Shown: piece by piece, positions 1 through 64,000 of the stretch
Numbering within the stretch: position 1 is the first letter of the stretch
Layout: the number at the start of each line of letters is the position of its first letter
Assembly: GCA_000091205.1 (NCBI GenBank)
Contig: AP006493.2
DNA length: 64,000 nt
Direction: 5' to 3' (one strand)
DNA from: Cyanidioschyzon merolae
Taxonomy: Eukaryota
Program-made: the position numbers and the translations under genes
Notes under the pieces: generated by a model
Databases searched by the model: none
What the model was told of the DNA's origin: nothing
What the model saw: only the letters and a program-made list of their open reading frames with translations

Positions 1-116
1 TGGAACTTGGAGGTAGAGTGCAGGACAATGGACGCATTTTCGATTACCAAGATACCCATCTATCAAGCAATCTGGGATCTATGGTCAATGGAACCGTGTT
101 GTGTCATCAGAAAAAA

Positions 117-212
<96 letters not shown>
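117..212. repeat. (GCGT)n tetranucleotide microsatellite, about 24 units, alternating purine-pyrimidine
   Basis: Direct reading gives tgcg repeated without interruption from ~117 to ~212. It sits immediately 5' of the DNA ligase ORF. Confidence 0.95.
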
Positions 213-215
<3 letters not shown>

Positions 216-262
216 GACAAACTCTCTGCTGTCCAAGTCTTGCTATTGAGCCAGTTGCTTTT

Positions 263-3200
263 ATGACCTGCAATTGGCAGCTAGCTCACGTACTCTGGCG
301 TCAAGAGCATCTTCGTTCCATGAAGGTTATCTGCACTGTCGCAAAAAAAGAATTATCTGCCACATTCAAGCGACCTTCGAACGGGTACGAGCTGTCGTTC
401 GCGCTACCCAGGCCCCGTCCGCCGCAAAAGCACTGCGGGCCCACAGCTCGTCGAACTGCAGCTGCTGCTTCGCGGCGTGAAGTCTCCTGTCCAACTACCC
501 CGAGCCGATGCCGTTGGAGCGTGCGGACACACAACCTGTCCGCCTGGAACGCCCGAACAGGAACTGACCTCAGCGGGGCGGCGGTGGTGCCTTCGCTGCA
601 GGCCGCCTCTCAACCAGCATTGGTGTCGGCGCGGTTGGCGCGCTGCGCACCTGCAACTTGCAACGCCGGGCACGGCATAAGCAGCCGCAGAGAACGACGC
701 CGAGTGAGTGATTTCTTCGGCTACATCCCGTTGGGAAGTTTCGAGGGACCCGGGAGGCTGTTAACAATCTTCGAGAGTGCGGAAGTGAGCTTAGTGAAGG
801 AGATGCCCCCTCTGCACCGAAAGCAGTCCCGTCGCGTTGTATGTGTTGCGGACACGAGCAGTGATGACAGTTCGTCATCGGCAATGGCTTCAGAAGCCTC
901 AAAGTTCCCTGGCCCCGATAAGTTTCAAAACGCAGCGCTTACACGCACATCCGAGAATGAGTTGGACGCAAATCAGCCTGGAACTGGCACGCTCGACAGT
1001 GTTGAAGAAACTCCAGTCTACGGAGCGCCAACCACGGACGCTTCGAGCGACGGTTTATCTCCAAGAACGCCTAGGAAACCTTCGGGTACATCTTCATCGT
1101 TGGATCGGGAAGAGGGAGACGCTGGTGGCTCCGAGTTGTTCGGAACCGGACGATTGCGACCAACAGCCTCGGAACAGGTAGCGGAGGTCAAGAGCGATGT
1201 CTCGCCGGCGGACGCGGACAGCAACCACCGGCTCGCATCAACGCTCCAGACCGCTCAGCTTGGTTCAAGCGAAGCGAAGCCGCCCAAGAAACGAGCCCGC
1301 AAAGGAGAGCGCGCCAAACGCACGCTCAGCACCAAGGCGAACGGCGACTCGGATGACGAGGATCGACAGACAGGACTATACGGTGCCCTGGCGGCAGACG
1401 ATTACCTGAAGCTGTTTGAGCCCTGTTGGGAGCCCGGCCAACCCGTCCCATATAGTTTTCTTGCGAATGCGTTTGAAACAATGGCGGGAACAAGCGGACG
1501 CATCGACCTGACCCGCCAACTTGCCTGTGTTCTGTTCCATGTACTGAATCGAACGCCGGTGGATCTATTGCCGACCATTTACCTAGTCATTAACCGGCTA
1601 GCACCAGCGCATGAAGGTCTTGAAATCGGCGTTGGAGACGCTCTGTTGTTGCAAGCGCTTGCCGATGCCACAGGGCGGAGTCTCAGCAAACTCAGAGAAG
1701 ACTATCACCGGACAGGCGACCTGGGAGATGTCGCCGTCCATTCGCGAACGACGCAGCGCACCATGTTCGCCGTGCCTCGCCTGACGATTCGCAATGTCTA
1801 CAATGAGTTGCTGGCCATTGCACGCGCTTCCGGTAAGGCAATGCAGGAAGAAAAACGTCGCCGTATTCAGAAGCTCCTCGTCGCTGCAAAGAATAATGAA
1901 GCGAAGTTTATTGCCAGGGCACTACAAGGAAGATTGCGTATTCGGCTTGCGGAGAAAACCGTTATTCTGGCACTTGCGGCCGCATTTGTACAGAATGCGG
2001 CAGCGAGTCGTGGTACGCACCCGGATGCGGCACGCGTCGAACGGGCTGCGCACCTACTGCGAACATCATCCAATGAATGCCCGTCATGGAATATGATTAC
2101 TGAGGCATTGCTCGAGTTGCAAGATATCGATGAGCGGCTTCTCGAGCGATGTCATTTGACACCAGGCCTCCCAGTGATGCCCATGCTTGCCAAACCCAGT
2201 AGGTCTATAGCGGAAGTCCTCACTCGGTTCGAAGGGATGCGCTTTACCTGCGAATACAAGTATGATGGCGAGCGAGCCCAGATCCACGGCCTCGCAGATG
2301 GATCCATCCGCATATACTCACGGAATGCTGAAGATCATACGCGCAAATATCCGGACGTCATGGAGCAGATACTACAGGCGGTTGGCTCGTCATCCGATCA
2401 GCCTTCTTTTATTCTGGATTCGGAGGTGGTAGCCTTTGATCGAGACGCCCAACGCATTCTACCTTTCCAGTACATTCAGCAGCGCGCGCGCAAACACGTC
2501 TCGCTGGACGACCTCAAAACGAACGTTCTCATCGTGGCGTTCGATATCCTATACTGGAGAGGAGAGCCCCTGACTCGCAAGCCATTGGCAGAACGGCGAG
2601 CGATCCTGCGGGATGCCTTTCAAGAGGTGCCGGGTGGTTTTCGCTTTGCGACGCGACGCGATGTAAGCGACCTGGACGGTATTCAAAAGTTCATGGAGGA
2701 GGCTGTGCGTGATTCGTGTGAGGGCCTCATGGTGAAAGCGCTTGAAGGTCCTCTTTCGACTTATGAACCGGCGAATAGAACACAGCACTGGCTCAAGCTC
2801 AAGAAGGACTACCTCCGGACAATCGGCGATACACTGGATCTGGTTCCGATTGGTGCGTATTACGGTCGCGGCAAGCGAACCGGCTGGTTCGGCTCGTTTT
2901 TGCTCGCCTGCTATAATCCAGAGACGGAACAGTTCGAGGCAGTAACACGAGTCGGCACGGGCTTTTCGGAAGAGCAGATGGCCCAGCTCCACTCGGAGTA
3001 TGCGCAGTACGTGCTGGATAGCCCACGGCCGTATGTGGCCTGCAGCGAGTCCGTGAAACCGGACATTTGGTTGGATCCCCGCCAGGTTTGGGAGGTTCAG
3101 TGCGCTGATTTGAGCATCTCGCCCGCTTACGTGGCAGCCTGTGGGTACATTGCCCCAGACAAGGGCATCTCGGTTCGCTTTCCTCGTCTGCTACGAATCC

Positions 3201-3349
3201 GGAGCGATAAGCGGCCGGAGGATGCTACGACCAGTGCACAGCTCGCTGAAATGTATCGGAATCAGTTCCGGTCTACGGAGAGCTCGTCTGAATCTTCATC
3301 ATCTGCAGCGCCTAGCGATGAAGAGCCAGAAAGAAACGCGGATGACTAG
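263..3349 (+). CDS. LIG1: ATP-dependent DNA ligase I. The start is uncertain: the ORF is open from 263, and the first strong internal ATG is at 803.
   Basis: The translation contains the ligase adenylation motif KYDGERAQIH, plus EGLMVK, WLKLKKDY and the C-terminal OB-fold region (ISVRFPRLLRIRSDK). The N-terminal half is acidic, low-complexity and Ser-rich, typical of eukaryotic LIG1/CDC9. A PIP-box-like RRVSDFFGY lies in the N-terminal extension. Confidence 0.9.
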   Translation: MTCNWQLAHVLWRQEHLRSMKVICTVAKKELSATFKRPSNGYELSFALPRPRPPQKHCGPTARRTAAAASRREVSCPTTPSRCRWSVRTHNLSAWNARTGTDLSGAAVVPSLQAASQPALVSARLARCAPATCNAGHGISSRRERRRVSDFFGYIPLGSFEGPGRLLTIFESAEVSLVKEMPPLHRKQSRRVVCVADTSSDDSSSSAMASEASKFPGPDKFQNAALTRTSENELDANQPGTGTLDSVEETPVYGAPTTDASSDGLSPRTPRKPSGTSSSLDREEGDAGGSELFGTGRLRPTASEQVAEVKSDVSPADADSNHRLASTLQTAQLGSSEAKPPKKRARKGERAKRTLSTKANGDSDDEDRQTGLYGALAADDYLKLFEPCWEPGQPVPYSFLANAFETMAGTSGRIDLTRQLACVLFHVLNRTPVDLLPTIYLVINRLAPAHEGLEIGVGDALLLQALADATGRSLSKLREDYHRTGDLGDVAVHSRTTQRTMFAVPRLTIRNVYNELLAIARASGKAMQEEKRRRIQKLLVAAKNNEAKFIARALQGRLRIRLAEKTVILALAAAFVQNAAASRGTHPDAARVERAAHLLRTSSNECPSWNMITEALLELQDIDERLLERCHLTPGLPVMPMLAKPSRSIAEVLTRFEGMRFTCEYKYDGERAQIHGLADGSIRIYSRNAEDHTRKYPDVMEQILQAVGSSSDQPSFILDSEVVAFDRDAQRILPFQYIQQRARKHVSLDDLKTNVLIVAFDILYWRGEPLTRKPLAERRAILRDAFQEVPGGFRFATRRDVSDLDGIQKFMEEAVRDSCEGLMVKALEGPLSTYEPANRTQHWLKLKKDYLRTIGDTLDLVPIGAYYGRGKRTGWFGSFLLACYNPETEQFEAVTRVGTGFSEEQMAQLHSEYAQYVLDSPRPYVACSESVKPDIWLDPRQVWEVQCADLSISPAYVAACGYIAPDKGISVRFPRLLRIRSDKRPEDATTSAQLAEMYRNQFRSTESSSESSSSAAPSDEEPERNADD

Positions 3350-4214
3350 GATTTCGTCTCAAAAAGCGGAACACAAAGGAACCACGCACCCGTGGCATAA
3401 GCTGCGCCCACGCGCTGACGCCCCAACTGCTTGGCACCCACTCGCCACACAAAGTGTTTGACTCGCAAGCCTATTCAAAACTGCGAGCGCTCACAATGCA
3501 GGATCCGTGAATCTCACCGATTGCGCTTGCATCAACCTCAGCGCGCTCGCCGTCGCTTTCCATAACGCGAGCTCCCGAACGGGCGGAAGCGGTCGAAGGT
3601 ATGCCACTCCAGTGGTAGGCTTGGCTTGCAGCCCTGACTACCCAGATGGTTCAGGGCCAGGAATCGGCTGCGGTCTAGCGGTATCAGAATGTGGCATTGG
3701 CGAGTCGTTGCTGACCGAGGACTTGCAGCTTCACGCCGCGATGAGAATGACCTCGGAGCTGTTTGTGGTGTATCCAATATACGACACGTTGACTGAACGG
3801 CACCGTGGCGCGGGTCAACCGGAAACACGAATGGATGCTTTTTGGGACGATGAAGCGTCATCCGAAAGCCGCGTCATCAACGTGTCCTAGAGACCCGTTC
3901 ATTATGATTGGGCCTGTCCGTAGAACGCGTTTACCTGGAGCAAGTCGTTTTGCGCGACCGAAACGGATGCTCTACAAGAATCTACGATGCCATACTTTGA
4001 AAGCTCGTACAGTGAGATCTGCAGTGTCTCTACCACCACAACGTTACTGTTTGTTTTTTCGCAGGTACCTGGCAAAATGTATGTACGCTGCAGACGGGAA
4101 GAGGGTCGCGGAACGCCTTGCTGCGGTCACAGCTAGCTTGGAGGGGAGACCCCACGACCTCTACCTGTCCGTTATATTGCTGTCAAGAGGTGGATGAGTC
4201 ACATTGATGATCAC

Positions 4215-4330
4215 CGTTATCCTGAAAGTCTCGCACCCAAAACAGAGCTTGGTAGACGCTATCCACACGAATCTCCTTTTGCTAATCCATTCGATTCCAT
4301 ACGTTCTATAAGAAATAATACCGAAGAAGC
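4215..4330. repeat. Dispersed repeat family F, copy 1 (homologous to ~52895-53030)
   Basis: Spurious ORFs 4161..4508(-) and 52856..53053(-) share YRTYGIEW/TTYGVEW and ETFRITVI/RTFRITCT. The nucleotide stretches 'cgttatcctgaa(a/c)gtc...caaaaca(g/a)ag' align. Confidence 0.5.
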
Positions 4331-7300
4331 TGCAGGACGTGAAGTTGACTGTTAGTTGATACGAACGGTGATGACGGGATATGCGTGGACAGAAAGAAAC
4401 ACGCTTCCAGTCGAGACCGTTCCGCACTGAACGATACACCATCGATTTCGAACGAAAACGCGAACGCCTGGCACAGCGGGGTCTGGTGTGCTTTCCACTG
4501 AACGACACCTGATTCGGGAGACGCTCTCTACATGAATACGGGTACTCAAGGAGCGGCAGGCTGCTGTTTAAAAACGAGAGACAGGTGAGTATGACGACAG
4601 CTTCGGTATTAGCAGCGAATCAATCATGTGGTCGCCTGTTGATCGTTAACCAGATAGGAGCGTTGCACACCGCATGCTTCATGGAAATTTTCATCGTAAA
4701 TGCTTCTTTCCCGCATTCTTCTATTCTGTTCTTGTTCAGCGCTATATATCATCACTCAAAAACGGTCGACAATTACGCGGCTTTGCGGGGCGTGTAGCAG
4801 CTGCTCGTGCTCGCCTTCTCTCAGCGGTTTATCAAAGTCGAGGGCCTCTTCTCCGTTGTCAAGCGCCATCTGCACGTTCACAAATCCATAGACGAGTCGT
4901 TTGCATCCATACATTGTTCTTCGACAAATCGGTACCTGCTACCGTCAGCATGCTTAAAACGCCGTGTTGCTCTTCGATCCGTACCTGGTAGGGAGCGAGA
5001 AGGCATGTCTCGGTCCGAGTACATGCATAGGATGCAGAGATTGACGAAATGATCGCCAAAGAAAAGTAGATACATTCAGAGAAAGGGCAGGTTCCGGTCT
5101 ATCCATCGATCTTGGGGATCTGAATCCGGCAACCAAATCGGGGATGGAGCCCAGCGACCACATCAATGCCACATCGCCGAGTAAAGGAGAAGCAAATGAA
5201 AGCACCGGGCAAAGAAGAGAAGGATTTTGCTGAATAGAGTACAAGATGGGACAGGAGGGGGAAAGTGTCTCAGCAGCGGGATCGGTAGGGAGCAATTGTA
5301 AAAAAGTGCATTTTCAAACGCTTCCGCGATGAGCATCTTCCATAGAGAATCAAGATTCAGGGCATCATTCGGGATCGTATAGCTTAGTGCTCGATACATG
5401 CTCGCTTGTCCTGCCTCGTTTGGACACATGTCGTCGAGCAACTGCTAGAAGGCGTTCCACGCGCACTACTCTCACGTATACGAATCGATACGGAATTTTT
5501 CAGTCAGGCCTTCGTGTGAAAACACCACCGATGCTCCGAAAAGCAGTTGCAATGAGTCCGGGTCGTAGGGGAAAGGATTTGTACGCGAATCCACGCTTTC
5601 CTGAACATATCAGATAACGCAAAATGTATCTTTGGCGGTCGGAACATTTCCAGCGCAGATACGAAAAACGTATCCAACCAGCCTCAAGAACGTAAAGCGA
5701 ATGCGAATCAATGCCAAGCGTTTGATGACGCGCAGTCTGCGGGCCATCCTTCCCTTGCCTCACATGCTCAGAAAATGGGACGAATGCAAAGCATTCCGGG
5801 GGTCTCGATGGTGACAAATGAGGATTTGGCGCTAGCTGATCAGCTGGACATGGTGGAGAGGGCGGAAGAGCTGTCAGAATGAGAAGGAACGTCGCTTCAG
5901 AGCGTTGAAGCTCATGATGTTGCTGTTGACCTCGGATCGACGACAGGCTGTATTCAAAGTGCGGCTGAAGCTTGATGCTTGGCCTTCCTGCATCTCGCGC
6001 TACTACGTTTCTGAGAACAGCGCCTTGCAGAGCAAAACAGACTACGTGTCCGTATACGAGCGCCCTGACCTCCTCAAGCGTCTATTCAATATTATTCCTA
6101 CGTGGAAAATGAGGGCCCAATATACCACAACAGAGACTTCTTTACTGTATTGCGTGGCCTTCGGTTTGAGTTACGGCTGGTTTCGAGGAGCGAACAACAT
6201 GCATTCGAACAACACCGCGAAGGCTTTTGGTGGAGATCGTTCAATAGTTTTCATTTACGAGGAGGAAATCGAAAGAAATGCGCAAGGACAATGAAGACCA
6301 ACAAAATATCACTCGGCGTGCTGTTCGCGAATGCCAGGCCTAGTTCGAATAACGAGACCCAGTTTCAACCTCTCGATGTAGATGAGGAGAAAGACTTCTT
6401 GGCGGACGTCGATACCCGGTTGAAAGGAAAAGATAGCCGTCATTGGACCTCTTCATCAAGACGATGGAGCAAATGAGCTGAACGCAGAGCACGTGAAGCC
6501 GTCCAAAATTTCCGCGGGGCTCAGTCTCATCAAGAGTTGGTCACGACGCAGGCCCGGACCGAAAACGGGAACTCGAATGACTGCGTCAGGATCCGTCGCG
6601 ATTCTCTGAGCACACTATCGAGCAGAGCAGGGACGATTTGTTCATTTCATGCTGAGAGGGACATCCATACTCCAAATGGCTCATGCGGGCAATCGTTTTC
6701 AAGAGAAAAAGAGATCACGCTGGGGTCACCAACGGTTTCGATTGCACGAAGGAGGGAGGCGTGCACTCACCAACTTGTTCTATGAGTTGGAAAGGGAAAT
6801 GAACGCAATTCGAGTCGTTCGGCGGAAGCCTATGGCGCTGGACATGCTGTAGCGTACAAATGCTGCACGTTTGCTTCTTCGATGAGAGTGTACAACAAGC
6901 GCAGTTGCCGATTCACCGCGATTCCCATCGATACATCGGGGACCATACACATGTATCCAAAGCACAGATGCACACTGACACCAACAGAGAACAAGAGCGT
7001 GAAACAGAGCCAGATGCTCGACTTGGTCAACGCGAAGTACATTGAACCTCACATCACGAGGCAAGACAGGGTCACAGGCTCGCCATGGACTGATTCCACC
7101 GGCAACCATGCGCCCAAGCAACATGCTCAACGCAACATAAACGTCTCATGCTCTCAGAGCAGCTACCAGCTGCGTGTCGAGGCAGCCTTAGAGCTTCCCT
7201 TTACCTACGCAGTGCGGGCATTGCGCTGAAATGCGGAAGACTTTCGAAAAAGCTCACCAGCTGGGAGTGAAGGAGTCGGATTCCCAGTCGGCGTAAAACA

Positions 7301-7778
7301 CTGGTCTGGTACGGTTCAGGAATCCAGCACGCCTGGAGCGCAGTATACACACACACCACGAACGACTGTCTAGGGCAACTGGTGCAGGAGAACAGTGTTC
7401 CATTATTCGCAAGTACAGCGTATACACACGCATATTCGACGGGCCCAGTTGGGTTCTCGCTCGGTCTCTGCCTCAGGGCTGCGCAGAGTATTCCACAGAC
7501 GGCATCACCTGACAGGGATCGATTCGCAAGTGCAGTAGGACGCGCCCTCTAACACTCTGAAAACTCCAAAGATGCTTCCAGACCGAATCGACGAACCGAC
7601 TTCGTCTCCCCGTTGCAAGATGCCACGAGGCAGCTCACCTGGATTTGAATATCTCGCGTTTTTGCGAATGTGCAGAGTTCTATATGCAAGCGTGCCTACA
7701 TTCTCAACTACATGCCTTTGCGCAAGTCTCTAGGTTCATACGTGCTTGCGTGCTCGGGTTCCTTCATTCAGACCAGCG

Positions 7779-9506
7779 TCAATTGGTGCTCTGTGAACTC
7801 GACGCTGACCCTGCCGCCTCCGTAGGTCGCTCCGGTCGAAAAACTCGTGCATGGTACGCGTCTGGCGACGGCAACTGCGCTCCGGTTTCCGCAGCTTTGC
7901 GCACGACCGCAGGATGAGCAATGCCGAGCTGCGCATAAAGATCGCGTCGTCTGATACCGACTTCGCTCTCTCCGAGCTTTTGGTAGCAGGCTCGTCGGAC
8001 AGACTGGATCGCCTCTGGCGATACCATCACGTAGACGGGTACATACAGCGGGACATAAGCGACAGCAGCGCCTTGCGGTGTCCCAGCAGCGACCGGTAGC
8101 TCCATCGCGGCTGCTGCCGCTGCTTCTGCCGCAGCAGCGGAGCGGTTCACGCGCCCGTCCCGATATCGCCAATCGTCGATATTCCACCATAAAGCGAGCA
8201 GCACTGCGATGCACGCGATAAGTACAAATCGACTAAGCACCGCTTCGTAGCCGAACGCATCTACCACGTGACCCACGTAGATGCTCATGAGACTTGTTCC
8301 CAGGTTCTGCAGGGCCTGCGCAATACCGAGCGCCGCTCCCAGGGCCCAGACCGGCGAAATAACCGTCATAGAAGGCCAAACAGAACTGGAAAGACCGCTG
8401 AAAGCCACCCCCATGCAAATCATGCCGTAGACCGGGCGCGGCACCGGTTGCCATGCAGACGTGCGGGTGTGCTCTAGAAGGGCAAAGGATAGCAGATTCA
8501 GCGTGCACGACACAAGAACGAAGATTCCACGCAAACCAACTGCGTCGAATAGACGCCCGAGAAGTGGCGCCAGCACCATGGAAAAATCGTATACGAGCGA
8601 CACCAAGAGGCTGCCTCGCTCGCGTGAAGTGCCGAACGCCTGATGCAGCAAGTCGCTTCCGATTGCGATAAACGAGAATACCAACGCATAGGACACCATG
8701 CTGATCCCAGCGCACAGCCAGAATGAAAGATCAAGGCATCTGGCAACTTGGAGCAAACTCGAGCGTCTGCTCCGGGGCGAGCGTTCCCCAGCAGGAGCCC
8801 GTGTCCGCGTTTTCGTCGGCTGGAGTGCTGCGGCTCCCTCGGCACGCTTGTGCTCTACAGAGAGCTCAATCGAAGCATAGACCAGAGCAGCACATATCGA
8901 GAGCGCACAAATAATGACACCCACTGCGAATGCCGACACAATGCCGGCAACCTGGTCCACAACCGGCAATAACATGAATGAGAGGATACTGCCAATACGT
9001 GAAACAGTCAAGCTCAGTCCGAAAGCAGTAGCGAGTTCATGACCAGCAAACCAACGACTCACGATAATTGACTGGCAAACGCCGAGGGACTCGCCACCCA
9101 TGCCGAAGATGAAACGCCCACTCAGCAGGAGCCAGTAGCGATGTTGCAGAACGCCGATCAGCATGACCACCTGACCGACCAAGACCAGCGTTGCCAAAGC
9201 AAGCGAGGCCCGGCGACTGCCGTACGTGTCGATTACCAGTCCACCGATAAAAACGAGAACGACGTTAGGCCACGAGTAAATTGAGAAGAGAACGTTATAC
9301 TGGAATCCGGTTAACTGGAGCTTTTCTCGCAGCGTAATCACAAGCGCACTAGGTGTGTCGTAGCAGAAGTACGAGCCGAACGTCAACAGACAGGCCGCGG
9401 CGAGTATCAGGGCACGTGTTGAACCCGACGCCTCGATCGCAGCTTGCGCTGAACTAGCGTCTTGTTGGGGTTTCGCGGACTCGATGCTTCCGTAGTCGTC
9501 CTCCAT
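7779..9506 (-). CDS. Major facilitator superfamily transporter, MFSD1-like
   Basis: 575-aa ORF with about 12 hydrophobic helices. The N-terminus has LLTFGSYFCYDTPSAL (the YFCYD-P motif typical of MFSD1-like MFS proteins) and an MFS loop signature GGLVIDTYGSRRASL. The C-terminal tail is hydrophilic. Confidence 0.75.
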   Translation of the reverse strand: MEDDYGSIESAKPQQDASSAQAAIEASGSTRALILAAACLLTFGSYFCYDTPSALVITLREKLQLTGFQYNVLFSIYSWPNVVLVFIGGLVIDTYGSRRASLALATLVLVGQVVMLIGVLQHRYWLLLSGRFIFGMGGESLGVCQSIIVSRWFAGHELATAFGLSLTVSRIGSILSFMLLPVVDQVAGIVSAFAVGVIICALSICAALVYASIELSVEHKRAEGAAALQPTKTRTRAPAGERSPRSRRSSLLQVARCLDLSFWLCAGISMVSYALVFSFIAIGSDLLHQAFGTSRERGSLLVSLVYDFSMVLAPLLGRLFDAVGLRGIFVLVSCTLNLLSFALLEHTRTSAWQPVPRPVYGMICMGVAFSGLSSSVWPSMTVISPVWALGAALGIAQALQNLGTSLMSIYVGHVVDAFGYEAVLSRFVLIACIAVLLALWWNIDDWRYRDGRVNRSAAAAEAAAAAAMELPVAAGTPQGAAVAYVPLYVPVYVMVSPEAIQSVRRACYQKLGESEVGIRRRDLYAQLGIAHPAVVRKAAETGAQLPSPDAYHARVFRPERPTEAAGSASSSQSTN

Positions 9507-11783
9507 GGGTACGGAGGCGGAAGAGCCTCCGCTTTTGCAACGAGCGACAGCTGAACGCTGTGAAACGTCGCAGTTGTAGCGCTATGAGCTGCTTGCACCA
9601 ACCTCCAGCCTGAAAAATGGAGAAGCCTCAGCAACCAGAACCAGATCAAGCGACTAGTCGATGGAAGACTATGGATATTGCGACACAGACGCCAAGTTCA
9701 TACGGAACGAAGCCGAGCAGCAAGTTGGCGCTGAAACGGTTTGTCGGCGTTTCGTGACGGCCACGTTTCCTCGCCAAGCAGCCGCCTTGATGGATCTACT
9801 GAAACTCCGCGAGGAGCGTGTACGTTATCCTCCTGCGGAATGCGGACTTGACGTTTCCGTTTGGAGATTATAGTATCGCCCACAATTTTCCCCTGTGAAT
9901 ACCAGGGCAATACGTCACGTTGTGGGGTTGGATATCGAGATACCGACCAAAATATCACTGTGTGGATATATAGGCTAGGAGTTCATCTCGCTCGTTCGAA
10001 TTTCATGATGTGGACCGTATTGTTTCCACATGCACACCAGCGTATTTCTTGCAGCTCCTCGGTTTGCATATCAGGGTGCATGGACCTCGTTGTGAGGCCC
10101 CCGCGGACACTACGCCCGTACTGGATTTATGTAGAACATTGGAATGTTGGATGTGTGCCTGCCTTGAGATCTTTTTCTTACTTTTTTTACGTGTACATAC
10201 TTGGTATTCGAAGCACAGCGATATGGACTTTCCCACTTATAGGTAGTTATATGATGCCCGGCCGTCTCCTCGGAGTGACTTCATCGACGCTTTGCTGCTG
10301 AAGCTCGTAACAAGCCCAGGACCCAGATAATGAGCGAAGCTCTCGAGCAGCGCTACGAAAATACCCGATTCCATAATCCAATTCATAACTGCAAGAATCT
10401 GATCTTCTCTGTACCTCATGAGTAGCTTGCCCGAACCATGTATTCATCAACTTTTCGAACTCTGTATTTTAAGGCGACGTGTGAGCGCAGCAATGGGCGT
10501 CGCTGGACTGACGACGAGCATAGCTTGACGTGGTCCCTCGATGGCTGCTTCGCAAGCTCACTCCACAAGTTCACTAATCATCTCACGTTAAGTACTCGAC
10601 ACCACTCGAAAGATAAACCCTAAACCCATTGTGGTCGACGACGAGGCGGCATTCGACGGCAGCATGATACCTGTCCAGGGATACGCTCCAATGGTATCCC
10701 GTCTCTTCTCTTTCCATTGAATCTAGAACGCCATCAGCGCAGTGAATGGAAGCAGATACTGAGTTATTGAATGGAACAGAGTGCGCTCGCGGAGGCACTG
10801 GACAAGGTACTCGCAGATGCGATGTCCCAGAAGAGGCCCATGATCCTGGGGTGCGGCACTAGGCGTAAAAGCCGAAGAGATACCGAATAGATCCATCTGG
10901 ACCCGCGAAGAGCATGTGCCGAGCGGTAAAGGAAGCATTGATGCATCACAGTGCGGTGCTCGGAGAAAGAGGTGTCATGGACATATACGAACAAGTGACC
11001 ACAAAATCCTGTAATCACTGCAAAAAGCGCAACGACGCTATCTTTATACGAAAAACATGGAAAGTGAAGCATTGATACCATTTTCCGCCTGTAACTGAGT
11101 TGCGTCGGCAACAGCCGTAATTGATCTCGTCTGTACTCGGACGGCGCCATCAACATCTTTCAACGGCTGACAAGCGGCCTGAGGGCTACGAGTGCCCCGC
11201 TTAGTCGAATCTGGAGATCACAGAGAGGAAAAGGAAGCAGTCCGACAATCGTCACCATAAAGGCTGGAGTTGATAAGCGTCCAAAGACGCCCAAACGTCG
11301 ACGTGTACATCATGGTGAACCGAGTAGAAAATGTTCCATGGTACTCCGCTAGACGAATCGGTGGAGACAGTTCAGCCGCGGCACCAATACCCCCGATAAT
11401 CGCTTCTTCAACAAAACGTCCAAAACTGCCCCTTCCGGGCGGACGCAATCGCTTTGCAACCCAAGTTCGAGGCGCGAGCCAAGCCATTGCGTTGGCGTGT
11501 GAAGCAGCACCGCATTCTGTTCACCCCGGACAACTATTTTTCTGTCGGCTGGTACGGCTTGACCTCGACCGACTTGCACAGTCCGATCGGGTTCTGTGGG
11601 TTTACTGCTCTACTACCTGACTCTGCGAAGTTGTGCAGAACTGAGAGGAACTGTTGAAGCCACGACGAGCTCGAGGCCCCGCTCGTCACACAGGCGAGCA
11701 TCGCCTTGTGCTTTTTCGTGTAAGATAACTTCACACGGTGTTCCATACTTGTTTGCGTCGAATACGCTCCCAGAAAATATTGC

Positions 11784-13604
11784 ATGATGCGCTCTCGTTT
11801 CTCGCGGCAACAAAAGGTGTACCTTCCGGTTATAGGGGGTATGCTGTGCCTCCTGGCGCTGGCCGGGACTAGCACCACGGCCGCCACCCTCTGTGACTAC
11901 TGTTCTCAAATCGGTCGTGCGTGTAACATCACTTTGGGTCAGTGCGTGCCGTGCACGCCAACGAGCGGTTGCACAGAGCGACAAGTCTGTAACACGAATA
12001 CGGGGATATGTGCGGTGAAGGACTTGTTCCATCCGTTCCTATGGTCAGACGGTGTGCTCATTGTCTTGGTGTTCCTGGCTACGGGTCTCTCGAACGCTGG
12101 TGGTATCGGCGGTGGCATCCTGTTGGTGCCATTGCTTTCCCTATTTGCCGGTTTTACGCTGAAAAACGCGAGTGCGAATGCACAGCCGCTCATTTTCGGG
12201 GCATCTATTGCGAACGCAATGGTGAATGTGCCGCGCCGGCACGCAGCTCGCGATACCCCTCGTATTGACTGGAACCTCGTTGCCTGCACCGTGCCGTTTT
12301 TTCTAATGGGAACCACCCCAGGCACGTTCATGAATCAAGCTTTTCCCAGCTACTTCACAGCGTTTGTACTTGCATTGTTGCTCTCAGTGCTGTCAGTGCA
12401 AAGTGCTCTCTTTGGTCTGCGGTTACTGCGCGAACGCCTTCAGGAGCGCCACAAGAACGCCGCCGATGAGCAGACGTGGAAGGCGGAAGCTGCAGGAAAC
12501 GCCGCCGATGATACATTGAGCTCGCGTGTGTCCTCGCCATCTGTTGCGGAAACCGCGATTCCCGTACAATCTAACGAAGTCGACGACTGCGGGCGCGACG
12601 CCACGGATGCCACGAAGCCGTCTGCAGACCGTGCATCGGCCGAGCGGCCAGATTCTTCGGATCCGCACTTGAATCATGAGTCTAGGGGTAACGGGTGCTG
12701 CTCTGCTGCTAACGCAAGCAACGCAGTCGACAGCAGTGATGTCCATGCGACAGGCAGCGAGACAGCTGCGTCCTCGCCGTCTAACAACGTGCATCCGCTC
12801 CGACCTGGCCGGTCGCGGTTCTTATGCTACCTGGATCCACTTCTGTGTGCGCAATCGCGGGAGGAATTGCTCGCAGCCGAGCGACCCTGGTTCCAGTGGC
12901 GATACATGCTCTTCCTGTTGGCATGTTGGTTGGTTCTTTTCATCATCCAAATATTATCCGGAAGTGCCGAGAAGCATTCGCCAGTGGGTGCGCCTCTTTG
13001 TGGAGCGGTCTACTGGATCCTTTTTGCTATTCAGGAATCGGTGCTTTTTGCTATGGGATGCTTCACCATCTGGCGTAATTTGTCTTTGAATAGATTGCGC
13101 GATCGACTGGGATATCCGTGGTACTCGAAAAACGGTCTCGGTGATATCCGGTGGACCAGGGCGCTGATCTTCGGATATCCCGTATGGGCCTTCATTGCCG
13201 GAGTTTTCGGTTCTTGGGTCGGCATTGGAGGAAGCTCGCTGCTGATTCCGTTTCTGAACCTTGTCGGACGAGCAGATCCGGCTACCGTCCAGTCGAGTAT
13301 GTCGCTCTCGAACCTCTTGGGCAGTGCCTCCGGCGCCTTTGTGTATCTGGCCCAGGGCCGCCTCAATATTTCCTATGGACTCTTCTTCGGCCTGTTCGCT
13401 CTTCTAGGCAGTTACACTGGAGTCTGGATGGTATATTTTCTCGTGGAACGCTATCAAATCCGGGCGCTTTTTGTTTTTGCGCTCACGATCTGTTTCGTAA
13501 CGGCACTTGGAGCGATTCTATACATTGCGATTCGGAATACGCTTGGCGTTGAGGCTGCCGGCGTCGGTTGGGTATTTACGAACATTTGCGCCTATGTCGG
13601 TTAA
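11784..13604 (+). CDS. TauE/SafE (TSUP, DUF81) family membrane permease with a long hydrophilic central loop
   Basis: It has GGIGGGILLVPLL and later GIGGSSLLIPFL, the duplicated TSUP signature. There are multiple TM helices and a low-complexity acidic/Ser-rich insert between the two halves. Confidence 0.75.
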   Translation: MMRSRFSRQQKVYLPVIGGMLCLLALAGTSTTAATLCDYCSQIGRACNITLGQCVPCTPTSGCTERQVCNTNTGICAVKDLFHPFLWSDGVLIVLVFLATGLSNAGGIGGGILLVPLLSLFAGFTLKNASANAQPLIFGASIANAMVNVPRRHAARDTPRIDWNLVACTVPFFLMGTTPGTFMNQAFPSYFTAFVLALLLSVLSVQSALFGLRLLRERLQERHKNAADEQTWKAEAAGNAADDTLSSRVSSPSVAETAIPVQSNEVDDCGRDATDATKPSADRASAERPDSSDPHLNHESRGNGCCSAANASNAVDSSDVHATGSETAASSPSNNVHPLRPGRSRFLCYLDPLLCAQSREELLAAERPWFQWRYMLFLLACWLVLFIIQILSGSAEKHSPVGAPLCGAVYWILFAIQESVLFAMGCFTIWRNLSLNRLRDRLGYPWYSKNGLGDIRWTRALIFGYPVWAFIAGVFGSWVGIGGSSLLIPFLNLVGRADPATVQSSMSLSNLLGSASGAFVYLAQGRLNISYGLFFGLFALLGSYTGVWMVYFLVERYQIRALFVFALTICFVTALGAILYIAIRNTLGVEAAGVGWVFTNICAYVG

Positions 13605-15109
13605 AGACTGGTGCTCAGTTGTTCAAGGCAGCGAGCGCGTACGCCATATCCAGCAGGAAACGAATTGCATGCACAGCGCCTAGGCAAGGTGACGTCTGGT
13701 GCGTGTTTTGCTCCTGACGCCAAGCGCTGACGCGATCTCGAGCCGGCAACGAATCGCTTGCCCAGCGTCTACAGAGGCTGAGCTCTCGAGTTTGTTTTGC
13801 TCATTAGAGAGCCAACGCTTCAGTGATCTGCAGTAGGCAACGAACCAGGTACATAGCGTCCAAAGCCATTGCGTGAAAAACACATTGATGCATTTGCAAG
13901 AAACTGCCGTCGACAAGAGCACTGTCGTCGTGTCCAAGCTTAGCGCCCAGCGCTTTCCCGTAAACCTGCGTCAGGCGTTCAGTCTTTGCTATTATCACTG
14001 TGCAGGGTCAGAGCGGAAGAGAGTAGCCGGACAGCACCTGCTCTGCTGAGCTTATCTGAAGGTATACCTGCTGCCCGAATGCAATAGAACCGGTCCTCGA
14101 ATTCTGATGTATAAACAAAGTTTCGGGTCTCTTGCCAATGCCATCAACTTCGGTCGTTGTGAGCTTTGTTCTCAAACCGCTTGCTTTTCTTTTCCCTGGT
14201 CTTTAGCTTTCAATACTTCTGTTAATTCTTTTCTTCACAGCTCCGTTATCAACAGTTGAAGGATGCTGATGGCAGTGTCAGAGCCCTAATATCGCAGCTT
14301 TCAGCTGTTTTCATTGCACTTGCCGCACAGACTCTAGTTCCGATCGGAGCTCCGCTTGAGATGTTCTTTTTCTTTGTTTACATCGTGAGTGCACCCCTGT
14401 CAGCGGTGGCCTTTGACCATGGTGAGCTGTTCGCGTACCTGCACTACACTTTTTCTGAGCGTCGGCATGTGGCGCGTTAGGGCCTGCTTTATCGTGGAAT
14501 ACATCGCGTTCTCGGTTCCAGAACACTACGCGCCATATCCTACCCCAATTACTTACTGCATTCCGCGTCATATGATCACGGGCTCGCACTGAGCGATGCC
14601 ATCGGCGAGTACGCTGTATCACCGAGGCGCAAGCGCAATCGGCTCCATTTGCCGAAGGATTTGTGGATGACGATGTTGCCCACGGTGAATCAAGCACCGG
14701 TTGGTAAACCCAAGCTCGAGAACAAGTCGAGAAATTTCGATCCGTCTACCCTCTCATCGTAGAAAGCAGAGACGCACTCTCCACGGAAAGCGATCGCGGC
14801 GCTAGCTAAATCCCGAGTCCGGGACCTTTTTCCGTATGAACGGTTGGGACGGTAGCCTCTTCGAAAATAACCCCGTGAGAGGTATCATGCTGGTGTCGAA
14901 ATGTACACCGCCGATGGCAAAAACAAGAGGAGAATTTGGCTTTCGACTGGAATCGATTATTTGAGGTGAAATGTTTAGAGAACTTTCGGCATGCGCCTAT
15001 GAAGATGTCTTCAAGGGACGACGTCTGGTATTGTATCCCGTAAATCCAGCCGCGCACATTGATGCGCTTACGAACTGCCTTGACACCCAAATACCGAAAA
15101 CATGACGAA

Positions 15110-15260
15110 TGAGTGATTTCAGCATGCTGCACATAAGGAACGGAGGAGTGTGGAGGCTTGTACGCATATCATTGGGCAATGGTATCCGATAATTTTGCGA
15201 TCCCTTGTTTAGAGGTGTCGCGCAACATCTTGATTCCGTGGTCGTTACGAATCCAGTCGG
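15110..15260. repeat. Dispersed repeat family B, copy 1 (homologous to ~22185-22325)
   Basis: The nucleotide blocks 'agcatgctgcac...ttttacgaa/ttttgcgat cccttgtt(t/c)gagg(t/g)gtcgcg(c/a)a...tgattccg(t/g)g' are shared, at about 75-80% identity over ~140 bp in the same orientation. Confidence 0.55.
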
Positions 15261-15849
15261 CAAAAGGGCAAAGAGGCCTTTCCGAATAGACGAAAGCAAG
15301 TCCTAAAACCAAGTCGGCATCCTTTAGCTGTTAGTGCTCCACCTCGACTGTCGTGGCTGCACATCTGCAAAATTTCTGTTATTCGAAACGCAGGAACAGA
15401 TTGAGCGGGTCAGTGCTCCGATTGAAGTCCACAGAGGTTTAACGTGGAAAGGCTGCTTGAATCGAATATCCCGGGGCCTTTTTTCGCAAATCCTTTTTTC
15501 ATGTACGCAAGTATCTTGGACGCACCCGTGTTCCAGCAGACCAGCGTCGCAGATGCAGTGGTTGTACTATTCGATAGGAACCAAGCAAGCGCAGGTACCA
15601 TATTCCATAATTGTTTCCTCGGTTCGGGTATCAAGGCCCCTGAGGCCATTTGCAAGGGTTCTGATCTTTGCCAGACAAAACCTTCTATGCCCGCTTGCAG
15701 CGGATACCGTACCTCGGCAGCGCGACGCTCCGGACAGCGCGTCGACTGCATATGTCTTACAGAGACAAGGCCGTCTCGCCACAGTGCTGCGGGTGTCAGT
15801 TGTGGGCCACTAGCCGGCAACGGGGCACGTACGTGTTCGCCTTCCAATT

Positions 15850-16125
15850 TTCTCCGTTGACAAAACGTTTCCTTCGGCCAGCGTTCTCAGATTACGCGCA
15901 TTTTTTTTCTTGGTTCTTTATGTTTTTTTTTCAGTGCACGGTGCAGTATACATCAAACGCCCTACTTCTAAGTTACATTAGCTATACTTCTTCTCTGATA
16001 TTCTGGTCGTTTCATATGTCCTATCATGTGTGCCTTGTGCCTCCCGAAAGCGACAGCAATGGCGCCTATAGCGCCGGTGCGGTCGCTGCACTTAGACAGA
16101 ACGGCGTTGCCGCACCATACAGAGG
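15850..16125. repeat. Dispersed repeat family D, copy 1 (~280 bp SINE/MITE-like element; other copies ~41535-41805 and, inverted, ~62560-62815)
   Basis: The shared core is 'gacaaaacg...attacgcgcatttttttt...cagtgcacggtgcagtatacatcaaacgccctacttctaagttacattagctatacttcttctc(t/g)gatattctggtcgtt...gcgcctatagcgccggtgcggtc'. The three copies are about 80-85% identical, and the third is in reverse orientation. Confidence 0.7.
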
Positions 16126-16623
16126 GCGTCGGCTCGAGGGTTCGCCTTCCAATGCCCTGCGTGTGGCTCCAGGTTGGAATCCTGCACGCTATGGTAACGC
16201 TCTGCACAGGAGCTCCATAAATGTGCTATCTTGTACATATATAGGTAGTTTCAAGCCAGTGCATGATGCAGATGCCATGGACATACACCGCGCTGCGGTG
16301 TCGGCGCTTTGCGGACACCAGCGGTTCGCGCCAGATTGCAACAGTTGATTTCCCTTCGTTAAGTAAGGGAATTGCCTTATGCGCAGCGTAGATATTTTCG
16401 CCGCCGTTGGCGCACGACGGGCACACGAGACCCTATCCATCTCCCCGCAGAGATTGAGGATTATCGGAGAGGCCTCTCCAGACGTTTTGGATTCTGTTAA
16501 ACAACGAAGCGGCTTGAGCTGCTGGAGCGCTTACTCAACTGACTATTGGTTACTTTCTGGTTAAGTTTGGGTATTATTTAACTTATCTGTGGGAGCAAAC
16601 AAGAGACACGAGTTGCGCGTCGC

Positions 16624-17280
16624 GTGCCAGGCGCTATGAACCAGGGCGGTGCACTCGGAGGGCAGGCGGGCGTTTCACGTACGAACCCTCCCATGAACGG
16701 CGCGACAAGCGATCAAAGCCACCGGCAGGAAGAGAAACTTCTCCACAAATACGGGAACCTTCCGAACCGGCGAGACATTCTTCAACGAAGGCTGCGTGCG
16801 AACCACTTGCACGAACGAAAGTTTTACGACAGCGCGGATGCGACCCTGGCGAAAGCCGGGCGGGAGAGTGTTGACCAGGTTGGCGAGTTTCATCCGTATG
16901 TGCCGCCGGGGCTGACGCCTCTCACTCGTCGTGGACTGAACGGGACCTGCTCCGCCGACCAGAATAGTGGCGGAAGTTCAGCAGACGAGGGCAGCGATTC
17001 AGTGCACGGTCGCCCCAGGCCGGACGCAACAGCTTCGCTTGCTGGTACCGATGAGATCGGATCGAACGGTGACCGAACGCGACTACCCTCTTTTGGTGCT
17101 GAAATACAGCGAGAAGGCTCAATGGCCTCTTCTGGCTCATCCATCGGTTCCGCTGCAGGCTTCGTTCCGCTTCGGAGAAGTGCCGAAGTGCAGCGCAGTG
17201 AGTTGCCACCTGTTGCTGAGCCGGACTCGGTTGTCCTCGGTTTCCCAGAGCGTCAAAATGAGGAGAGTATCGGCGACTAG
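16624..17280 (+). CDS. Endosulfine / ARPP-19 / Igo1 family protein (PP2A-B55 inhibitor family)
   Basis: KYGNLPNRRDILQRRL...KFYDSADATLAKAG matches the endosulfine core (KYG-LP......L..RL...QKYFDSGDY..AKA). A low-complexity Ser/Gly-rich tail follows. Confidence 0.7.
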   Translation: MPGAMNQGGALGGQAGVSRTNPPMNGATSDQSHRQEEKLLHKYGNLPNRRDILQRRLRANHLHERKFYDSADATLAKAGRESVDQVGEFHPYVPPGLTPLTRRGLNGTCSADQNSGGSSADEGSDSVHGRPRPDATASLAGTDEIGSNGDRTRLPSFGAEIQREGSMASSGSSIGSAAGFVPLRRSAEVQRSELPPVAEPDSVVLGFPERQNEESIGD

Positions 17281-17656
17281 GCAACGAGCATATTCTTGCA
17301 GCGATGTCTAATAGCTCCCGTGTAGGAACGTACTTGCGAACGAAACTATAAATCTAACTGGTCAACTCATGAGTCGTCAGGCTGAGCAATGCAGGCAGAT
17401 GCACTAGCACCAGACCCGCACACAACGGTGCTCTCAGAGGCAGGGCGCAACGCCCAACTCAGCGCGGGAGTGTGCGCCCTATGAAGATGGTCCACTGCAA
17501 ACTAGGCTTGTTCGACGCGCGACTTGCGTTCAGAAGACGCTGCTTAGGCCGCACTGGACTGCACCGCCAAGTCGAAAGTCATCGGTAGCTTCGAGCGCTG
17601 CGTACGCTCCCGCTTCAGCACCGCTGAGCAGAGCGGCTCGCAGCAAAAGCGGAATC

Positions 17657-18169
17657 ATGGGTGAAGCACCAGGCACTCCCAGTCGTTCCGAATACGCAAG
17701 TGCGCCCGGTGCCTCTTTTTCCGAGTCGGAAACGGAGCGAGTGCTGCGTGAGCTGCTTCTCGATGGAAGTTTTGATGATCTTAGGAGTCAAATTCTCGAA
17801 AAGCTACGCACGAGCGGCGAACTGGATACTTTAAGAGTGCAGGCGGAGGCGGTCGCTCAGGGCGCTGTCGAGCGGCACGAGGACGAACTGCAGCGAGCGT
17901 TCCTCACTGCACTTGGTCGCATCGAAGACGCGAGACGAAGTGAGCTGCTGGCACAGATTCGTGCCGAACTTTACCGAGGCGAACTCTCCCGTGTGTTTGA
18001 CCGAAAACTTCGCAGGGTACTCAACCGCGGTGAGTTTGCAGAAAAGGTCTGGCAGAGCCTTTCCCGAGCCTACGCTCGAGTGCACGCGGAGCACGTGCAT
18101 CACACCGAGGCGTCTGGCGATGTTAAGGTCGGTGCAGCAAGTGCAACACAGAAACCCTCTGCGCTGTAG
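17657..18169 (+). CDS. Hypothetical small coiled-coil protein (no family recognised)
   Basis: 170-aa ORF with a heptad-like charged region (LRSQILEKLRTSGELDTLRVQAEAVAQGAVERHEDELQRAF). It sits between two recognised genes on the same strand. Coding status is inferred from ORF length and context only. Confidence 0.35.
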   Translation: MGEAPGTPSRSEYASAPGASFSESETERVLRELLLDGSFDDLRSQILEKLRTSGELDTLRVQAEAVAQGAVERHEDELQRAFLTALGRIEDARRSELLAQIRAELYRGELSRVFDRKLRRVLNRGEFAEKVWQSLSRAYARVHAEHVHHTEASGDVKVGAASATQKPSAL

Positions 18170-18842
18170 CCAGGTCGACGTGCGGCGACGAGCGTTGCGA
18201 ATCGTGCGAGTTTTGCGGTTTCCCAGCGAGCTCTTGGTCGTCACGCGGTCGATTGAGGTGTTTCCATGAACAGAATATATCTATGAAATAACGTTTTCGT
18301 CGAGTGTCTATCAAGGAATTGATACTCGTTTCAGGAGACGCATGGAGTTTCATGCGTGTCCCGGAATGAGACGCGTGGCGCCGTACGACGATGGAACCTG
18401 CGCCGCCCGAAAGTCTGTCCCGAGCCCAGCAACAGCTCGGAATGGCGTGGCATTCTCGGAAAACGAGACCAGGAAAGCGCTCATGGGCTTCGAACGTTCC
18501 CCGTGTTTGCTTTGAGATGGATGCAGTCACAGCCACGCCTCGCCCGCGCTACATGCAGTAGGAGAGAGCGCGTTCACGTCATTGAGGCATGGGCAGTCGA
18601 AACGACGCTGGCGTTGCAACGTCAGCGCACACGCTGTATGAACGTGGCCCTCCTGAGGGTACTACATATCTAGTGCTGCAGCTGTCAATACCGGTTCTGC
18701 GACCGCTGCCGCCAGTCGCTGCTCCCAAGCTACACGGGCGCCCCGGATTCTTTCTTCGTCTGCAGCAGCCCTGCAACAGAATCCGCGCTTGGCATTGGAA
18801 CCCATCCACAACGTGCATCGATCACTTATCAGAGTCGCCAAC

Positions 18843-20711
18843 TCAAGAGTCTCCCGCGCCACTGTTTATTACTGGTTCCAGCTGTGAAGCGACCGGTGAG
18901 CTCCCGGGTGTTAGACAGAGCGTCTGGGGTGCACTGCCTGTGAGATAAATCCTGTTCGCAAAGGAAGAAACTCGCGCAAGTTGCACACTGGGCAACGCCA
19001 ACATGCTCGCAAAGACGTAACCGGTGCAGAAAGCGTCATATCCTGCCGAATGGGCTGCCCTGTCCAACGTAGCACTCTGGGCATCGCCCGAAGCAGCGTC
19101 CGCATGCAACGGAGGCATCGACGCGAAGCGCGCTGCCTCTGCGTTATCATCGCCAGCGACAAACATACTGTTACCCAAGGATGATTGACACGCTGCTGTT
19201 GCTGCTGCTCGACAGCCAGAGACTGGATCATTCGACCGTTTGGGGTAAGTTTCAGGAGGTTTCTGTCCAGCAGACCTGTCCTCGAGGTGTTCCGATTCAT
19301 CCGGAGAGAAACTCGTGACAAACGCATCCACCGATGAAGGCTGCTCCGTTGGCCGTTCTGAAACCGGTATCCCCAAAGATTCACTCAAGTCCAGCGATAT
19401 ATGCTGCGACTTCAGGGTCTCGCAGATGGCTGCGGGACTCGTGTCCAGGGTACATGCACTCTCCATCTCTCGCACAGCGTGCCCGCCGTTGGGTTGGCAT
19501 GCCTCTACTGCAACTGCTTCATCGAAGCCGTCACCTGTTTCAGTTTTTGAAGCTTCATCTGCGTCAATGATTTGATCGATGTCGTGAGAGAAACGACAGT
19601 CTCCATCCAAGCGGCAATGTCCTGAACGCGCATACCGCTTGCAGACTCGAGGGATCGCAGCGGGAGAAGCTGCGGCTCGCGACCCATAAATTGTCGCTTT
19701 CTTGGAGACGTAACCGGGCGCTGCGAGCTCCGGAAATTCTATCCGGACACCTCGTTGGGTCCGAAACCATCGACGCTCATATTTGCGAAAGACGTACTCC
19801 AGATATGCGGGACAATCACGTAGACGTGCGGGCACGAACTCTCCCAGCACTCTCGTATCGAAAAAGTAGCCGGGACACCGCGTTGCTAGCTGCGTCCTGA
19901 ATTCTTCGACGCTCGGCGGTAGCGGCGCTTCGAACGCCGCAAACATAAGCAACAGATCATAGAGTCCGTTGTGGAAAATGACGGGTTTACCGCTGCCCAG
20001 GAGGACGCTCAGTACATGCAGCGGCTCGGCCGCGGGCTGCGCTGTCGAGTTGCATCCACGATGCCTCTGGGTCCGGCGACGAAGACGCTTGGGCTCTGGT
20101 GTGCGCTCGGCACCCAAGCCGCGTTCGCGGGCAACGCTGATATGACCGAAACCCGACTGAGACGCTGCATCCTCGGTTGTGCCTCCAGGAGCTGGCACTG
20201 CACGAGCTGCCTCATGGAGCGCGTCTTCAGCAGCAGCGACGCGCCGGTACGGAATCCCGTGTGCGAACACTCTGTTAAAGTCCATACCATGCCGTACCAA
20301 AAAAGCTGCAGTATCACCGGATATCGTAAAAGCATCCTGACAGTGAAAGTAAAACTCCAAGACGTGGGCCTGATAGGCACAGACTGCTGGCACTTGCACC
20401 TGAAGCGCTTCCCGGTCCGCGGTTACCTCACTGAGGCCGCAAATCGCTCTGTGCAGCTCCTCGCACTTGGCGGTGAAGCAAACGATCCCGACTGAGAAAA
20501 TTGCGCTCGTCCCCGCTAAGCGGCGAAGGGCTTCATAGCGTACACTGAGGTCCGCAGAGTGGACCGCGGGATCCTCGCCAGTTCCTGAAAACTCTACGTC
20601 AACAGCCAGGAACGTGCAGTGGCGAAGACATTGGCCAAGCGCTTCGAGACCATCTCGATGATTCCGCCTATCAAAGCGGTAACACCTGCAACCAAAAGAG
20701 TCAGACCGCAT
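18843..20711 (-). CDS. CAF1/PARN-family 3'-5' deadenylase with a CCCH zinc finger (TOE1/PARN-like)
   Basis: The N-terminus has FLAVDVEFSGTG (the CAF1 DEDD start), then FHNGLYDLLLMFAAFEAPLPPSVEEF...FFDTRVL (PARN-like motif), followed by the C3H1 finger CKRYARSGHCRLDGDCRFSHD and a long disordered C-terminus. Confidence 0.7.
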   Translation of the reverse strand: MRSDSFGCRCYRFDRRNHRDGLEALGQCLRHCTFLAVDVEFSGTGEDPAVHSADLSVRYEALRRLAGTSAIFSVGIVCFTAKCEELHRAICGLSEVTADREALQVQVPAVCAYQAHVLEFYFHCQDAFTISGDTAAFLVRHGMDFNRVFAHGIPYRRVAAAEDALHEAARAVPAPGGTTEDAASQSGFGHISVARERGLGAERTPEPKRLRRRTQRHRGCNSTAQPAAEPLHVLSVLLGSGKPVIFHNGLYDLLLMFAAFEAPLPPSVEEFRTQLATRCPGYFFDTRVLGEFVPARLRDCPAYLEYVFRKYERRWFRTQRGVRIEFPELAAPGYVSKKATIYGSRAAASPAAIPRVCKRYARSGHCRLDGDCRFSHDIDQIIDADEASKTETGDGFDEAVAVEACQPNGGHAVREMESACTLDTSPAAICETLKSQHISLDLSESLGIPVSERPTEQPSSVDAFVTSFSPDESEHLEDRSAGQKPPETYPKRSNDPVSGCRAAATAACQSSLGNSMFVAGDDNAEAARFASMPPLHADAASGDAQSATLDRAAHSAGYDAFCTGYVFASMLALPSVQLARVSSFANRIYLTGSAPQTLCLTPGSSPVASQLEPVINSGAGDS

Positions 20712-22184
20712 ACAGCGGAGGCGCTTGCCCTAGACAATATGCACAACAACGACCTTGACCGAATGCAACTGACGTGCAGCGAATGTGTTGTTGCAGCGCT
20801 GCCTGGTACTCCGCATCTCCACTGGATGCCGTTGCTGTGAGTTGGCGTCTTGGAAGAGCGGATATGAGCTGCTGCATCGAGAAATGTGAGTGTGTGTTTC
20901 AAATCGGTTCGTATTTCAGAGGAAAATCTCGTTCACGTTGCTTGAGGCTTCCATACGGTGATCTCTGTTGGCAGGCTTTAGTTTGCAGGTGCCGCGGAGA
21001 AGAAGTCGTTTGGGAAACGGGAGAATTTGTTCAAACCTCTTCAAAACAGTATTAGGCGCTGCTTTGGAACGAAGCAAGGCCTCATAAGGAAAACAAGAAT
21101 TTCGCTTGAACGCGTTTAGAGAGCACTCCACCGCCGTCTGAATAACATGGATAGCGTCCAATCTGCGAACTCGGGTGTCCCGTCCAGTAGTTTGGGCCAC
21201 TTGCCACTGTCATCAACACCTGCCTTCGCGGACCTTTTAGCGTCTGCTTCCTGTGCCTCTGTCTCATTTCCGGACTTTAATATGTCGGTTTCTCCTGTGC
21301 GTCGAGCGCTGTTTTCAGCAGTCGAAGAATGTTGAGGGCATCGCTAGAGTTTTGATTTCGTTGCTTCCCGTTATAGTCTACCCCTTCCAGGTACAGCGCA
21401 GAGTGCGATCCCGCTTCGTTTGCTGCTCTTGTCTTCTTTCTATACAGGCATGGTGCGCCCTTCGCAGCGGTGACGCTTAACTGTGGTCAGATGTTCGACG
21501 ACGTCCACCATTCTTCTTCCATGAGCCACACTGTCGCGAGTGGATGTTTTCGCCATCGCGCAGTGCATCTTTTTGACGAGTACAGTATCCTGCTCCTGGC
21601 AAACTTCTCCGTTTTGGTGCCCACTGCCTTGAACGCCAATCACGGGCTCCTGATGGATGATGTCCACCCGCAGCGAGAACGCTTTCTGCTGAATGCACCA
21701 GCGCACGCTGTTCCATTCGATAATGGGCTCCTAGAAAGCAATATATTGTCCACGATGACATAACGATCGGAAGGAAAACCCAGGCTGGAGAACAGTTCGT
21801 GACATTTTGAACCGTCGACGCTACACTCACGCAAAACGGTGACGCATTCTGAACTCGTAGCGATCTCTGTGATGACTCAGTTCCGTGTTCAAGACCTTTC
21901 TCCATGCAAACAGTAGAGATGTGAGCACTCAGGGCCGTATTCAGTCGAAAATATTCTGCCGCTGTGAAATCGTGGTTCTTCGCTGGACTCGAAAAAGGCA
22001 GGATTCGTCATTGGAACGGAACATATTATTGAACGAGAGCAGTGCAGCGGGCTTTCGGCATGTGCTTGTGGACGAGTCGTCAAAGGCCGACTCGGAGTCG
22101 TTTTCCCTGTCAACATGGTGGCGCGCGTTGCTGTGCTCGGTAGATTTCCTGAAACAGAAGGATCAAAAAGCTAGGAGATTGCTT

Positions 22185-22325
22185 GATTTGAGCATGCTGC
22201 ACCTGAGGGAAGGAGATATGTGGATGCATGTAGGATAGATCTGGGTAACGATATCGGTTATTTTACGAACCCTTGTTCGAGGGCGTCGCGAATCATCCTG
22301 ATTCCGGTGACGTAGCGAATTTTAG
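22185..22325. repeat. Dispersed repeat family B, copy 2
   Basis: See copy 1 at ~15110-15260. Confidence 0.55.
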
Positions 22326-23404
22326 CGGTAAAGACATGAAAGCGTAACACCGAAAAGAAGAATGAGAATCCAAGAGCATTATGAATCCATAAACTCTTAT
22401 TGTTCCACTTCGAATGCTGAGTCTGTACATCTAAAAATAGCTCAGGGAAAAATCAAGGGGCAGAAAAAGAGCGTGCATTTCCATACTCTACGGTGTCGTG
22501 ACTAGAGAAGCAATTGCGTTATGCAGTAATTCTAATCTTTCGGAAGGGGAATTCTTCTAAAGCTCCCGTCGATACCTGCAACGGGAAAGCGTTTCGTGAA
22601 CGTGAACCTCATAGATCACCACGGTGCACCGCATGATGCTCTATTTCAACGAAAAGCTCTGTGATCAATGAGCTGAAACCATGAATACCCGTGAGAGTCT
22701 CGAAAAGCTGGCCACGGAAGCCTCTTCTCATATTCTGAAGAATCCTACGAGCAAGCGTCCCGCTCTACTCAAGCAGCCACGGCTCTCTCCGCCACGAACA
22801 TTCGAGGCGTTTTTTCATTGATCAAGGAGCAGCATCTGCACGAGTAACCGGTCAAACGGCAAGCTGGCGTGCACGGGTTCCGCTCTGCCGAAAAAACAAC
22901 AAGCTCCCCAGCAAGCGAACGCTGTGAGCACTCGCAGATCCATCGCATAGCATCTGCTGCGCTTCGGCATGATCCAACCCAAACTCACTTCTCCCTGGCA
23001 AGCTCATCGCTTCTGCAAGGTCGAACGCGTTGCAGCGACGCCGTCCGCAAGAAAACTGTGAGAAAACGAACGGACCACTACGTTTCTCTCGAGAGTTTCA
23101 GGCAGCAAACTGAACCGCACCCTACGTCGCAACAATATTTGCGATAGACGTTCCTGTATGTCATACATCATGCCAAAACTTGCTCTCATTCCGTTTCCTT
23201 GTCCTCGCCAAAGGCCGCCGCAGTCCCCTAGGCTGCTGCTCCCCAGACTCGTGGAGTTGCGTTGCGCTGAAACGTCTGAGGGCGCGGCGGGCGCCGTATG
23301 CAGCAGGCCCGGCATCGAACTCGAAAAAGTCTAGAGTTCAGTGCTTGGGATGCCTGTAGTCGTAGGTTGGTTCTCCAGAACGCCCCACTGTTCAGCAGAG
23401 TGCC

Positions 23405-26400
23405 ATGGCACCAACAACTAAGCGGAAAACCAAGTTTTCTCTGCTGGACTTGCGAGCTGAAGTTTCCGTCCTTCAGGAGCGACTTGGTTCCGGCTCTCGG
23501 GTGCTGAATGTTTACAACCTAGGCCGCAAGACGTACCTGTTAAAGTTATCAGTGCCGCCGTTAAACGCTTCAGGTCGGATACCAGCGACTGAGACTGAAG
23601 AAGCATGGGCAACTGGTGATAGCAGCTGGCGCAGGGAGTACCTGTTGATCGAGTCTGGTGTTCGCCTGCACACCACGAGGTTCACGCGTCAAGCCGCTGC
23701 TGCTGGTACGGCAGCAGCGTCGCTCGTGAGCCGCCAAAAAATTGGTACAGATGAGACTCTGGACAACTCCATCGCTACGGACCTCGCCCACATGGACTTG
23801 GATGAACGGGACCGGGAACTGCAGCTCGTACTCCAGCGACACCGAGCACTTGCAGAGCACGAGCAGCGAGCACAGTCTGGAACGGGTGCAAACGCAGAAC
23901 TTCCATCTGGTTTCACGCTCAAGCTGCGAAAGCATCTGCGAACACGGCGCCTAGCTGAAGTTACCCAACTCGGTATCGATCGCGTCGTAGACTTTCGGTT
24001 CGTGGGTGGGTCCCAATCCGCCTCTGCCTACAAGGCCAGCGCGAACGGGCAGCCTTCGCGGGCTGCGCTCGAGAACCACCTCATCGTTGAGCTGCACTCG
24101 GGCGGCAACATTATCCTCACTGACGGAGACTATCAGATTCTGGCTGTGCTCCGCGTCTTCCGAGCGGAACCAAGGCCGCTTGCAGATTCCGCAGATCAGC
24201 GGGATCCTCCGGCAACGGGACCCGGATCCCGGCGCATGCAACAACAAGACGCTGTCGTTGGTGCGCGCTACGACATCAGTCTAGCACGACAGTTTGCACC
24301 TTTGACGTACGATCGTCTACACGAGATTTTTCAAGAGTGTTACCAAAAGCGTCAGCGAAGCGGCGGAGACCAGCTTCGCGACCTCCAACGCAATCTCGGG
24401 CGAGCGCTAGGCTGGGGTCCTGAACTCATTGAACACGTGCTGCTCGAGGTAGGTGCACCATCGCCTGATCCGCTGCCAGAATACGAGCAACGACTCTATC
24501 GCGTGCTCTGTGAGGCGGCAGCATTTCTATCAGAGTCGCCTCGAGAGGGATATATATTGCTGCGTCCAGTAGCAGAGGGAGCGTCCCAGGCCTCTGGTGC
24601 TGACTCCGAGGATGTTTCAGATCGCTATTGCGAGTTCACGCCTCGTTTACTACGTCAGCACCAGCATCTGGAGCCACGAATGTTTCCGTCCTTCGACGAA
24701 GCGGTAGATGAATATTTTGCTCGAATGGAAGAACTACGGTATCGACAGGAAATTGAGAATCGACAACGGCAGGCACAGGGAACACTGGAGCGCATGCGCC
24801 GTGAGCTCGAAACGCGAGTGCTTACGCTAAAACAGCAGGAAGAGCGCTGTCTGCGAAAGGCTGCACTCATTGAGACGAATTTGGTGGATGTCGACAACGC
24901 GCTGCAGGTCATAAGAGCAGCACTAGCGTCTGGTATCGACTGGAAGGAATTGGACCAAATGCTGGTACTAGAGCGTCGTCGAGGGAACCCCGTCGCGCAG
25001 CTCATTCATTCGCTGCAGCTGCAAGAGAACCAGATGACGCTGATGCTTGCAGATGATAGCGGCAGCGTGGACAACACCGATGCGGAGACGGGGAGCTCAT
25101 CACGGCAGCGGCGTCCTGCCGAGACGCGAGACCTCTCGAACGAGGACTCAGCGAGCTCTGTAGAGAGCGCAAGCGAGGACGAGTCGGGCGACAGTACGTC
25201 CGTGTGCTCCTCCAGAGTGGAGCTCGTCCAAGTGGACCTGAGCCTAAGTGCCTTTGCTAATGCTCGACGTTATTATGAACAGCGAAAGAAAGCAGCGGAG
25301 AAGGGCACCAAAACGATGGAAGCGAGCGCTCAAGCGCTTCGGGCTGCCGAGAAGAAAGCGCTGGAAGTGCTCGCCGGCACTGCCTCGAAAAACAAGCGAA
25401 AGAAAGCAACACCCCTGAATACGTTGAAAGCAATACGGAAACCGCTATGGTTCGAGAAATTTCGCTATTTCATCACTTCAGAGAACTATCTCGTGATTGC
25501 CGGGAAAGACAGTCAACAGAATGAACAGCTCGTGCGTCGATACCTTGAGGAGAACACCGGTGACCTCTACATGCATGCGGACGTTCACGGGGCAGCAAGT
25601 GTCATTATCAAAGGCAAAAAGAATCGTCCGGCGCCCCCGCTATCGATCCAAGAAGCAGCTATCTTTGCGGCCGCCTGTAGTTCCGCATGGGACGCCAAAG
25701 TCGCTGTCAATGCCTATTGGGTATATCCGGAACAAGTTAGCCGCACTGCTCCCAGCGGTATGTATCTGCAGCAGGGTAGTTTTGTGATTCGCGGATCCCG
25801 GAACTACGTACCGGTGACGACGTCTGGATCTGGCCCGTTGGTCATGGGGTTTGGGTTCCTCTTTCGACTGGCTCCGGAGTCTGTGTGGCGTCATATTGGG
25901 GAGCGCCCTGTACGCAGCGGCCCAGACTCGCTGCAAGAGGCGCAAGCTGCTGGAGCGCCTCAAAAACAACAACAGCAAGTCGAGGGTGCTGGCGAGCGAA
26001 TCCTCGAGATCGAGTCGGACACACTGAATGCGACTCTAGGTGAAGATGCGCACATCACAAACGTGAACGGAGCAAGTCGAGCTGGTCAACATTCCGCTGC
26101 AGATACCATTACCACCGAAGCGCGAAGTCCTCTTGGTCATGATGGCGGTATGCAGGCCACCAAGGCCGCAATTGGTGTCAGGAGCCACTCAGAGGCCAAC
26201 GGAGCATGTGTTGATGCGGGCTCAGGTCTTCCAGATGTATCTCCTGATCGGCCGCAAGATACCCATGACAACGTTACGCTTCCGATCGCTAGTGATACTA
26301 CAACGAGAACGGATACGCGTAATGGAAACAGCCCAGGGACGATACCGGGCTCGCATGCTCGCACCACGCTCCAACTACCGTCGTCATCGTCGGAAACGGA

Positions 26401-27520
26401 TCCTAGCAACCAGAGCGTTCACTCTACGCACGCTCCAAAGCAAGTGGGTGTCGCTGAGACGCTTACTACCGGTATCCGCAGTGACGCTGCTGCCAAAGCA
26501 CCAGGTGAGATATCGCTGCAGCGCTCCGTGCAGGCTACAGAGGCGCGCTCCGCTGCAGCCTCTGGTGCCGAGGCATCCCGAGCGAAACCTGTTCGCGGCA
26601 AAAAGTCCAAACTTCGAAAGCTTCGGCTCAAGTATTCCGATCAAACTGAGGAAGAGCGTGAGGCAGCGCTCAGGTTACTCGGCACTACCCGAATGCGTAT
26701 TATGGAAGCACGTGATCGTGAGGGAGCGGCCACTGAGGCGCCTGCATCGAGCAGCGTGAAACAAGCCGCGGGCGTTGACCAGGGTACCAACACGACTGTA
26801 CAGCGAAATGTGAACGCTGAAGAAGCGCCTGCATCGAGCAGCGTGAAACAAGCTGCGGGCGTTGACCAGGGTACCATCGCCTCTGCTCAGGGACAGACAA
26901 GTGCTCAACGGAACGGTACGTCGGCAGCGCCCGCAACACATGCACAGGGGCACGCTTCGACTGGCAGTGCGGCTTCCGAGTTGCCCCTAGAGACGCATCG
27001 CGCTGCACGGGAAGAGACGCACTTTCAGTGGCAAAAAATAGACCAGGTGGAAGTGTCCAAGATTTTGCAAAGTGCGTCTGCCGCATTGGCGGAACACTTG
27101 AGCGAAGCGGAGCTCGCGAATCTCAGTGAGCTGGACCTGTTTACCGGGTGCCCGCACCCGGACGACGTGTTAGAGTACGCGTTACCTGTCTGTGCCCCGT
27201 ATCAGACGCTTGCCAAGTACAAATACAAGGTCAAGTTGGTTCCGGGAACCTTGAAGAAAGGCAAAGCGCTCAAGCAAGTGCTTGGGGTCGTCCAGAGCCA
27301 AGAACGCTCAGGTGCGCGTACCACAAATGCTGCGAATGCCGGGGCAGACGCTTCGGAGGTGGCCCAAGGAGCAGCTGCAACTGCGAGAGAGCTTGAACTT
27401 ATTCAGGCGGTGGATGAGACTGTGCTCGTGCAGCAAATGTTGGGAAATGTCCGTGTGCTTGCTCCTGGTCTCCAGGAGAGTCAACGCAAGAAACGAACGC
27501 AGAAGAAAAGCCGCGGGTAA
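23405..27520 (+). CDS. NEMF: NEMF / Rqc2 / Tae2 ribosome quality control factor (NFACT family), with a large low-complexity insertion
   Basis: The N-terminus MAPTTKRKTKFSLLDLRAEVSVLQERL...VLNVYNLGRKTYLLKL matches NFACT-N. YFITSENYLVIAGKDSQQNEQLVRRYLEENTGDLYMHADVHGAASVIIKG matches NFACT-R/DUF814. The protein ends in a C-terminal NFACT-C-like segment. Confidence 0.88.
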   Translation: MAPTTKRKTKFSLLDLRAEVSVLQERLGSGSRVLNVYNLGRKTYLLKLSVPPLNASGRIPATETEEAWATGDSSWRREYLLIESGVRLHTTRFTRQAAAAGTAAASLVSRQKIGTDETLDNSIATDLAHMDLDERDRELQLVLQRHRALAEHEQRAQSGTGANAELPSGFTLKLRKHLRTRRLAEVTQLGIDRVVDFRFVGGSQSASAYKASANGQPSRAALENHLIVELHSGGNIILTDGDYQILAVLRVFRAEPRPLADSADQRDPPATGPGSRRMQQQDAVVGARYDISLARQFAPLTYDRLHEIFQECYQKRQRSGGDQLRDLQRNLGRALGWGPELIEHVLLEVGAPSPDPLPEYEQRLYRVLCEAAAFLSESPREGYILLRPVAEGASQASGADSEDVSDRYCEFTPRLLRQHQHLEPRMFPSFDEAVDEYFARMEELRYRQEIENRQRQAQGTLERMRRELETRVLTLKQQEERCLRKAALIETNLVDVDNALQVIRAALASGIDWKELDQMLVLERRRGNPVAQLIHSLQLQENQMTLMLADDSGSVDNTDAETGSSSRQRRPAETRDLSNEDSASSVESASEDESGDSTSVCSSRVELVQVDLSLSAFANARRYYEQRKKAAEKGTKTMEASAQALRAAEKKALEVLAGTASKNKRKKATPLNTLKAIRKPLWFEKFRYFITSENYLVIAGKDSQQNEQLVRRYLEENTGDLYMHADVHGAASVIIKGKKNRPAPPLSIQEAAIFAAACSSAWDAKVAVNAYWVYPEQVSRTAPSGMYLQQGSFVIRGSRNYVPVTTSGSGPLVMGFGFLFRLAPESVWRHIGERPVRSGPDSLQEAQAAGAPQKQQQQVEGAGERILEIESDTLNATLGEDAHITNVNGASRAGQHSAADTITTEARSPLGHDGGMQATKAAIGVRSHSEANGACVDAGSGLPDVSPDRPQDTHDNVTLPIASDTTTRTDTRNGNSPGTIPGSHARTTLQLPSSSSETDPSNQSVHSTHAPKQVGVAETLTTGIRSDAAAKAPGEISLQRSVQATEARSAAASGAEASRAKPVRGKKSKLRKLRLKYSDQTEEEREAALRLLGTTRMRIMEARDREGAATEAPASSSVKQAAGVDQGTNTTVQRNVNAEEAPASSSVKQAAGVDQGTIASAQGQTSAQRNGTSAAPATHAQGHASTGSAASELPLETHRAAREETHFQWQKIDQVEVSKILQSASAALAEHLSEAELANLSELDLFTGCPHPDDVLEYALPVCAPYQTLAKYKYKVKLVPGTLKKGKALKQVLGVVQSQERSGARTTNAANAGADASEVAQGAAATARELELIQAVDETVLVQQMLGNVRVLAPGLQESQRKKRTQKKSRG
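26740..26883 (+). repeat. Imperfect tandem duplication (period ~87 bp, about 1.6 copies) inside the NEMF low-complexity insert
   Basis: 'gcgcctgcatcgagcagcgtgaaacaagc(c/t)gcgggcgttgaccagggtacca' occurs twice. The protein shows EAPASSSVKQAAGVDQGT twice. Confidence 0.85.
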
Positions 27521-28087
27521 AGTTTTTATGCGGAGCACTGCACGAACCTGGTGAGATGCACATCTCGATATGCAGCGTATCACAATCGCGTTCAACTAGC
27601 TCGTCTACGTCAAGGGCTGGATTTCCATAGCGCAGAACGATCCCAGTGATGAACTATAGGCAACGGGAGCCATTTCCCATTTACAGGAACGTACTGGGCG
27701 TGTTGAGAAGAATGCTGTCGATGCGGCTCTTGGTTCAATACTGGTGGCATTCGGCGGCAAGATCCTTTGGAAATGGCACGGGCATTCAAATGCCCAATGA
27801 GCACGGACGTATCGCCTTTACGAGTGCGTCATCCGAGCGAAGCCGCCACCGCTAATCAGTGTCGTTCATGGACTCTAGCTGCACCAGTAGAAGCAGCTGC
27901 CCAGCGCTTCGCAAATTAGCAACGAAATACCTTTGTGCTTTCCGCTCGGAACAGCGCACATTTAAAGACTAGACAAGTCGCATAAACACGAACAATAACG
28001 AGTCATCGCTGAGAAACTGCGGATCGCTCACGAAAAAAAAAACATGAACGCATCGATGTTCCAGTTCAGCTCCTGACTGGTTTCTTG

Positions 28088-29242
28088 TTACGGCGCCCGA
28101 AACAATGCCTCACCCGTACGAACCAAGGCACCGGGTTGCACCAGAAAACCAACATCTCTGCCTGTATGCCCAGACGTGGAATCGTCTCGAACCATTGCCG
28201 CAGCCTCGAAGAGCAACACGATACAAGATCCTTGTCGAAAGCCGCCCATTTCGTCACCTGGTTGCAAGCGGACTGGCCAACGATACGTCATATCGCGCCG
28301 GTAGTTCAGCGGATACTCGTGGCAATTCGTCACCAAGTCCTCGTCAAAGTGCAGATAGATATCGCCGTTTCCAAAAGCCGCAACAGCAACCATGCCGAAA
28401 AAGCCATCAGTCCATTCGCCAACAAGGCAGACGCGCTCGTTCACGGTGAACAACGACCCTAGTCTTCGCAGGATGCGCGGTGTTCCTGGTAAAAGCTGGC
28501 CAACGACGTGCCGCCGCAGCTCAATATCCCACCGTGCAGGTGAATGGAAGCGATGATAGCCACCAGCGGGCAAATGGAAAACTGCATAATAGAGCGCCTT
28601 GGCCTCGGTATCCGGTTGGATTGCGGTATGGTTACTCTTCATGCTCATTGTTTTGCTGTTGAGCTCAGTGCTGCCGCGAGTTCGTGACAAACCTAGGGTT
28701 TCGGTAGTGGCAACCTCTACCATGATGGGTCCTCGTACCAAAGGATCCCGTTCATCCGTGGAGTCCAGCAAGGCTCTCATAGATAGACGAATGCCCTTGA
28801 TGGGTTGAAGCAGAGCCCCGCTCTCTACCTGGCCACAGGAGAGCAAGCGACCATCGCAGGGCGCTACGAGGCTCGCTTTCGAGTCGATAGGTCTCGCTGA
28901 TGGCTTCAGCTGTCGCTGCTGGAAAGCGGCCAGTGTTGGAAACGTCTCCAAGGGATCACGTATGTCATCTAGCTGACAGGCAGGTAAACACGCACAGTAC
29001 GTGGAGAGCAAGGTTCGTCGAGTTGCCTTTGGTAAGTAGACGCGACTCACGGCACCTAGCGCACGGGAGAGAAGACGTAGCGGCAGGGTTTCGAGAGCAG
29101 TGCGAGCCCAAGGCGCAGCCTGCCTGGTAGCAGGCGTTCCGTACAAGTCCGCTGAGCGTTCAAAGGAAACAGTCTGGTGAGCAAGCAAGCCGGTCACTGT
29201 GCCTGAAGCCACTATGGTCCACAGCGTTCGTTGACGGACCAT
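28088..29242 (-). CDS. PSD: Phosphatidylserine decarboxylase proenzyme (PSD1-like)
   Basis: FHLPAGGYHRFHSP matches the PSD DYHRFHSP motif. Near the C-terminus, GGFRQGSCIVLLFEAA aligns to the self-cleavage region F-x-LGST-[IV]VLLFEA. The N-terminus looks like a presequence. Confidence 0.8.
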   Translation of the reverse strand: MVRQRTLWTIVASGTVTGLLAHQTVSFERSADLYGTPATRQAAPWARTALETLPLRLLSRALGAVSRVYLPKATRRTLLSTYCACLPACQLDDIRDPLETFPTLAAFQQRQLKPSARPIDSKASLVAPCDGRLLSCGQVESGALLQPIKGIRLSMRALLDSTDERDPLVRGPIMVEVATTETLGLSRTRGSTELNSKTMSMKSNHTAIQPDTEAKALYYAVFHLPAGGYHRFHSPARWDIELRRHVVGQLLPGTPRILRRLGSLFTVNERVCLVGEWTDGFFGMVAVAAFGNGDIYLHFDEDLVTNCHEYPLNYRRDMTYRWPVRLQPGDEMGGFRQGSCIVLLFEAAAMVRDDSTSGHTGRDVGFLVQPGALVRTGEALFRAP

Positions 29243-31299
29243 GAGTCTAGCGCACTCTTTGTAGCGTGCTCAAACTCCATAGAGCCTGGCTGTTTCAAGA
29301 GCGTCGGCGAGTTCGTATTGGAGCTGCTTCAGGCAACGGAAGCAGGAGCGAATCTATTCTCGCACAGTGCAAAGTGCCGCTTTGTGAGAAGCGTACGAGA
29401 GAATCGTCGACGCTGTGCGCGGTGGGCGCCACTGGATAGGGCGAACAGATGATTTGGTCTTGTCAGAGGCAGTTCTCGAACGTCAAGATCGTCGTCACTG
29501 ATGTAGACGAGCAATATCCCGACAGATACAATACCAGCGCAAGACGATGATGTCTAGTGGGAGACGATATCGGGTGACGTCATCATAAACTTGTTTAAAA
29601 GAGGTTGTCGTGCACGAAGCGTTGTTCATACAGCATCTGTGCGAGACGTCCTACTGTGGCGCTCTGCAGAGCACAGGTGCACTTGTACCGTCGTTGTGTT
29701 TCCAGCAGCGAATTCCGGAGCACTTGTGCCAGCACACTCGTTTTACTTCTTGTTCAGTTCTCCTACCGACATTCAAGAGAAGGAATGTCTCCGATAGATT
29801 GGAGAGAGGTCACGGAAGGATTTGATGCTGTTCGAGTTTGCTTGGGAGAAACGATCACCTCTGTTCAAGTCGGTTATTCTACGTACAACGCATGGTTCCA
29901 TTACCATTCATGAAGTTCTTATGCTGAACCGCGTATGCCCGAGTCAGAACCTATCAAAGACCGTCGACATGGCTGTCTTGTGGTCAATATAATTCGCCGC
30001 ATGCGTTCACTAAGAAATACGATCAAAGAAGGCACAGGATGTGAAGTTTCCGTTCCGTTGATGCAAACGTCGATGAAGAGCCGCGGGTTGTCGACGAATC
30101 AAGCACGATTGTATGAAATACCGTCGCGCGTTGAACAGTACTCTGTCGATCTCGTCATGAGACAGGAACGCTTATTACAGAAGGAACAGCTTCCGTTTCA
30201 CTCGATGGGACTTTATCCAGAAGAAATGGTAGACATGGACATGGGTACTCAAAGAGCGGCAGCACGCTGCTCGAAGAGACGAGGCAATCGAGGATTCCGA
30301 CGACATCTGCACGAGCTGCGATGCGATCGTGTGGTCGCCTCCAAGTCGCCAAAAGAACAGGATTGATCGAGGCCTTGTCGTTCCTCGAAGAACTCCTCGT
30401 GGCATGCCCTTCCCATATTCTTCCGTCTAGCGCTTAGACATCGTCGCGTTCCATCACTAAAAAACGATAAGAGAGCAAGCGACTGAGATTGACGCTGAGC
30501 TGCGCTTTTTGCTAGTTTATGTTCCCTGGTTTATTCGAGTCGGAGCTTGTTTTAGGTTGCCATTCACCATTTCATGATCATTTTTTGATAACACCTCTAC
30601 GCAGACCAGGGACCGTCGACTGCGCTTTTGATGGCAAAGCGCTGTGAGGCATGCTCACTTGCAACTAGCTTCAGATTCCACCGCCCATACGTGCCCTCGG
30701 AGCATCTAGTTATGCTCCGCGTCCTATCATGCACCTTGCCTGCGGCGAGCGTCCGCAACAGCGCCCACTGCGCCACTGCGGATGCAACACGAAGATAGAA
30801 CGCCTTTGCCATACCACGAAGGGCGTCGACTCGAGTTTTTACGCTCATGGTCGATTAGAAAAGTCGTTCGCATTTGTGACATGGCTCTTCGACAACTCGT
30901 TTCTAAACAATAAAATCGTTCAGTTTTGCTACCAGTGTGCTGCTCTATCGCTCCTTTGTCCGTTACGGGATAGGGCGGAAAGCCACGCTTCAGTACAGGG
31001 GCCTCCTCGCGATGCAGAAGATACAGAAAATATGCGTTAGGGAGCGAAGATCCATGCATAGAAAAGGCGAGTTTTCTTGCCACCGTCCACCGACGTTCGC
31101 CTGAATCACTAGGAAAAACAGTACCTCGTATAGCGACCGTGTTCATGGCATCCTGCTGAGTCAATGAAAAGGCGATAGAGCTGGCCTCTGCGAGCAAGTA
31201 TGAAGCACTCGAGCAAGTTGTGAAGAGCAGTTGTGGCGTTCGTTCAAGTTTCTCACTTATTTTGTATGAACCGATCAACAGGACCTGTTTTCAAACGCT

Positions 31300-31560
31300 C
31301 AAGGCAATGGAGAGAAGGATTTCGTCGTGAGCATGGATCCCCGTTTGATTGATACCGTGGCAGTTGCCGTCCTTCGAGATCAAGAAGACGGAGTCGCCGG
31401 CCTGAACGGGATGCAGATGAAGCCACTGGAGTTTCCCAAGGCCGGGGATCATCGGGATTCGCGCATCGCCGACTCTATGAAGCATATCCAAACGTCGAAT
31501 GAGGGCGTCAGACCCATGTCGACGCTCCCAACACGATATAGACCAACGGGACACGCTCTG
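31300..31560. repeat. Dispersed repeat family C, copy 1 (inverted copy at ~48410-48650)
   Basis: The spurious ORF peptides LRDQEDGVAGLNGMQMKPL and LSQEDGAKDLNRMQMNPL share about 75% nucleotide identity over >200 bp in opposite orientations. Confidence 0.55.
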
Positions 31561-32940
31561 TACGATTCAGAGAGTACGCAAGGGTCCAAAAGCTTCAAGC
31601 GGCCTATCTTTGGCAGGAATGTATCAGAACGTGCTGGGGTTGACAGCGGTTTCGGTCGCGCGTACACAAGAAGCAAGGTGATCGACGACTTGTTTTGCGG
31701 GCTGGATGAGAATATGGCCGAGAATCCGGATCGCTTTGTGGTAGCGTCTGGAGCTGAATGTGCCGCATCCGGCAAATTCTGGCCACTTGCTCTTTCTCGA
31801 AGTGAGTGTAGAAACGTTCTGGTGCCTATGCCGTACAGTTCCCATTGATTAGTCCAAGACGAGATACACGCATCTTGAGCACGTGTCCATTCTGAAACTG
31901 GTAGAAAAGATGAGAATGAAACAGCGACGGATGCACGAGATGATGCAAGGTAAACCCACCGAACGTCATTTAAAGAGACAATGGAAGCCAGGAGGCTCAC
32001 AACGGTATATACAATCACCAAAAAGAAACACGAGCACTTTCTGCACCAAGAGATGAACGTCTTGATCAACATCCGCAAATTTCTGTTGCCTCCGGAGTGT
32101 CCAGCGGTTTCGTATCTCGCACGAAGTCTCTCACAACTCATTTATTATGCTGTGTGCCTCCATGGTGCTGAAATGCTGCAGACTCGTGATGGAAAGAAAC
32201 CGCACGCCAGGAGAAAGTGGATTTGAATGACCCTGGACAAAGGCACTTGTTTGGTACGATTCACGAATCCCGAACGGCTTACGCGCTGGGATGTACAGAC
32301 AGGGAACGATCCTCGTAAGCATTTTTTCAGAAGATAACGGGATTTTGCTACGCGACGTTACTATGGATATCGCCATCGGAGAGCAGCCTGCGAGAAACGG
32401 AACACCGGACGGGTAGTGTCAAGGCTCCCGACGCGAACAGCCTCTGACGTCCGAACAGACGCCTTCTGAGATCGAGGCCTGGCGTCGGACCGAGTGCATC
32501 GCCAACGAGTACCTGGTCGTCACCCGCAAGTGAGGGCATCGAATACCACTATGGATCTCAGTGTTTAGATTGGTAGTCTGCTGGCCTACCGAGCGTTTTC
32601 AGTAGCGCTCGAATTTGCACCCGGAGGAGCTCACAAGCTGAACCACTGCCAGAGCGTCACTGCGGCAAGCACGGCCACTGACGGGTCGAGCGCACGCGTG
32701 CAGCTTGCTCTCACAGGCAAGCGACTGCTCCTTTTCTACAAACATTACACTCGGTTTGAATTTTAAGCGGGAGAGAAGAGCTTTGAGAGCGAAGACGTGC
32801 AAGCTGTAGCCGCTGGAGCAGCTGCATATCCGAGCGTTACGCTTTCCGTGGGCACTGCAGAAGCAGGCGCCCTTGCCAAGCGTCGATGCCGGCGCTCAGC
32901 GCTTCGAGCGCTAGCATTATCACCTTCCAGAAGCAAAACT

Positions 32941-33777
32941 TCAGAGTTTATCGCTAGAAAATGGTCGCGGCATGGTTTTCCATTCATCGTTCTCAAAGGG
33001 AATCTGCAGCTCCTCGCACAGCCGCTTCCATCGATCCGTTGTACCCTCAAAAACAAACGTTACCGGAAGGACGCAAACCCCACTACCTCCGACTCGACGC
33101 AGCTGCTTCATAGCTGAGTATATCTGCGTCTTCTTCACTACCAGTCCGATGGCGTACATGCCGTGGGCGACTCCTCGAGGTGGAATCACGGTCGATATGG
33201 TCGGTCCGTCGAGGCCTCGTAGATCCGTGAACTCGCCAAGACGTCGAGCAACGTCACCAGCGCTTTCACCGCGTATGTTCGCAATGACATTGTAGTGTTG
33301 CTGCGCAGTGAAATGGGCATCCATCCGTTCGATCAGCTCTCGCACGAAATCTCGAAGACGCTCGGCAAATGGATATCGAGTTTGATCCGCTGCTAGGCGG
33401 GAACGATTGCCGATAAGTTGCATTTCCGATTGAAGTATCGTGCCGCCTGGTATTTCTTTGAGATTATTTTCTCGGAGCGTCACGCCGCTGCTGATGAGAT
33501 CAATGATGCAATCGGCGGTGCCAAGCTGGGTAGCGGCCTCTAACGCACCATCCTGGTACAGGAGTCGATAGTTCCGGATGGCGTGAGCTGCCAGGAAAAT
33601 TTCCGACTGGTTCGGGAACTTGGTCACGATGCGCAAGGGTTGTGAGCGAGATTCTGTAAAGCGGCGAAAATCTTCAATGTTGTGGATATCGGTCCAGAGA
33701 ATTGGCACTCCCAGACCCAAACGACAGATACCGAAGCCGAGACTGTCGTGGACAATGACGACATCCGTAGAAGTTCC
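32941..33777 (-). CDS. HISG: ATP phosphoribosyltransferase HisG (long form), exon 2
   Basis: DVVIVHDSLGFGICRLGLGVP and DGALEAATQLGTADCIIDLISSGVTLRENNLKEIPGGTILQSE match the HisG catalytic core. The C-terminus carries the regulatory domain of the long form. Exon 2 begins after a CAG acceptor in phase 0 (...ttcag|GGA ACT TCT ACG GAT GTC). Confidence 0.8.
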   Translation of the reverse strand, partial: GTSTDVVIVHDSLGFGICRLGLGVPILWTDIHNIEDFRRFTESRSQPLRIVTKFPNQSEIFLAAHAIRNYRLLYQDGALEAATQLGTADCIIDLISSGVTLRENNLKEIPGGTILQSEMQLIGNRSRLAADQTRYPFAERLRDFVRELIERMDAHFTAQQHYNVIANIRGESAGDVARRLGEFTDLRGLDGPTISTVIPPRGVAHGMYAIGLVVKKTQIYSAMKQLRRVGGSGVCVLPVTFVFEGTTDRWKRLCEELQIPFENDEWKTMPRPFSSDKL

Positions 33778-35086
33778 CTGAATAGTTCGAATCATGAGCA
33801 GGTTAGTTCGTGTTCTTTCTTGCGCATCCACAGCGTTGAATATCCATATGGAGCGAACAGTTGCTCTAGGTTGAGGCAACGGTAACAGCGGCATCGCATG
33901 CGATCCCAAGGGCATCAAGAGGACCGGTCACGCTCATGGAAATGGTATCTCAAGTCCAGTACAGACTGCCCGGGTAAATTGATGCATATCTCCAGGGTCT
34001 GGATACGGAGTCGATGCATCTGCATCAGATGTTCGGAGCCACGGCATCTCTAGTCCAATCCGGACCGTCCATGGCCGCGGAGACGTACCACCGGCGTATG
34101 GATCCGGAAGCGACGCAACTGCATCTGATGTTCGCAGCAGCAGCAGCAGCAGCAGCAGCAGCGCCTTTGGTCCACTGCTATCCGTTCAGGTCCCTAGAGA
34201 CATCAATCTAGGCTCTGCGTTACCAAGTCGCATGTGAGTGGGAATCGAGATACCATGAACCGTACAACGCGCGACACTCGTAGCGATCACTCGCCGCATG
34301 GCGTGTACTCGGGCAGCGACGAATCATCTCCGTTGATCCGCATTCTAGACCAGTTCATCGACAGGAGCATCTGCACCAGTAACCAACGCGCGCTCCAGTT
34401 CAAGGTATGCACCATGTCGAGCGCGTGTGCGTGCGCCGAGTCACCGCCACCAGCAAACACGCTCCACCGCACAAGACTCACTGCGTAAGAAGGCATTGTA
34501 TTCCATAACACTGCTTGATGCTTTTCGCTCTGACGCCATGGATCAAAGCTTCGAAGCTATCATGTGTCCTATCTGCGGGAGCATCTCGCACTGCATACGG
34601 AGTGATGCTTTGAGCACCTGTTCTCGCATGCAAGTGATTCAATATAGAGCAGCGTTGCTGACAGACGCAGAGCCGGACAGCACGCCCCGTCTACAAAAGC
34701 ATTTGCGCCCATCCGAGCGCTTCCACTCTTGATATCCGACTCGGGTACTGCAGCCAAAATGCACGTCACCGTTACCTCACTACAGGATCATTCTAGAGCG
34801 ATGTCGACAGGCTGGTACTCGTACCACGATCAGCTACCGCTATCTCGCCTGGTGTAGTATCCAAAGCAAAACGACTGATTGGCATGCTACGCGCCTGTCG
34901 CTTCGAGTTTCTCTGGGGATACAGCTTGAGCACCAGCGCCTCAGAGCCGAGCATGCCCATTTGCAGGCATGATCGAGTGCACAGGTGCCTCAATGAATCC
35001 CCGTAGCACACGCAGGTGCCGAGCAACCGATCATGGAGAACGTAGGTCTCGGAACTTGCTCCAGCCTACGCCTTGCACAAACTTAC
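33778..35086 (-). other. Spliceosomal intron of HisG (~1309 bp, GTAAGT...CAG, phase 0), containing a (GCA)10 microsatellite
   Basis: The exon 1 reading frame ends ...DLVAEYN followed by GTAAGT (minus strand, 35086..35081). Frame continuity resumes after CAG at 33780..33778 with GTSTDVVIVHDSLGFG, which is the conserved HisG segment that normally follows directly. Confidence 0.65.
34134..34164. repeat. (GCA)n trinucleotide microsatellite, about 10 units
   Basis: 'gcagcagcagcagcagcagcagcagcagcagc' read directly; it lies inside the HisG intron. Confidence 0.9.
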
Positions 35087-35548
35087 GTTATATTCCGCAA
35101 CGAGATCATAACCAGCAACCCCAATATCCAAGGTACCATCCTTAACTTTACGAACAATATCCGCTGGGCGTTGAAGCCAGAGCTCAACCTCGGGAAAGTG
35201 CTTGATGCTACCCACGTATTGGCGCGGGTTGCGCAGGTCCACTTCGAGGCCGCAGCTATTCAGCAGCTCAACCGCAGCTTGGTGGATCTCGCCTTTCGAG
35301 GGAATCGCGAGTCGAATCGAGTCACGAGCCTCCGCATCCGCACTCAAGCTCGTAGTTTCATTGCCTAGGTTAGCACTTGCAGCGACCTTGCAACTGCGAA
35401 GCTCACGAACGCCCTGCGCTCGCCGCACTCGCAGGCAGCGACGCGTTTCGCAGCTACCGCCACGGAGCCTAACACTCGTGACAATGGTGCTTATCCGTTG
35501 CCGCTCCTTGATGCTCGAGCGTGAGCACTGCACAACAAACGCCATCAC
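35087..35548 (-). CDS. HISG: ATP phosphoribosyltransferase HisG, exon 1 (includes a ~75-aa Ser/Arg-rich N-terminal presequence)
   Basis: IRLAIPSKGEIHQAAVELLNSCGLEV...WLQRPADIVRKVKDGTLDIGVAGYDLVAEYN matches the HisG N-terminus (LRIALPSKGRL...GxDLL). The upstream MMAFVVQCSRSSIKERQRISTIVTSVRLRGG... resembles an organellar transit peptide. Confidence 0.8.
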
Positions 35549-35794
35549 ACTCCTTTACGAACTTAATCGACCAAGGAGGCTGCGGATCAACAAGCACAGG
35601 TTGATGACTAGTCCTATGAGCGAAGCGGGGGCGCTCGTTCGTCTCCAATGTACACGCGGCCCGGGACCGGCAGCGCTGGGCGCGCATCGCATTCGCTTCG
35701 GCCGGCTATTCGCTGGTGCAGTCGCTTCGCGAATAGCAGACCGCTTTCAAAGGCAGCAAGGGCTCCGACATCACCTGTGCAGCGTCAAATAAGG

Positions 35795-37120
35795 AGACGA
35801 CACTGCTTCCTCCAATGCTGATTTTTAAATCTTTTCCAGAGTTCCTACGCTGTACAGCACCGACGTCCGACGTGCCGCTATGAAGGATAACCGATTTGTA
35901 CGTACTACGTATCGGATGCTCGCGGTGGTTGTTTCGGATTGGTTCATTCGACGCGTCGCCGCCAGCATTCGTTACCATACGAAAATCGTGATGATTCGAA
36001 ATGGGCTCGAGAAACGCACCCTAAAATAACCGATATCAGTATCTAGTGCATACAGGCGAGCCTGCGCTATCCTCCGTGACGTATTGCGCAGGTGTTCGAA
36101 TGCTGGGCTTCGAGGCACCTCGCGGGCGCAGCGTCTCGTGCGGAGAGCTCCACGGCGAGGGAGCCTTGACGTCGTCCCTTATTGGCGTGCTCGTGAGCGC
36201 ATGCCAAAAGCCCGCTCAACCTGTCACGTCAAGTTATCGAGGCCGTCCAAAATTCATCGCCGCCTCGGTTTGTGGTCATCGACGGCATGGCGTGCAGCAA
36301 CCGCTTGATAACGGTTGCGGGAAACGATCCCCAGAGGCTCCCTTGACTTCTGACTGCAGCGGAGAACGCGTATTGGACGCACACTCGAGTCGCCGCAGCG
36401 CTCGCTTCGAGTGCAGCGCGCGTCACCGCTTTGCGAGACGAAAGCGCATTCCGTCCGAGAGTTCTCGGCTTGATCTCCAGCCCGGGGACTTCCCTCTGGC
36501 TCTTGCTCCATCGAAGCGAGCAACGCCTCTCGCAAGCTCCCTATCGAACCTGTGAGCAAACGCGTGCGACAGCAGCGGGCAGAGTGAGTACTCGCCGAGT
36601 GGATCACCCGCACGGAGCCTGTGATCGCTGGGTACACCACCAGCCCCGGTAGCAGAGGAGCGCATCGACGGGAGCCTTCCTGTATCGGTCCATGGCATGC
36701 GCTGAGCAATGGGGCAAGCGCTCGTGAACCAGAGCGTCGCCCGTCGGACAAGACGGGGGCCTCGACGGACATAGCTGCACCTCTGACAGCAGCCCCAAAT
36801 CAGAGTTGCATTGAGCGCACCGGGGCTGTCTCCAGGAAGCAATGGAAACTGCGAGCGAAGCGCGAATCACAGCATTCGCTCGCTCATGGTCTGCTCCGAT
36901 AGCAGCCGGAGGCATCGAAATCGGGACTCGCACGCACTGCCATCAGCATCCTTCGACTGCTGAAGAGAGGCATGGTGGGAAATGAGCGACCGGCGTATTT
37001 GAACCTGGAGATAAGCGAGAGGCGAAGGAAGCACTCGGAGATAGAGCCAGCCACGTCCTATGCTGCCTACTGTGGGAACAGACCAAACCTTTGTCGTGCA
37101 TGAACGAGTCAGAGGATTCG
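35795..37120. repeat. Repeat A, copy 1: ~1.33 kb element, about 99% identical to copy 2 at ~41980-43304 in direct orientation
   Basis: The ORF-track peptides at 36046..36555 and 42231..42740 are near-identical, as are the pairs 36254..36772/42439..42957, 36423..36842/42608..43027 and 36604..36933/42789..43118. The nucleotide boundaries are 'agacgacactgcttcctccaatgctg' on the left and 'gagtcagaggattc' on the right. No recognisable protein domain is present. Confidence 0.9.
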
Positions 37121-37471
37121 TCCCAATTCAATCTGGTACGCATGCAAACGTTCCGCAAACTCGACGCGACATGCCTCGATTCCGTCCCGCGCTCAACGCC
37201 GCCTACTAGGCGCGTCATTCGACCATGCCGTCCAGAGCGCAATCCTGTGGCCAGCGCGAGCGTTCTAGATATATTCACTGAGGGTGTCGGTCCGCGCCAC
37301 TCGTAAACGCCGTTGCGACCCTTGTCCTGGCAGTATCTCAGCGTTTTGCTGCAAATACGAACAGCTTGAGACTTTCGACGCCGGAGCAGAACGAACTAGG
37401 CGTCCAACAAAGTCGATCGGTGGTGCCCAGATCACGGCGAGTTCAGCGCTGCAACAGCTTGCCCGCAAACC

Positions 37472-38560
37472 ATGCTCGGCGGTTTCGGTGACTTTTTCTT
37501 GCTTGTGGGTGTGACCCTAGGATCCATCCTGCTTAACCTCTTCTTTCTCATTCTGTCCCCGGTGATTGTGCTGTACGTAAAATACGGGGGCGTTGGGAAC
37601 CGTCTGAAGCGGCAGATGCCACTACCACGGGTTCCGCGGTGCGTTTTCATCACCGGCGCGTCATCCGGTGTTGGCGAGGCGCTCGCCTACGAGTATTGCA
37701 AGCGAGCGCGCAAGCAACAGGTTCAGGACCTTGTGCTTTATCTGACTGGTCGAAATGCGACACGGCTCGACCAGGTGTGTGAACGGTGTCGGGAACTCGG
37801 GGCGAGTAAAGTGCATGCCCTAGTCGTGGACGTTGCCGACGAGGCAGCGATGCGTGAGGCGATCACCAAAGCCGACCAAGAACGCCCACTTGATCTCGTC
37901 ATCGCAAACGCCGGTGTATCCGTGACGAATACAGGACTCATGGAGGAAAGCAAGTCAGGCGCTACTGGCTATGAGAGGTCCAAGAAGCTACTTGACGTGA
38001 ACATATACGGTGCCCTGTACACGATCTGGCCGGCGCTGGACTGCATGATCGCACGTCAGCGCGGAGGCCAAATCGCGATTAACGCAAGCATTGCGTCGTA
38101 CATTGCGGGTCCGCTGAATATGTCATACTCTGCGAGCAAAGCCGCAGTTCGATTCTACGGAGAGTCATTGCGCACCGCGATGGCACCATTGGGCATCCGA
38201 GTGAATACGATCCTGCTGGGATTCGTTGAGTCGCGGATGACGGAGCCGTTGAAGAATAGACATGGCCGTTTGCCCTTCGCCAAAAGCGCTGAAGAAGCGG
38301 CTACATCGCTTGCGAATCAAATAGAGCGTGATGTGGGCGTCATCGAATACCCTGCATGGCCATTCGGTGTGCTCGGTGAATGGCTGAATGCCGCCCCGCC
38401 CCTCGTCCGAGAATGGATATGGAGTATGGTGATGGGCCGTATGGTGACGCGCGCGGAACGGAAATTGAGAAAGCGTCAAGCAGCAGATGTGAACATCGCC
38501 GACAGCGGAACCTCGACCAAGTACGCGATCTTGACACGCCTTGTGGAGAAGCTTATCTAA
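37472..38560 (+). CDS. Short-chain dehydrogenase/reductase (SDR) with an N-terminal membrane anchor
   Basis: VFITGASSGVGEALAYEY is a TGxxxGxG NAD(P)-binding motif. NAG is present, and the catalytic YSASKAAV (YxxxK) is preceded by Ser. A hydrophobic N-terminus is present. Confidence 0.85.
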   Translation: MLGGFGDFFLLVGVTLGSILLNLFFLILSPVIVLYVKYGGVGNRLKRQMPLPRVPRCVFITGASSGVGEALAYEYCKRARKQQVQDLVLYLTGRNATRLDQVCERCRELGASKVHALVVDVADEAAMREAITKADQERPLDLVIANAGVSVTNTGLMEESKSGATGYERSKKLLDVNIYGALYTIWPALDCMIARQRGGQIAINASIASYIAGPLNMSYSASKAAVRFYGESLRTAMAPLGIRVNTILLGFVESRMTEPLKNRHGRLPFAKSAEEAATSLANQIERDVGVIEYPAWPFGVLGEWLNAAPPLVREWIWSMVMGRMVTRAERKLRKRQAADVNIADSGTSTKYAILTRLVEKLI

Positions 38561-39934
38561 ATGCACAGATCAGCATCCTTGACGTGAGCAGGTCGAGCGA
38601 CAACAGCGTTTCCGGGAAAGACGTCCACGGCGATGCGCGAATTCGGCACTGCGCGACCCGGCGGTGATCGCTGCCGGACACGTGTCCACGTATCCGTGGC
38701 TTGCGTGCGCGCGATGCGTGCATCGGGAGCGCTTCCCGTATTGTTCGCGACAAGTTTTTCGACATTGCCATGCGCATGGATACATGCATCATTGCAACTG
38801 CGCATGCCTTCCATGGAGCGGTTACGAGGCGGGACTTGATGGACGTCAGATCATAGACTACGGTTGCGAGGCTGGATCGTGGCGAGAGCGCAAGCGCTTG
38901 TAAGCGTGATGAGATAAATTCAAGTGGTATTGCGTCTGGGCACTTTGGATTCCTCGATAAGCACTGCAGTCAGCGCGATGCTATGTGAACTGGGCCCCCA
39001 TCAAGGGAATTCTCTGACGGTGAGGTCATTTTTATGAAAAGCATCTCTGCACGGTTCTCTTCTCGCGAGCGCTCCTAGGCGTGGATCTGTGCGGTTCCAT
39101 CGAGGTGGCACTGGAACCGTGTTGTTTGCGTTGAAATTTCGGTCGCGGTCAATCCGACAAAAGAACTGCTTTAGGATATCGGTCTGAGCACCGCAGCACT
39201 GAGCATTGACGGTCGTCGGGCGCGAACTTACATGCAGGCCTTCGATTTTTCGATGATGCTCGCATTGGATATGCAGGTAACGAGCCCAAAAGTGGTCTAA
39301 ATAGCGCTGCGGATTTTGCGGGAACTGCAGCGGAAAGCTGCGCAGTGCACGCGGACTCGTGAAAGCCACCTCGTGCCTAATGCTCAAGCCAGCACGCTTT
39401 TTCTTGGAAAAAAGTGCCCGCGTTGCGACTGTTTACCAGAATCGTATCGACGGGCTTTCATCAAGTGTCTGGGATCATTCCGGGCGGCAGCATGCATTTG
39501 GCTGCTTCGAAAGTACTTTTCGTGATACGCGACTACATTCCCATGAACCAAAACCCCCAGCAAGTTCATTCTTTGCGTCACGTTACAGTGCCTGCAGTCA
39601 CAATAATGCCTGAGATCATTGCCACAGTGCTCCGCGATGCATTTTTCTGTGGCGAGTACGCGCCCCGGCAGGCGTCGCAAGTTCCAGTGGCACTCTCGGC
39701 TAGCGTTGTCGACCACCGGCATGCGCTAGACAGCCCCAGGACGGGATCGCCAACCGCTGACGGTTCCGATTCCGAAACATCTGCAGCGATTCCAGGCATA
39801 TTTCATCTACAAGAACGTATCGCCAAGGCGTGCTAGCCCAGTGCCTTCACTCAACGAGGACGAATTATTGTCCAGGATACATCTGGTTTCGTCATGCTTT
39901 CATCTGTACAATCGCTGGTATGCGGGAGACGCTC

Positions 39935-41101
39935 CTACACCGCAGTGTCCTCCTGCATAGCGGAAACATCCAGTCGCATGTTCACTTCCTTCGCGAGCCC
40001 CGTGCTCTCAGGTACGCCAGGCCCGGTGGCAGGTGTGTGTTCGCTTTGGGCATCGGCTTCCGCCGATGCAGTATCAAATTTGGTGCTGGTACTTGGTTGC
40101 TGTTGCCTGTACCGCTGATATAGAAATACACCTACGACGCATACGGCGTAACCGCTGAGGTTCAGCCACGAAATGCGGTTCCGAAACGTTATCCAAGAGA
40201 CGCCGATCACCACGGCCGTCTTTACCGTTCCAAGCACGGTGGAGGTTAGGGCACTACTGCGATCTATGAGCAAGATATCCCCAAAATTCAGCCCAACAGC
40301 GAGCAGGCCACCGGCAATAAGAATCAAAATCGTTTCGATCACGTACAGCGCATCTTTGAGCAGCGCATCGTGACGCATTCGGGTCGTCCCGATGGCTAAC
40401 GCTGCTGGCAGAAGCGTTACAAAAGAGATCGGCGCTTGATAATAGAGAATTTGTATTGGACTAAGGCCCACGGCACTATGCAGTTTGCCCTCGGCACCAT
40501 ACCGAAGAAGCAGCTGCTGTTCAATCAAACGCGCGGAGCCGCATAATACGGCCAGTAATTCTAGCGCGAAACCAACTGGATGAAAGTTCATTTCACCAAC
40601 CGTCGCGACCGCTAAACCGACACTAATGATGACGACGATAGCCAACAAGACACCAGAACGCTGCTCTAGTCCAGCGGCGAGTCCGAAGAGCAAAACCGAT
40701 GCCGGCATGCTGCTCTTAATCATTTCCACGAACGAGGCTTCCAGGAAAAGGTAGCCGGCATTGGTGAACACGATATCAAGCGCGACAAAAAGACCGACAA
40801 GCAGCAAGCGAGGTTTGCGGTACGGCTTGTCGATCGTCGGTCGCGAGCTTGGTACGCACCACATATAGAATTGAGTCGCGAGGGAAAGAAAGAGCATATG
40901 GAAACAGGTGACCACGAGAGGGTACGGGAAGCCCCAGCCGAGGCATCGGCCAGCCGTCCGTGAGGTCTGCCGCTCCTCGGCGGCACAGTTTGTAAACAAC
41001 CACTTGTTGTAGATCACTAGAGAAGTTGAAAACGAGTAAGCAAGCACCACTGCTTTCAGCAGCTGTACAGCTTGCTCACGTCGTGGAGGCGTCGTCATCA
41101 C
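39935..41101 (-). CDS. SLC35 / triose-phosphate-transporter (TPT) family nucleotide-sugar or phosphate transporter (DMT superfamily)
   Basis: About 10 TM helices. The N-terminal KAVVLAYSFSTSLVIYNKWLF is typical of the TPT/SLC35 domain, and there is a duplicated EamA-like half. Confidence 0.75.
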   Translation of the reverse strand: MMTTPPRREQAVQLLKAVVLAYSFSTSLVIYNKWLFTNCAAEERQTSRTAGRCLGWGFPYPLVVTCFHMLFLSLATQFYMWCVPSSRPTIDKPYRKPRLLLVGLFVALDIVFTNAGYLFLEASFVEMIKSSMPASVLLFGLAAGLEQRSGVLLAIVVIISVGLAVATVGEMNFHPVGFALELLAVLCGSARLIEQQLLLRYGAEGKLHSAVGLSPIQILYYQAPISFVTLLPAALAIGTTRMRHDALLKDALYVIETILILIAGGLLAVGLNFGDILLIDRSSALTSTVLGTVKTAVVIGVSWITFRNRISWLNLSGYAVCVVGVFLYQRYRQQQPSTSTKFDTASAEADAQSEHTPATGPGVPESTGLAKEVNMRLDVSAMQEDTAV

Positions 41102-41534
41102 TAGTCGCCCATGCGTACACGCAATCCTAAGCAGCGTGCGCGCAAACGGAAACCGCTCGCGATAGATGCGGACGTTGTGCGAGCACCTCTAAAACCAAAC
41201 CAGGTTGCACACTCAAAGTGTGCCTGCACCGCCTTGCATAAACTGCCTGCAAGCGCCACCCAAAGCTACAGTGGCTGTCGGGGCGACGCCCTGCCGCTCT
41301 CGCTCCCTGTACGGCGCCGCGGAGTGCAACAGTCCAATAGGCCTCCAACGTTTACGCGCTACTGGAGAGCGTCTTCCCGTTGCAGAGCAAATTTTGAAAC
41401 AGCTTCCCGCCCTGCTGCTGTATCAACCTCGCTTAAGAGCAACTGCTTTGTGCTACGAAGAATGCAGGACGTATACGTCTCCACAGCAAAACCGACGCAT
41501 AGCGCACATGCGGAGCGTCCAGCACAGTCGGCAA

Positions 41535-41805
41535 ATTCTTTTTCATGGACAAAACGTGTCCATGGGCCAGCGGTCTCCGATTGTGCGCTTTTTCCTTTCT
41601 TTTCTTTTTTGTCAGCGTGCGGTGAAGTATCCATCAAACCGCCTGCTTCCAAGTTACATTATCCATACTTCTTCTCGGATATTCTGGTCGTTTGGTTCGT
41701 TCTATTGTGTGCCGAGCGCCTGCTTTGTTGGCCCGCAATGCCGCCTATAGCGCCGGTGCGGTCTCTGCGCCGAGGCAGAACACGGCGTTGCCGTACCACA
41801 CAGAG
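41535..41805. repeat. Dispersed repeat family D, copy 2 (directly abutting repeat A copy 2)
   Basis: See copy 1; it aligns to ~15850-16125 at about 85% identity in the same orientation. Confidence 0.7.
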
Positions 41806-41979
41806 GACATCGGTTCGGAAGCAGTCGGTCAATGCGTGACGCTTTCGGGTCGTGTGCAAGCAACGAGCGCACCTGCGCTCTTTGGAGCGCATGCTTGCTG
41901 CCTGGTGCGGGATTCAAGGATCGATGGATTCGAGGCAGCACCCGACTCGAATACGCTGGACAAAGGTTGGATGTATGGA

Positions 41980-43304
41980 AGACGACACTGCTTCCTCCAA
42001 TGCTGCTTTTTAAATCTTTTCCAGAGTTCCTACGCTGTACAGCACCGACGTCCGACGTGCCACTATGAAGGATAACCGATTTGTACGTACTACGTATCGG
42101 ATGCTCGCGGTGGTTGTTTCGGATTGGTTCATTCGACGCGTCGCCGCCAGCATTCGTTACCATACGAAAATCGTGATGATTCGAAATGGGCTCGAGAAAC
42201 GCACCCTAAAATAATCGATATCAGTATCCAATGCATACAGGCGAGCCTGCGCTATCCTCCGTGACGTATTGCGCAGGTGTTCGATTGCTGGGCTTCGAGG
42301 CACCTCGCGGGTGCAGCGTCTCGTGCGCAGAGCTCCACGGCGAGGGAGCCTTGACGTCGTCCCTTATTGGCGTGCTCGTGAGCGCATGCCAAAAGCCCGC
42401 TCAACCTGTCACGTCAAGTTATCGAGGCCGTCCAAAATTCATCGCCGCCTCGGTTTGTGGTCATCGACGGCATGGCGTGCAGCAACCGCTTGATAACGGT
42501 TGCGGGAAACGATCCCCAGAGGCTCCCTTGACTTCTGACTGCAGCGGAGAACGCGTATTGGACGCACACTCGAGTCGTCGCAGCGATCGCTTCGAGTGCA
42601 GCGCGCGTCACCGCTTTGCGAGACGAAAGCGCATTCCGTCCGAGAGTTCTCGGCTTGATCTCCAGCCCGGGGACTTCCCTCTGGCTCTTGCTCCATCGAA
42701 GCGAGCAACGCCTCTCGCAAGCTCCCTATCGAACCTGTGAGCAAACGCGTGCGACAGCAGCGGGCAGAGTGAGTACTCGCCGAGTGGATCACCCGCACGG
42801 AGCCTGTGATCGCTGGGTACACCACCAGCCCCGGTAGCAGAGGAGCGCATCGACGGGAGCCTTCCTGTATCGGTCCATGGCATGCGCTGAGCAATGGGGC
42901 AAGCGCTCGTGAACCAGAGCGTCGCCCGTCGGACAAGACGGGGGCCTCGACGGACATAGCTGCACCTCTGACAGCAGCCCCAAATCAGAGTTGCATTGAG
43001 CGCACCGGGGCTGTCTCCAGGAAGCAATGGAAACTGCGAGCGAAGCGCGAATCACAGCATTCGCTCGCTCATGGTCTGCTCCGATAGCAGCCGGAGGCAT
43101 CGAAATCGGGACTCGCACGCACTGCCATCAGCATCCTTCGACTGCTGAAGAGAGGCATGGTGGGAAATGAGCGACCGGCGTATTTGAACCTGGAGATAAG
43201 CGAGAGGCGAAGGAAGCACTCGGAGATAGAGCCAGCCACGTCCTATGCTGCCTACTGTGGGAACAGACCAAACCTTTGTCGTGTATGAACGAGTCAGAGG
43301 ATTC
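41980..43304. repeat. Repeat A, copy 2 (~1.33 kb, about 99% identical to copy 1)
   Basis: See copy 1. Only a handful of substitutions differ, for example R/C and G/A in the 169-aa ORF peptides. Confidence 0.9.
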
Positions 43305-44854
43305 CGTCAATGGTATTATGACTTGCATGTATGCGTGCATGCAAATAGTCTGATACCAGAGAAGCCGCCATCTTCTCTCTCTAAGTGCGACGACGCTCCG
43401 CTCATTTCTAGAGCAGAATACCCGTCAGGAATGGATGCTCGACCGATCTCGCGATAATCCAGGTGCTGCACCTCTGTCGGGCTCACGCATATGCTTCTAA
43501 TGCAGGCACAGGGCAGCGACTGAAGCGCTTCGCCAGACGCTGGTTGTGCGCTTGCCAGGTCACGCACACTCGTCTCATACGGTGCGAACTCCATGCATTC
43601 ATCGAGCTTTCCCCGGTGTACCCAAATGCTGCTGGTGGCCACACAAGAGACCTCGGGTTCACCATGAGCGTTTCAACGTGTCTCGCACTCCATACTGGTG
43701 CTCTCCTCGGAATTCGAGCTGAGATGTATCCTGTGAGGATTCAGTTGCGGCACCTTACGCGACCACCGATGAATACCTGGTGCTTGCGTAATGCCGTGTG
43801 CGGGCGCTGACACGAACTGCAGTATGCTTCTGTGCGAGGCCAGCATGTGCCGTATTCCTGGAATCCAACAGGATGCGTAGCCAGGATACACTCATGTGCT
43901 ATGCTTTCGTGCCGAAAAGCTTCCCATCGTATATGTGTACCGCTCGCAGTGCCGATCACAAGCGCAGTGCTGTGGCGACAAGGGATCAAACATCGTGCCG
44001 TACTGTCGCGGTTTCGCCTCTGATGTGAACGGCGTTTCCGACTCAACGAGCCGCCGCCAGTCTCCCGTGAGCCGCTGCCTTTCTTCATGCGGTCGAGAGC
44101 CAGTCGCGATCAAGGCTCTTTGCGTACATCGAGGCAATGCCTGATTCTTTTGCAAAAATGCAGTGTGTCGATGACATGCTGGGGCTTCCAACCGCCACCT
44201 ACCGCGTCGGTGTCTGAGTATGTATGTGGTCAGTGATGCAGAAAACGCTCTGCGACACTAGAGCGTAATGATACATACACTTACAGACGCCTCCAGTCCT
44301 TCTTTGACCCGCTGACTGCTATAGATTTTGTTTTATCCAGGCAGAGAACGACCCTGAGAGGCTGCCACACCAAGTCGCATAGCGACAGCTTCCCGGTTCT
44401 CGCCTCGAGCAGTACACTTTACATGATATGGATGGCGGCGTTGATGTCCCGGTTCACGTACTCCTTGCGTTTATTGCCTGGAGTGGAACTCGCCTTTGCA
44501 AGGATTGTTTGACCTCGTGCACTCTGCGCCACTACAAGCTCATCATTATCCTGCCGTGCTGGCACCGTTTCTCGCCTATCTCCTCTCTCTTTTTCTTCGT
44601 CTCCTTCGCTCGATCATCGGTGAGAAGAGGATTTTTCCGTTTTTGTCGAACCCGGCGATGACGGGCATCTAGGATCTTCCACTTCTATGCCCATCGCTTT
44701 CCCTTAGACTTTATATTTCTTCAAATGAACGTACATCGAACCCATCTACTATAAACCGTGAAAAAGCAGTTGGTTACTGTATTCTAGAGGTGGAACACCA
44801 TTGCGTTGAAAGACTAAACGTTAGCCGTCAGGCACTTTCAGTTGAGCGCGCGCG

Positions 44855-47095
44855 TTGCACTCGAACGAATCTTATTCCATTTTAGGTAGCTGCAGCTGCT
44901 GCGGTATCTGTGCAGGCTTTAGAAGCCCGAAGTCCACAAAGGTTTATCAAGGAATGTTGAGGAAAGTGCGCGAAGAGCTTGCATACGATCAAGCGCTGTT
45001 CGCACTGCAGGCTTGGCAGAGCGGGTCCCGCTGGTGGCAGCGCGCTTCTGCAACGCCTTTTACGGAGTGTTCGCGGTGGCCCGGCGGGGGAACGTCGCAC
45101 GCTGGGCAAGCCGCCGTCAAAGTCCGCAAAAGACAGAGAATCTCTGTGCCAAAGTGGCAATGTGCAGCAAAGCGCTCCGTTGAACACGTTTGTCGTGAGT
45201 GTGGCCACACGGAGGCCCGGCGCTACGGGCGTTGTCCGTGCTGCCAGAGCTGGGACAGCATGGTGGAACAGCCTCGCAGGCGGCGTGAAGCTGGCGGTTT
45301 ACAACGCCCACGCGACGATTTCGCCAACCAAAGAAGACACAAGCTCTGGAGCGGTGATGCAAATCTTTGGTCTGGTGACAGCGACCAGCTCAATGACTGG
45401 TTGCAGGGCGCGGGCACCGCGCCGTTGCCACTTGGTATCCTACGGCGCGGGCTAGGTCCAGGAACTGAACACAAGGTTGCGAAGGCGTCCGCATTGGACG
45501 GCAGTTCGAGCGGTAATGCATCGGGGAAGCTTCCGCACGCTGCATCCATGGAATCTAACAGAGCGCAACCAGTTGAGGTTCACAGGTTACTGACCTGCTC
45601 GGCCGAGTTTAATCGAGTGACTGGCGGAGGCATTGTTCCTGGTTCACTGCTCCTGATCGGCGGGGAGCCCGGCAACGGAAAGAGCACTCTTCTGTTGCAG
45701 ATTGCAGGTGATGTGGCCAGCAGCGGCTGCCGCGTCCTCTATGTTTCTGCGGAGGAATCTGTAGAACAGGTAAGTTCGCGTGCCGCCCGTTTGTTTGGAC
45801 TCATGGAACCCCGTCAAGAGGAATCGACGGAAAGGCGTCAAAGCCTCGAGAGAAATCTTCTCATCATGCACGAGGCCTGCTTGGAGGATATTCTCGACAT
45901 TGTTGAAGAGATCCAGGCGGGGCGAGAAAACGCTCCACCAAACAGCGCTCCAAGAGCGACAACGGCGAGCGCATCGACAACACCTACGGCGACTGTGCCC
46001 AGCACAGGTGCTCCGTCGAAAGCAGTCGGCGCTGGACGCAAAGACGCCTCCACGGTGGACAACACTGATGCCCAGTCGCCGCTGGGGTTGCTCATTATCG
46101 ATTCCATTCAGACTGTGTATACGCAGGAGAATGAGCAAGAATCAGCAGCCCCGGGCAGTATCGTGCAGGTGCGGCACTGCACGAACCGTCTGCTTGGACT
46201 CGCAAAGCGGCAACAACAACGGCTAAGAGAGCCGTGGCAGCGCACTGCGATTATGCTGATTGGTCACGTCACCAAATCAGGTGACTTGGCTGGACCCAAA
46301 CTGCTCGAGCACATGGTCGACGTGGTCCTCTACCTCGAATCTGAGCAGGGTCTCTTCCAGCATCGCATTCTGCGCTGTACAAAAAACCGCTTCGGACCGA
46401 CGGATATCGGCATCTTTGATCTCACCTCACGGGGTCTCGTAGATGTTCCGAATCCAAGCCTGCTGTACTTCCAGGCTGCCGAGTCGAGTCTGATGCATGA
46501 CAGTGATGGAGCCGCGAAAGCGCCGAACAACCCATTCCACACCTACGCCCGTGAATCCACTGACGGCACCGCATTCTCCATGGTCGTCGATGGAACCCGC
46601 GCTTTCCTCGTCGAAATCCAGGCCTTGGTTGCAAAGACCTCGCTCACCCAGCCCCGTCGGACGAGCAACGGTTTCGATCTTTCTCGTCTTTACGTTATTC
46701 TGGCGGTTTTATCAAAACGAGCTCGACTGCGACTCGAGACACACGATGTCTATATGAACGTGGTAGGTGGAGCCCGCATCCAAGACCCCGCTGCAGATAT
46801 GGCGGCAGCGGTGGCACTTGCATCCTCATTACTCGCGAGGGCGCCTCGGCCGGATACAGCATTCATTGGAGAGCTCGGCCTGCAGGGTGAAGTTCGCCCG
46901 GTACCCCGTCTCGACCTGCGTCTACGGGATATCGCGCGACTCGGATTCCGCTTCTGTGTTTGCAGCGATCGTTTGAGTTCAAGACAGGAGACTGCTGCTC
47001 GGGAGACGGGCCTCCAAGTCATTCGATGCCGTACTATTTCCCAGGTGCTGCAATTCGGCATTCCCGAAGAGATAGCACCCACGGAGCAGCACTGA
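44855..47095 (+). CDS. radA: DNA repair protein RadA/Sms (bacterial type, likely organelle-targeted), with low-complexity insertions
   Basis: The C4 zinc finger is CRECGHTEARRYGRCPCCQSW. The RecA-like Walker A is GGIVPGSLLLIGGEPGNGKSTLLLQIA. The KNRFG motif is KNRFGPTDIGIFDLTSRGL. A Lon-protease-like C-terminal domain follows. The N-terminal extension before the zinc finger is consistent with a targeting peptide. Confidence 0.85.
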   Translation: MHSNESYSILGSCSCCGICAGFRSPKSTKVYQGMLRKVREELAYDQALFALQAWQSGSRWWQRASATPFTECSRWPGGGTSHAGQAAVKVRKRQRISVPKWQCAAKRSVEHVCRECGHTEARRYGRCPCCQSWDSMVEQPRRRREAGGLQRPRDDFANQRRHKLWSGDANLWSGDSDQLNDWLQGAGTAPLPLGILRRGLGPGTEHKVAKASALDGSSSGNASGKLPHAASMESNRAQPVEVHRLLTCSAEFNRVTGGGIVPGSLLLIGGEPGNGKSTLLLQIAGDVASSGCRVLYVSAEESVEQVSSRAARLFGLMEPRQEESTERRQSLERNLLIMHEACLEDILDIVEEIQAGRENAPPNSAPRATTASASTTPTATVPSTGAPSKAVGAGRKDASTVDNTDAQSPLGLLIIDSIQTVYTQENEQESAAPGSIVQVRHCTNRLLGLAKRQQQRLREPWQRTAIMLIGHVTKSGDLAGPKLLEHMVDVVLYLESEQGLFQHRILRCTKNRFGPTDIGIFDLTSRGLVDVPNPSLLYFQAAESSLMHDSDGAAKAPNNPFHTYARESTDGTAFSMVVDGTRAFLVEIQALVAKTSLTQPRRTSNGFDLSRLYVILAVLSKRARLRLETHDVYMNVVGGARIQDPAADMAAAVALASSLLARAPRPDTAFIGELGLQGEVRPVPRLDLRLRDIARLGFRFCVCSDRLSSRQETAARETGLQVIRCRTISQVLQFGIPEEIAPTEQH

Positions 47096-48409
47096 TTGAT
47101 CGAGCTGCTTCGGGGTGTGGGTGCGGGTCCCGATGCATTGTACGCATCATGAAAACGCATCCAGACGCTCTGCACTGAGATGGAACCAGAGTCGCACGTC
47201 GCAAGGCATCGAAGGGCGTACCAGACGCTGGCGACGCTGGTGAACGTTGCCGACGCTGTCACGTGCGCTGGGCGCCAGGAGACTGCGTTTGCGCTATTCG
47301 GTATCGACAGCGGTCGTCTGCAGCGCTCAGCACCCCAAAACGTCAATACAGCAGGCGTTTAGGATCTTGAGTTGCTTAGTAGATGGTACTGATTGTGAGG
47401 TGGCGGTGTCCGCGGGTGCGTTTACAACCGCGGCTCCGTGCACGCATCCTCGTGGCTGAGTTTACGTGCCGTTTCTATATGTGCAGTACGCGCGTCGCAA
47501 ATATCCCGGCTGCGGTCATTGCATACTCATGGATATCGTGTCTGGGAGCAGCACGGGCAGCTACCAAATGCCGAAGAAAACTACTTCCATTGTGTAAACA
47601 TGTATATGTGTGTATGCGGCGCTCCAGTGTGTCAGAAATGCTGACCGTTCCACACCAGTTGCTTCGTCGAGGCGGGAATCCAGTCACGTTTCTCCTGGTC
47701 GCTGCTTTCGTTCCTTCCGAAAAGTTGCAATGTTTCCGCACAATGCCTTCGCCGAGTACGAAACGATTCCCATGGAATTCCGCTCGATAGAAAGCCGTTG
47801 GACGCTCAGAAAGCATGCCGCATATCAGGGTATTGACCGAGACGGTCAAGTGCCGTTGCAAAAAGTGTTTGCGGGCGTTGCTGCAGGTGGAATCACGCGA
47901 GAACAAGCCTCTCAACTTCGACTGACTTGCCGTCTGATATTCGATCGGCTCCATGTGCGCGCTTCAGTGCATGTGGCTCTGATACACGCTCTTGGTCTCA
48001 AGCTGTCCTCCCAAGAACACTTGCTCGTGATGCGCGTATACCCTCTTGAACGCATCGATGGGAATCGTGTAGAATCGATTCCTGCACTCCCTGTCTGCTC
48101 AAGGCGACGCCCTGGGATTGCGGTATTCGCACGTCAATGCACATTCACGGCCATAGGCTATCAAGAATCGATGCGACTTGTCGGTCACTTCCTTTTCTGA
48201 CTCTTTGAATACGTTTGCGAATGTATGCCCCTTGCCTCTGTGCAAGAAAAACAGCGGCGACTTTTACGCTATCTCATGTGCTCCTGTCAGGTGTCGTCCG
48301 CATGGACGATTTGGACGCTCATCTAATTTCTGCATGAATCACAAAAACATCCACATTTTCTCGATAGGTTGCAAAACGCATCGAGATGAATCATGACGCC
48401 GTCATCGCC

Positions 48410-48650
48410 TTTGTTGGTATACCCGCGTTGCGCCGATCATGTCCGACTCTGTTGGTACTACCGAGCCCTGACAAAGCTGAGCGGATTCATCTGCATTCTG
48501 TTCAGGTCCTTGGCGCCGTCCTCTTGACTCAGCGGCCTGGCGACGGCCAGATGCCCCGCAACCCGAAATCCGCACCCCACTACGAAATCGTTCACTGCAT
48601 CCACCAGGAGTCGTTGAAAAAAAATCACCGCGCACTGAGCAGACGTACAG
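48410..48650. repeat. Dispersed repeat family C, copy 2 (inverted relative to copy 1)
   Basis: See copy 1 at ~31300-31560. Confidence 0.55.
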
Positions 48651-50135
48651 TACAGCGCAGTCCAGAGCATCACTATCTACAGTGATACAATGAATGTCTA
48701 TGTGAAATAAACGGAGCACATCGAACCGAGGGTCAGGGAGGGCGACGGTTCTCGCATTTCGTTTCAATGCTGCCGTGCCCTGGGGGGATCCGTTCAGGAG
48801 CACCTGGTAACCCAAGGCGCAAGGAGAGCAGGCATCAAGTTGGATCCATCCTTTTTATACAAAGTTCGTCGGTCCGATGTCGTGAGTTCCACCCTGAGCT
48901 TGCTCGTTCTGTTGTGACGTTCGCACGCGTTGCTGCATCGCTTCCGAACACGCGACCACGTCGAGCTTTTCCGAGTCCAGCTCGTCATTTGACTCCATCG
49001 ACTCGCGAGCAACCCTTTCTATCAGTCCAAACTTGTCGGATCTAGTAACCATAGGGCAGATAAATACATAAATTCTCACAGAGAGCTCTTCATGAAGCGC
49101 TCGATATTGACCCGCATATGTGTTTTGAGGTGATGATGCGATATATCCGCACTTACGCAATCGAACTTGATCCATCGTGGACGTGGCGTGGCGAATCGCC
49201 AGGCTCTTCATGGACACGGTTCGTAAATTCCCTGATCCTATGCTTATTCCGCACTGGGTCTTCGGTTCCGACGATCACCCGTGCCGTTGCACAAAGGCAA
49301 TGTCGATAAGTACAAACGAAATGTGAACAGCTTGCAGCCCTGCGTCCGAACGATGACAAACCGTTGCTCGATGAGATGCGTCAAGGCGAGCAAAGCAACC
49401 CGGACTTTCCGCAGCTCAGAGGCTGCACCATCCCTGATCGTGTCCTGCATCTCTTGTTTTCGAATATTCTCCCCGTTGATGTTCTGTAGTAGGCAGGGTT
49501 TGGGAACCGAATCACAATGACCATTCCGCTCTGACAGTGTTCGCTCTCAGTCAGTTCCCGCCCGTTTCCAGCAAAATCTTTCTGTTCTTCGTTTGGCGGC
49601 GTCGTATCCTTCATCTCCTTGGTCGTCCAGTGAAGTTCTCAACCATATTTCTGGAAGCGTAAGCTTGTCTCACGGCCACCGTTGGCAGGCGCACTCACAC
49701 TGATGCCCTTCACGCTCGGTATGCGAATGAGCACTGCAAGCGGAGACGAGACTTTTATGCGGTTTTGCGTGAAACGCTCAGCATGAATCGACCAGAAACG
49801 TACCAACACACAATAAGATACAGGCCTATTCGATACAAAGTCTCTCCTGCTACCCAGGACGTCGTGCATTGCTGGAGCACCGGATGCCCAGCATTCTCGG
49901 AAAAGCCTAGAGCCCCGCGCAACGCACTGCGAACGGAAACCTTCTGGTGCGCTCTGTGCTTAGCGATAGCGGAGAGACTGTATCGCAAAGATTCAGGCGG
50001 TATGCCAATGACTAATTTACTGCAAAATCTAGACTTGCTGAAGAAACTGATGGAACTGGGCGTCTAGTCCAGGGTTTATTTGCAACGATATCGCTCTGCG
50101 CTGGCACACTGCGAACATACGCTGCGCCGGTTTCC

Positions 50136-52010
50136 GTGCGGCGGCAGCGTCCTCGGTCGCTATCCGTCTACAAGCGACCGTACATGCTCGCAACCGGAAA
50201 CGCTTCGAAGCAAGAGAAGCGCCCTCCGTCGGGTTCCGCTTTCGAGCGTGGTCGACGAAAGCGGTCAACAACGTATACCTCCCGAACCAAGCTGCGGAAA
50301 CCGGAATCTCCAACCGATGAGTTCGGAACCGCTGAACCGGGCTCATGGGCGTCACTTGTCAAGTCTCGTCCGGGTTCAGTTGCCCTCTGGCTAAAATACG
50401 CCGCATCCGAAACCCAGAAACGTGGTCCCGAAGCCGGTCGAGAAGTCCTGGAGCAAGCCCTCCAGAGCCGGGATCTCTACCGACAGGAGGCATTGTGGCG
50501 TGCCTTGGCCACGAAATATCAGACCTGTTATGAAGCGGCTCTAAAGAAGATACGACAAGCTATTCAGCTCCTGCCAAGAAGTGCGTCGCTCTGGGAACTG
50601 TACACAGAGCTTCGTTATTTTCCATCGGAGGTGCTGGTTCGCTGCCCGCTGGATGAATGCAGCGACGCTGACGATCGTACACAAGTGCCACTCTTTGTTC
50701 ATTTCGAACAAGAATGGCTCACCGCTTTGCAAGAAACACACGCAAGTCTAGAAGAAAAGGAGCATGTGTATCTCATCTGGGCCGCAACCTTGCGGCGGCT
50801 ACAGAACACGCAAGCATCCTCCTGCAGCCGTGCTGAGAACCTGGAAACTGCAGCGCGTGATTTTCCCGAAAAAAACATAGATGCTGTCGCACGGGCGTCG
50901 TCCGGGGAAACGATCGCTCATGCTGTGCTTCTACGTGGAGCGCGTTGTCTTCGTTCAGCTCGTTTATGGAAATACTTCCTGGAAAGCGCCGTATCACTAA
51001 GCGGGAACGACGACCTGGCCCTGCTCGAGGAGGCCATGTGCAGCGTCCCGCCTCTACGCAATGATTCATGGTTCTGCGATGTTCTTCGAGCGCGCCGTGA
51101 GCGCTGGGCTCTTGAACGCGATACAAGGACGCTTGCGAGCCACGTCGAGCGTTTCCCTACAGATCCGGAAGCGTGGCTCATGTTTGCCGAACACTATCGA
51201 TCTGTGTACGCTGATGAAACCCAAGCGGAAGCGATTTTGTTGACTTTCTTGCAGTACGGCTTTTCTCAAGCACCTGGTGACTCGGTCGCCCGCTTCATTG
51301 CTACCTTGCTGGATCAATCTTGGTCCCGTACGAGGAGCCTTGCTCGAGTGCGCGCTTTTCAGGAGAGCGCCCTTGCCTGTGCAAGCGATCGAGCCGCTCG
51401 AGATGCTATTTTTCGGGAATCTTTGCGATTTGAGCGCTACAAAGCAGTCTGTCTGGAGCGATGTAGGGAGCTGTTTCGTCGTTGGCTCGCGGAGGCTCCG
51501 CATTTAGCCTCGGTTTGGGCATCCTGGGCGCAGCTCGAACGCGAGGTGGCGAAGGTGCCGGCCAACGCTGTTCTGGTACTGCAGGTCGCCGTGGATTTGT
51601 TTCATGAGGCATTTGAGCTGCATCCATCCGGTGATGCGATGTGTCGGCAGCGTCAAATGCTGCAGATTCTGGCGCTTTGGAGATCACTGATCGATTCGCG
51701 CCTTGCGGAATGCTCAGATCCGCAGCAGCAACAGGACGCTCTTCGGAGCGCTTACCGAGTCTTGTTGAACAGATATTCCAATTCGCTTGCGGTTGTTTGC
51801 TCGTATGCAGCATTGGAAGCTTTTACTGGCGAAGGAGGCCTTGATTCGGCGCTGGAATTCTTGCGTCAGAGAAGACTAGAGGAGCACTGGCCTCCAGAAG
51901 ATCAGCTGCGACTAACTGAATTCGTAGCGGCGTTACGGAGAACACACGCCGCGGTGAGTCGGCGGATACGAGCTCGTCTCTGGCAAGATATCCGCGATCC
52001 GTCTGACTAG
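50136..52010 (+). CDS. HAT/TPR-repeat protein of RNA-processing type (NRDE2/UTP6-like; precise family not resolved)
   Basis: 624-aa ORF with a basic N-terminus followed by half-a-TPR-like repeats (VALWLKYAASETQ..., LWRALATKYQ..., SLWELYTELRY...). There is no enzymatic motif. Confidence 0.5.
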   Translation: MRRQRPRSLSVYKRPYMLATGNASKQEKRPPSGSAFERGRRKRSTTYTSRTKLRKPESPTDEFGTAEPGSWASLVKSRPGSVALWLKYAASETQKRGPEAGREVLEQALQSRDLYRQEALWRALATKYQTCYEAALKKIRQAIQLLPRSASLWELYTELRYFPSEVLVRCPLDECSDADDRTQVPLFVHFEQEWLTALQETHASLEEKEHVYLIWAATLRRLQNTQASSCSRAENLETAARDFPEKNIDAVARASSGETIAHAVLLRGARCLRSARLWKYFLESAVSLSGNDDLALLEEAMCSVPPLRNDSWFCDVLRARRERWALERDTRTLASHVERFPTDPEAWLMFAEHYRSVYADETQAEAILLTFLQYGFSQAPGDSVARFIATLLDQSWSRTRSLARVRAFQESALACASDRAARDAIFRESLRFERYKAVCLERCRELFRRWLAEAPHLASVWASWAQLEREVAKVPANAVLVLQVAVDLFHEAFELHPSGDAMCRQRQMLQILALWRSLIDSRLAECSDPQQQQDALRSAYRVLLNRYSNSLAVVCSYAALEAFTGEGGLDSALEFLRQRRLEEHWPPEDQLRLTEFVAALRRTHAAVSRRIRARLWQDIRDPSD

Positions 52011-52894
52011 AAACTTGTAGATTTGGGGCAAAAACAGAGACACTAGGAGGTGCATAGTCCCCAGCTTTGGTGAAACGCGTAATTTCCGTGTTTGAGGCGG
52101 GTCATCCAGTGGTCCAAGACCCCGAGTTGCTGTGTGTTGCACAAGTGCCCGGTGCGCGCGGCCACGTAACGACGTGCATGGTCCGTAACTGATATGAGTT
52201 ACACGAATGCAGCGGGACAGCAGTGATGAACTCGGGCGCAGTATCTCAACACCTAACCTGCCTGGGTCTTGTATTCGTCATTTTTACATCAATTGTGCCG
52301 CTGCGTCACGCGGAGAACTTCACAAATCATTCCTCTGCTCCACAAGCAAATCAAAGCGAGAACGATATGCGGAGCGAAAACGGGCAGTAGACGAGTACTC
52401 GCCCGATATCTAACGAGAATCGAAAGCGCCCTGATTCGCGTATCGCAGATCAATGGGAATCCGAGGCCCTGTTTGCTCCGCCCAGGGTGCTCAGTGCTGC
52501 GATGTGCTACAACCGCTCCAGCTTTTCAAGTTTTGTACAGGCGGCAATTTGACATCCAATGCCCCACCAGATCTAGACGCATCTCCATTCATGTACATGA
52601 ATTCCAAAAGGCCATCCCCTGCACTAGGCTTGCAGAACGGCGCACTGCAGGATCGCAAGCGACCAGGTGCTGTGAATGTCTTGTTGTATGCAGAGCAGTG
52701 AACTCTGGTGCACATGTGCCAGGACGTCGTTTTTGTGATCGCTTCGTTTTTCTCGTGAGTGTTCATGAAAAGGATTGTTTCCTGTAGATTGGAGAACGGT
52801 GACGGAATGATTTTATGATGTTTCGGCTAGCTAGAAAAAAACGGACTTGCATCTGCTATTCAATGATTTTCCGCTCAGCTGGTAAATGAACCAC

Positions 52895-53030
52895 CTTTCT
52901 CGTACACGTTATCCTGAACGTCCTGTATTCAAAACAAGACCATTCAATTTCAATGTACAAGACTGTCTGCTCGTGCACCCATTCCACTCCATAAGTTGTG
53001 TGAAAAAGACTCCCAAAAAAGCCACAGGAC
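52895..53030. repeat. Dispersed repeat family F, copy 2
   Basis: See copy 1 at ~4215-4330. Confidence 0.5.
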
Positions 53031-53299
53031 ATGATGAATGTTTTGCTGTTCATTCAAACTGTGACGGATAGACACGGATGGGTAGAGAAAAAAGCACGCT
53101 TCTCGGTGAGGCAGTCATGCGTTGATCAACACACGCTCGATTCCGTGCTGGAACGTAAACGCTTAACTTTTTTGGACTTGGTCCTGTGACACCCCCGCTG
53201 AATTTATTCGAATGCCTTCTCGCAGCGTATAGATATGGAGATAGAGACCAGGACGCAGTGTACCGTGCAGATCGTAGACGAATTGCCTTTGGAATATAT

Positions 53300-54500
53300 T
53301 GTTTACTGAATGGCGCAAGCAGGACTGTATTTCTACCTCAGGTCAGTCATAACTCAGTGCGCAGATGTTTGGTGAACACTAAAAGAAGCAAGTACTGGCG
53401 CTCCGCGCCGCACACGAACACTCTTGAAGACTGCTTGCGATCAACGGTAGAAATCAACACGTTGATCAGCTTACGGAAGGCAAAAGCGATGCTTGTAGTC
53501 GCCACGGGCGTCTCTCCTTCTAGTCAGCTTGTTCGTATTTTCCTAGAAACTCTGGGATCCATTCGCCAAGGAAAGAGTCATTGTTCACGAACGGCTCTTT
53601 TCCACCGAAATCGCAACGAAAGCGTTCCTGGAATGCCGCGATGATTATAAAATACAGGAACGTCAGTTTGTTTTTTAGTCGATGTGACTTGCCTCGGATG
53701 AAACAGTCCTTGCGTATATCGATATTCGCGGAGCAGGGCCCCCATGCTACGTACTATCGAACTCGTAGAGAACGGGGAAATCATGTGTTCCCGCTGCATT
53801 GGATTCATTTGGCGGCCGCAATTACGCTCACGGAAAAAGCCTATAGAACAACACCAAGCACTTCGTCGAATCATGGAATACTTTTCCCATGATGTCTGGC
53901 GACGTCCTTCTAGTGGCCAACATGGTATTTCACGATCCCTGTTGCGTTCGAGCTTTTGCCGATTCTATCTTGGAAAAGAGCTACTTTTCATCCCGGCGTA
54001 CTTTTCGAGCTTGAACCGTATCTGAAGGGGTGTATTCTCTCGAGAACCGTAACGATTGCCCCAGGAGGCGAATCGTTCAAGCGCTCAGCACACGGTTATA
54101 CCGGGACGCATGTCGTCTTTCTTCCGCAAATCCCTCTTCCTCCAGAAAGGCCCTCACCTAAGGGTATAAAGAAGTGCGTTGCGATTAGAAAAATTAAGGC
54201 ATGAGCTCGATTATACGCTTCAGAAAGTCGAGATACGGAGAAGGCGAAGAAGGGCCCGGTAGATAAAAAATGCATATCGCAGACAGAGCGATAAATAGCA
54301 GAGAGGGCACGAGTTCGAGGAATCCTCGCACTTTCAGCTCAAACAGAGGCACAGAACGCATGGCATTCATGAACCGAGACTTTAACGCCGCCATCAGTAT
54401 CAGGAGTTGCGCAAGGCTGAAGAAGAGGCCCCAGGAGCTGAAGCTGTCTAACTTTGTGATGCAGCCTCTTCGACTCTCGAAGTTGACAAAGAGAAGCTGA
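53300..54500 (+). pseudogene. Degraded, frameshifted TnpB/Fanzor-like RuvC nuclease gene relic (copy 1)
   Basis: Successive + strand ORF fragments are 53186..53644, 53581..53892, 53956..54204 and 54270..54500. They give ...RRCLVNTKRSKYWRS...LRKAKAMLVVATGVSPSS (RuvC-II-like block), ...RTVTIAPGGESFKRS (resembles the x-Y-T-S-Q-x-C segment that precedes the zinc finger), and MAFMNRDFNAAISIRS (resembles the RuvC-III R-D-x-N-A-A-x-N-I motif of TnpB/Cas12/Fanzor). The zinc-finger cysteines are not preserved and there are multiple frameshifts. Confidence 0.4.
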
Positions 54501-54799
54501 AGCCGATGGCGGGCGGCCGGTCCAAAAACGCTGGGAGGCGTCTGCGTATGGGTATTCATTTACCCTCCAAGGTCGTAGTACATTTAATGTTTCACGGACA
54601 TGTGCAGTTTCCGTCCGTGCTGCAGACTGGTGCAGCTTCCCGCCACCTGCCCCATGCTGGAAAGCATTCGTTACGCTGCGACGCGCCAGCCGCGCAGCGT
54701 CGCCGGATATTCCAGAGCCGCCGCGACCTCGCGCTTGAGAGCGCACGTTCCGTTAGAAACGGGGTTTTTCGTTTTGGAGCGGGTGCAGAGGCCGTAGTC

Positions 54800-55258
54800 A
54801 TGTCGACACCGGCTCGGAGAAGACTCATACGGGACTTCAAGAAACTGCAACAGGATCCTCCTGCTGGTATCTCAGCAGCACCAAGTGAAGCAGACGTCTT
54901 GAAGTGGACAGGAGTAATTTTCGGCCCGGAGGACTCCGTGTTTGAAGGCGGGGTCTTCAAGTTGACCCTAACGTTCAGCGAGGAGTACCCAAATAAGCCT
55001 CCTGTCGTCAAGTTTATAACCAAAGTCTTTCATCCTAACTTTTACTATGGAGACGGAGGAGTCTGTTTGGACTTGCTCCAGAACAGCTGGAGCCCCATCT
55101 ATGACGTTGCGGCCGTCTTGACCTCTATTCAGTCGTTGCTGTGTGACCCCAACCCGAACTCGCCGGCGAATGCGGAGGCCGCCAGGCTATACCTAGAAGA
55201 CCGGCGAGAGTATAATAAACGCGTCCTGCAGTGCGTGGAAGAGTCGTGGTTGACTTGA
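54800..55258 (+). CDS. UBC2: Ubiquitin-conjugating enzyme E2, Rad6/UBC2 (UBE2A/B) orthologue
   Basis: [30 protein letters not shown]...[84 protein letters not shown] matches Rad6 almost throughout (HPN, active-site Cys, PNPNSPAN). The ORF-track frame extends upstream, but the canonical start is the MSTPARRRL Met. Confidence 0.93.
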
Positions 55259-55890
55259 GCGCCGCCGTCACGCCTGCACTTGCACGTGCAAGCGAAAGCG
55301 GTTTGCGCGAGTGAATGTGCCGCAAGGAGCCCGACCAATCTAGACGAGTTCATTTGCGCTGTCTTTGGATCGAAAAAGCGAAATGAGGAAACCGCGAAAA
55401 GCATGCGCAGATCCGCATTCGCAACAGGAAAGCGACGTCCTCGCGAGAACATGGTGTGGTTCCTGCTGGTCCGTAGACAGGGCAGTACGCTAGACCCTTG
55501 CTGGGAGGAAAGCGATGAATGTCGACGTCGAAATCGTTGTCCACGCGCGCTATCTAAGCACAAGCGCAACAAGTTCCACGCTTTGGCAGGCGTCACCCAT
55601 AGCAACTTGCGCCAGCGCAAGAGGCGATGTTACCCTTCTGTCCCCGTCGTCGGGTACGCGAGGGCATAACAAAGTTACCGAGGTGTATTTGTCCAGTCGT
55701 ATGCAAAGCATGTAAACTGCAGATACGATTGATGCTGTAAATTTGCTTGGAGCCGTGATCGAAGTTACCCAGCTGCTTGGCTCTCGAACAAGGAACCCTT
55801 GCATTCCGATGGAGTCAGCACGTTCCCAGGCCAGCGCTGGGCCTGCTAAAAGCGCCAGCATGCTCGAGCGACGCCTTCAAGAGTGCACAC

Positions 55891-56937
55891 TCACAGTCCC
55901 TGCTCGTCGTTCGATGAACTGCTGCTCGCCGAATGACTACTGACTCCAGAGCATTCCTCAGCATCCGATCCGGATATGGACGCATTCCAGTCGGAGCTTT
56001 GAGCTGACATGGCATCAGCATCGTCGTCGTCGTCGTCGTCGTCGTCCTCAGCTGCAAAAGCACCCAACGCGACTGATGCGTCTGCCTCAGGGCCATTGGT
56101 AAGGCTTTGAAGCGCAAGCGCCCGTTCAGCCATCCACAAGTCAGCGGGATTCGCTGGCTTCGCCAGCGGCCCTTGAGCTCGCACTTCGAAAAATGCGACG
56201 ATGCTCCGCTCGACGACAATGATGCGCGCGGAGCTCGGCTCCGCTGCCTCTGCTAGGTGTCGCATCTGCGCAGCCGTCCACACGGGTGCGCTAAAAGGCA
56301 GAACAACTGCCCGAAAGAGCGGCACACCAGGCATGCTGCGCTTGAAGTTGCCCGGTGGCCACACATCGTAGTGGAAGGGGACGCGATCCCCTTGAAAAGC
56401 TGATGCGAATGGAGCCCCAACAATGGCGGCAGCGCGTGTATCTGATAGACTTCGTCGCACATGATATCCCAGACGGCGCAGGTACGCATACGCGTAGTAG
56501 TGCTCCAGCGGGATGCGTTCATAGAGCAAGAGCGCAAAACATCGCTCCACGGAAGTCGCGATGCCGTCAACCAGTAGATCCGCAGAACTGCGATCCACCA
56601 GAAACACAGCCTCCTCGGGGTAGAGCCAGTGTTCAGGACCCCGCACAATACCCAGTGACTGGAAGATCTTACCTCGCGGCTGGCGAACGAGGGCCATATG
56701 GTGAGCAGGGCTCCACTCCAGCACCGCCAGATGTTTCGTCGAAACCGTTTTGGGTGCTCCTGCAAAACGGAAAATCTCATAACGTCGACGGTTAAGTCGC
56801 TTTCGCTGACTAGAGCTCAGCTCAGCGGTATTAATGGGAGCCTGAGCTTCATCTTTCACGCCACGACGGGGCAAACCGCGTTTGAACTGCCACCACAGAA
56901 CGGCGGTGTCTTCAGCGCCACCCCGCTGATTTCGCAT
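55891..56937 (-). CDS. SEN54: tRNA-splicing endonuclease subunit Sen54-like protein with an internal poly-Asp tract
   Basis: PEHWLYPEEAVFLVDRSSADLLVDG matches the conserved Sen54 LLPEEALYLLERGSL block. The C-terminal FHYDVWPPGNFKRSMPGVPLFRAVV matches the Sen54 YxVYKPxxxFKKSxPGxPDF block. The acidic tail includes D9. Confidence 0.55.
   Translation of the reverse strand: MRNQRGGAEDTAVLWWQFKRGLPRRGVKDEAQAPINTAELSSSQRKRLNRRRYEIFRFAGAPKTVSTKHLAVLEWSPAHHMALVRQPRGKIFQSLGIVRGPEHWLYPEEAVFLVDRSSADLLVDGIATSVERCFALLLYERIPLEHYYAYAYLRRLGYHVRRSLSDTRAAAIVGAPFASAFQGDRVPFHYDVWPPGNFKRSMPGVPLFRAVVLPFSAPVWTAAQMRHLAEAAEPSSARIIVVERSIVAFFEVRAQGPLAKPANPADLWMAERALALQSLTNGPEADASVALGAFAAEDDDDDDDDDADAMSAQSSDWNASISGSDAEECSGVSSHSASSSSSNDEQGL
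56019..56047. repeat. (GTC)n trinucleotide microsatellite, about 9 units, encoding poly-Asp on the minus strand
   Basis: 'tcgtcgtcgtcgtcgtcgtcgtcgtcgtc' lies within the Sen54-like ORF (DDDDDDDDD). Confidence 0.9.
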
Positions 56938-58852
56938 TTATCTAACCTGAACCCGAGACCCCTCCAAGTTAAAGAGCGTCTCGACTGATGACTTTAAAGA
57001 ACTCGGCGAACCCTGAACCAGAGCAGACCGGAACTCGTAAAATCGATCGTTTTTGTTGCCGCCCTGCAACCGGGCCAGATGGAAACGTGATATTGAGCTG
57101 GTTGCCCGGTTCCTGCCATCCGATTTCTTTCCGAACTTTTTTTCGTAGATACACGGCCTCGATATTCCAATTCAGCACTAGGGGTTTACGAATCAATATG
57201 CAGGTTTTGAACTGGCGGTCGTGTTGTTGGGGTGGCTCCGTCTACTCTTTGCGGATGGAGTGCGTTAGACCACCGGCATCAGGATGATTCGCGAAGCATT
57301 CGAGCTGCGGTTCCTGAAATAACCGATACCATTATCCCGTTTACATGAACAGGCACCCAGTCTTCTCCATTTGTTCCGTTTACCATGCTCGAATCCCGTT
57401 TGTTTCAAGTTTTCGATCTTTCGCTTCCAAGGCAACTCAAGGGCGCAGCAGTATGCCCTGCAGCATTGACGAGGAAAAAACTCGACGAATTCCCTGGACG
57501 ACATCTGCTAAGGCTTATGCCAAAAGTTCGCTGAACTTTAAATCCTAAGAATCTATATAGGTTGATACACAAACCACTCTCGCTTTGTGTTCATCCATGA
57601 AACGTCATTCAACAGCCACAGGATAACGCTTACGAAACATATTTGGAGAGGCTCCCGTCTCTCCTGTGTGCATGGAGAAGCGTATCGGATACGGAATTGA
57701 GTCGTTACACCGACCGGCCAGTAGTGGAGCGCCCATCACCGCTATGCATGAAAGGAACTAAGACGGACGACAAATTCTCAACTTGTTCTCCAGCCTGGAT
57801 TATCCTTCCAGTATTTTTTATCATCAAGGACCAGCTCGTGCTCAACAAATCCTCTATCGAATGCGACCGCGCGCGCTTAGGTGAATAGCGGACAACATAC
57901 TCGGTGTAGGGATCGCGCAGAAGAGACTCGTTGTCATGATGCACGACGCCGACCGCGGAACCGCAGGAGGTTTTTCATGGGAGTCGTCTGTGGCCGTCAA
58001 TGGCATGTACCTGGCGACAATGAAAGCGCTCACACACCACAGGGTCAGTCTCGGAGGAGGAGGCGTAGGTGCGGTAGACCGACGAAAAAGTTTTGGACGC
58101 AGTCAGCTGGACCGCTGCAAAATGCTCACCGCGGCCGTAAACAAAGAGGACGAACATGGCAACCGAACAGGAGATCGCAACTTCCCCAAACGCATGAAAT
58201 GTATCAACAGCAGCCGGAAGCAGCGAAATAGGGACTTGCACGCTCCCGTCAAGAAGCTTCGATCTCTGACATCAGCGCAAGACGAAAAACAGAAACGGGC
58301 GTGGGTAAAACCGGAGATTAGAGAGAGAAGAGGCAACAGTCGCATCACAAGTCCGCCAAGGCAGATGTTGACACCAGCGGGAGGCGCCTCAAACCTCATT
58401 CTATCTGCCTGCGTTTCTGGACGAATTCCATTTGACGCTGACCTGGTTATAGTCCCTGCGTGCTCGACGATGCTGGGCTTTGCTTACGCGCTGGTGAGAA
58501 TGCGCGCTCTTTTCGAAGTTTGAATATCCAGAACGCAGGAAACTTGGCTGGATGCTACTTGAGAATGTCTGCTGTGGGAAAGCCGGGAATCCACCGAAGC
58601 AGCAGGCAACATTTGTGGCGCATTCACACCTCTGCACCCCAAAGGCAATAATATGTGTATTTACGCTACGGCCGATGTAGAACTGTTTTCTTGCAAATGC
58701 GTCGCAATCTCTGAATCGTTCAACGCCTCAGCTTTCTGTAGCTTGACTTCCCAAACACCATTCCAGTCGTCGAGTGCGCGGGCGCTCGCCACTACTCCAT
58801 GCACAATACAGACCTGCTACTGTCTCGCAGCGTACACTGCACTGCCCTGGGA

Positions 58853-60421
58853 TCAGGTATCCTCGCGTTGGTCTAGTTGCGCAAGCAGCCTATCCATGCA
58901 GACGCTAGTCCAGGCAACGAAACGGTCTCGTTCATGCTTACGGGCGGGAACGATCGCCGCATCCGCCGTCTCGCCCGAGTTTGTGGCGTTCGCAGCACCA
59001 GCGGCTGCCGCTGCCACAGCAGTCGAACGAGTTGCCAGCGAATCGACCAGCTCGAAGGATTCCCCATAGGGTTTCGACTCCAAGGAAAAGCGTGGCGCAA
59101 CCCGCGGTGCATGACGCGTACCACCGGTAGACCACTGGCGTTTCTTTTCGTTCACGTAGACATCTCGCTGCCAGAGCCACCGGGGCACGGCACCGTCGGA
59201 TGGCGGGATACGAGTCACCAAGTAGACGGTTTCGCTGCGGTGCGCTTTCTGGCCCCGAAACTCGGCAACAACGGCGTTACTGTTCAGATGAATCAACCCG
59301 ACGCTACCATTTTCGTTACCGTAGGCAAGTATGGAGCCATCCTCGACGAGAGCCAGTGTGCGAATAGCCCGCTTTTCTGGCACATCCCGCTCGGTGAAGC
59401 CACGAAGCCACGAGGTCGATGTGGTGGCACTATGCCCGTCGCTCTCGAGATTGACTAGCGGTTTCTTGATCAGCAGCGTGCGCGTTGAATCAAGACTCAA
59501 AGACGGCAAACAAATGCGGAGCACATCGCCGGTAATGTGACCCACGTACGCGGCCCTCTCGAAAACGTCATCCACCACCAGGCTAGTTCCTTGCATACTC
59601 AGATGGATGTTCGCCAGCTGCATGCCGGTGGGAAAGTCGAGAATCCGCAATGTCCTGTCTCGCCCGAGGCTATATATTCGGGCGGTATGCAGTTGCCAGG
59701 CAGCGCCCAGATGGAGCGCAACTACTGCACCAGCATGTACCGCAGGGAAACGGCGCCATGGTTGGTGCGTCTGCCCCGCAAACAGCTCCGATGTCGCCCA
59801 AACCGTGATACTCCCGTCTTCGCCTCCAGTTACAAGGAACGCATCATCTAGAGTGAACACCAGCGTTGTCACCGCGAGAAGCTGCAGCTCCCAAGCGGCA
59901 GCCGACTGATGCCCGGTTTCAGTGTTTGCGGCGGCACTGCTTGGTCCCGATCCCGCACTGGGCGCAAGCAGGACTCCAGTGTGCAGGTCCCACAGGTACC
60001 CGAGACCCTGCGCTGTGCCCGCAGCTAGAAAGTGGCCTCCGTGGGAACACGCCAGGGCCGTTAGGTTCTCGCCCAGCGTCACCTGGGCGACTTCCGAGTC
60101 GCGCTCTAGCGTGAAAAATTTAATGCAGCTCTTATGGAGACCGGTGTTCACTCCAAACACATATCGATCCCAGGTAGCAGGCGACGCAAGCACAGGGCAA
60201 AATGTTTGAGCACGTAACGAGCCCGACACCTCAGGGGCCGCAGCGCGTCCTATACCTAGTCGCTGAGCGCCTGTTGGCCGAGTGAGCTGCAGCTCGCGTC
60301 GCACGACTCGCTCTCGCGTGTTCCAGAGGAGTGCCCTGCCGGACGATCCGTCCTCAGAAACGGATACGGAGAGTACATCAGAACCTAAATAGGCACTCAT
60401 CCATGGTTTTCTCAGTGCCAA
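58853..60421 (-). CDS. WD40-repeat protein (possibly WDR18/Ipi3-like pre-rRNA processing factor; family uncertain)
   Basis: 522-aa ORF with WD-like blocks (LVTGGEDGSITVWATSEL, LAAGTAQGLGYLWDLHTG, ILAYGNENGSVGLIHL) followed by a C-terminal non-WD region. Confidence 0.55.
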   Translation of the reverse strand: MALRKPWMSAYLGSDVLSVSVSEDGSSGRALLWNTRERVVRRELQLTRPTGAQRLGIGRAAAPEVSGSLRAQTFCPVLASPATWDRYVFGVNTGLHKSCIKFFTLERDSEVAQVTLGENLTALACSHGGHFLAAGTAQGLGYLWDLHTGVLLAPSAGSGPSSAAANTETGHQSAAAWELQLLAVTTLVFTLDDAFLVTGGEDGSITVWATSELFAGQTHQPWRRFPAVHAGAVVALHLGAAWQLHTARIYSLGRDRTLRILDFPTGMQLANIHLSMQGTSLVVDDVFERAAYVGHITGDVLRICLPSLSLDSTRTLLIKKPLVNLESDGHSATTSTSWLRGFTERDVPEKRAIRTLALVEDGSILAYGNENGSVGLIHLNSNAVVAEFRGQKAHRSETVYLVTRIPPSDGAVPRWLWQRDVYVNEKKRQWSTGGTRHAPRVAPRFSLESKPYGESFELVDSLATRSTAVAAAAAGAANATNSGETADAAIVPARKHERDRFVAWTSVCMDRLLAQLDQREDT

Positions 60422-62559
60422 TAGAAGCTGGGCCTTTTCAGGACAACGCCTCGCCCCCGGCTATTGACCGCTGGGGGCGTAGATTGTATCGGTGAGCGTC
60501 GCCGCAGCCGCCGGCCTCACGATGGCATCCGACCGTCGCAGTCTTGGCATGATGCCTTGGAAAAGCGACCGCTGGCTGCTGTCTGCAGGACGAACAGACC
60601 AGCGCATTCTGACAGACGCTTCGACGTTGGAGACGCTTCAGTCACGAATTTTCCCTGGGAATAGAGGCTATGTGTCGAGCAATCGCCAGTGTACCGAGTC
60701 GGCCTTGCGCGCTGCGCCCGTGTCAGGGATGCATGGAACACCGAAATGCATGCGCTGTTCCCGCCTTGCGATTCATTATACGAACGATTGTCGAAATGCA
60801 CCGTCGGTATTCCGTGATACAGCAACAAGGGCTTATGGAACGATACGTAGGTTTGGGAATTTGAGTCTTTTTTGTCCGAGCGGCTTCTTCGACTCGTTGG
60901 GGCTGAAATGCGTTACGTCACCGAAATAAAAGGGATTCGCGGCGCATTCGAAAGAACGTTCGTAAATAATCAATACCGATATTCATTTCTCTATGTGGAA
61001 TTCTCTACATTTCTGCTCTTTTCACGTCTGGCATGCCCAAATGACGCATGCGTACGCTGTTTGATCTTTCTTTTTCGAAGCATCTCGTTGATGCAGCAAC
61101 GTGCACCGCTAGATTGTTAACGAAAGAAACTTGACTTCGTTTCCTGGCGGCTTGTCCACAAAATCGATGCAGTAGCTTCACTGAATTCGTCACGAAATAA
61201 ACATCGATTTCGTTCGAAAGACGAGGTCTCCACTATTTCTGACCATCCACCAAGGACATTCGATAGCAGGAGCATGATACCTCTCGAGGCACGTGCACGC
61301 AGAGGCTGCCTTGTTTTCTGTTTTCACGGAAACTTGTCCTGGACTTGGACTTGAATGATCACAGCGATCACTTTCAGTGGAGCATATATGACTAGTCTGT
61401 ACTACGTGAGCCTAGACATATCAAATTCTCTCGACTTGGTCCCCTTCATGGATTTTAGCCTCTGGTACATGTTTCGTCATGGGTGACATCGGGTTTCACA
61501 TATTCTTGTCTATTCGTAAAAACAGCAGGGAACAGAAGGCGGATCAAGTTATGCATTTGAAGAAACGCTTCATCGTTCATTCCGTCTAAGACCGTCTTCT
61601 CGACCGTGAAGAACAGGCTCAGGGAAGCAAAACCAATATTTGGACAACTCAGATTGTCCTTGAAACGAACATGTGGAAAGTGCTTCCGGTGCGTAAACTT
61701 ACCACTAAACAGCGAGGATGGGGAAGAACAACAGAACGGACCGCTAGTTGGTGACTTGTTCATCGATGCTGTCCATCGCCCGCAGCACGAGATAAAACGG
61801 GGCATCATTCACGTCTATTCGGAAGTTCACTTGAGCGGTATAAGATCCCGCGCGCCGAGATTGAGATCTTTTCAGAGAAAAATGTACCCGCCAACCCGAG
61901 CGACGAATCCAACCGCATGCCAGATGCGGCAATGACAGGAACGTCCGGTTCCCTTCTGCTCTGCATAGCATTGCGATCCTGGGAGCCGAATGGCGATACA
62001 AGCGCGCTCCATCGGGCGCCATTGACGGGTACTAACCTACAAGTCACTTGCAGCCTTTCGAGAAAAGATAACGAATTATCAGTACATTAACGAAGAAGGG
62101 ACACCAATAGAGGACTCTACAATAGCGAAAGAGGCCCAACGGGATACAGAAGAAAAGACACAATGGCATCATGATCCACATGCCAGAAGAGTAACCAGAG
62201 AAAGTAGCTCAGGAAAGAGCCCGAAGAAGAAGAAGACCAACAAGAGAAAACAGAAGAATAGAGAGAAGAACTCCCAAACGGGCCCATCACAAGTGATCCC
62301 CAGAAAGAGCACCCAAGTGGGAACTCAAGAAAGCTGCCACCAAACCCAGTCACCTACTCACAGCGCTGTAGATCCGAAAAGCCGTGCATACAAATCTTTA
62401 GACCAATTGGCACGCGAGTTTGTAGCTGGGAATCAGAAGATCGCCAGAGAACTGGGACGGCTGGCACCAGAACGCAACAGTTGCAAAGCGCAGAACCTGA
62501 AACGACGTACCAAAACTCGGATTGATGGATGCTACCGACTCAACAAGATCGTCAACCGC

Positions 62560-62815
62560 ACCGCCATACGTGCCAACGCCGGAGACAAGGAAGCGAAGGC
62601 AGCGCTACCGGCGCTATTGCGGGCGATCAGGGCAGGCGCTCGGTGCACGATTTTACGTATGAAACGACCAGAATATCCGAGAAGAAGTATGGGTAATGTA
62701 ACTTGGAGGTGGGCGGTTTGATGGATACTTCACCGCACACTAACAAAAAAGAAAAGAAAAATGCGCATAATCGGAGAACGATGGCCTAAGTAAACGTTTT
62801 GTCAATGAAAACAAA
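62560..62815. repeat. Dispersed repeat family D, copy 3 (inverted), adjacent to the second Fanzor-like relic
   Basis: The reverse complement aligns to copies 1 and 2 ('...gaaaagaaaaatgcgcataatcggagaacg...' against the rc of 'cgttctcagattacgcgcatttttttt'). ORF 62293..62721 ends ...MKRPEYPRRSMGNVT, and ORF 15968..16207(-) has ...MKRPEYQRRSIANVT. Confidence 0.65.
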
Positions 62816-63037
62816 ATCGCAATACCCAAGCGTGCGGAAGATGGTAACGACTGTAACTTACGTCAGAAGGACATGCGTCTGTTGAGGTCCTGGAGAGCAA
62901 GATACTATCGAGAATCGGGAATAATGAATGCGAGGACAAAAATCGAGATATGGAATGCAGGAATGAAGGATCACCCCTGGAAGCTAGGAGCGAGGTGACG
63001 AGCCTAGGAGCGGACCTTCAAGCTTTTCGGAAGTTTC

Positions 63038-63580
63038 ATGGAAGTTAGCGTTGTTCATTGGGAGGCGCTGTGGAATGAATATACAAAGCCCCGGTGGGCT
63101 CGTCTGCGTATGAATCTATATTGTGGGAAGCGGCGTGCATTTGACAACTTTTTTAGTTCGTTGAGCGCCTTGAAGGAGAATGAAAATCAGAGGCTCGTAA
63201 TTGCGTATGGAGCAGGGCGCTGGAAGACCCAATAAGGGATTACGCCAGCTCCAACGATGAGAACGTACACGGAGTGTGCACGTCGTTTTGTTACGATACC
63301 TGTAGAAGAGTTCCGAACGTCCTAGACACACCATAATCTGGGGTGTACGCTCCAGCGGGTTGAGATGAAAAAGCGCCAGCGGAGCTCTGAGGATATAAAA
63401 AAGTACGGAGCACTGACGGAAGAGCAAATGGAAAGGAAAGCGAAATTTCGAGGATTGCTTGCATGAGTAAGTACAACGAATGATGGCAAGAAACGTATGG
63501 AGTTTGTGAACCGGGACTTGAATGCCGCGATCAGTGTGCGGAGATATGCGTTGATGGAGACGAGGTCTACAGAGTAGACA
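63038..63580 (+). pseudogene. Degraded, frameshifted TnpB/Fanzor-like RuvC nuclease gene relic (copy 2)
   Basis: ORF 63038..63235 gives RWARLRMNLYCGKRRAFDNFFSSLSALKENENQRLVIAYGAGRWKTQ (RuvC-II-like region; compare TnpB R..kR.D.lHK.s...vi.iEdL and Fanzor vIaiGDw). A shifted frame gives ...TMRTYTECARRFVTIPVEEFRTS (like G..VV.V.E.YTSQ). A further shifted frame at ~63497 gives MEFVNRDLNAAISVRRYAL (RuvC-III-like). It is about 75% identical to the relic at 53300-54500. Confidence 0.4.
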
Positions 63581-64000
63581 AGAGTGAATTTTCTTGGACA
63601 ACCACGCAAAGTGGATTTATATTGGAAAAAGTTGGAAGTATTAGATGGCCGCTCGAGAACACCTGGAAGGCACCTGCACGTCAGCTGTAGACGTCTTGTC
63701 TAGGGCGGTTTACTCGCCACTACTGTGCACTGCCGGCGGCATCGTTTTTCTTTTCAAGGGCGTTCGGTTTCGGAGGTGATGAACTTTTCGTGTTCCGGAA
63801 CAAAAGCACTAAAACGTTGCCGTTCCCGGAGCTGGGGTATTTGCTTAGTCGTTTTCAACTTTTCCGTGTAGACGACTGAGGTATTACGCGTTATACTGGG
63901 CTGCAGAGGGGAGCACAAAAGCTCCGCAAGCAAACTCGAAGGTATTTTAGGTAGCCTGATCGAAACGCAGAAGCGCTGGTCCGTAACTTCCCGGGTACGA

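Follow-up and report, generated by a model that had tools for sequence, protein, structure and literature searches.

The DNA under study, nuclear DNA of Cyanidioschyzon merolae 10D, was analysed as a single stretch of 64 kb (hereafter the window). Within it, two copies of a repeat, A1 and A2, lie in the same orientation around an SDR gene and a gene for a TPT/SLC35-type transporter, and fragments of CMe-1A, the published C. merolae Fanzor1 family, occupy the surrounding spacers. The features of the locus, in window coordinates, are as follows.

32941..35548, minus strand: HisG (ATP phosphoribosyltransferase), left neighbour; coding sequence in two ORFs, 35066-35548 and 32941-33918
35769..37145, plus strand: A1, putative complete element of about 1377 nt with degenerate terminal inverted repeats, delimited from other copies and the complete L039 element
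35795..37122, plus strand: A1, 99%-identical block (self-BLAST, MAFFT), in the divergent spacer between HisG (minus) and SDR (plus)
36402..37098, plus strand: 698 nt tract in which A1 equals A2 throughout (A2 counterpart 42587-43283)
37472..38560, plus strand: SDR gene, BAM80596.1, similar to 11-beta-hydroxysteroid dehydrogenase (Pfam adh_short, E=4e-33; exact database match; synteny)
39935..41101, minus strand: TPT/SLC35-type transporter gene (Pfam PF03151, E=1e-28; synteny)
41548..41819, plus strand: CMe-1A 5'-end fragment, also matched by TE-N2_CMe (nhmmer, E=9e-26), immediately left of A2; from the repeats first described as a 75-85% family
41955..43331, plus strand: A2, putative complete element, its margins compatible with decayed termini
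41980..43308, plus strand: A2, 99%-identical block (self-BLAST, MAFFT), in the divergent spacer between TPT (minus) and RadA (plus)
44239..44822, minus strand: two CMe-1A fragments in the TPT-RadA spacer, consensus positions 2840-3123 and 782-1069 (nhmmer)
44954..47095, plus strand: RadA/Sms-like gene, right neighbour (Pfam); related contigs have 713 aa gene calls

The repeat pair and its ancestral setting

A self-BLAST of the window aligns 35795-37122 with 41980-43308 in plus/plus orientation at 99.1% identity over 1329 columns, with a start-to-start spacing of 6185 nt. A first-pass annotation had placed this direct repeat pair at 35795-37120 and 41980-43304, which is right to within 2-4 nt, and had put the other repeats at 75-85% identity, in agreement with the 77-83% of the remaining BLAST-visible repeats of the window. 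In 1329 nt the copies differ by 11 substitutions, at repeat positions 27, 83, 236, 250, 252, 306, 333, 349, 599, 607, and 1305, and by one indel at the extreme 3' edge (self-BLAST, MAFFT). The arrangement does not depend on a single assembly, since contigs from four separate samples (L011/L017/L019, L018, L022, and L058), about 99.4% identical to the window, span the entire HisG-A-SDR-TPT-A-RadA structure. All four junctions were found again in independent assemblies and A1 differs from A2 at 11 sites, leaving a reference-genome error with virtually no probability.

The repeats enclose exactly two intact host-type genes, as had been read from the sequence (Pfam). In Cyanidiococcus the order is PSD-HisG-SDR-TPT-RadA, with the same orientation (74% protein identity), and the spacers that hold A1 and A2 in C. 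merolae measure 340 and 384 bp there; the HisG gene call of Cyanidiococcus spans 2272 nt and gives a 423 aa product. The HisG-SDR-TPT order is also kept in a more distant cyanidialean genome, and a search with the family HMM found no A-family copy at the locus of either relative. Because HisG-SDR-TPT-RadA is conserved in Cyanidiococcus with short spacers, the SDR-TPT pair is an ancestral resident of the site and was not captured. The same order without repeats in both relatives rules out the repeat-mediated capture of a gene cassette that had been proposed. Any arrival of the genes together with the repeats, whether by capture, by composite-transposon behaviour, or through a circle with A and SDR-TPT that integrated by a single crossover, is extremely unlikely. 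A circle that integrates in this way does yield an A-x-A layout, and contigs with x-A-x junctions exist (L023 and L024), but the latter equal one turn of the assembly-graph loop (6176 versus 6185 nt), and both relatives share the gene order and orientation without any repeat.

A composite transposon or captured cassette is rejected, as SDR and TPT are present at repeat-free orthologous sites (synteny), and so is an LTR retrotransposon, as the internal region consists of two conserved host genes and the repeat has DNA-transposon remnants. No LTR target duplication of 4-6 bp was found around A1 and A2. The arrangement resembles bacterial composite transposons (IS-gene-IS) in that two IS630-related copies bracket cargo genes; it differs from them in that the cargo is ancestral at the site, the copies are non-autonomous with decayed ends, and there is no sign that the unit moves.

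A dispersed family with transposase and Fanzor1 remnants

Searches of the window with nhmmer and a family HMM identified seven full-length copies of the A family on both strands, about 14% of the 64 kb, and at least six more lie outside it. Besides A1 and A2, the copies in the window are the following.

10137..11347, plus strand: c10, old copy with an internal deletion (family HMM, nhmmer)
14072..15416, minus strand: c15, old copy (nhmmer, family HMM)
21135..22485, minus strand: c22, old copy (nhmmer, family HMM)
57091..58443, plus strand: c57, old copy (nhmmer, family HMM)
60739..62126, plus strand: c60, old copy, the most diverged (family HMM)

The unit length of about 1.36-1.38 kb is unusually uniform despite about 45% divergence. 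The first-pass annotation had cautioned that a common element inserted many times in one orientation would make the bracketing coincidental; this applies in part, seven copies lying in 64 kb on both strands. With this many members, bracketing of genes by two of them is unremarkable, and only the identity of A1 and A2 is remarkable: 98-99%, against 45-60% for every other pair, so that its description as exceptional stands. Elsewhere in the genome there is a second near-identical family pair, L039/L030, with two differences in 1393 nt and identity that reaches the element ends; it looks like a whole-element duplication.

Coding tests were run on a majority consensus of the copies, and single copies were tested separately. 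The consensus matches Pfam DDE_3 (E=1.5e-8, 35 bits; cut-off 28.6 bits), HTH_33, and HTH_Tnp_Tc3_2, as well as the Mariner transposase of PUl-1 (BLASTP, E=4e-6). Every copy is full of stops, and no individual copy, A1 included, matches a transposase domain in Pfam. The earlier remark that no coding domain can be recognised in the repeat thus holds for single copies and fails for the family consensus. Fanzor1 proteins are recognised by the pattern [TS]-[TS]-x-x-[C4 zinc finger]-x(5,50)-RD, with a RuvC-I Asp 125-275 residues before the zinc finger (Bao & Jurka 2013, PMC3627910). The consensus contains the signature [TS][TS]xxC-C4-RD as TTVKCHRC...CMKC...NRDSHAAINIL, which is kept in full by no single copy in the window. 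It also matches Pfam Cas12f1-like_TNB slightly below the cut-off (E=3e-5, 24.5 bits; cut-off 26.3 bits), an intact 418 aa Fanzor-like ORF in public data (P0158; BLASTP, E=9e-31), and known Fanzors (CMe-1, E=9e-6; CVu-1, 5e-5; PUl-1, 1e-6). The consensus encodes an IS630/Tc1-mariner transposase up to about residue 250, joined to the last ~135 residues of Fanzor1, the eukaryotic TnpB; the sequence upstream of these C-terminal residues is transposase-like, and a complete Fanzor ORF with the upstream catalytic Asp (RuvC-I) is not present. These remnants agree with the initial suggestion of a non-autonomous element as the source of the repeat. Judged by its sequence, the A family is a putative non-autonomous DNA transposon with the layout of an internally deleted Mariner-plus-Fanzor1 element.

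The closest parallel is PUl-1 of Pythium ultimum, a Mariner-type Fanzor1 element in which the transposase lies upstream of Fanzor1 on the same strand (PMC3627910). The A-family consensus is colinear with both PUl-1 proteins, and the A family likewise appears to have short inverted ends. It differs in its length of 1.36 kb (3.6 kb in PUl-1), in missing roughly the final third of the transposase and the initial ~80% of Fanzor, in copies riddled with stops, and in the absence of a recognisable TA target duplication. CMe-1A (TE-N2_CMe) shares the genome and is interspersed in the same spacers, with 11 fragments in the window, one directly adjoining A2 (nhmmer with the published consensus, PMC3627910). 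The C-terminal Fanzor motifs are related; at the DNA level, however, CMe-1A has no match to the A-family consensus at E<=10 with the same nhmmer query that finds the 11 fragments. CMe-1A lacks inverted ends and a transposase, and unlike CMe-1, the A family keeps an intact C4 zinc-ribbon pattern. The CMe-1A family probably corresponds to the 253 interspersed "WSV486-like" elements of C. merolae (Nozaki 2007), since multi-copy elements of ~3 kb appear in both papers and WSSV has a Fanzor1.

Element ends and the near-identity of A1 and A2

The 99% block starts 25-26 nt inside the putative left element end and ends 23 nt short of the putative right end; stopping before both termini, it does not make up a whole mobile unit. 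The margins of A1 and A2 outside the block match in 12 of 30 and 13 of 26 aligned columns; the outer 23-26 nt thus differ in at least half of the aligned columns, compared with 0.8% of the interior. The left margin of A1, CAGCGTCAAAT, is the reverse complement of the right end of c57 over 11 nt (p=0.0003-0.0006), and it alone is clearly a family terminus. The A2 margins each give p=0.2 as element ends, with scores equal to those of genuine old termini; in a leave-one-out test most of these were indistinguishable from background. Several copies have mirror-symmetric ends beginning CAG, and the left and right ends of L039 have CAGnCTAAAAYGGARC in common. No TA/TA flanks marking a target-site duplication occur at A1, A2, the L039 pair, or other copies; at the old copies such flanks could have been lost as the sites decayed, an explanation that does not sit easily with the L039 pair.

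The differences between A1 and A2 are patchy. Ten of the 11 substitutions fall in the first 607 nt, and the longest mismatch-free run, 698 nt, is longer than expected by permutation (p=0.0033). At position 27, which is linked to unique flank, contigs from wild strains carry A or C both at A1 (five versus three distinct contigs) and at A2 (four versus eight), and at position 1305 a C is found at A1 in 10D and at A2 in L046. The A repeat has 58% GC, whereas six of the seven copies set against it have 47-51%, and its ratio of AT-to-GC over GC-to-AT changes is 1.65, against 0.70-0.94; this enrichment probably reflects GC-biased conversion. Patchy mismatches, wild-strain polymorphisms common to both copies, GC enrichment, and a block lying inside the element ends together favour gene conversion, and A1 and A2 are probably old non-autonomous transposon copies homogenised by repeated conversion. 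Two copies of an old family would have inserted, in the C. merolae lineage, in the neighbouring divergent spacers that flank the ancestral SDR-TPT pair. All remaining copies would have drifted to 45-60% pairwise identity, while A1 and A2, similarly oriented at a spacing of 6.2 kb, would have kept theirs at ~99% through conversion tracts extending up to about 25 nt from each element end. A2 would then be an independent old insertion and not a later partial copy of A1. Three other neighbouring pairs, c15/c22 and c57/c60 (direct) and c10/c15 (inverted), are unhomogenised, so proximity alone is insufficient.

Some further observations count against this reading. Homology-dependent recombination might be expected to leave wider unconverted margins than ~25 nt. 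GC enrichment is also seen in L039, whose pair resembles a whole-element duplication, and may not be specific to conversion. In the metagenome contigs that span both A copies, the copies are identical to each other, which is probably a collapsed assembly node, and within-strain phasing more than ~30 nt from the flank is unreliable.

Alternatively, template switching or repair synthesis may on a single occasion have filled a break in the TPT-RadA spacer with the 1328 nt interior of A1, without its outer ends; A2 would then never have had ends, and later conversion would have produced the patchiness. This we regard as unlikely, if credible. It would account for A1's left margin being the only clear terminus and for A2 margins that are not demonstrably element ends, although these score the same as genuine old termini, themselves at background level. 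Short bases are common to both junctions (GGA on the left, GTC..AAT on the right), and the 7 nt ATGTATG, noticed by eye, lies on either side of A2 (rough chance expectation about 0.04). A single copying event, however, does not explain why AT-to-GC changes are in such strong excess or why the A lineage stands further apart from the other family members, and we infer that it would be a very unlikely coincidence for both of its boundaries to fall within ~25 nt of the termini of a 1377 nt element.

The pair had at first been read as young, with two recent insertions as one possible explanation; such insertions do not fit a 99% block ending ~25 nt inside both termini. Cut-and-paste transposition carries the ends along, and the diverged termini largely refute this reading, whether a still-mobile non-autonomous element is taken to have inserted twice or to have made one recent hop nearby. 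The L039/L030 pair, identical up to its ends, is what transposition would give, and an intact related Fanzor ORF is present in public data; but the TA target duplication was not found, and 5.8 billion proteins include no further copy of the A-specific ORF at >90%, an ORF that every contig read puts at the A1 and A2 sites only. Recent mobility is therefore very unlikely, and ongoing conversion between resident copies fits the pair better than fresh transposition. Selection on A1 and A2 as a bidirectional promoter module or non-coding RNA co-opted for the two divergent gene pairs is likewise a slim prospect. Both copies do occupy divergent promoter regions and face the same way with respect to the plus-strand gene downstream, and the family's length is unusually uniform. 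Their distances to that gene are nonetheless very different (350 versus about 1650 nt), there is no Rfam match, no codon periodicity, and no conserved ORF, and selection does not predict alleles common to A1 and A2.

Apparent deletions and wider context

Direct repeats can mediate deletion or excision of the segment between them, as the first-pass annotation pointed out. Recombination between A1 and A2 might in this way remove SDR-TPT or turn it into a circle, though nothing reliable shows this happening. Metagenome contigs resembling deleted or circular forms do exist: two deleted-form contigs come from different projects and have one flanking haplotype in common, and a k=31 Logan contig reads from the SDR flank through A into the TPT flank, continuous across both repeat borders. 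Most likely these are repeat-collapse artefacts; the excision idea stays plausible, while its apparent cases are most simply assembly shortcuts. It is improbable that natural Cyanidioschyzon populations include strains without SDR-TPT, with a single repeat between HisG and RadA, alongside 6.2 kb circular or tandem forms; if they did, the presence or absence of SDR-TPT would be a reversible polymorphism for which dead transposon copies were responsible.

The HERV15 proviruses that flank the AZFa interval on the human Y chromosome, repeats of 10 kb around 800 kb, form a direct pair that brackets host genes, exchanges sequence by gene conversion, and is a substrate for documented deletions. A1 and A2 are likewise dead mobile-element copies in direct orientation around host genes. 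They differ from the HERV15 pair, which is retroviral, in scale and in having no reliable deletion allele.

C. merolae is the textbook "simplest" photosynthetic eukaryote, and its sexual cycle has been described only recently; hot-spring polymorphisms common to A1 and A2 may bear on how much it recombines. The finding is ordinary overall, with some instructive detail, and A1 and A2 provide a small, clean natural case of probable ectopic gene conversion in C. merolae. Its genome reportedly holds just eight class II elements and a transposon content of 0.7% (Nozaki 2007). The Mariner-derived A family, missed by standard domain searches, adds seven copies in 64 kb and carries remnants of a second Fanzor lineage besides CMe-1A, which suggests that the transposon inventory is incomplete. 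In practice, short-read assembly is easily misled by the 1.3 kb repeats, which have most likely given contigs with false deletions and false circles and are a possible source of off-target recombination in gene targeting near HisG, SDR, TPT, and RadA.

The repeat pair and the genes it encloses

A self-comparison of the window aligns two repeat copies, A1 (35795-37122, in the spacer between HisG and the SDR gene) and A2 (41980-43308, in the spacer between the TPT gene and RadA), at 99.1% identity over 1329 columns, with 11 mismatches and 1 gap. The copies lie in direct orientation with a spacing of 6185 nt and enclose the SDR and TPT genes; HisG is the left neighbour of this arrangement and a RadA/Sms-like gene the right one. 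The first-pass annotation had described the pair and the two enclosed genes, and its coordinates agree with the self-comparison to within a few bases.

Genes enclosed by A1 and A2
37472-38560, + strand: SDR gene (adh_short, E=4e-33)
39935-41101, - strand: TPT/SLC35-type transporter gene (PF03151, E=1e-28)

The SDR is an exact match to C. merolae 10D protein BAM80596.1, and the nearby phosphatidylserine decarboxylase (PSD) to BAM80594.1. Public metagenome assemblies hold strains that are ~99.4% identical to the window. Most of their short-read contigs end inside the repeats; contigs from four separate samples (L011/L017/L019, L018, L022, and L058) span HisG-A-SDR-TPT-A-RadA from end to end, and the arrangement is therefore genuine and also present in strains differing by ~0.6% from 10D.

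Outside C. merolae, the closest homologues of the SDR are in Cyanidiococcus yangmingshanensis (74% identity) and on an ENA contig (63%). The gene order in Cyanidiococcus is PSD-HisG(-)-SDR(+)-TPT(-)-RadA(+), with HisG-SDR and TPT-RadA spacers of merely 340 and 384 bp, and the order HisG-SDR-TPT recurs in the more distant genome that carries the 63% homologue. Neither of these two 21 kb loci contains a relative of the A family. Since both relatives have this gene order without the repeats, A1 and A2 were added, in the lineage of C. merolae, to two adjacent divergent spacers, and the SDR-TPT pair is ancestral at the locus. Repeat-free synteny in the two relatives excludes capture, a composite-transposon origin, and circle integration as sources of the pair, including the repeat-mediated cassette capture that had been proposed from the window sequence.

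Several other features of the region were recorded. The coding sequence of HisG (32941-35548, - strand) is split between two ORFs ~1.15 kb apart; in Cyanidiococcus the gene call covers 2272 nt for a product of 423 aa, and two ORFs are likewise seen in the more distant relative, suggesting a putative long intron conserved among relatives. The C. merolae genome is famous for its near-absence of introns. RadA and a downstream HAT-repeat gene (44954-52010) share a strand in C. merolae and lie on opposite strands in Cyanidiococcus (L027 13658-18337), and the C. merolae region has an extra spacer of ~3 kb with a remnant of CMe-1A, the published C. merolae Fanzor1 element, which suggests a local inversion between the two. 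Near the window start (117-212) lies a perfect period-8 tandem array, and an NFACT-like gene contains a 55 nt internal duplication at 96% identity (26735-26876). The window gave no match in Rfam and tRNA scans.

Copies and coding remnants of the A family

Seven copies of the A family in the window, each of ~1.35 kb and including A1 and A2, were identified by translated and profile searches, whose sensitivity exceeds that of BLASTN.

Old copies of the A family in the window (translated and profile searches)
c10: 10137-11347, + strand, with an internal deletion
c15: 14072-15416, - strand
c22: 21135-22485, - strand
c57: 57091-58443, + strand
c60: 60739-62126, + strand

Pairwise identity is 45-60% for every pair of these seven copies except A1/A2. 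Two genomic copies were added by a motif scan of metagenome contigs from JGI, and when proteins were searched with the family consensus, five ORF clusters from copies absent from the window were returned, together with P0158, a Fanzor-like ORF. Roughly one in two long spacers of the window carries a family copy, so bracketing of genes by two members is unremarkable in itself, and the only unusual feature of A1 and A2 is their 99% identity. The pair noted in the first-pass annotation is thus real and its identity exceptional, while the bracketing loses its significance among seven copies. A second near-identical pair, with 2 differences in 1393 nt, occurs elsewhere in the genome on contigs from different samples (L039 2237-3629, JGI Ga0080006_1249343; L030 1126-2518, JGI20133J14441_1008680). 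These copies are inverted with a 1.87 kb spacer, and are flanked by putative parvulin-like and VPS29-like genes, assigned by eye from ORF translations; their identity extends fully to the element ends, beyond which the flanks are unrelated.

Pfam searches of the A1/A2 ORFs and of frame translations of single family copies gave no match, and the earlier remark that the repeat has no recognisable coding domain holds for individual copies. It does not hold for the family consensus, a simple majority of eight copies, which matches both transposase and Fanzor sequences. The front part of the consensus encodes, in one frame, a pair of helix-turn-helix domains and, C-terminal to them, a DDE domain (DDE_3, E=1.5e-8, 35 bits against a cut-off of 28.6; HTH_33 and HTH_Tnp_Tc3_2 also match), and this frame is colinear with the Mariner transposase of PUl-1, a Mariner-type Fanzor1 element of Pythium ultimum (E=4e-6). 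The last ~400 nt encode, in another frame, a Fanzor/TnpB C-terminus (...VIMGYGTGRGSGGG...VDEHLTTVKCHRC...FRLCMKC...NRDSHAAINIL), which carries the published Fanzor/TnpB signature [TS][TS]xxC4...RD (PMC3627910). The consensus also matches a TnpB zinc-ribbon model (E=3e-5; 24.5 bits, slightly below the 26.3-bit cut-off), and its Fanzor part matches the Fanzor1 proteins of CMe-1 (9e-6), CVu-1 (5e-5), and PUl-1 (1e-6), as well as P0158, an intact ORF of 418 aa from an unrelated metagenome (E=9e-31). P0158 (at least 418 aa; L068 376-1632, JGI 3300000575, on a contig labelled BRINE) is 43% identical to the consensus over its C-terminal region, with identity rising to about three quarters in the first ~60 residues of that match.

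A regular-expression search for the TnpB signature in the six-frame translation of the window found no intact instance, and the consensus peptides had no meaningful sequence match in the PDB. A 172 aa ORF in the repeat was rejected as a true gene, having no homologue beyond its own 90% cluster and no codon periodicity. The element ends are short, degenerate, and mirror-symmetric, starting with CAG; no target-site duplications, including TA, were recognised at the family copies. In PUl-1, Fanzor1 follows a Mariner transposase in the same orientation, and the layout of the 1.36 kb unit is just what would remain after loss of the final third of the transposase together with all of Fanzor but its last fifth. 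The unit thereby appears as a non-autonomous derivative, left by internal deletion of a Mariner-plus-Fanzor1 element, that went on to multiply. Judged from the consensus matches, A1 and A2 represent a dead, internally deleted Tc1/mariner-type element that retains part of a Fanzor1 gene; Bao & Jurka (2013) described this class.

The CMe-1A consensus matched 11 fragments in the window.

CMe-1A fragments (11) in the window
First part: 1-102, 15856-16193, 30586-30838, 31311-32103, 41548-41819
Second part: 44239-44822, 47754-48599, 54199-54549, 62607-62804, 62814-63761

These fragments are scattered over the spacers, and some represent the 5' end, which TE-N2_CMe matches too; the one at 62814-63761 has kept its sequence well (E=5e-215). 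The remaining BLAST-visible repeats of the window are 77-83% identical in the self-comparison, and the repeats earlier put at 75-85% can now be recognised as the CMe-1A fragment that abuts A2 (41548-41819) and its relatives. A 230 aa ORF (31449-32141, - strand), overlapped on the other strand by a CMe-1A remnant, may be no true gene. The CMe-1A consensus does not match the A-family consensus; by this sequence comparison the A family therefore appears to be other than the published C. merolae family, and it may already stand in Repbase, which lay outside the comparison. A 2024 paper on dispersed repeats (PMC11050394) contained nothing specific to it. The novelty lies in this seemingly separate family and in its local density: the seven copies take up ~9.3 kb (~14%) of the 64 kb, which sits oddly with published figures for C. 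merolae of eight class II elements and a transposon share of 0.7% (PMC1955436). Either the region is a hot spot, or the family escaped notice since single copies yield no domain match.

Near-identity of A1 and A2

Comparison with other family copies and the complete L039/L030 pair puts the element ends of A1 at ~35769 and ~37145 and those of A2 at ~41955 and ~43331. On the left, the 99% block begins 25-26 nt within the element, and on the right it falls 23 nt short of the element end; in the margins outside it A1 and A2 match in only 12/30 and 13/26 aligned columns. Because cut-and-paste transposition would carry the ends along, a fresh insertion is very unlikely, and the recent insertions first suggested for this pair are contradicted by a block smaller than the element.

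Divergence within the block is patchy, with 10 of the 11 substitutions in the first 607 nt and a stretch of 698 nt free of any A1/A2 difference (p=0.003, permutation). Metagenome contigs of wild strains have identical polymorphisms at A1 and A2. Position 27, which is close enough to unique flank to be linked inside any assembler's k-mer, is A versus C in 5 versus 3 distinct contigs at A1 and 4 versus 8 at A2. At position 1305, a C/T variant that 10D has at A1 occurs at A2 in another strain. The block has a GC content of 58%, compared with 47-51% in six of the seven other copies (the exception is L039, 55.6%), and relative to the family majority its ratio of AT-to-GC to GC-to-AT changes is 1.65, compared with 0.70-0.94; it is also slightly further from the family than other copies are from each other. 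Such GC enrichment and extra divergence would be the expected product of long-running GC-biased conversion. The GC-enriched L039 belongs to a pair identical to its ends, which may be a more recent whole-element duplication.

The inner block limits, patchy divergence, common polymorphisms, and composition favour two resident copies, probably kept ~99% identical by mutual gene conversion. A1 and A2 would correct each other repeatedly, with conversion stopping ~25 nt short of where the homology ends. The alternative is a single event in which the A1 interior was partially copied to a naive site, with some conversion afterwards. The A1 left margin is clearly a family element end (11/11 identity with the opposite end of c57, p ~0.0005); it is the only clear one, and the A2 margins are not demonstrably decayed element ends, as partial copying would predict. 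In a leave-one-out control most genuine old ends scored no better than random sequence, so the test of the A2 margin is powerless and partial copying stays a serious rival. We consider it the less likely of the two, as both breakpoints would need to fall within 25 nt of the element ends by coincidence. Mutual conversion would be ectopic gene conversion of the same kind as in other dispersed repeats bracketing genes, and the pair belongs to known kinds and is mechanistically unsurprising.

The adjacent pairs c15/c22 and c57/c60 (direct) and c10/c15 (inverted) are not homogenised, and proximity alone is therefore no guarantee of conversion. Identity of A1 and A2 within single metagenome contigs was rejected as evidence of concerted evolution, since it would equally arise from a collapsed graph node.

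Apparent deleted and circular forms in metagenome assemblies

RadA is joined to HisG through a single repeat, without SDR-TPT, in L021 and in the 85 kb contig behind L050, and L023 and L024 run from SDR through A into the TPT flank, as a circle or tandem array would. L021 (3300027863) and L050 (3300005573) come from different projects, and the same distinctive haplotype flanks the repeat on each side in both. In sample 3300005573, SDR-TPT is also present on a contig of its own, which ends in the repeat (L067), and L026 and L057 are plainly chimeric through repeats, which leaves L021/L050 unproven as a true deletion allele. The length of L023/L024 equals one turn of an assembly-graph loop, and true circles are unproven for this reason. 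The deleted and circular forms are probably repeat-collapse artefacts, and we think it improbable that A1 and A2 actively recombine in natural populations to give SDR-TPT-less strains and 6.2 kb circular or tandem forms.

In a k=31 assembly, L024/L062 (Logan SRR29605817_11095) carries TPT, SDR, the repeat, and the TPT flank in series, unbroken at both repeat borders, a continuity that is unexpected were the chromosomal junctions equally covered in SRR29605817. L057 (2734-3874) departs from the window sequence 52 nt past the SDR stop codon, into a ribosomal protein S17e locus, and L026 (1915-4916) departs at a CMe-1A 5' fragment, into a HAD-hydrolase locus; both departures are probably chimeric joins.

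Follow-up and report, generated by a model that had tools for sequence, protein, structure and literature searches.

A Fanzor1 fragment and a Tc1/mariner-type transposase pseudogene upstream of a Rad6-type E2 gene in Cyanidioschyzon merolae

A HAT-repeat gene (ORF 50136-52010) and a Rad6-type E2 gene of the alga Cyanidioschyzon merolae are separated by 2.8 kb; what occupies this interval? Inspection of the 64-kb stretch of DNA analyzed here (the window) had suggested that five consecutive ORF fragments on the + strand, spread over 53300-54500, together resemble the C-terminal half of a TnpB/Fanzor RuvC nuclease that has since decayed. Fanzor1 proteins are omega-RNA-guided RuvC DNA endonucleases, as seen in the SpuFz structures. 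Elsewhere in the window, nine long ORFs are identical to C. merolae 10D proteins (BAM80588-BAM80601), and the remaining genes are long ORFs without interruption.

A single Fanzor1 family, CMe-1A, is listed for C. merolae (3169 bp, ∼150 copies; Bao & Jurka 2013, Mob DNA 4:12, PMC3627910). Its copies are ∼80% identical to the consensus, and the element was described without terminal inverted repeats (TIRs), transposase, or classification; a 635-bp derivative, TE-N2_CMe, is present in ∼70 copies (PMC3627910). The same survey found that Fanzor1 genes often reside in Mariner elements (PMC3627910). Its supplementary files (PMC3627910) supplied our queries, the CMe-1 protein and the CMe-1A consensus.

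A 3′ fragment of a CMe-1A-type element

In nhmmer searches, nucleotides 2735-3088 of the CMe-1A consensus matched window positions 54199-54549 with 68.8% identity (E 3.1e-35), which identifies the relic as a member of CMe-1A. An element profile built from three metagenome/environmental copies and a further copy in the window (copy B, see below) matched 54200-54545 (E 1.6e-33). At the protein level, the family HMM aligned four collinear pieces in three frames (54197-54253, 54301-54351, 54339-54479 with E 2.4e-15, and 54473-54595), spanning HMM positions 625-757 of 790, and tblastn with the CMe-1 protein recovered residues 621-659, 658-710, and 704-728, likewise in three frames (joint E 5.2e-17). 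The translated pieces were 41-55% identical to CMe-1 amino acids 621-728, including FVNRDFNAAI. The tail of the relic (54506-54599) also matched 44322-44229 of another window copy, copy C, in self-tblastx and pairwise alignments. Together, these searches delimit a 3′ fragment of ∼425 bp at 54180-54605 on the + strand. Across 52000-54200 no Fanzor match was found with nhmmer at E≤1000 or with the protein HMM at E≤10. Fanzor homology is therefore confined to ∼54180-54605 rather than extending over 53300-54500, and the five ORF fragments do not jointly form the C-terminal half of a nuclease.

Of the three motifs named in the original prediction, only the RuvC-III match held up. The sequence MAFMNRDFNAAISIRS is present in the ORF at 54270-54500, which aligns with CMe-1 and CMe-1A, and its core, NRDFNAAIS, lies at 54372-54398 on the + strand (mini-HMM 49.4 bits, E 3.5e-14). 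When 2,805 six-frame fragments were searched, this ORF scored 53.2 bits with the family HMM (E 2.4e-15) and was also significant with a broad Fanzor1 HMM (E 1.8e-9); the RuvC-III region was 54.7% identical to CMe-1 amino acids 658-710. The Asp of this motif (codon GAC, 54378-54380) is equivalent to CMe-1 D672 and is the sole catalytic residue kept in the relic. The segment read as RuvC-II-like, MLVVATGVSPSS, scored −2.3 bits (rank ∼749), and the one likened to the YTSQxC stretch, TVTIAPGGESFKRS, scored −2.1 bits (rank 735), which is background in a mini-HMM ranking of roughly 2,000 or more six-frame hits from the same 2,805 fragments. A Tc1/mariner-type transposase pseudogene accounts for both: the former (53487-53522) aligns within its helix-turn-helix region (HMM positions ∼79-92), and the latter is an out-of-frame reading of its C-terminal region.

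Homology of the relic instead starts at HELDYTLQKVE (54200-54232, + strand), which was detected by tblastn with the family protein P0006 and by mini-HMM at 14.3 bits and rank 4, with only other true copies ranking above it. This segment is the counterpart of HELGCTLQRVE in CMe-1 (amino acids 611-621), just past the RuvC-II glutamate. The relic thus begins at CMe-1 residue ∼611, 8 codons beyond E603; it retains CMe-1 amino acids ∼611-728 and lacks both RuvC-I (D431) and RuvC-II (E603), and the collinear RuvC-I/RuvC-II remnants that an ancestral nuclease gene might have left are absent.

With two of the three proposed motifs indeed at chance level, we asked whether NRDxNAAIS might itself be an isolated chance match in ordinary intergenic DNA. 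None of the five ORF fragments had a Pfam or NCBIfam match at E≤10, and phmmer found no relevant match at E≤10 between PDB sequences and the motif-bearing fragment. These results would fit a chance motif, but the collinear match over ∼350-425 nt with a published consensus (E 3e-35), the family HMM score of the motif ORF (E 2.4e-15), and two paralogues of the motif region within the window render that explanation extremely improbable. The paralogues, found by tblastx self-comparison at 63473-63631 (+) and 44490-44350 (−), are diverged, with conservative substitutions and the same reading frame.

The predicted frame breaks proved to be real: at least three frameshifts and one in-frame stop fall within 54197-54595, the stop being inside otherwise conserved sequence (TER*IAERARVRG), and the relic contains no uninterrupted ORF with RuvC-I, RuvC-II, and RuvC-III. 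Introns occur in some eukaryotic Fanzor genes, and the fragments here lie in order on one strand, so that the frame breaks could in principle be the introns of an intact gene. The chance of this is practically nil. Homology begins only at CMe-1 residue ∼611, and the 2.2 kb upstream shows no Fanzor similarity even at E≤1000, a transposase relic lying there instead; at the frame switches the homologous pieces overlap or abut, leaving no nonhomologous sequence in between; the stop interrupts a conserved segment; the CMe-1 consensus gene has one exon; and the other genes of the window are uninterrupted long ORFs. Because the RuvC-III Asp alone is kept, RuvC-I and RuvC-II are missing, and the frame is shifted, the relic cannot encode a nuclease.

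The fragment resides in the same genome as CMe-1A but comprises only the final 11% of that element. Since it has diverged beyond the ∼80% identity typical of CMe-1A copies, it would be an old copy or else belong, together with copy C, to a sister subfamily. In total, six Fanzor relics lie in the window, along with five TE-N2-like pieces of the 5′ end of CMe-1A. One relic, copy B, at 62814-63762, is 85% identical to consensus nucleotides 2221-3169. It is 5′-truncated and lacks a transposase, and it reads through ∼310 codons in one frame (ending near 63760) interrupted by TAA, TAG, and TGA stops, with the full Fanzor pattern ...LVIAYGAGRW...FVTIPVEEFRTS*THHNLGCTLQRV...RGLLA*VST...FVNRDLNAAISVRR. 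We considered whether copy B might use an altered genetic code and rejected this, as its in-frame stops mix all three stop codons.

Fanzor1 assignment and the zinc-finger site

We used the conceptual translation of copy B to place the family. A search with it yielded 208 proteins (best E 6e-132). Their sources are without exception metagenome or read-archive assemblies, and some of the proteins carry Pfam DUF8286; an exhaustive profile search returned 2,283 relatives at E≤1e-3. In an alignment of 102 sequences, D398 and E569 were invariant and D636 was present in at least 90% (numbering of P0092, an intact 676-amino-acid relative); the corresponding RuvC catalytic triad of the CMe-1 consensus is D431, E603, and D672. 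Searched against the PDB, the 102-sequence profile matched only PpFz1 (9CF0, E 7.9e-24), SpuFz1 (8GKH, E 2.5e-17), and GtFz1 (9CER, E 7e-12). The hosts of these proteins are Parasitella, Spizellomyces, and Guillardia, respectively. A narrower, 10-sequence family profile gave no PDB match, and phmmer with the copy B translation found nothing relevant among PDB sequences.

An AlphaFold (AF2) model of P0092 had a pLDDT of 90.9 and showed the Fanzor/TnpB fold, with a RuvC core and a REC/WED-like N-terminal half. (A model based on the 10-sequence alignment reached a pLDDT of 39.) In Foldseek searches with the P0092 model, ranks 1-7 were all Fanzor1 structures (E 8.5e-18 to 4e-15, TM-scores 0.53-0.72), and Cas12 variants and TnpB followed below rank 7. 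The PDB profile matches, the conservation of the D-E-D triad, and this ranking establish the element family as Fanzor1. The model superposes on SpuFz1, PpFz1, and GtFz1 over its full length within that TM-score range, although sequence identity to them is only 11-16%, and, whereas these nucleases and the algal family share the triad, the relic upstream of Rad6 keeps its third residue only. Bacterial TnpB (ISDra2, 8H1J) and Cas12f are distant structural relatives through the RuvC core (Foldseek E 1e-4 to 1e-3) and have the RDxNAA RuvC-III motif in common with the family, but their TM-scores are 0.2-0.34, their N-terminal halves are unlike that of the model, and, unlike bacterial TnpB, the algal family has no IS200/IS605 TnpA. 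Pfam searches of copy B and the long family members yielded only a subthreshold match to Cas12f1-like_TNB (PF07282), E 0.019, in the relative P0103; there was none for the relic.

Loss of the zinc-finger cysteines had been taken, along with the frame breaks, as a sign that this copy is dead. The cysteines are indeed absent, but the first CxxC of the C4 zinc finger between RuvC-II and RuvC-III is lacking across the whole algal clade. Where canonical Fanzor1 has CxxC...C, the intact CMe-1 consensus reads FRTSYTHHELGC...RGLLALVS, and the clade consensus at the site is VDEFRTTxxxxxDxxxL...VRGLLWCxST. The published Fanzor1 pattern for this region is D-X-[TS][TS]-X-X-[C4 ZnF]-X-RD, and CMe-1 was placed in Fanzor1 nevertheless (Bao & Jurka 2013, PMC3627910). 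The missing cysteines are therefore a variant of the algal clade, neither a sign of decay nor a ground for exclusion from Fanzor1.

We also looked for a conserved RNA structure such as an omega-RNA, which would be encoded at the 3′ end of the ORF and the right end of the element. RNAalifold on six 3′ ends, which are few and closely related sequences, gave a covariation term of +0.29, a value that lends no support, and an Rfam search of 52000-55000 returned no match beyond a chance-level purD hit (E 0.33).

A transposase pseudogene beside the Fanzor1 fragment

About two-thirds of the flagged span is, by its protein homology, a Tc1/mariner-type transposase pseudogene rather than Fanzor sequence. 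The environmental contig L011 encodes a transposase, of which 118 homologues (Pfam DDE_3, in some cases plus HTH_Tnp_Tc3_2) were used to build an HMM. This HMM aligned four collinear pieces on the + strand between 53261 and 54151: 53261-53584 (HMM positions 2-110, E 1.6e-16), 53595-53672 (E 0.25), 53850-53966 (E 1.3e-3), and 54068-54151 (E 0.8). Two of the four are nonsignificant when taken alone, but together they run approximately full length, over HMM positions 2-294 of 296, in at least three frames and with stops. This full-length homology places the DDE_3-like pseudogene among Tc1/mariner (IS630-Tc1-mariner) transposases. The relic had no direct Pfam match, and tblastn with the L011 transposase matched the window at E 7.6e-4. 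The context of the first catalytic Asp is kept (LASDETVL), the second Asp is replaced (LLVANMVFH here versus LLDNVAFH in relatives), and the region of the third DDE residue was undetectable by HMM or tblastn.

Immediately upstream, at 52634-53165 (+ strand), self-tblastx and pairwise alignments revealed an older partial relic comprising the 5′ region and N-terminal part of a Tc1/mariner-type transposase. It resembles window positions 4010-4461 and 29658-29810, and the transposase HMM aligned two pieces of it, 52889-53020 (positions 39-82, E 2.6) and 53052-53165 (positions 93-130, E 0.016).

We put a probability of roughly 0.9 on the reading that the region upstream of Rad6 is nonfunctional debris, consisting of the transposase pseudogene at 53261-54151 and the Fanzor1 fragment at 54180-54605, and we infer that the two are most likely what is left of one Tc1/mariner-Fanzor1 composite transposon. 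The last ∼120 Fanzor1 codons and part of the 3′ tail would then have remained ∼30 bp downstream of the transposase on the same strand, after an internal loss of ∼1.9 kb that removed Fanzor codons 1 to ∼610. Tc1/mariner elements move by cut-and-paste at TA. The live element would have transposed in this way, at TA sites, through its DDE transposase, with its Fanzor1 presumably acting as an omega-RNA-guided RuvC DNA endonuclease.

The composite reading draws on two other loci in the window with the same order of transposase and then Fanzor on one strand, 4161-4938 followed by 5175-7148 and 29968-30553 followed by 31291-32217; in all, three window transposase relics each lie 30-750 bp upstream of a same-strand Fanzor relic. 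Tc1/mariner elements with Fanzor1, such as PUl-1 and PGv-1, have been described (Bao & Jurka 2013, PMC3627910), and contig L011 carries what looks like an intact Tc1/mariner-Fanzor1 composite. There, a 294-amino-acid DDE_3 transposase (Pfam E 2.6e-22) lies directly upstream of a 2-kb Fanzor1 ORF (roughly 680 amino acids), and both genes are enclosed by 32-nt TIRs ending in TA. The Rad6 locus shares with PUl-1, PGv-1, and L011 the order and strand of a DDE transposase followed by Fanzor1; it differs from them in that both genes are dead, ∼1.9 kb of Fanzor is missing, and TIRs and TA duplications could not be detected. Identity between the L011 Fanzor and CMe-1 is only ∼43%.

A search of 52400-54800 for a TIR pair with TA target-site duplication found none that was convincing, an observation that counts against a composite; decay is the likely cause of the missing TIRs. 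A 9-nt palindromic match, TGCACATGT, at 52707 and 54600 was considered as a TIR and is too weak to claim.

The adjacency of the two relics could instead be coincidental, a 5′-truncated CMe-1A fragment having inserted beside or into an older, unrelated Tc1/mariner relic. This is conceivable because the fragment closely resembles CMe-1A, which was described without transposase and TIRs (PMC3627910), even though at this locus it directly follows a transposase relic. Its match to CMe-1A (E 3e-35 over 350 nt) compares with E 1e-12 to 1e-15 over 800-1450 nt for the Fanzor parts of the other two composites, which are thus far less close to the transposase-less element. Furthermore, the element as delimited in three other loci (L007-L009) has no transposase, copy B is likewise 5′-truncated and transposase-less, and the partial relic at 52634-53165 points to repeated insertions at this spot. 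Weighed against the three same-strand transposase-Fanzor pairs and the existence of L011, two independent insertions seem to us a serious alternative, although less likely than not.

The unclassified CMe-1 lineage of Cyanidioschyzon may have arisen from Tc1/mariner-borne Fanzor1 genes, in which case the present locus would be an internally deleted composite and CMe-1A a later derivative that lost the transposase. Uncultured relatives may still harbor intact counterparts, for instance elements like L011 with its TIRs and TA ends or the 676-amino-acid ORF of L010, and these could be active as RNA-guided nucleases. We offer this scenario tentatively, at slightly less than even odds.

Nothing at the locus can be functional: the Fanzor lacks two of three catalytic residues and is frameshifted, and the transposase is interrupted by stops, its second catalytic Asp being gone. 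The original observation is accordingly confirmed in part and its interpretation supported in part: a dead, TnpB-like RuvC relic of Fanzor type does lie just upstream of the Rad6 E2 gene and is evidence of past activity of such elements in the C. merolae genome, but this activity is not a new indication, given the ∼150 copies of CMe-1A published in 2013. The locus is a real, dead, and already known repeat (PMC3627910), and it matters little in itself, as CMe-1A is published and the copy is short and dead. What is new, and modest, is the link between a CMe-1-type Fanzor and a Tc1/mariner transposase; the three transposase-then-Fanzor relics hint at the carrier of this family, which was published without classification. 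The environmental L010 (P0092) and L011 are intact-looking candidate starting points for working Fanzor nucleases of the algal clade.

The annotated start of the Rad6-type gene

The Rad6/UBC2-type E2 gene is a neighbor that lies outside the element. Its 152-amino-acid core ORF, on the + strand at 54800-55258, starts with MSTPARRRL, which we take to be the canonical Rad6 N-terminus, and matches Pfam UQ_con at E 6e-49. By exact look-up, the GenBank protein BAM80600.1 (250 amino acids) has in addition an annotated N-terminal extension encoded by 54506-54799 (+). The first ∼15 codons of BAM80600.1 are Fanzor tail codons read in the identical frame; in tblastn, CMe-1 amino acids 704-728 aligned to 54476-54550 in the frame of BAM80600.1.

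This overlap raises the possibility that the relic was co-opted, either as promoter sequence for Rad6 or as the genuine N-terminal extension that BAM80600.1 implies. The 250-amino-acid CDS begins in the Fanzor tail and in the Fanzor frame and stays open through to the UBC domain, and the relic ends ∼200 bp short of the canonical Rad6 ATG. We nonetheless regard co-option as very unlikely. The UQ_con domain occupies only residues 106-243 of BAM80600.1, and the MSTPARRRL start presumably already supplies the canonical N-terminus. In five environmental contigs (L002-L006), the match to the window breaks off at 54746-54786, downstream of the ATG at 54506, and does not extend farther upstream, and Rad6 gene calls in related strains carry unrelated or variable N-terminal extensions of 205-270 amino acids. 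The N-terminal extension of BAM80600.1 is thus probably not translated, and the GenBank start is probably ∼98 codons too early, within the Fanzor tail, which is a modest new point. One of the five contigs, L005, was considered as an alternative allele upstream of Rad6 and rejected; it is chimeric, with a dehydrogenase-like ORF fused at 54746. The 152-amino-acid Rad6-type protein itself was called in identical form on 17 environmental contigs.

Fanzor1 relics and CMe-1A fragments in the window

The 64-kb window contains six Fanzor1 relics of very different ages. As well as the flagged relic itself (54180-54605, +), we found copies at 5175-7148 (+), 31291-32217 (+) and 47733-49537 (-), an internally deleted copy at 44239-44842 (-), and copy B, a 5′-truncated relic at 62793-63797 (+). 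The six range from ∼23% protein identity to intact relatives up to 85% nucleotide identity to the CMe-1A consensus. Because they span such different ages and identities, they suggest that C. merolae has hosted several waves or lineages of Fanzor1, whereas a 2013 survey listed a single family for this alga (Bao & Jurka, PMC3627910). In the internally deleted copy, consensus positions 782-1069 directly abut 2840-3123, and CMe-1 codon ∼55 is therefore fused to codon ∼647; this copy and the flagged relic have a variant 3′ tail in common.

Five further fragments match the CMe-1A consensus only in its first 100-315 nt (1-102, -; 15856-16193, +; 30586-30838, +; 41548-41819, +; and 62607-62804, -) and presumably represent copies of TE-N2_CMe, a short non-autonomous element; one of them adjoins copy B in inverted orientation. 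The stretch 62000-62800, directly on the 5′ side of the point where copy B is truncated, is strongly A-rich, with an AT skew of 0.395 over 62001-63000. Since 62066-62390 is a reverse match, at 80% identity, of an environmental contig (L007:1-332), the sequence marks this stretch as another repeat.

Association with Tc1/mariner transposases

Two further relics of the Tc1/mariner-type transposase seen at the flagged locus, at 4161-4938 (+) and 29968-30553 (+), are each followed closely by a same-strand Fanzor relic, and weaker matches to this transposase were detected at 15027-15170 (-) and 57358-57667 (+). We found no description of Tc1/mariner elements in C. merolae in the literature searched. 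An apparently intact Tc1/mariner-Fanzor1 element of 3.3 kb was present on an environmental contig (JGI 3300039470, L011:28-3349), with TA at the ends of 32-nt TIRs that are 78% complementary. Its transposase occupies 116-997, and the Fanzor1 reading frame extends over ∼1070-3151 (family HMM, 1070-3121; called gene, 1319-3151). A second environmental contig, L010, carries an intact Fanzor1 ORF of 676 aa.

Zinc finger and tandem repeats in the algal Fanzor1 clade

The canonical first zinc-finger CxxC is absent from the whole algal clade (alignment A2; CMe-1 residues 604-660), which has 'FRTSYTHHELGC...' where the structurally solved SpuFz and PpFz read 'FRTSSxCPxC', and CMe-1 also lacks the Cys following 'RGLL'. 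The D-E-D triad remains invariant. CMe-1-type copies on environmental contigs contain a variable number of ∼75-bp tandem repeats immediately upstream of the RuvC-I region (L007:2550-2702, L008:3350-3726, L009:392-767), each encoding ∼25 aa ('...KDEEKKEA.P..QEVEDNDFVV...'), and ORF length varies among copies as a result.

Annotated start of the Rad6 homologue

The GenBank CDS of the Rad6 homologue (BAM80600.1, 250 aa) is annotated to start at ATG 54506, and its codons 1 to ∼15 are tail codons of the Fanzor ORF in the identical frame. The UBC domain is limited to residues 106-243, a canonical Rad6 start, MSTPARRRL, is found at 54800, and the matches of environmental contigs to the window end at 54746-54786, with nothing further upstream. 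The start is probably annotated ∼98 codons too early (54506-54799). A Logan contig, L005, encodes the exact Rad6 protein; we rejected its positions 1-1023 as an alternative upstream allele, as the contig is chimeric, with a dehydrogenase-like ORF of 357 aa joined at window position 54746.

Follow-up and report, generated by a model that had tools for sequence, protein, structure and literature searches.

The segment at positions 62816–63762 (+ strand) of the 64-kb window (the whole stretch of Cyanidioschyzon merolae DNA that was analysed) is, with a probability of about 95%, a dead, 5'-truncated copy of the mobile element CMe-1A that neighbours a second truncated element, the junction between the two not being a composite transposon. 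This relic is already known, inasmuch as its family was published together with a consensus and a protein from the same genome in 2013. CMe-1A, an old Fanzor1-encoding transposable element of C. merolae, is present in ~150 copies in the genome, each ~80% identical to a ~3-kb consensus (Bao and Jurka, 2013; PMC3627910), and a 3169-bp CMe-1A consensus and the 734-aa CMe-1 protein are available in the supplementary files of that work (PMC3627910). Information regarding the identity, the decay, the boundaries and the family membership of this copy is presented below.

Identity of the relic and size of its family

When compared by blastn with the published 3169-bp consensus, the segment 62816–63762 aligns to consensus positions 2223–3169 with 85.0% nucleotide identity over 951 columns, and the alignment runs through the last published base (3169). 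The relic and CMe-1A share both genome and sequence family, and the 85% identity is near the published figure of ~80% between copies and consensus, although consensus positions 1–2222 are absent from the relic, which is inactivated. Of the complete layout of CMe-1A (viz. a 5' 635-bp TE-N2_CMe-like module, the 734-aa ORF and the 3' end), only the 3' 947 bp is found here in the canonical orientation, and the upstream neighbour of the relic is the element's own 5' module, reversed. The missing part of the layout represents truncation, and the assignment to the CMe-1A family is therefore unaffected by it.

At the protein level, the relic covers residues 440–734 of the 734-aa CMe-1 protein (tblastn E = 4e-136, 73.5% identity), and once the frameshifts are corrected its identity to CMe-1 is 78.6% over 295 residues. 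A search of the conceptual translation against 5.8 billion proteins returned 204 matches at E <= 1e-3 (best E = 5.8e-97, identity 60–81%), none of which carries any Pfam annotation. The resemblance of the relic to this family is not due to chance, because both the tblastn match to CMe-1 (E = 4e-136) and the 204 database proteins at E <= 1e-3 speak against it. The coding part of the relic, identified by tblastn with CMe-1, is a Fanzor1 pseudogene at 62816–63703 (+) that comprises the rest of the RuvC domain, a degenerate zinc-ribbon/TNB region and the C-terminal tail, and it ends with the native stop codon TAG (63701–63703, +), which is kept. It is followed by the 3' non-coding tail and the element's right end at 63704–63762 (+), with a degraded terminal stem-loop gcatcgtttttcttttcaagggcg, as delimited by 84 aligned ends.

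The sequence-only reading had placed a degraded TnpB/Fanzor-like gene of a genuine element family at 63038–63580, and this gene can now be equated with CMe-1A, a Fanzor1 element already published from C. merolae; the region was correctly chosen and its limits were not, the homologous stretch being 62816–63762. The three collinear motif blocks on which that reading was founded are present and lie in one frame, viz. RLVIAYGAGRWKTQ at 63191–63232, RFVTIPVEEFRTS at 63284–63322 and MEFVNRDLNAAISVRR at 63497–63544. This frame is interrupted by stop codons, and upstream of 63038 it reads IAIPKRAEDGNDCNLRQKDMRLLR, the similarity starting at 62816.

Our tblastn searches with CMe-1 have identified six CMe-1-like relics in the 64-kb window, the studied copy included. 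The five others, located at 6670–7154 (+), 31312–32145 (+), 44254–44541 (−), 47766–48592 (−) and 54200–54544 (+), exhibit 25–55% protein identity to CMe-1. Local alignments of the studied copy with four of these relics cover 51–237 columns at 59–65% nucleotide identity, and the sole value of 81% between it and another relic of the window is confined to one 48-bp stretch. An identity of about 75% to a first relic in the window, as had been claimed, was not reproduced in these partial alignments and protein identities; a value of ~75% fits the protein identity of the relic to the family consensus and to copies in the databases (73.5–78.6%), and no relic of the window.

More than 370 related stretches have been detected in hot-spring metagenomes, and 80 loci were retrieved. 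The metagenome repeat unit measures ~2.5 kb and has sharp ends (~2.5 kb in locus L001), and the copy in every metagenome locus aligns to the window only from ~62815 on, so that the relic represents the 3' 950 bp of the unit. The identity of the relic (62816–63762) to 75 hot-spring metagenome copies is 75–83%, with a mean of 79.8%. The proposal of a genuine multi-copy family is borne out by these >370 metagenome stretches, by the six relics of the window and by the ~150 published genome copies (PMC3627910). As a separate observation, CMe-1 family copies have been shaped by purifying selection (dN/dS ~0.27), and full-length CMe-1-type ORFs of 772–778 aa persist in hot-spring populations.

Decay of the copy and its right end

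The relic begins at codon 440, just 3' of the RuvC-I motif (DPGNTN), which is lost at the breakpoint 62816; the N-terminal 60% of the protein, the RuvC-I Asp included, is absent. Defects in the remainder were mapped against a consensus of 75 copies. A 60-bp stretch at 62973–63034 (+) is out of frame owing to two insertions, one of 2 bp (near 62973) and one of 1 bp (near 63034), and it contains the out-of-frame stops TGA 62996 and TAG 63005. Four nonsense substitutions on the + strand interrupt the reading frame, viz. TAA at 63233–63235 (consensus AAA, Lys), TAG at 63323–63325 directly after the RuvC-II motif (consensus TAT, Tyr), TGA at 63464–63466 (consensus TTA, Leu) and TAG at 63575–63577 (consensus TTG, Leu), and 3 bp are deleted at ~63636. 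Two of the catalytic motifs are kept. The RuvC-II motif at 63302–63322 (+) reads VEEFRTS (VDEFRTS in the family), aligns with DEFrTS/DEYkTS of the solved Fanzor1 proteins and retains its Glu codon (63308–63310), and the RuvC-III motif NRDLN at 63509–63523 (+) aligns with nRD of the solved Fanzor1 proteins and retains its Asp codon (63515–63517), the longer motif being NRDFNAA in the family and NRDLNAA in the window copy.

The 75-copy consensus, a means of restoring the frame that the sequence-only reading had put forward, served to map both the frameshifts and the stops. Relative to the published consensus, the relic has accumulated 80 transitions and 59 transversions, G>A (28 cases) and C>T (27 cases) being the leading classes, and a spectrum rich in these two changes is typical of neutral decay. 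Judged from its sequence, the relic is dead and would be unable to act as an RNA-guided nuclease.

The right boundary of the element is sharp and carries a terminal hairpin, as seen in 84 aligned ends, the terminal stem-loop being of ~10 bp and occurring in two sequence variants. Mapping of the termini, which had likewise been proposed, places the right end of the relic at 63762, identical with the published 3' terminus of CMe-1A, and the metagenome ends are also sharp. Fanzor proteins bind an omegaRNA from the right end of their transposon, which sometimes overlaps the stop codon, and they cleave guide-complementary DNA adjoining a TAM, as has been shown for SpuFz1 and others (PMC10432273). 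By homology with the characterised Fanzor1 proteins, an intact CMe-1 member would bind an omegaRNA whose template is the gene's 3' end together with the element's right end, and the bound protein would cut guide-matching DNA adjoining a short TAM, an activity that presumably favours the persistence of the element. The segment 63704–63762 may be regarded, in analogy to other Fanzors, as the putative omegaRNA-encoding end.

The 3' 141 nt of the consensus folds better than shuffled sequences (z = −2.55), with a 9-bp long-range stem CAGTAGTGG/CCACTACTG bracketing the stop codon, whereas the 3' 156 nt of the relic itself folds no better than shuffles (z = +0.79), and a 3-bp deletion, along with base changes in its long-range stem (AGCAGTAGT/ACTACTG) and its terminal hairpin, further marks the relic. 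Across 55 copies, pair counts and covariation for the predicted 3' structure are not above those of shuffled controls (69/500 and 142/500), RNAalifold recovers essentially no consensus structure from the 55 aligned 3' ends, and a search of the 3' region against Rfam gave no credible match. Because RNAalifold gave no structure and the pair counts did not exceed those of shuffles, a demonstrated omegaRNA is not claimed here.

These results bear directly on the idea that the gene is dead and its right end still yields a guide RNA, used in trans by an intact CMe-1 protein. Such omegaRNA ghost loci have been mentioned for the Fanzor of Spizellomyces punctatus (PMC10432273), and the right end of the relic together with the native stop is kept up to the consensus terminus, in a family whose consensus has the folding signal described above. 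However, the folding score of the relic's own end, the lesions in its stem and hairpin, and the lack of covariation supporting any structure in the 55 copies all count against this possibility, which we consider quite improbable. The relic is unlikely to be a supplier of omegaRNA, and a dead, truncated copy of CMe-1A is the reading that we retain.

The junction with an inverted 5' module

The family-D repeat that the sequence-only reading had noted upstream of the relic, at ~62560–62815, is located at 62600–62812 (− strand) and has sharp boundaries. Our blastn and global alignments identify it as the 5'-terminal module of CMe-1A/TE-N2_CMe (~consensus 1–200), inverted with respect to the Fanzor fragment. 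Positions 62713–62600 of the window match CMe-1A 84–195 with 82.5% identity (blastn), and the right end of the repeat (GTAAACGTTTTGTCAATG and an A-rich tail) corresponds in a global alignment to the reverse complement of the 5' terminus of the CMe-1A consensus. The 5' 635 bp of CMe-1A is itself 95% identical to TE-N2_CMe, a repeat of ~70 copies (PMC3627910). Four other D copies in the window, located at 1–102 (−), 15961–16139 (+), 30720–30835 (+) and 41642–41817 (+), were identified by their match to the 5' part of the CMe-1A consensus; these other copies represent consensus positions 6–256 and form solo units of ~260–300 bp. The D copy at 62600–62812 is 83% identical to 41753–41540 and 76% identical to 16074–15857, both on the opposite strand. 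An equation of D with the full 635-bp TE-N2_CMe was ruled out, the D units being only ~260–300 bp long and covering consensus 1–260.

At ~62600 the D copy is truncated and runs into a further repeat, E, which is joined to it at 62063–62616 (−) and is 85–88% identical to positions 1865–1315 of metagenome locus L039 and to loci L070, L009 and L043. Locus L039 contains D (751–538) and E in an order matching that of the window, the two lying upstream of a Fanzor core there. On the sequence evidence, E and D together (62063–62812) probably represent 5' sequence of a further element, which lies on the minus strand and has a variant 5' region. The other terminus of D adjoins the breakpoint 62815/62816, i.e., the internal CMe-1A position 2223. 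Since D has the opposite orientation and makes contact with the relic at this internal position, it does not delimit the relic, and, being inverted and adjoining an internal breakpoint, it is better understood as belonging to another truncated element than as a terminal repeat. Because D and E lie together on the opposite strand, the locus represents a junction of two truncated elements. This junction may possibly have originated by nested insertion, deletion or another rearrangement. In the Replitron paper we found no classification applicable to red algae.

An alternative is that one composite transposon includes both the inverted D copy and the Fanzor fragment, with the nuclease gene as cargo and D in the role of a terminal (inverted) repeat. 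In keeping with this view, the published CMe-1A consensus begins with a D-like module, four metagenome loci (L067, L022, L063 and L059) have D-like sequence immediately next to the Fanzor core on its 5' side, and in locus L002 a D-like segment follows the right end at a distance of ~90 bp. Nevertheless, the orientation of D in the window is opposite to the canonical one and D joins an internal coding position (2223) instead of an element end; its truncation at 62600 and continuation into E, as in L039, fit a separate minus-strand element; the 238 bp between the right end of the relic and the end of the window contain no D copy; and most D copies are solo units of ~300 bp. The published description of CMe-1A additionally states that the element has no TIRs, with its TSDs undetermined (Bao and Jurka, 2013, Mob DNA 4:12; PMC3627910). 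Hence, the composite element proposed by the sequence-only reading stands insofar as D and the relic come from one element system, D being the CMe-1A 5' end, and falls in that D is here inverted and placed at an internal position; as an explanation of this locus we regard it as very unlikely.

A related candidate concerned a short ATCGC overlap that is found at the D/Fanzor junction and also where D adjoins the Fanzor core in L067, L022, L063 and L059. The origin of the junction by a deletion between ATCGC microhomologies within a composite resembling these four loci is unproven; the D copy of the window is not specifically closest to the copies in these loci, and D has the other orientation in the published CMe-1A consensus.

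Our preferred explanation, two neighbouring truncated elements, takes family D to be a 5'-terminal module, either from this element or from a sister one (TE-N2_CMe-like), that lies with E on the opposite strand, the two truncated elements having been joined by nested insertion or rearrangement. For genome scans this means that the locus is a truncated CMe-1A copy beside an oppositely oriented fragment of a second element, to be masked as such, and that the published CMe-1A consensus accounts for both the nuclease-relic and the family-D repeats of the window.

A Fanzor1 family without a zinc finger

In searches of Pfam and PDB, the conceptual translation of the relic alone gave no match. It is extremely improbable that a short gene descended from the nuclease is still coding or has been domesticated here, for example as the ATG-initiated 65-aa ORF at 63038–63235, since the stop of this ORF is a nonsense substitution when compared with the family consensus, no catalytic residue lies within it, the six-frame list holds only short ORFs as expected by chance, and the Pfam search was empty. 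A shallow profile of the family (A1) similarly had no PDB match, and its AF2 model reached a pLDDT of 40; PF07282 (Cas12f1-like TNB) gave a weak, sub-threshold hint (best E = 0.067, in 7/25 members). A near full-length ORF rebuilt from the metagenome loci recovers relatives down to 21% identity, and two distant relatives pass the Pfam threshold for the Cas12f1-like TNB/OrfB zinc-ribbon domain. Relatives at 22–41% identity were needed for an informative profile and alignment, and the final profile (A2) comprises 47 sequences.

Profile A2 matches three solved Fanzor1 proteins in the PDB, viz. PpFz from Parasitella parasitica (9cf0, E = 5.1e-20), SpuFz from Spizellomyces punctatus (8gkh, E = 2.9e-15) and GtFz from Guillardia theta (9cer, E = 1.2e-8), and the DPG, DE[FY]xTS and nRD motifs line up between the profile and all three. 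The fold comparison was made with a full-length relative of 752 aa (P0121), not with the relic; its AF2 model (pLDDT 77, pTM 0.70) has SpuFz as its top Foldseek match (9cez, E = 1.2e-16, TM 0.57 by query and 0.70 by target), followed by PpFz and GtFz, and its matches to Cas12, TnpB and Fanzor2 are weak (E > 0.006). The D/E/D RuvC triad, which had been anticipated in the consensus, was found: in P0121 it consists of D484, E656 and D725, all of them nearly invariant in the 47-sequence alignment. The RuvC-I Asp (D484) lies in the DPG motif (GADPGNTN in the family), and the RuvC-II Glu (E656) is in a shifted position, directly before [FY]xT[ST] (VDEFRTS in the family, VEEFRTS in the window), which is a described feature of Fanzors (bioRxiv 10.1101/2023.08.09.552727). 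Based on profile and model, we firmly assign the family to Fanzor1. Intact members are ~734–780 aa in length, with N-terminal WED/REC followed by a RuvC domain with the DPG Asp, the DEFxTS Glu and the NRD Asp.

The overall fold, the WED/REC/RuvC architecture and the DPG Asp, DE[FY]xTS Glu and nRD Asp are common to the CMe-1 family and SpuFz1 (8GKH/9CEU–9CEZ), PpFz1 (9CF0) and GtFz1 (9CER), at a sequence identity of 12–15%. These three are characterised omegaRNA-guided DNA endonucleases. Prokaryotic TnpB (IS200/IS605, IS607) and Fanzor2 belong to the same superfamily as CMe-1, TnpB and Fanzor sharing a split RuvC D-E-D nuclease carried in a mobile element and a guide RNA from the right end (PMC10432273); yet the Foldseek matches of the P0121 model to ISDra2 TnpB (8H1J, E = 0.037) and to Fanzor2 (9B0L, E = 0.012) are far more distant, the CMe-1 protein is ~2x the size of TnpB/Fanzor2, and the family remains under the PF07282 threshold, unlike prokaryotic TnpB. 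Among the window ORFs, no TnpA transposase ORF is present in or near the element. The window has long intron-less ORFs and ~54% G+C, features pointing to a compact eukaryote, and four window ORFs match proteins of C. merolae strain 10D exactly (BAM80589.1, BAM80590.1, BAM80594.1 and BAM80596.1). The view that the segment is not a eukaryotic Fanzor but a fragment of prokaryotic TnpB/IS605 origin, brought in by horizontal transfer or contamination, as the weak PF07282 hint might suggest, is effectively refuted by the flanking C. merolae nuclear genes (the four exact protein matches), by the best sequence and fold matches all being Fanzor1 with TnpB/Cas12 appearing only at E > 0.006, by the Fanzor1 size of the ~734-aa protein, and by the DPG motif and DEFxTS glutamate typical of Fanzors.

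The CxxC...CxxC finger, whose absence from the consensus the sequence-only reading had named as refuting its idea, is indeed lacking, and the Fanzor reading stands on the profile and fold matches. The CMe-1 family consensus (VDEFRTS-YTHHELGCTLQRVEMEKCQ...RGLLALVSTT...NRD) has 2 Cys and no CxxC, the interval from RuvC-II to RuvC-III reading YTHHELGC...EKC...RGLLALVSTT (in fuller form starting SYTHHELGC). The same holds for the surrounding clade as a whole. Among 77 full-length representatives from the top 150 matches, none (0/77) has >=4 Cys between RuvC-II and RuvC-III, and 69/77 have <=2 Cys in this interval. A conserved RGLLWCxST motif is found across the zinc-finger-less clade in place of the finger. 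Two distant relatives, P0214 and P0215, retain a CxxC...CxxxxC finger and pass PF07282. The zinc finger has been treated as conserved in Fanzors (Bao and Jurka, 2013; PMC3627910; PMC10432273; bioRxiv 10.1101/2023.08.09.552727), and the papers examined contain no mention of a finger-less Fanzor clade. Because the sequence and fold homology to solved Fanzor1 proteins is decisive, the absence of the finger is most simply read as a clade-specific loss and not as non-membership, and the finger test was mis-specified rather than fatal to the idea.

As the family is without a CCCC finger, the nuclease activity of intact CMe-1 proteins is only putative. We tentatively suggest, as a possibility somewhat short of an even chance, that CMe-1 is part of a large and diverse clade of Fanzor1 proteins (~600–750 aa, from many environmental eukaryotes) that has lost the finger, elsewhere taken as a hallmark of both TnpB and Fanzor, kept the D-E-D triad and is putatively active. 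If the proteins of this clade were active RNA-guided nucleases, the zinc finger would be dispensable in a natural Fanzor lineage, and a finger-less yet seemingly selected clade would be of interest to those looking for compact genome editors in, for instance, thermo-acidophilic algae. An exhaustive profile search yielded 1107 cluster representatives, mostly of 580–700 aa. The CMe-1 clade further differs from SpuFz1, PpFz1 and GtFz1 by a helical insert in the interval from RuvC-II to RuvC-III and by a tandem repeat of ~25 aa, variable among members, ahead of RuvC-I.

Zinc-finger region and tandem repeat of the Fanzor1 protein

The CCCC zinc finger is missing from the CMe-1 family and from the large Fanzor1 clade that surrounds it (proteins P0121–P0213 and P0222–P0364 from database searches), and none of the 77 full-length cluster representatives among the best 150 matches carries at least four Cys residues between RuvC-II and RuvC-III, the interval of the zinc-finger position (63323–63508 in the window). 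The second knuckle position is taken in the finger-less clade by a conserved RGLLWCxST motif, and CxxC...CxxxxC is kept only in two distant relatives (viz. P0214 and P0215). In the predicted structure, this interval is modelled confidently (pLDDT about 85–90) and contains a helical insert. No description of the finger-less clade was found in the literature that could be searched.

Directly N-terminal of the RuvC-I DPG motif is a tandem repeat of ~25 amino acids (aa) (VTKHEEKKEADPxxQEVQDND), which is found in proteins encoded by the metagenome loci L022 (2861–5194), L014 (831–3146), and L023 (3560–5446). The published CMe-1 consensus has one unit of this repeat, whereas the metagenome copies have 2–5. 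The repeat is predicted to be disordered (residues 376–471 of P0121, a full-length relative) and is missing from the window copy because of its truncation.

Selection and coding capacity among copies

Pairwise dN/dS between copies was estimated for the 3′ 295 codons of the element in the metagenome loci L001–L082, with window positions 62816–63700 as comparison. The values are about 0.26–0.28 in intact-frame and broken copies alike, so the bulk of the divergence between copies built up while the protein was under selection. An intact frame across these 295 codons is retained by only 4 of 76 copies; long ORFs of 772–778 aa survive in L022 (from 2861) and L014 (from 831). These ORFs and the dN/dS values agree with the long-lasting coding capacity remarked on by Bao and Jurka (PMC3627910).

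Element ends and 5′ modules

The right end of the element (63730–63762 in the window, 7335–7375 in L001, and 83 other aligned ends) carries a terminal stem-loop of ~10 bp in two sequence variants, CGTCGTTCGA-CTT-TCGAACGGCG and AGCGTTTTTC-TTTT-GAAAGGCGTT, and the common core also has palindromic sequence at its left boundary. Such a pair of end hairpins in the absence of TIRs is reminiscent of HUH-type ends (IS200/IS605- or Helitron-like); no HUH-type transposase was seen for the element. The Fanzor core has its left boundary at about position 646 of CMe-1A. In the metagenome loci, this one boundary (...ATCGCGCTCGGTGAGCGCACC) adjoins at least four distinct repeated modules on its upstream side, represented by the groups L038/L037/L066/L008/L019/L020/L069, L067/L022/L063/L059, L006/L039/L077, and L065/L051/L007/L042/L036/L035/L003. 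Either the mobile unit is the 2.5-kb core, landing beside other repeats, or the 5′ region is often exchanged.

Solo copies of the 5′-terminal module D occur at 1–102 (−), 15848–16145 (+), 30720–30835 (+), and 41535–41825 (+) of the window, matching CMe-1A/TE-N2_CMe positions about 1–260. All of them stop near consensus position 256–260, and a variable T/A-rich insert sets them apart from the published consensus. These features suggest that D is a sub-element of ~300 bp, against 635 bp for TE-N2_CMe as published. The adjoining E repeat (62063–62616), purine-rich on the + strand, shares 85–88% identity with metagenome segments (L039 1315–1865, L070 61–614, L009 1–517, and L043 1–497), a conservation above that of the Fanzor copies. 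Its 142-aa ORF (62293–62721) has no Pfam match. In L039, E is linked to D and to a Fanzor core, and it may correspond to a variant form of the element's 5′ region.

Further relics and base composition in the window

Five more CMe-1-like Fanzor relics, far more degraded (25–55% protein identity to CMe-1) and flanked by ordinary host genes, are located within the 64-kb window at 6670–7154 (+), 31312–32145 (+), 44254–44822 (−), 47766–48592 (−; possibly extending to 49450), and 54200–54545 (+). The relic at 44254–44822 matches CMe-1A 782–969 and 2889–2969 and looks to have undergone an internal deletion.

Strand asymmetry is strong in 62001–64000 (GC skew +0.14, AT skew +0.22, G+C 0.49), a stretch that coincides with the repeat mosaic, and skews are near zero, with G+C of about 0.54, in the remaining window.
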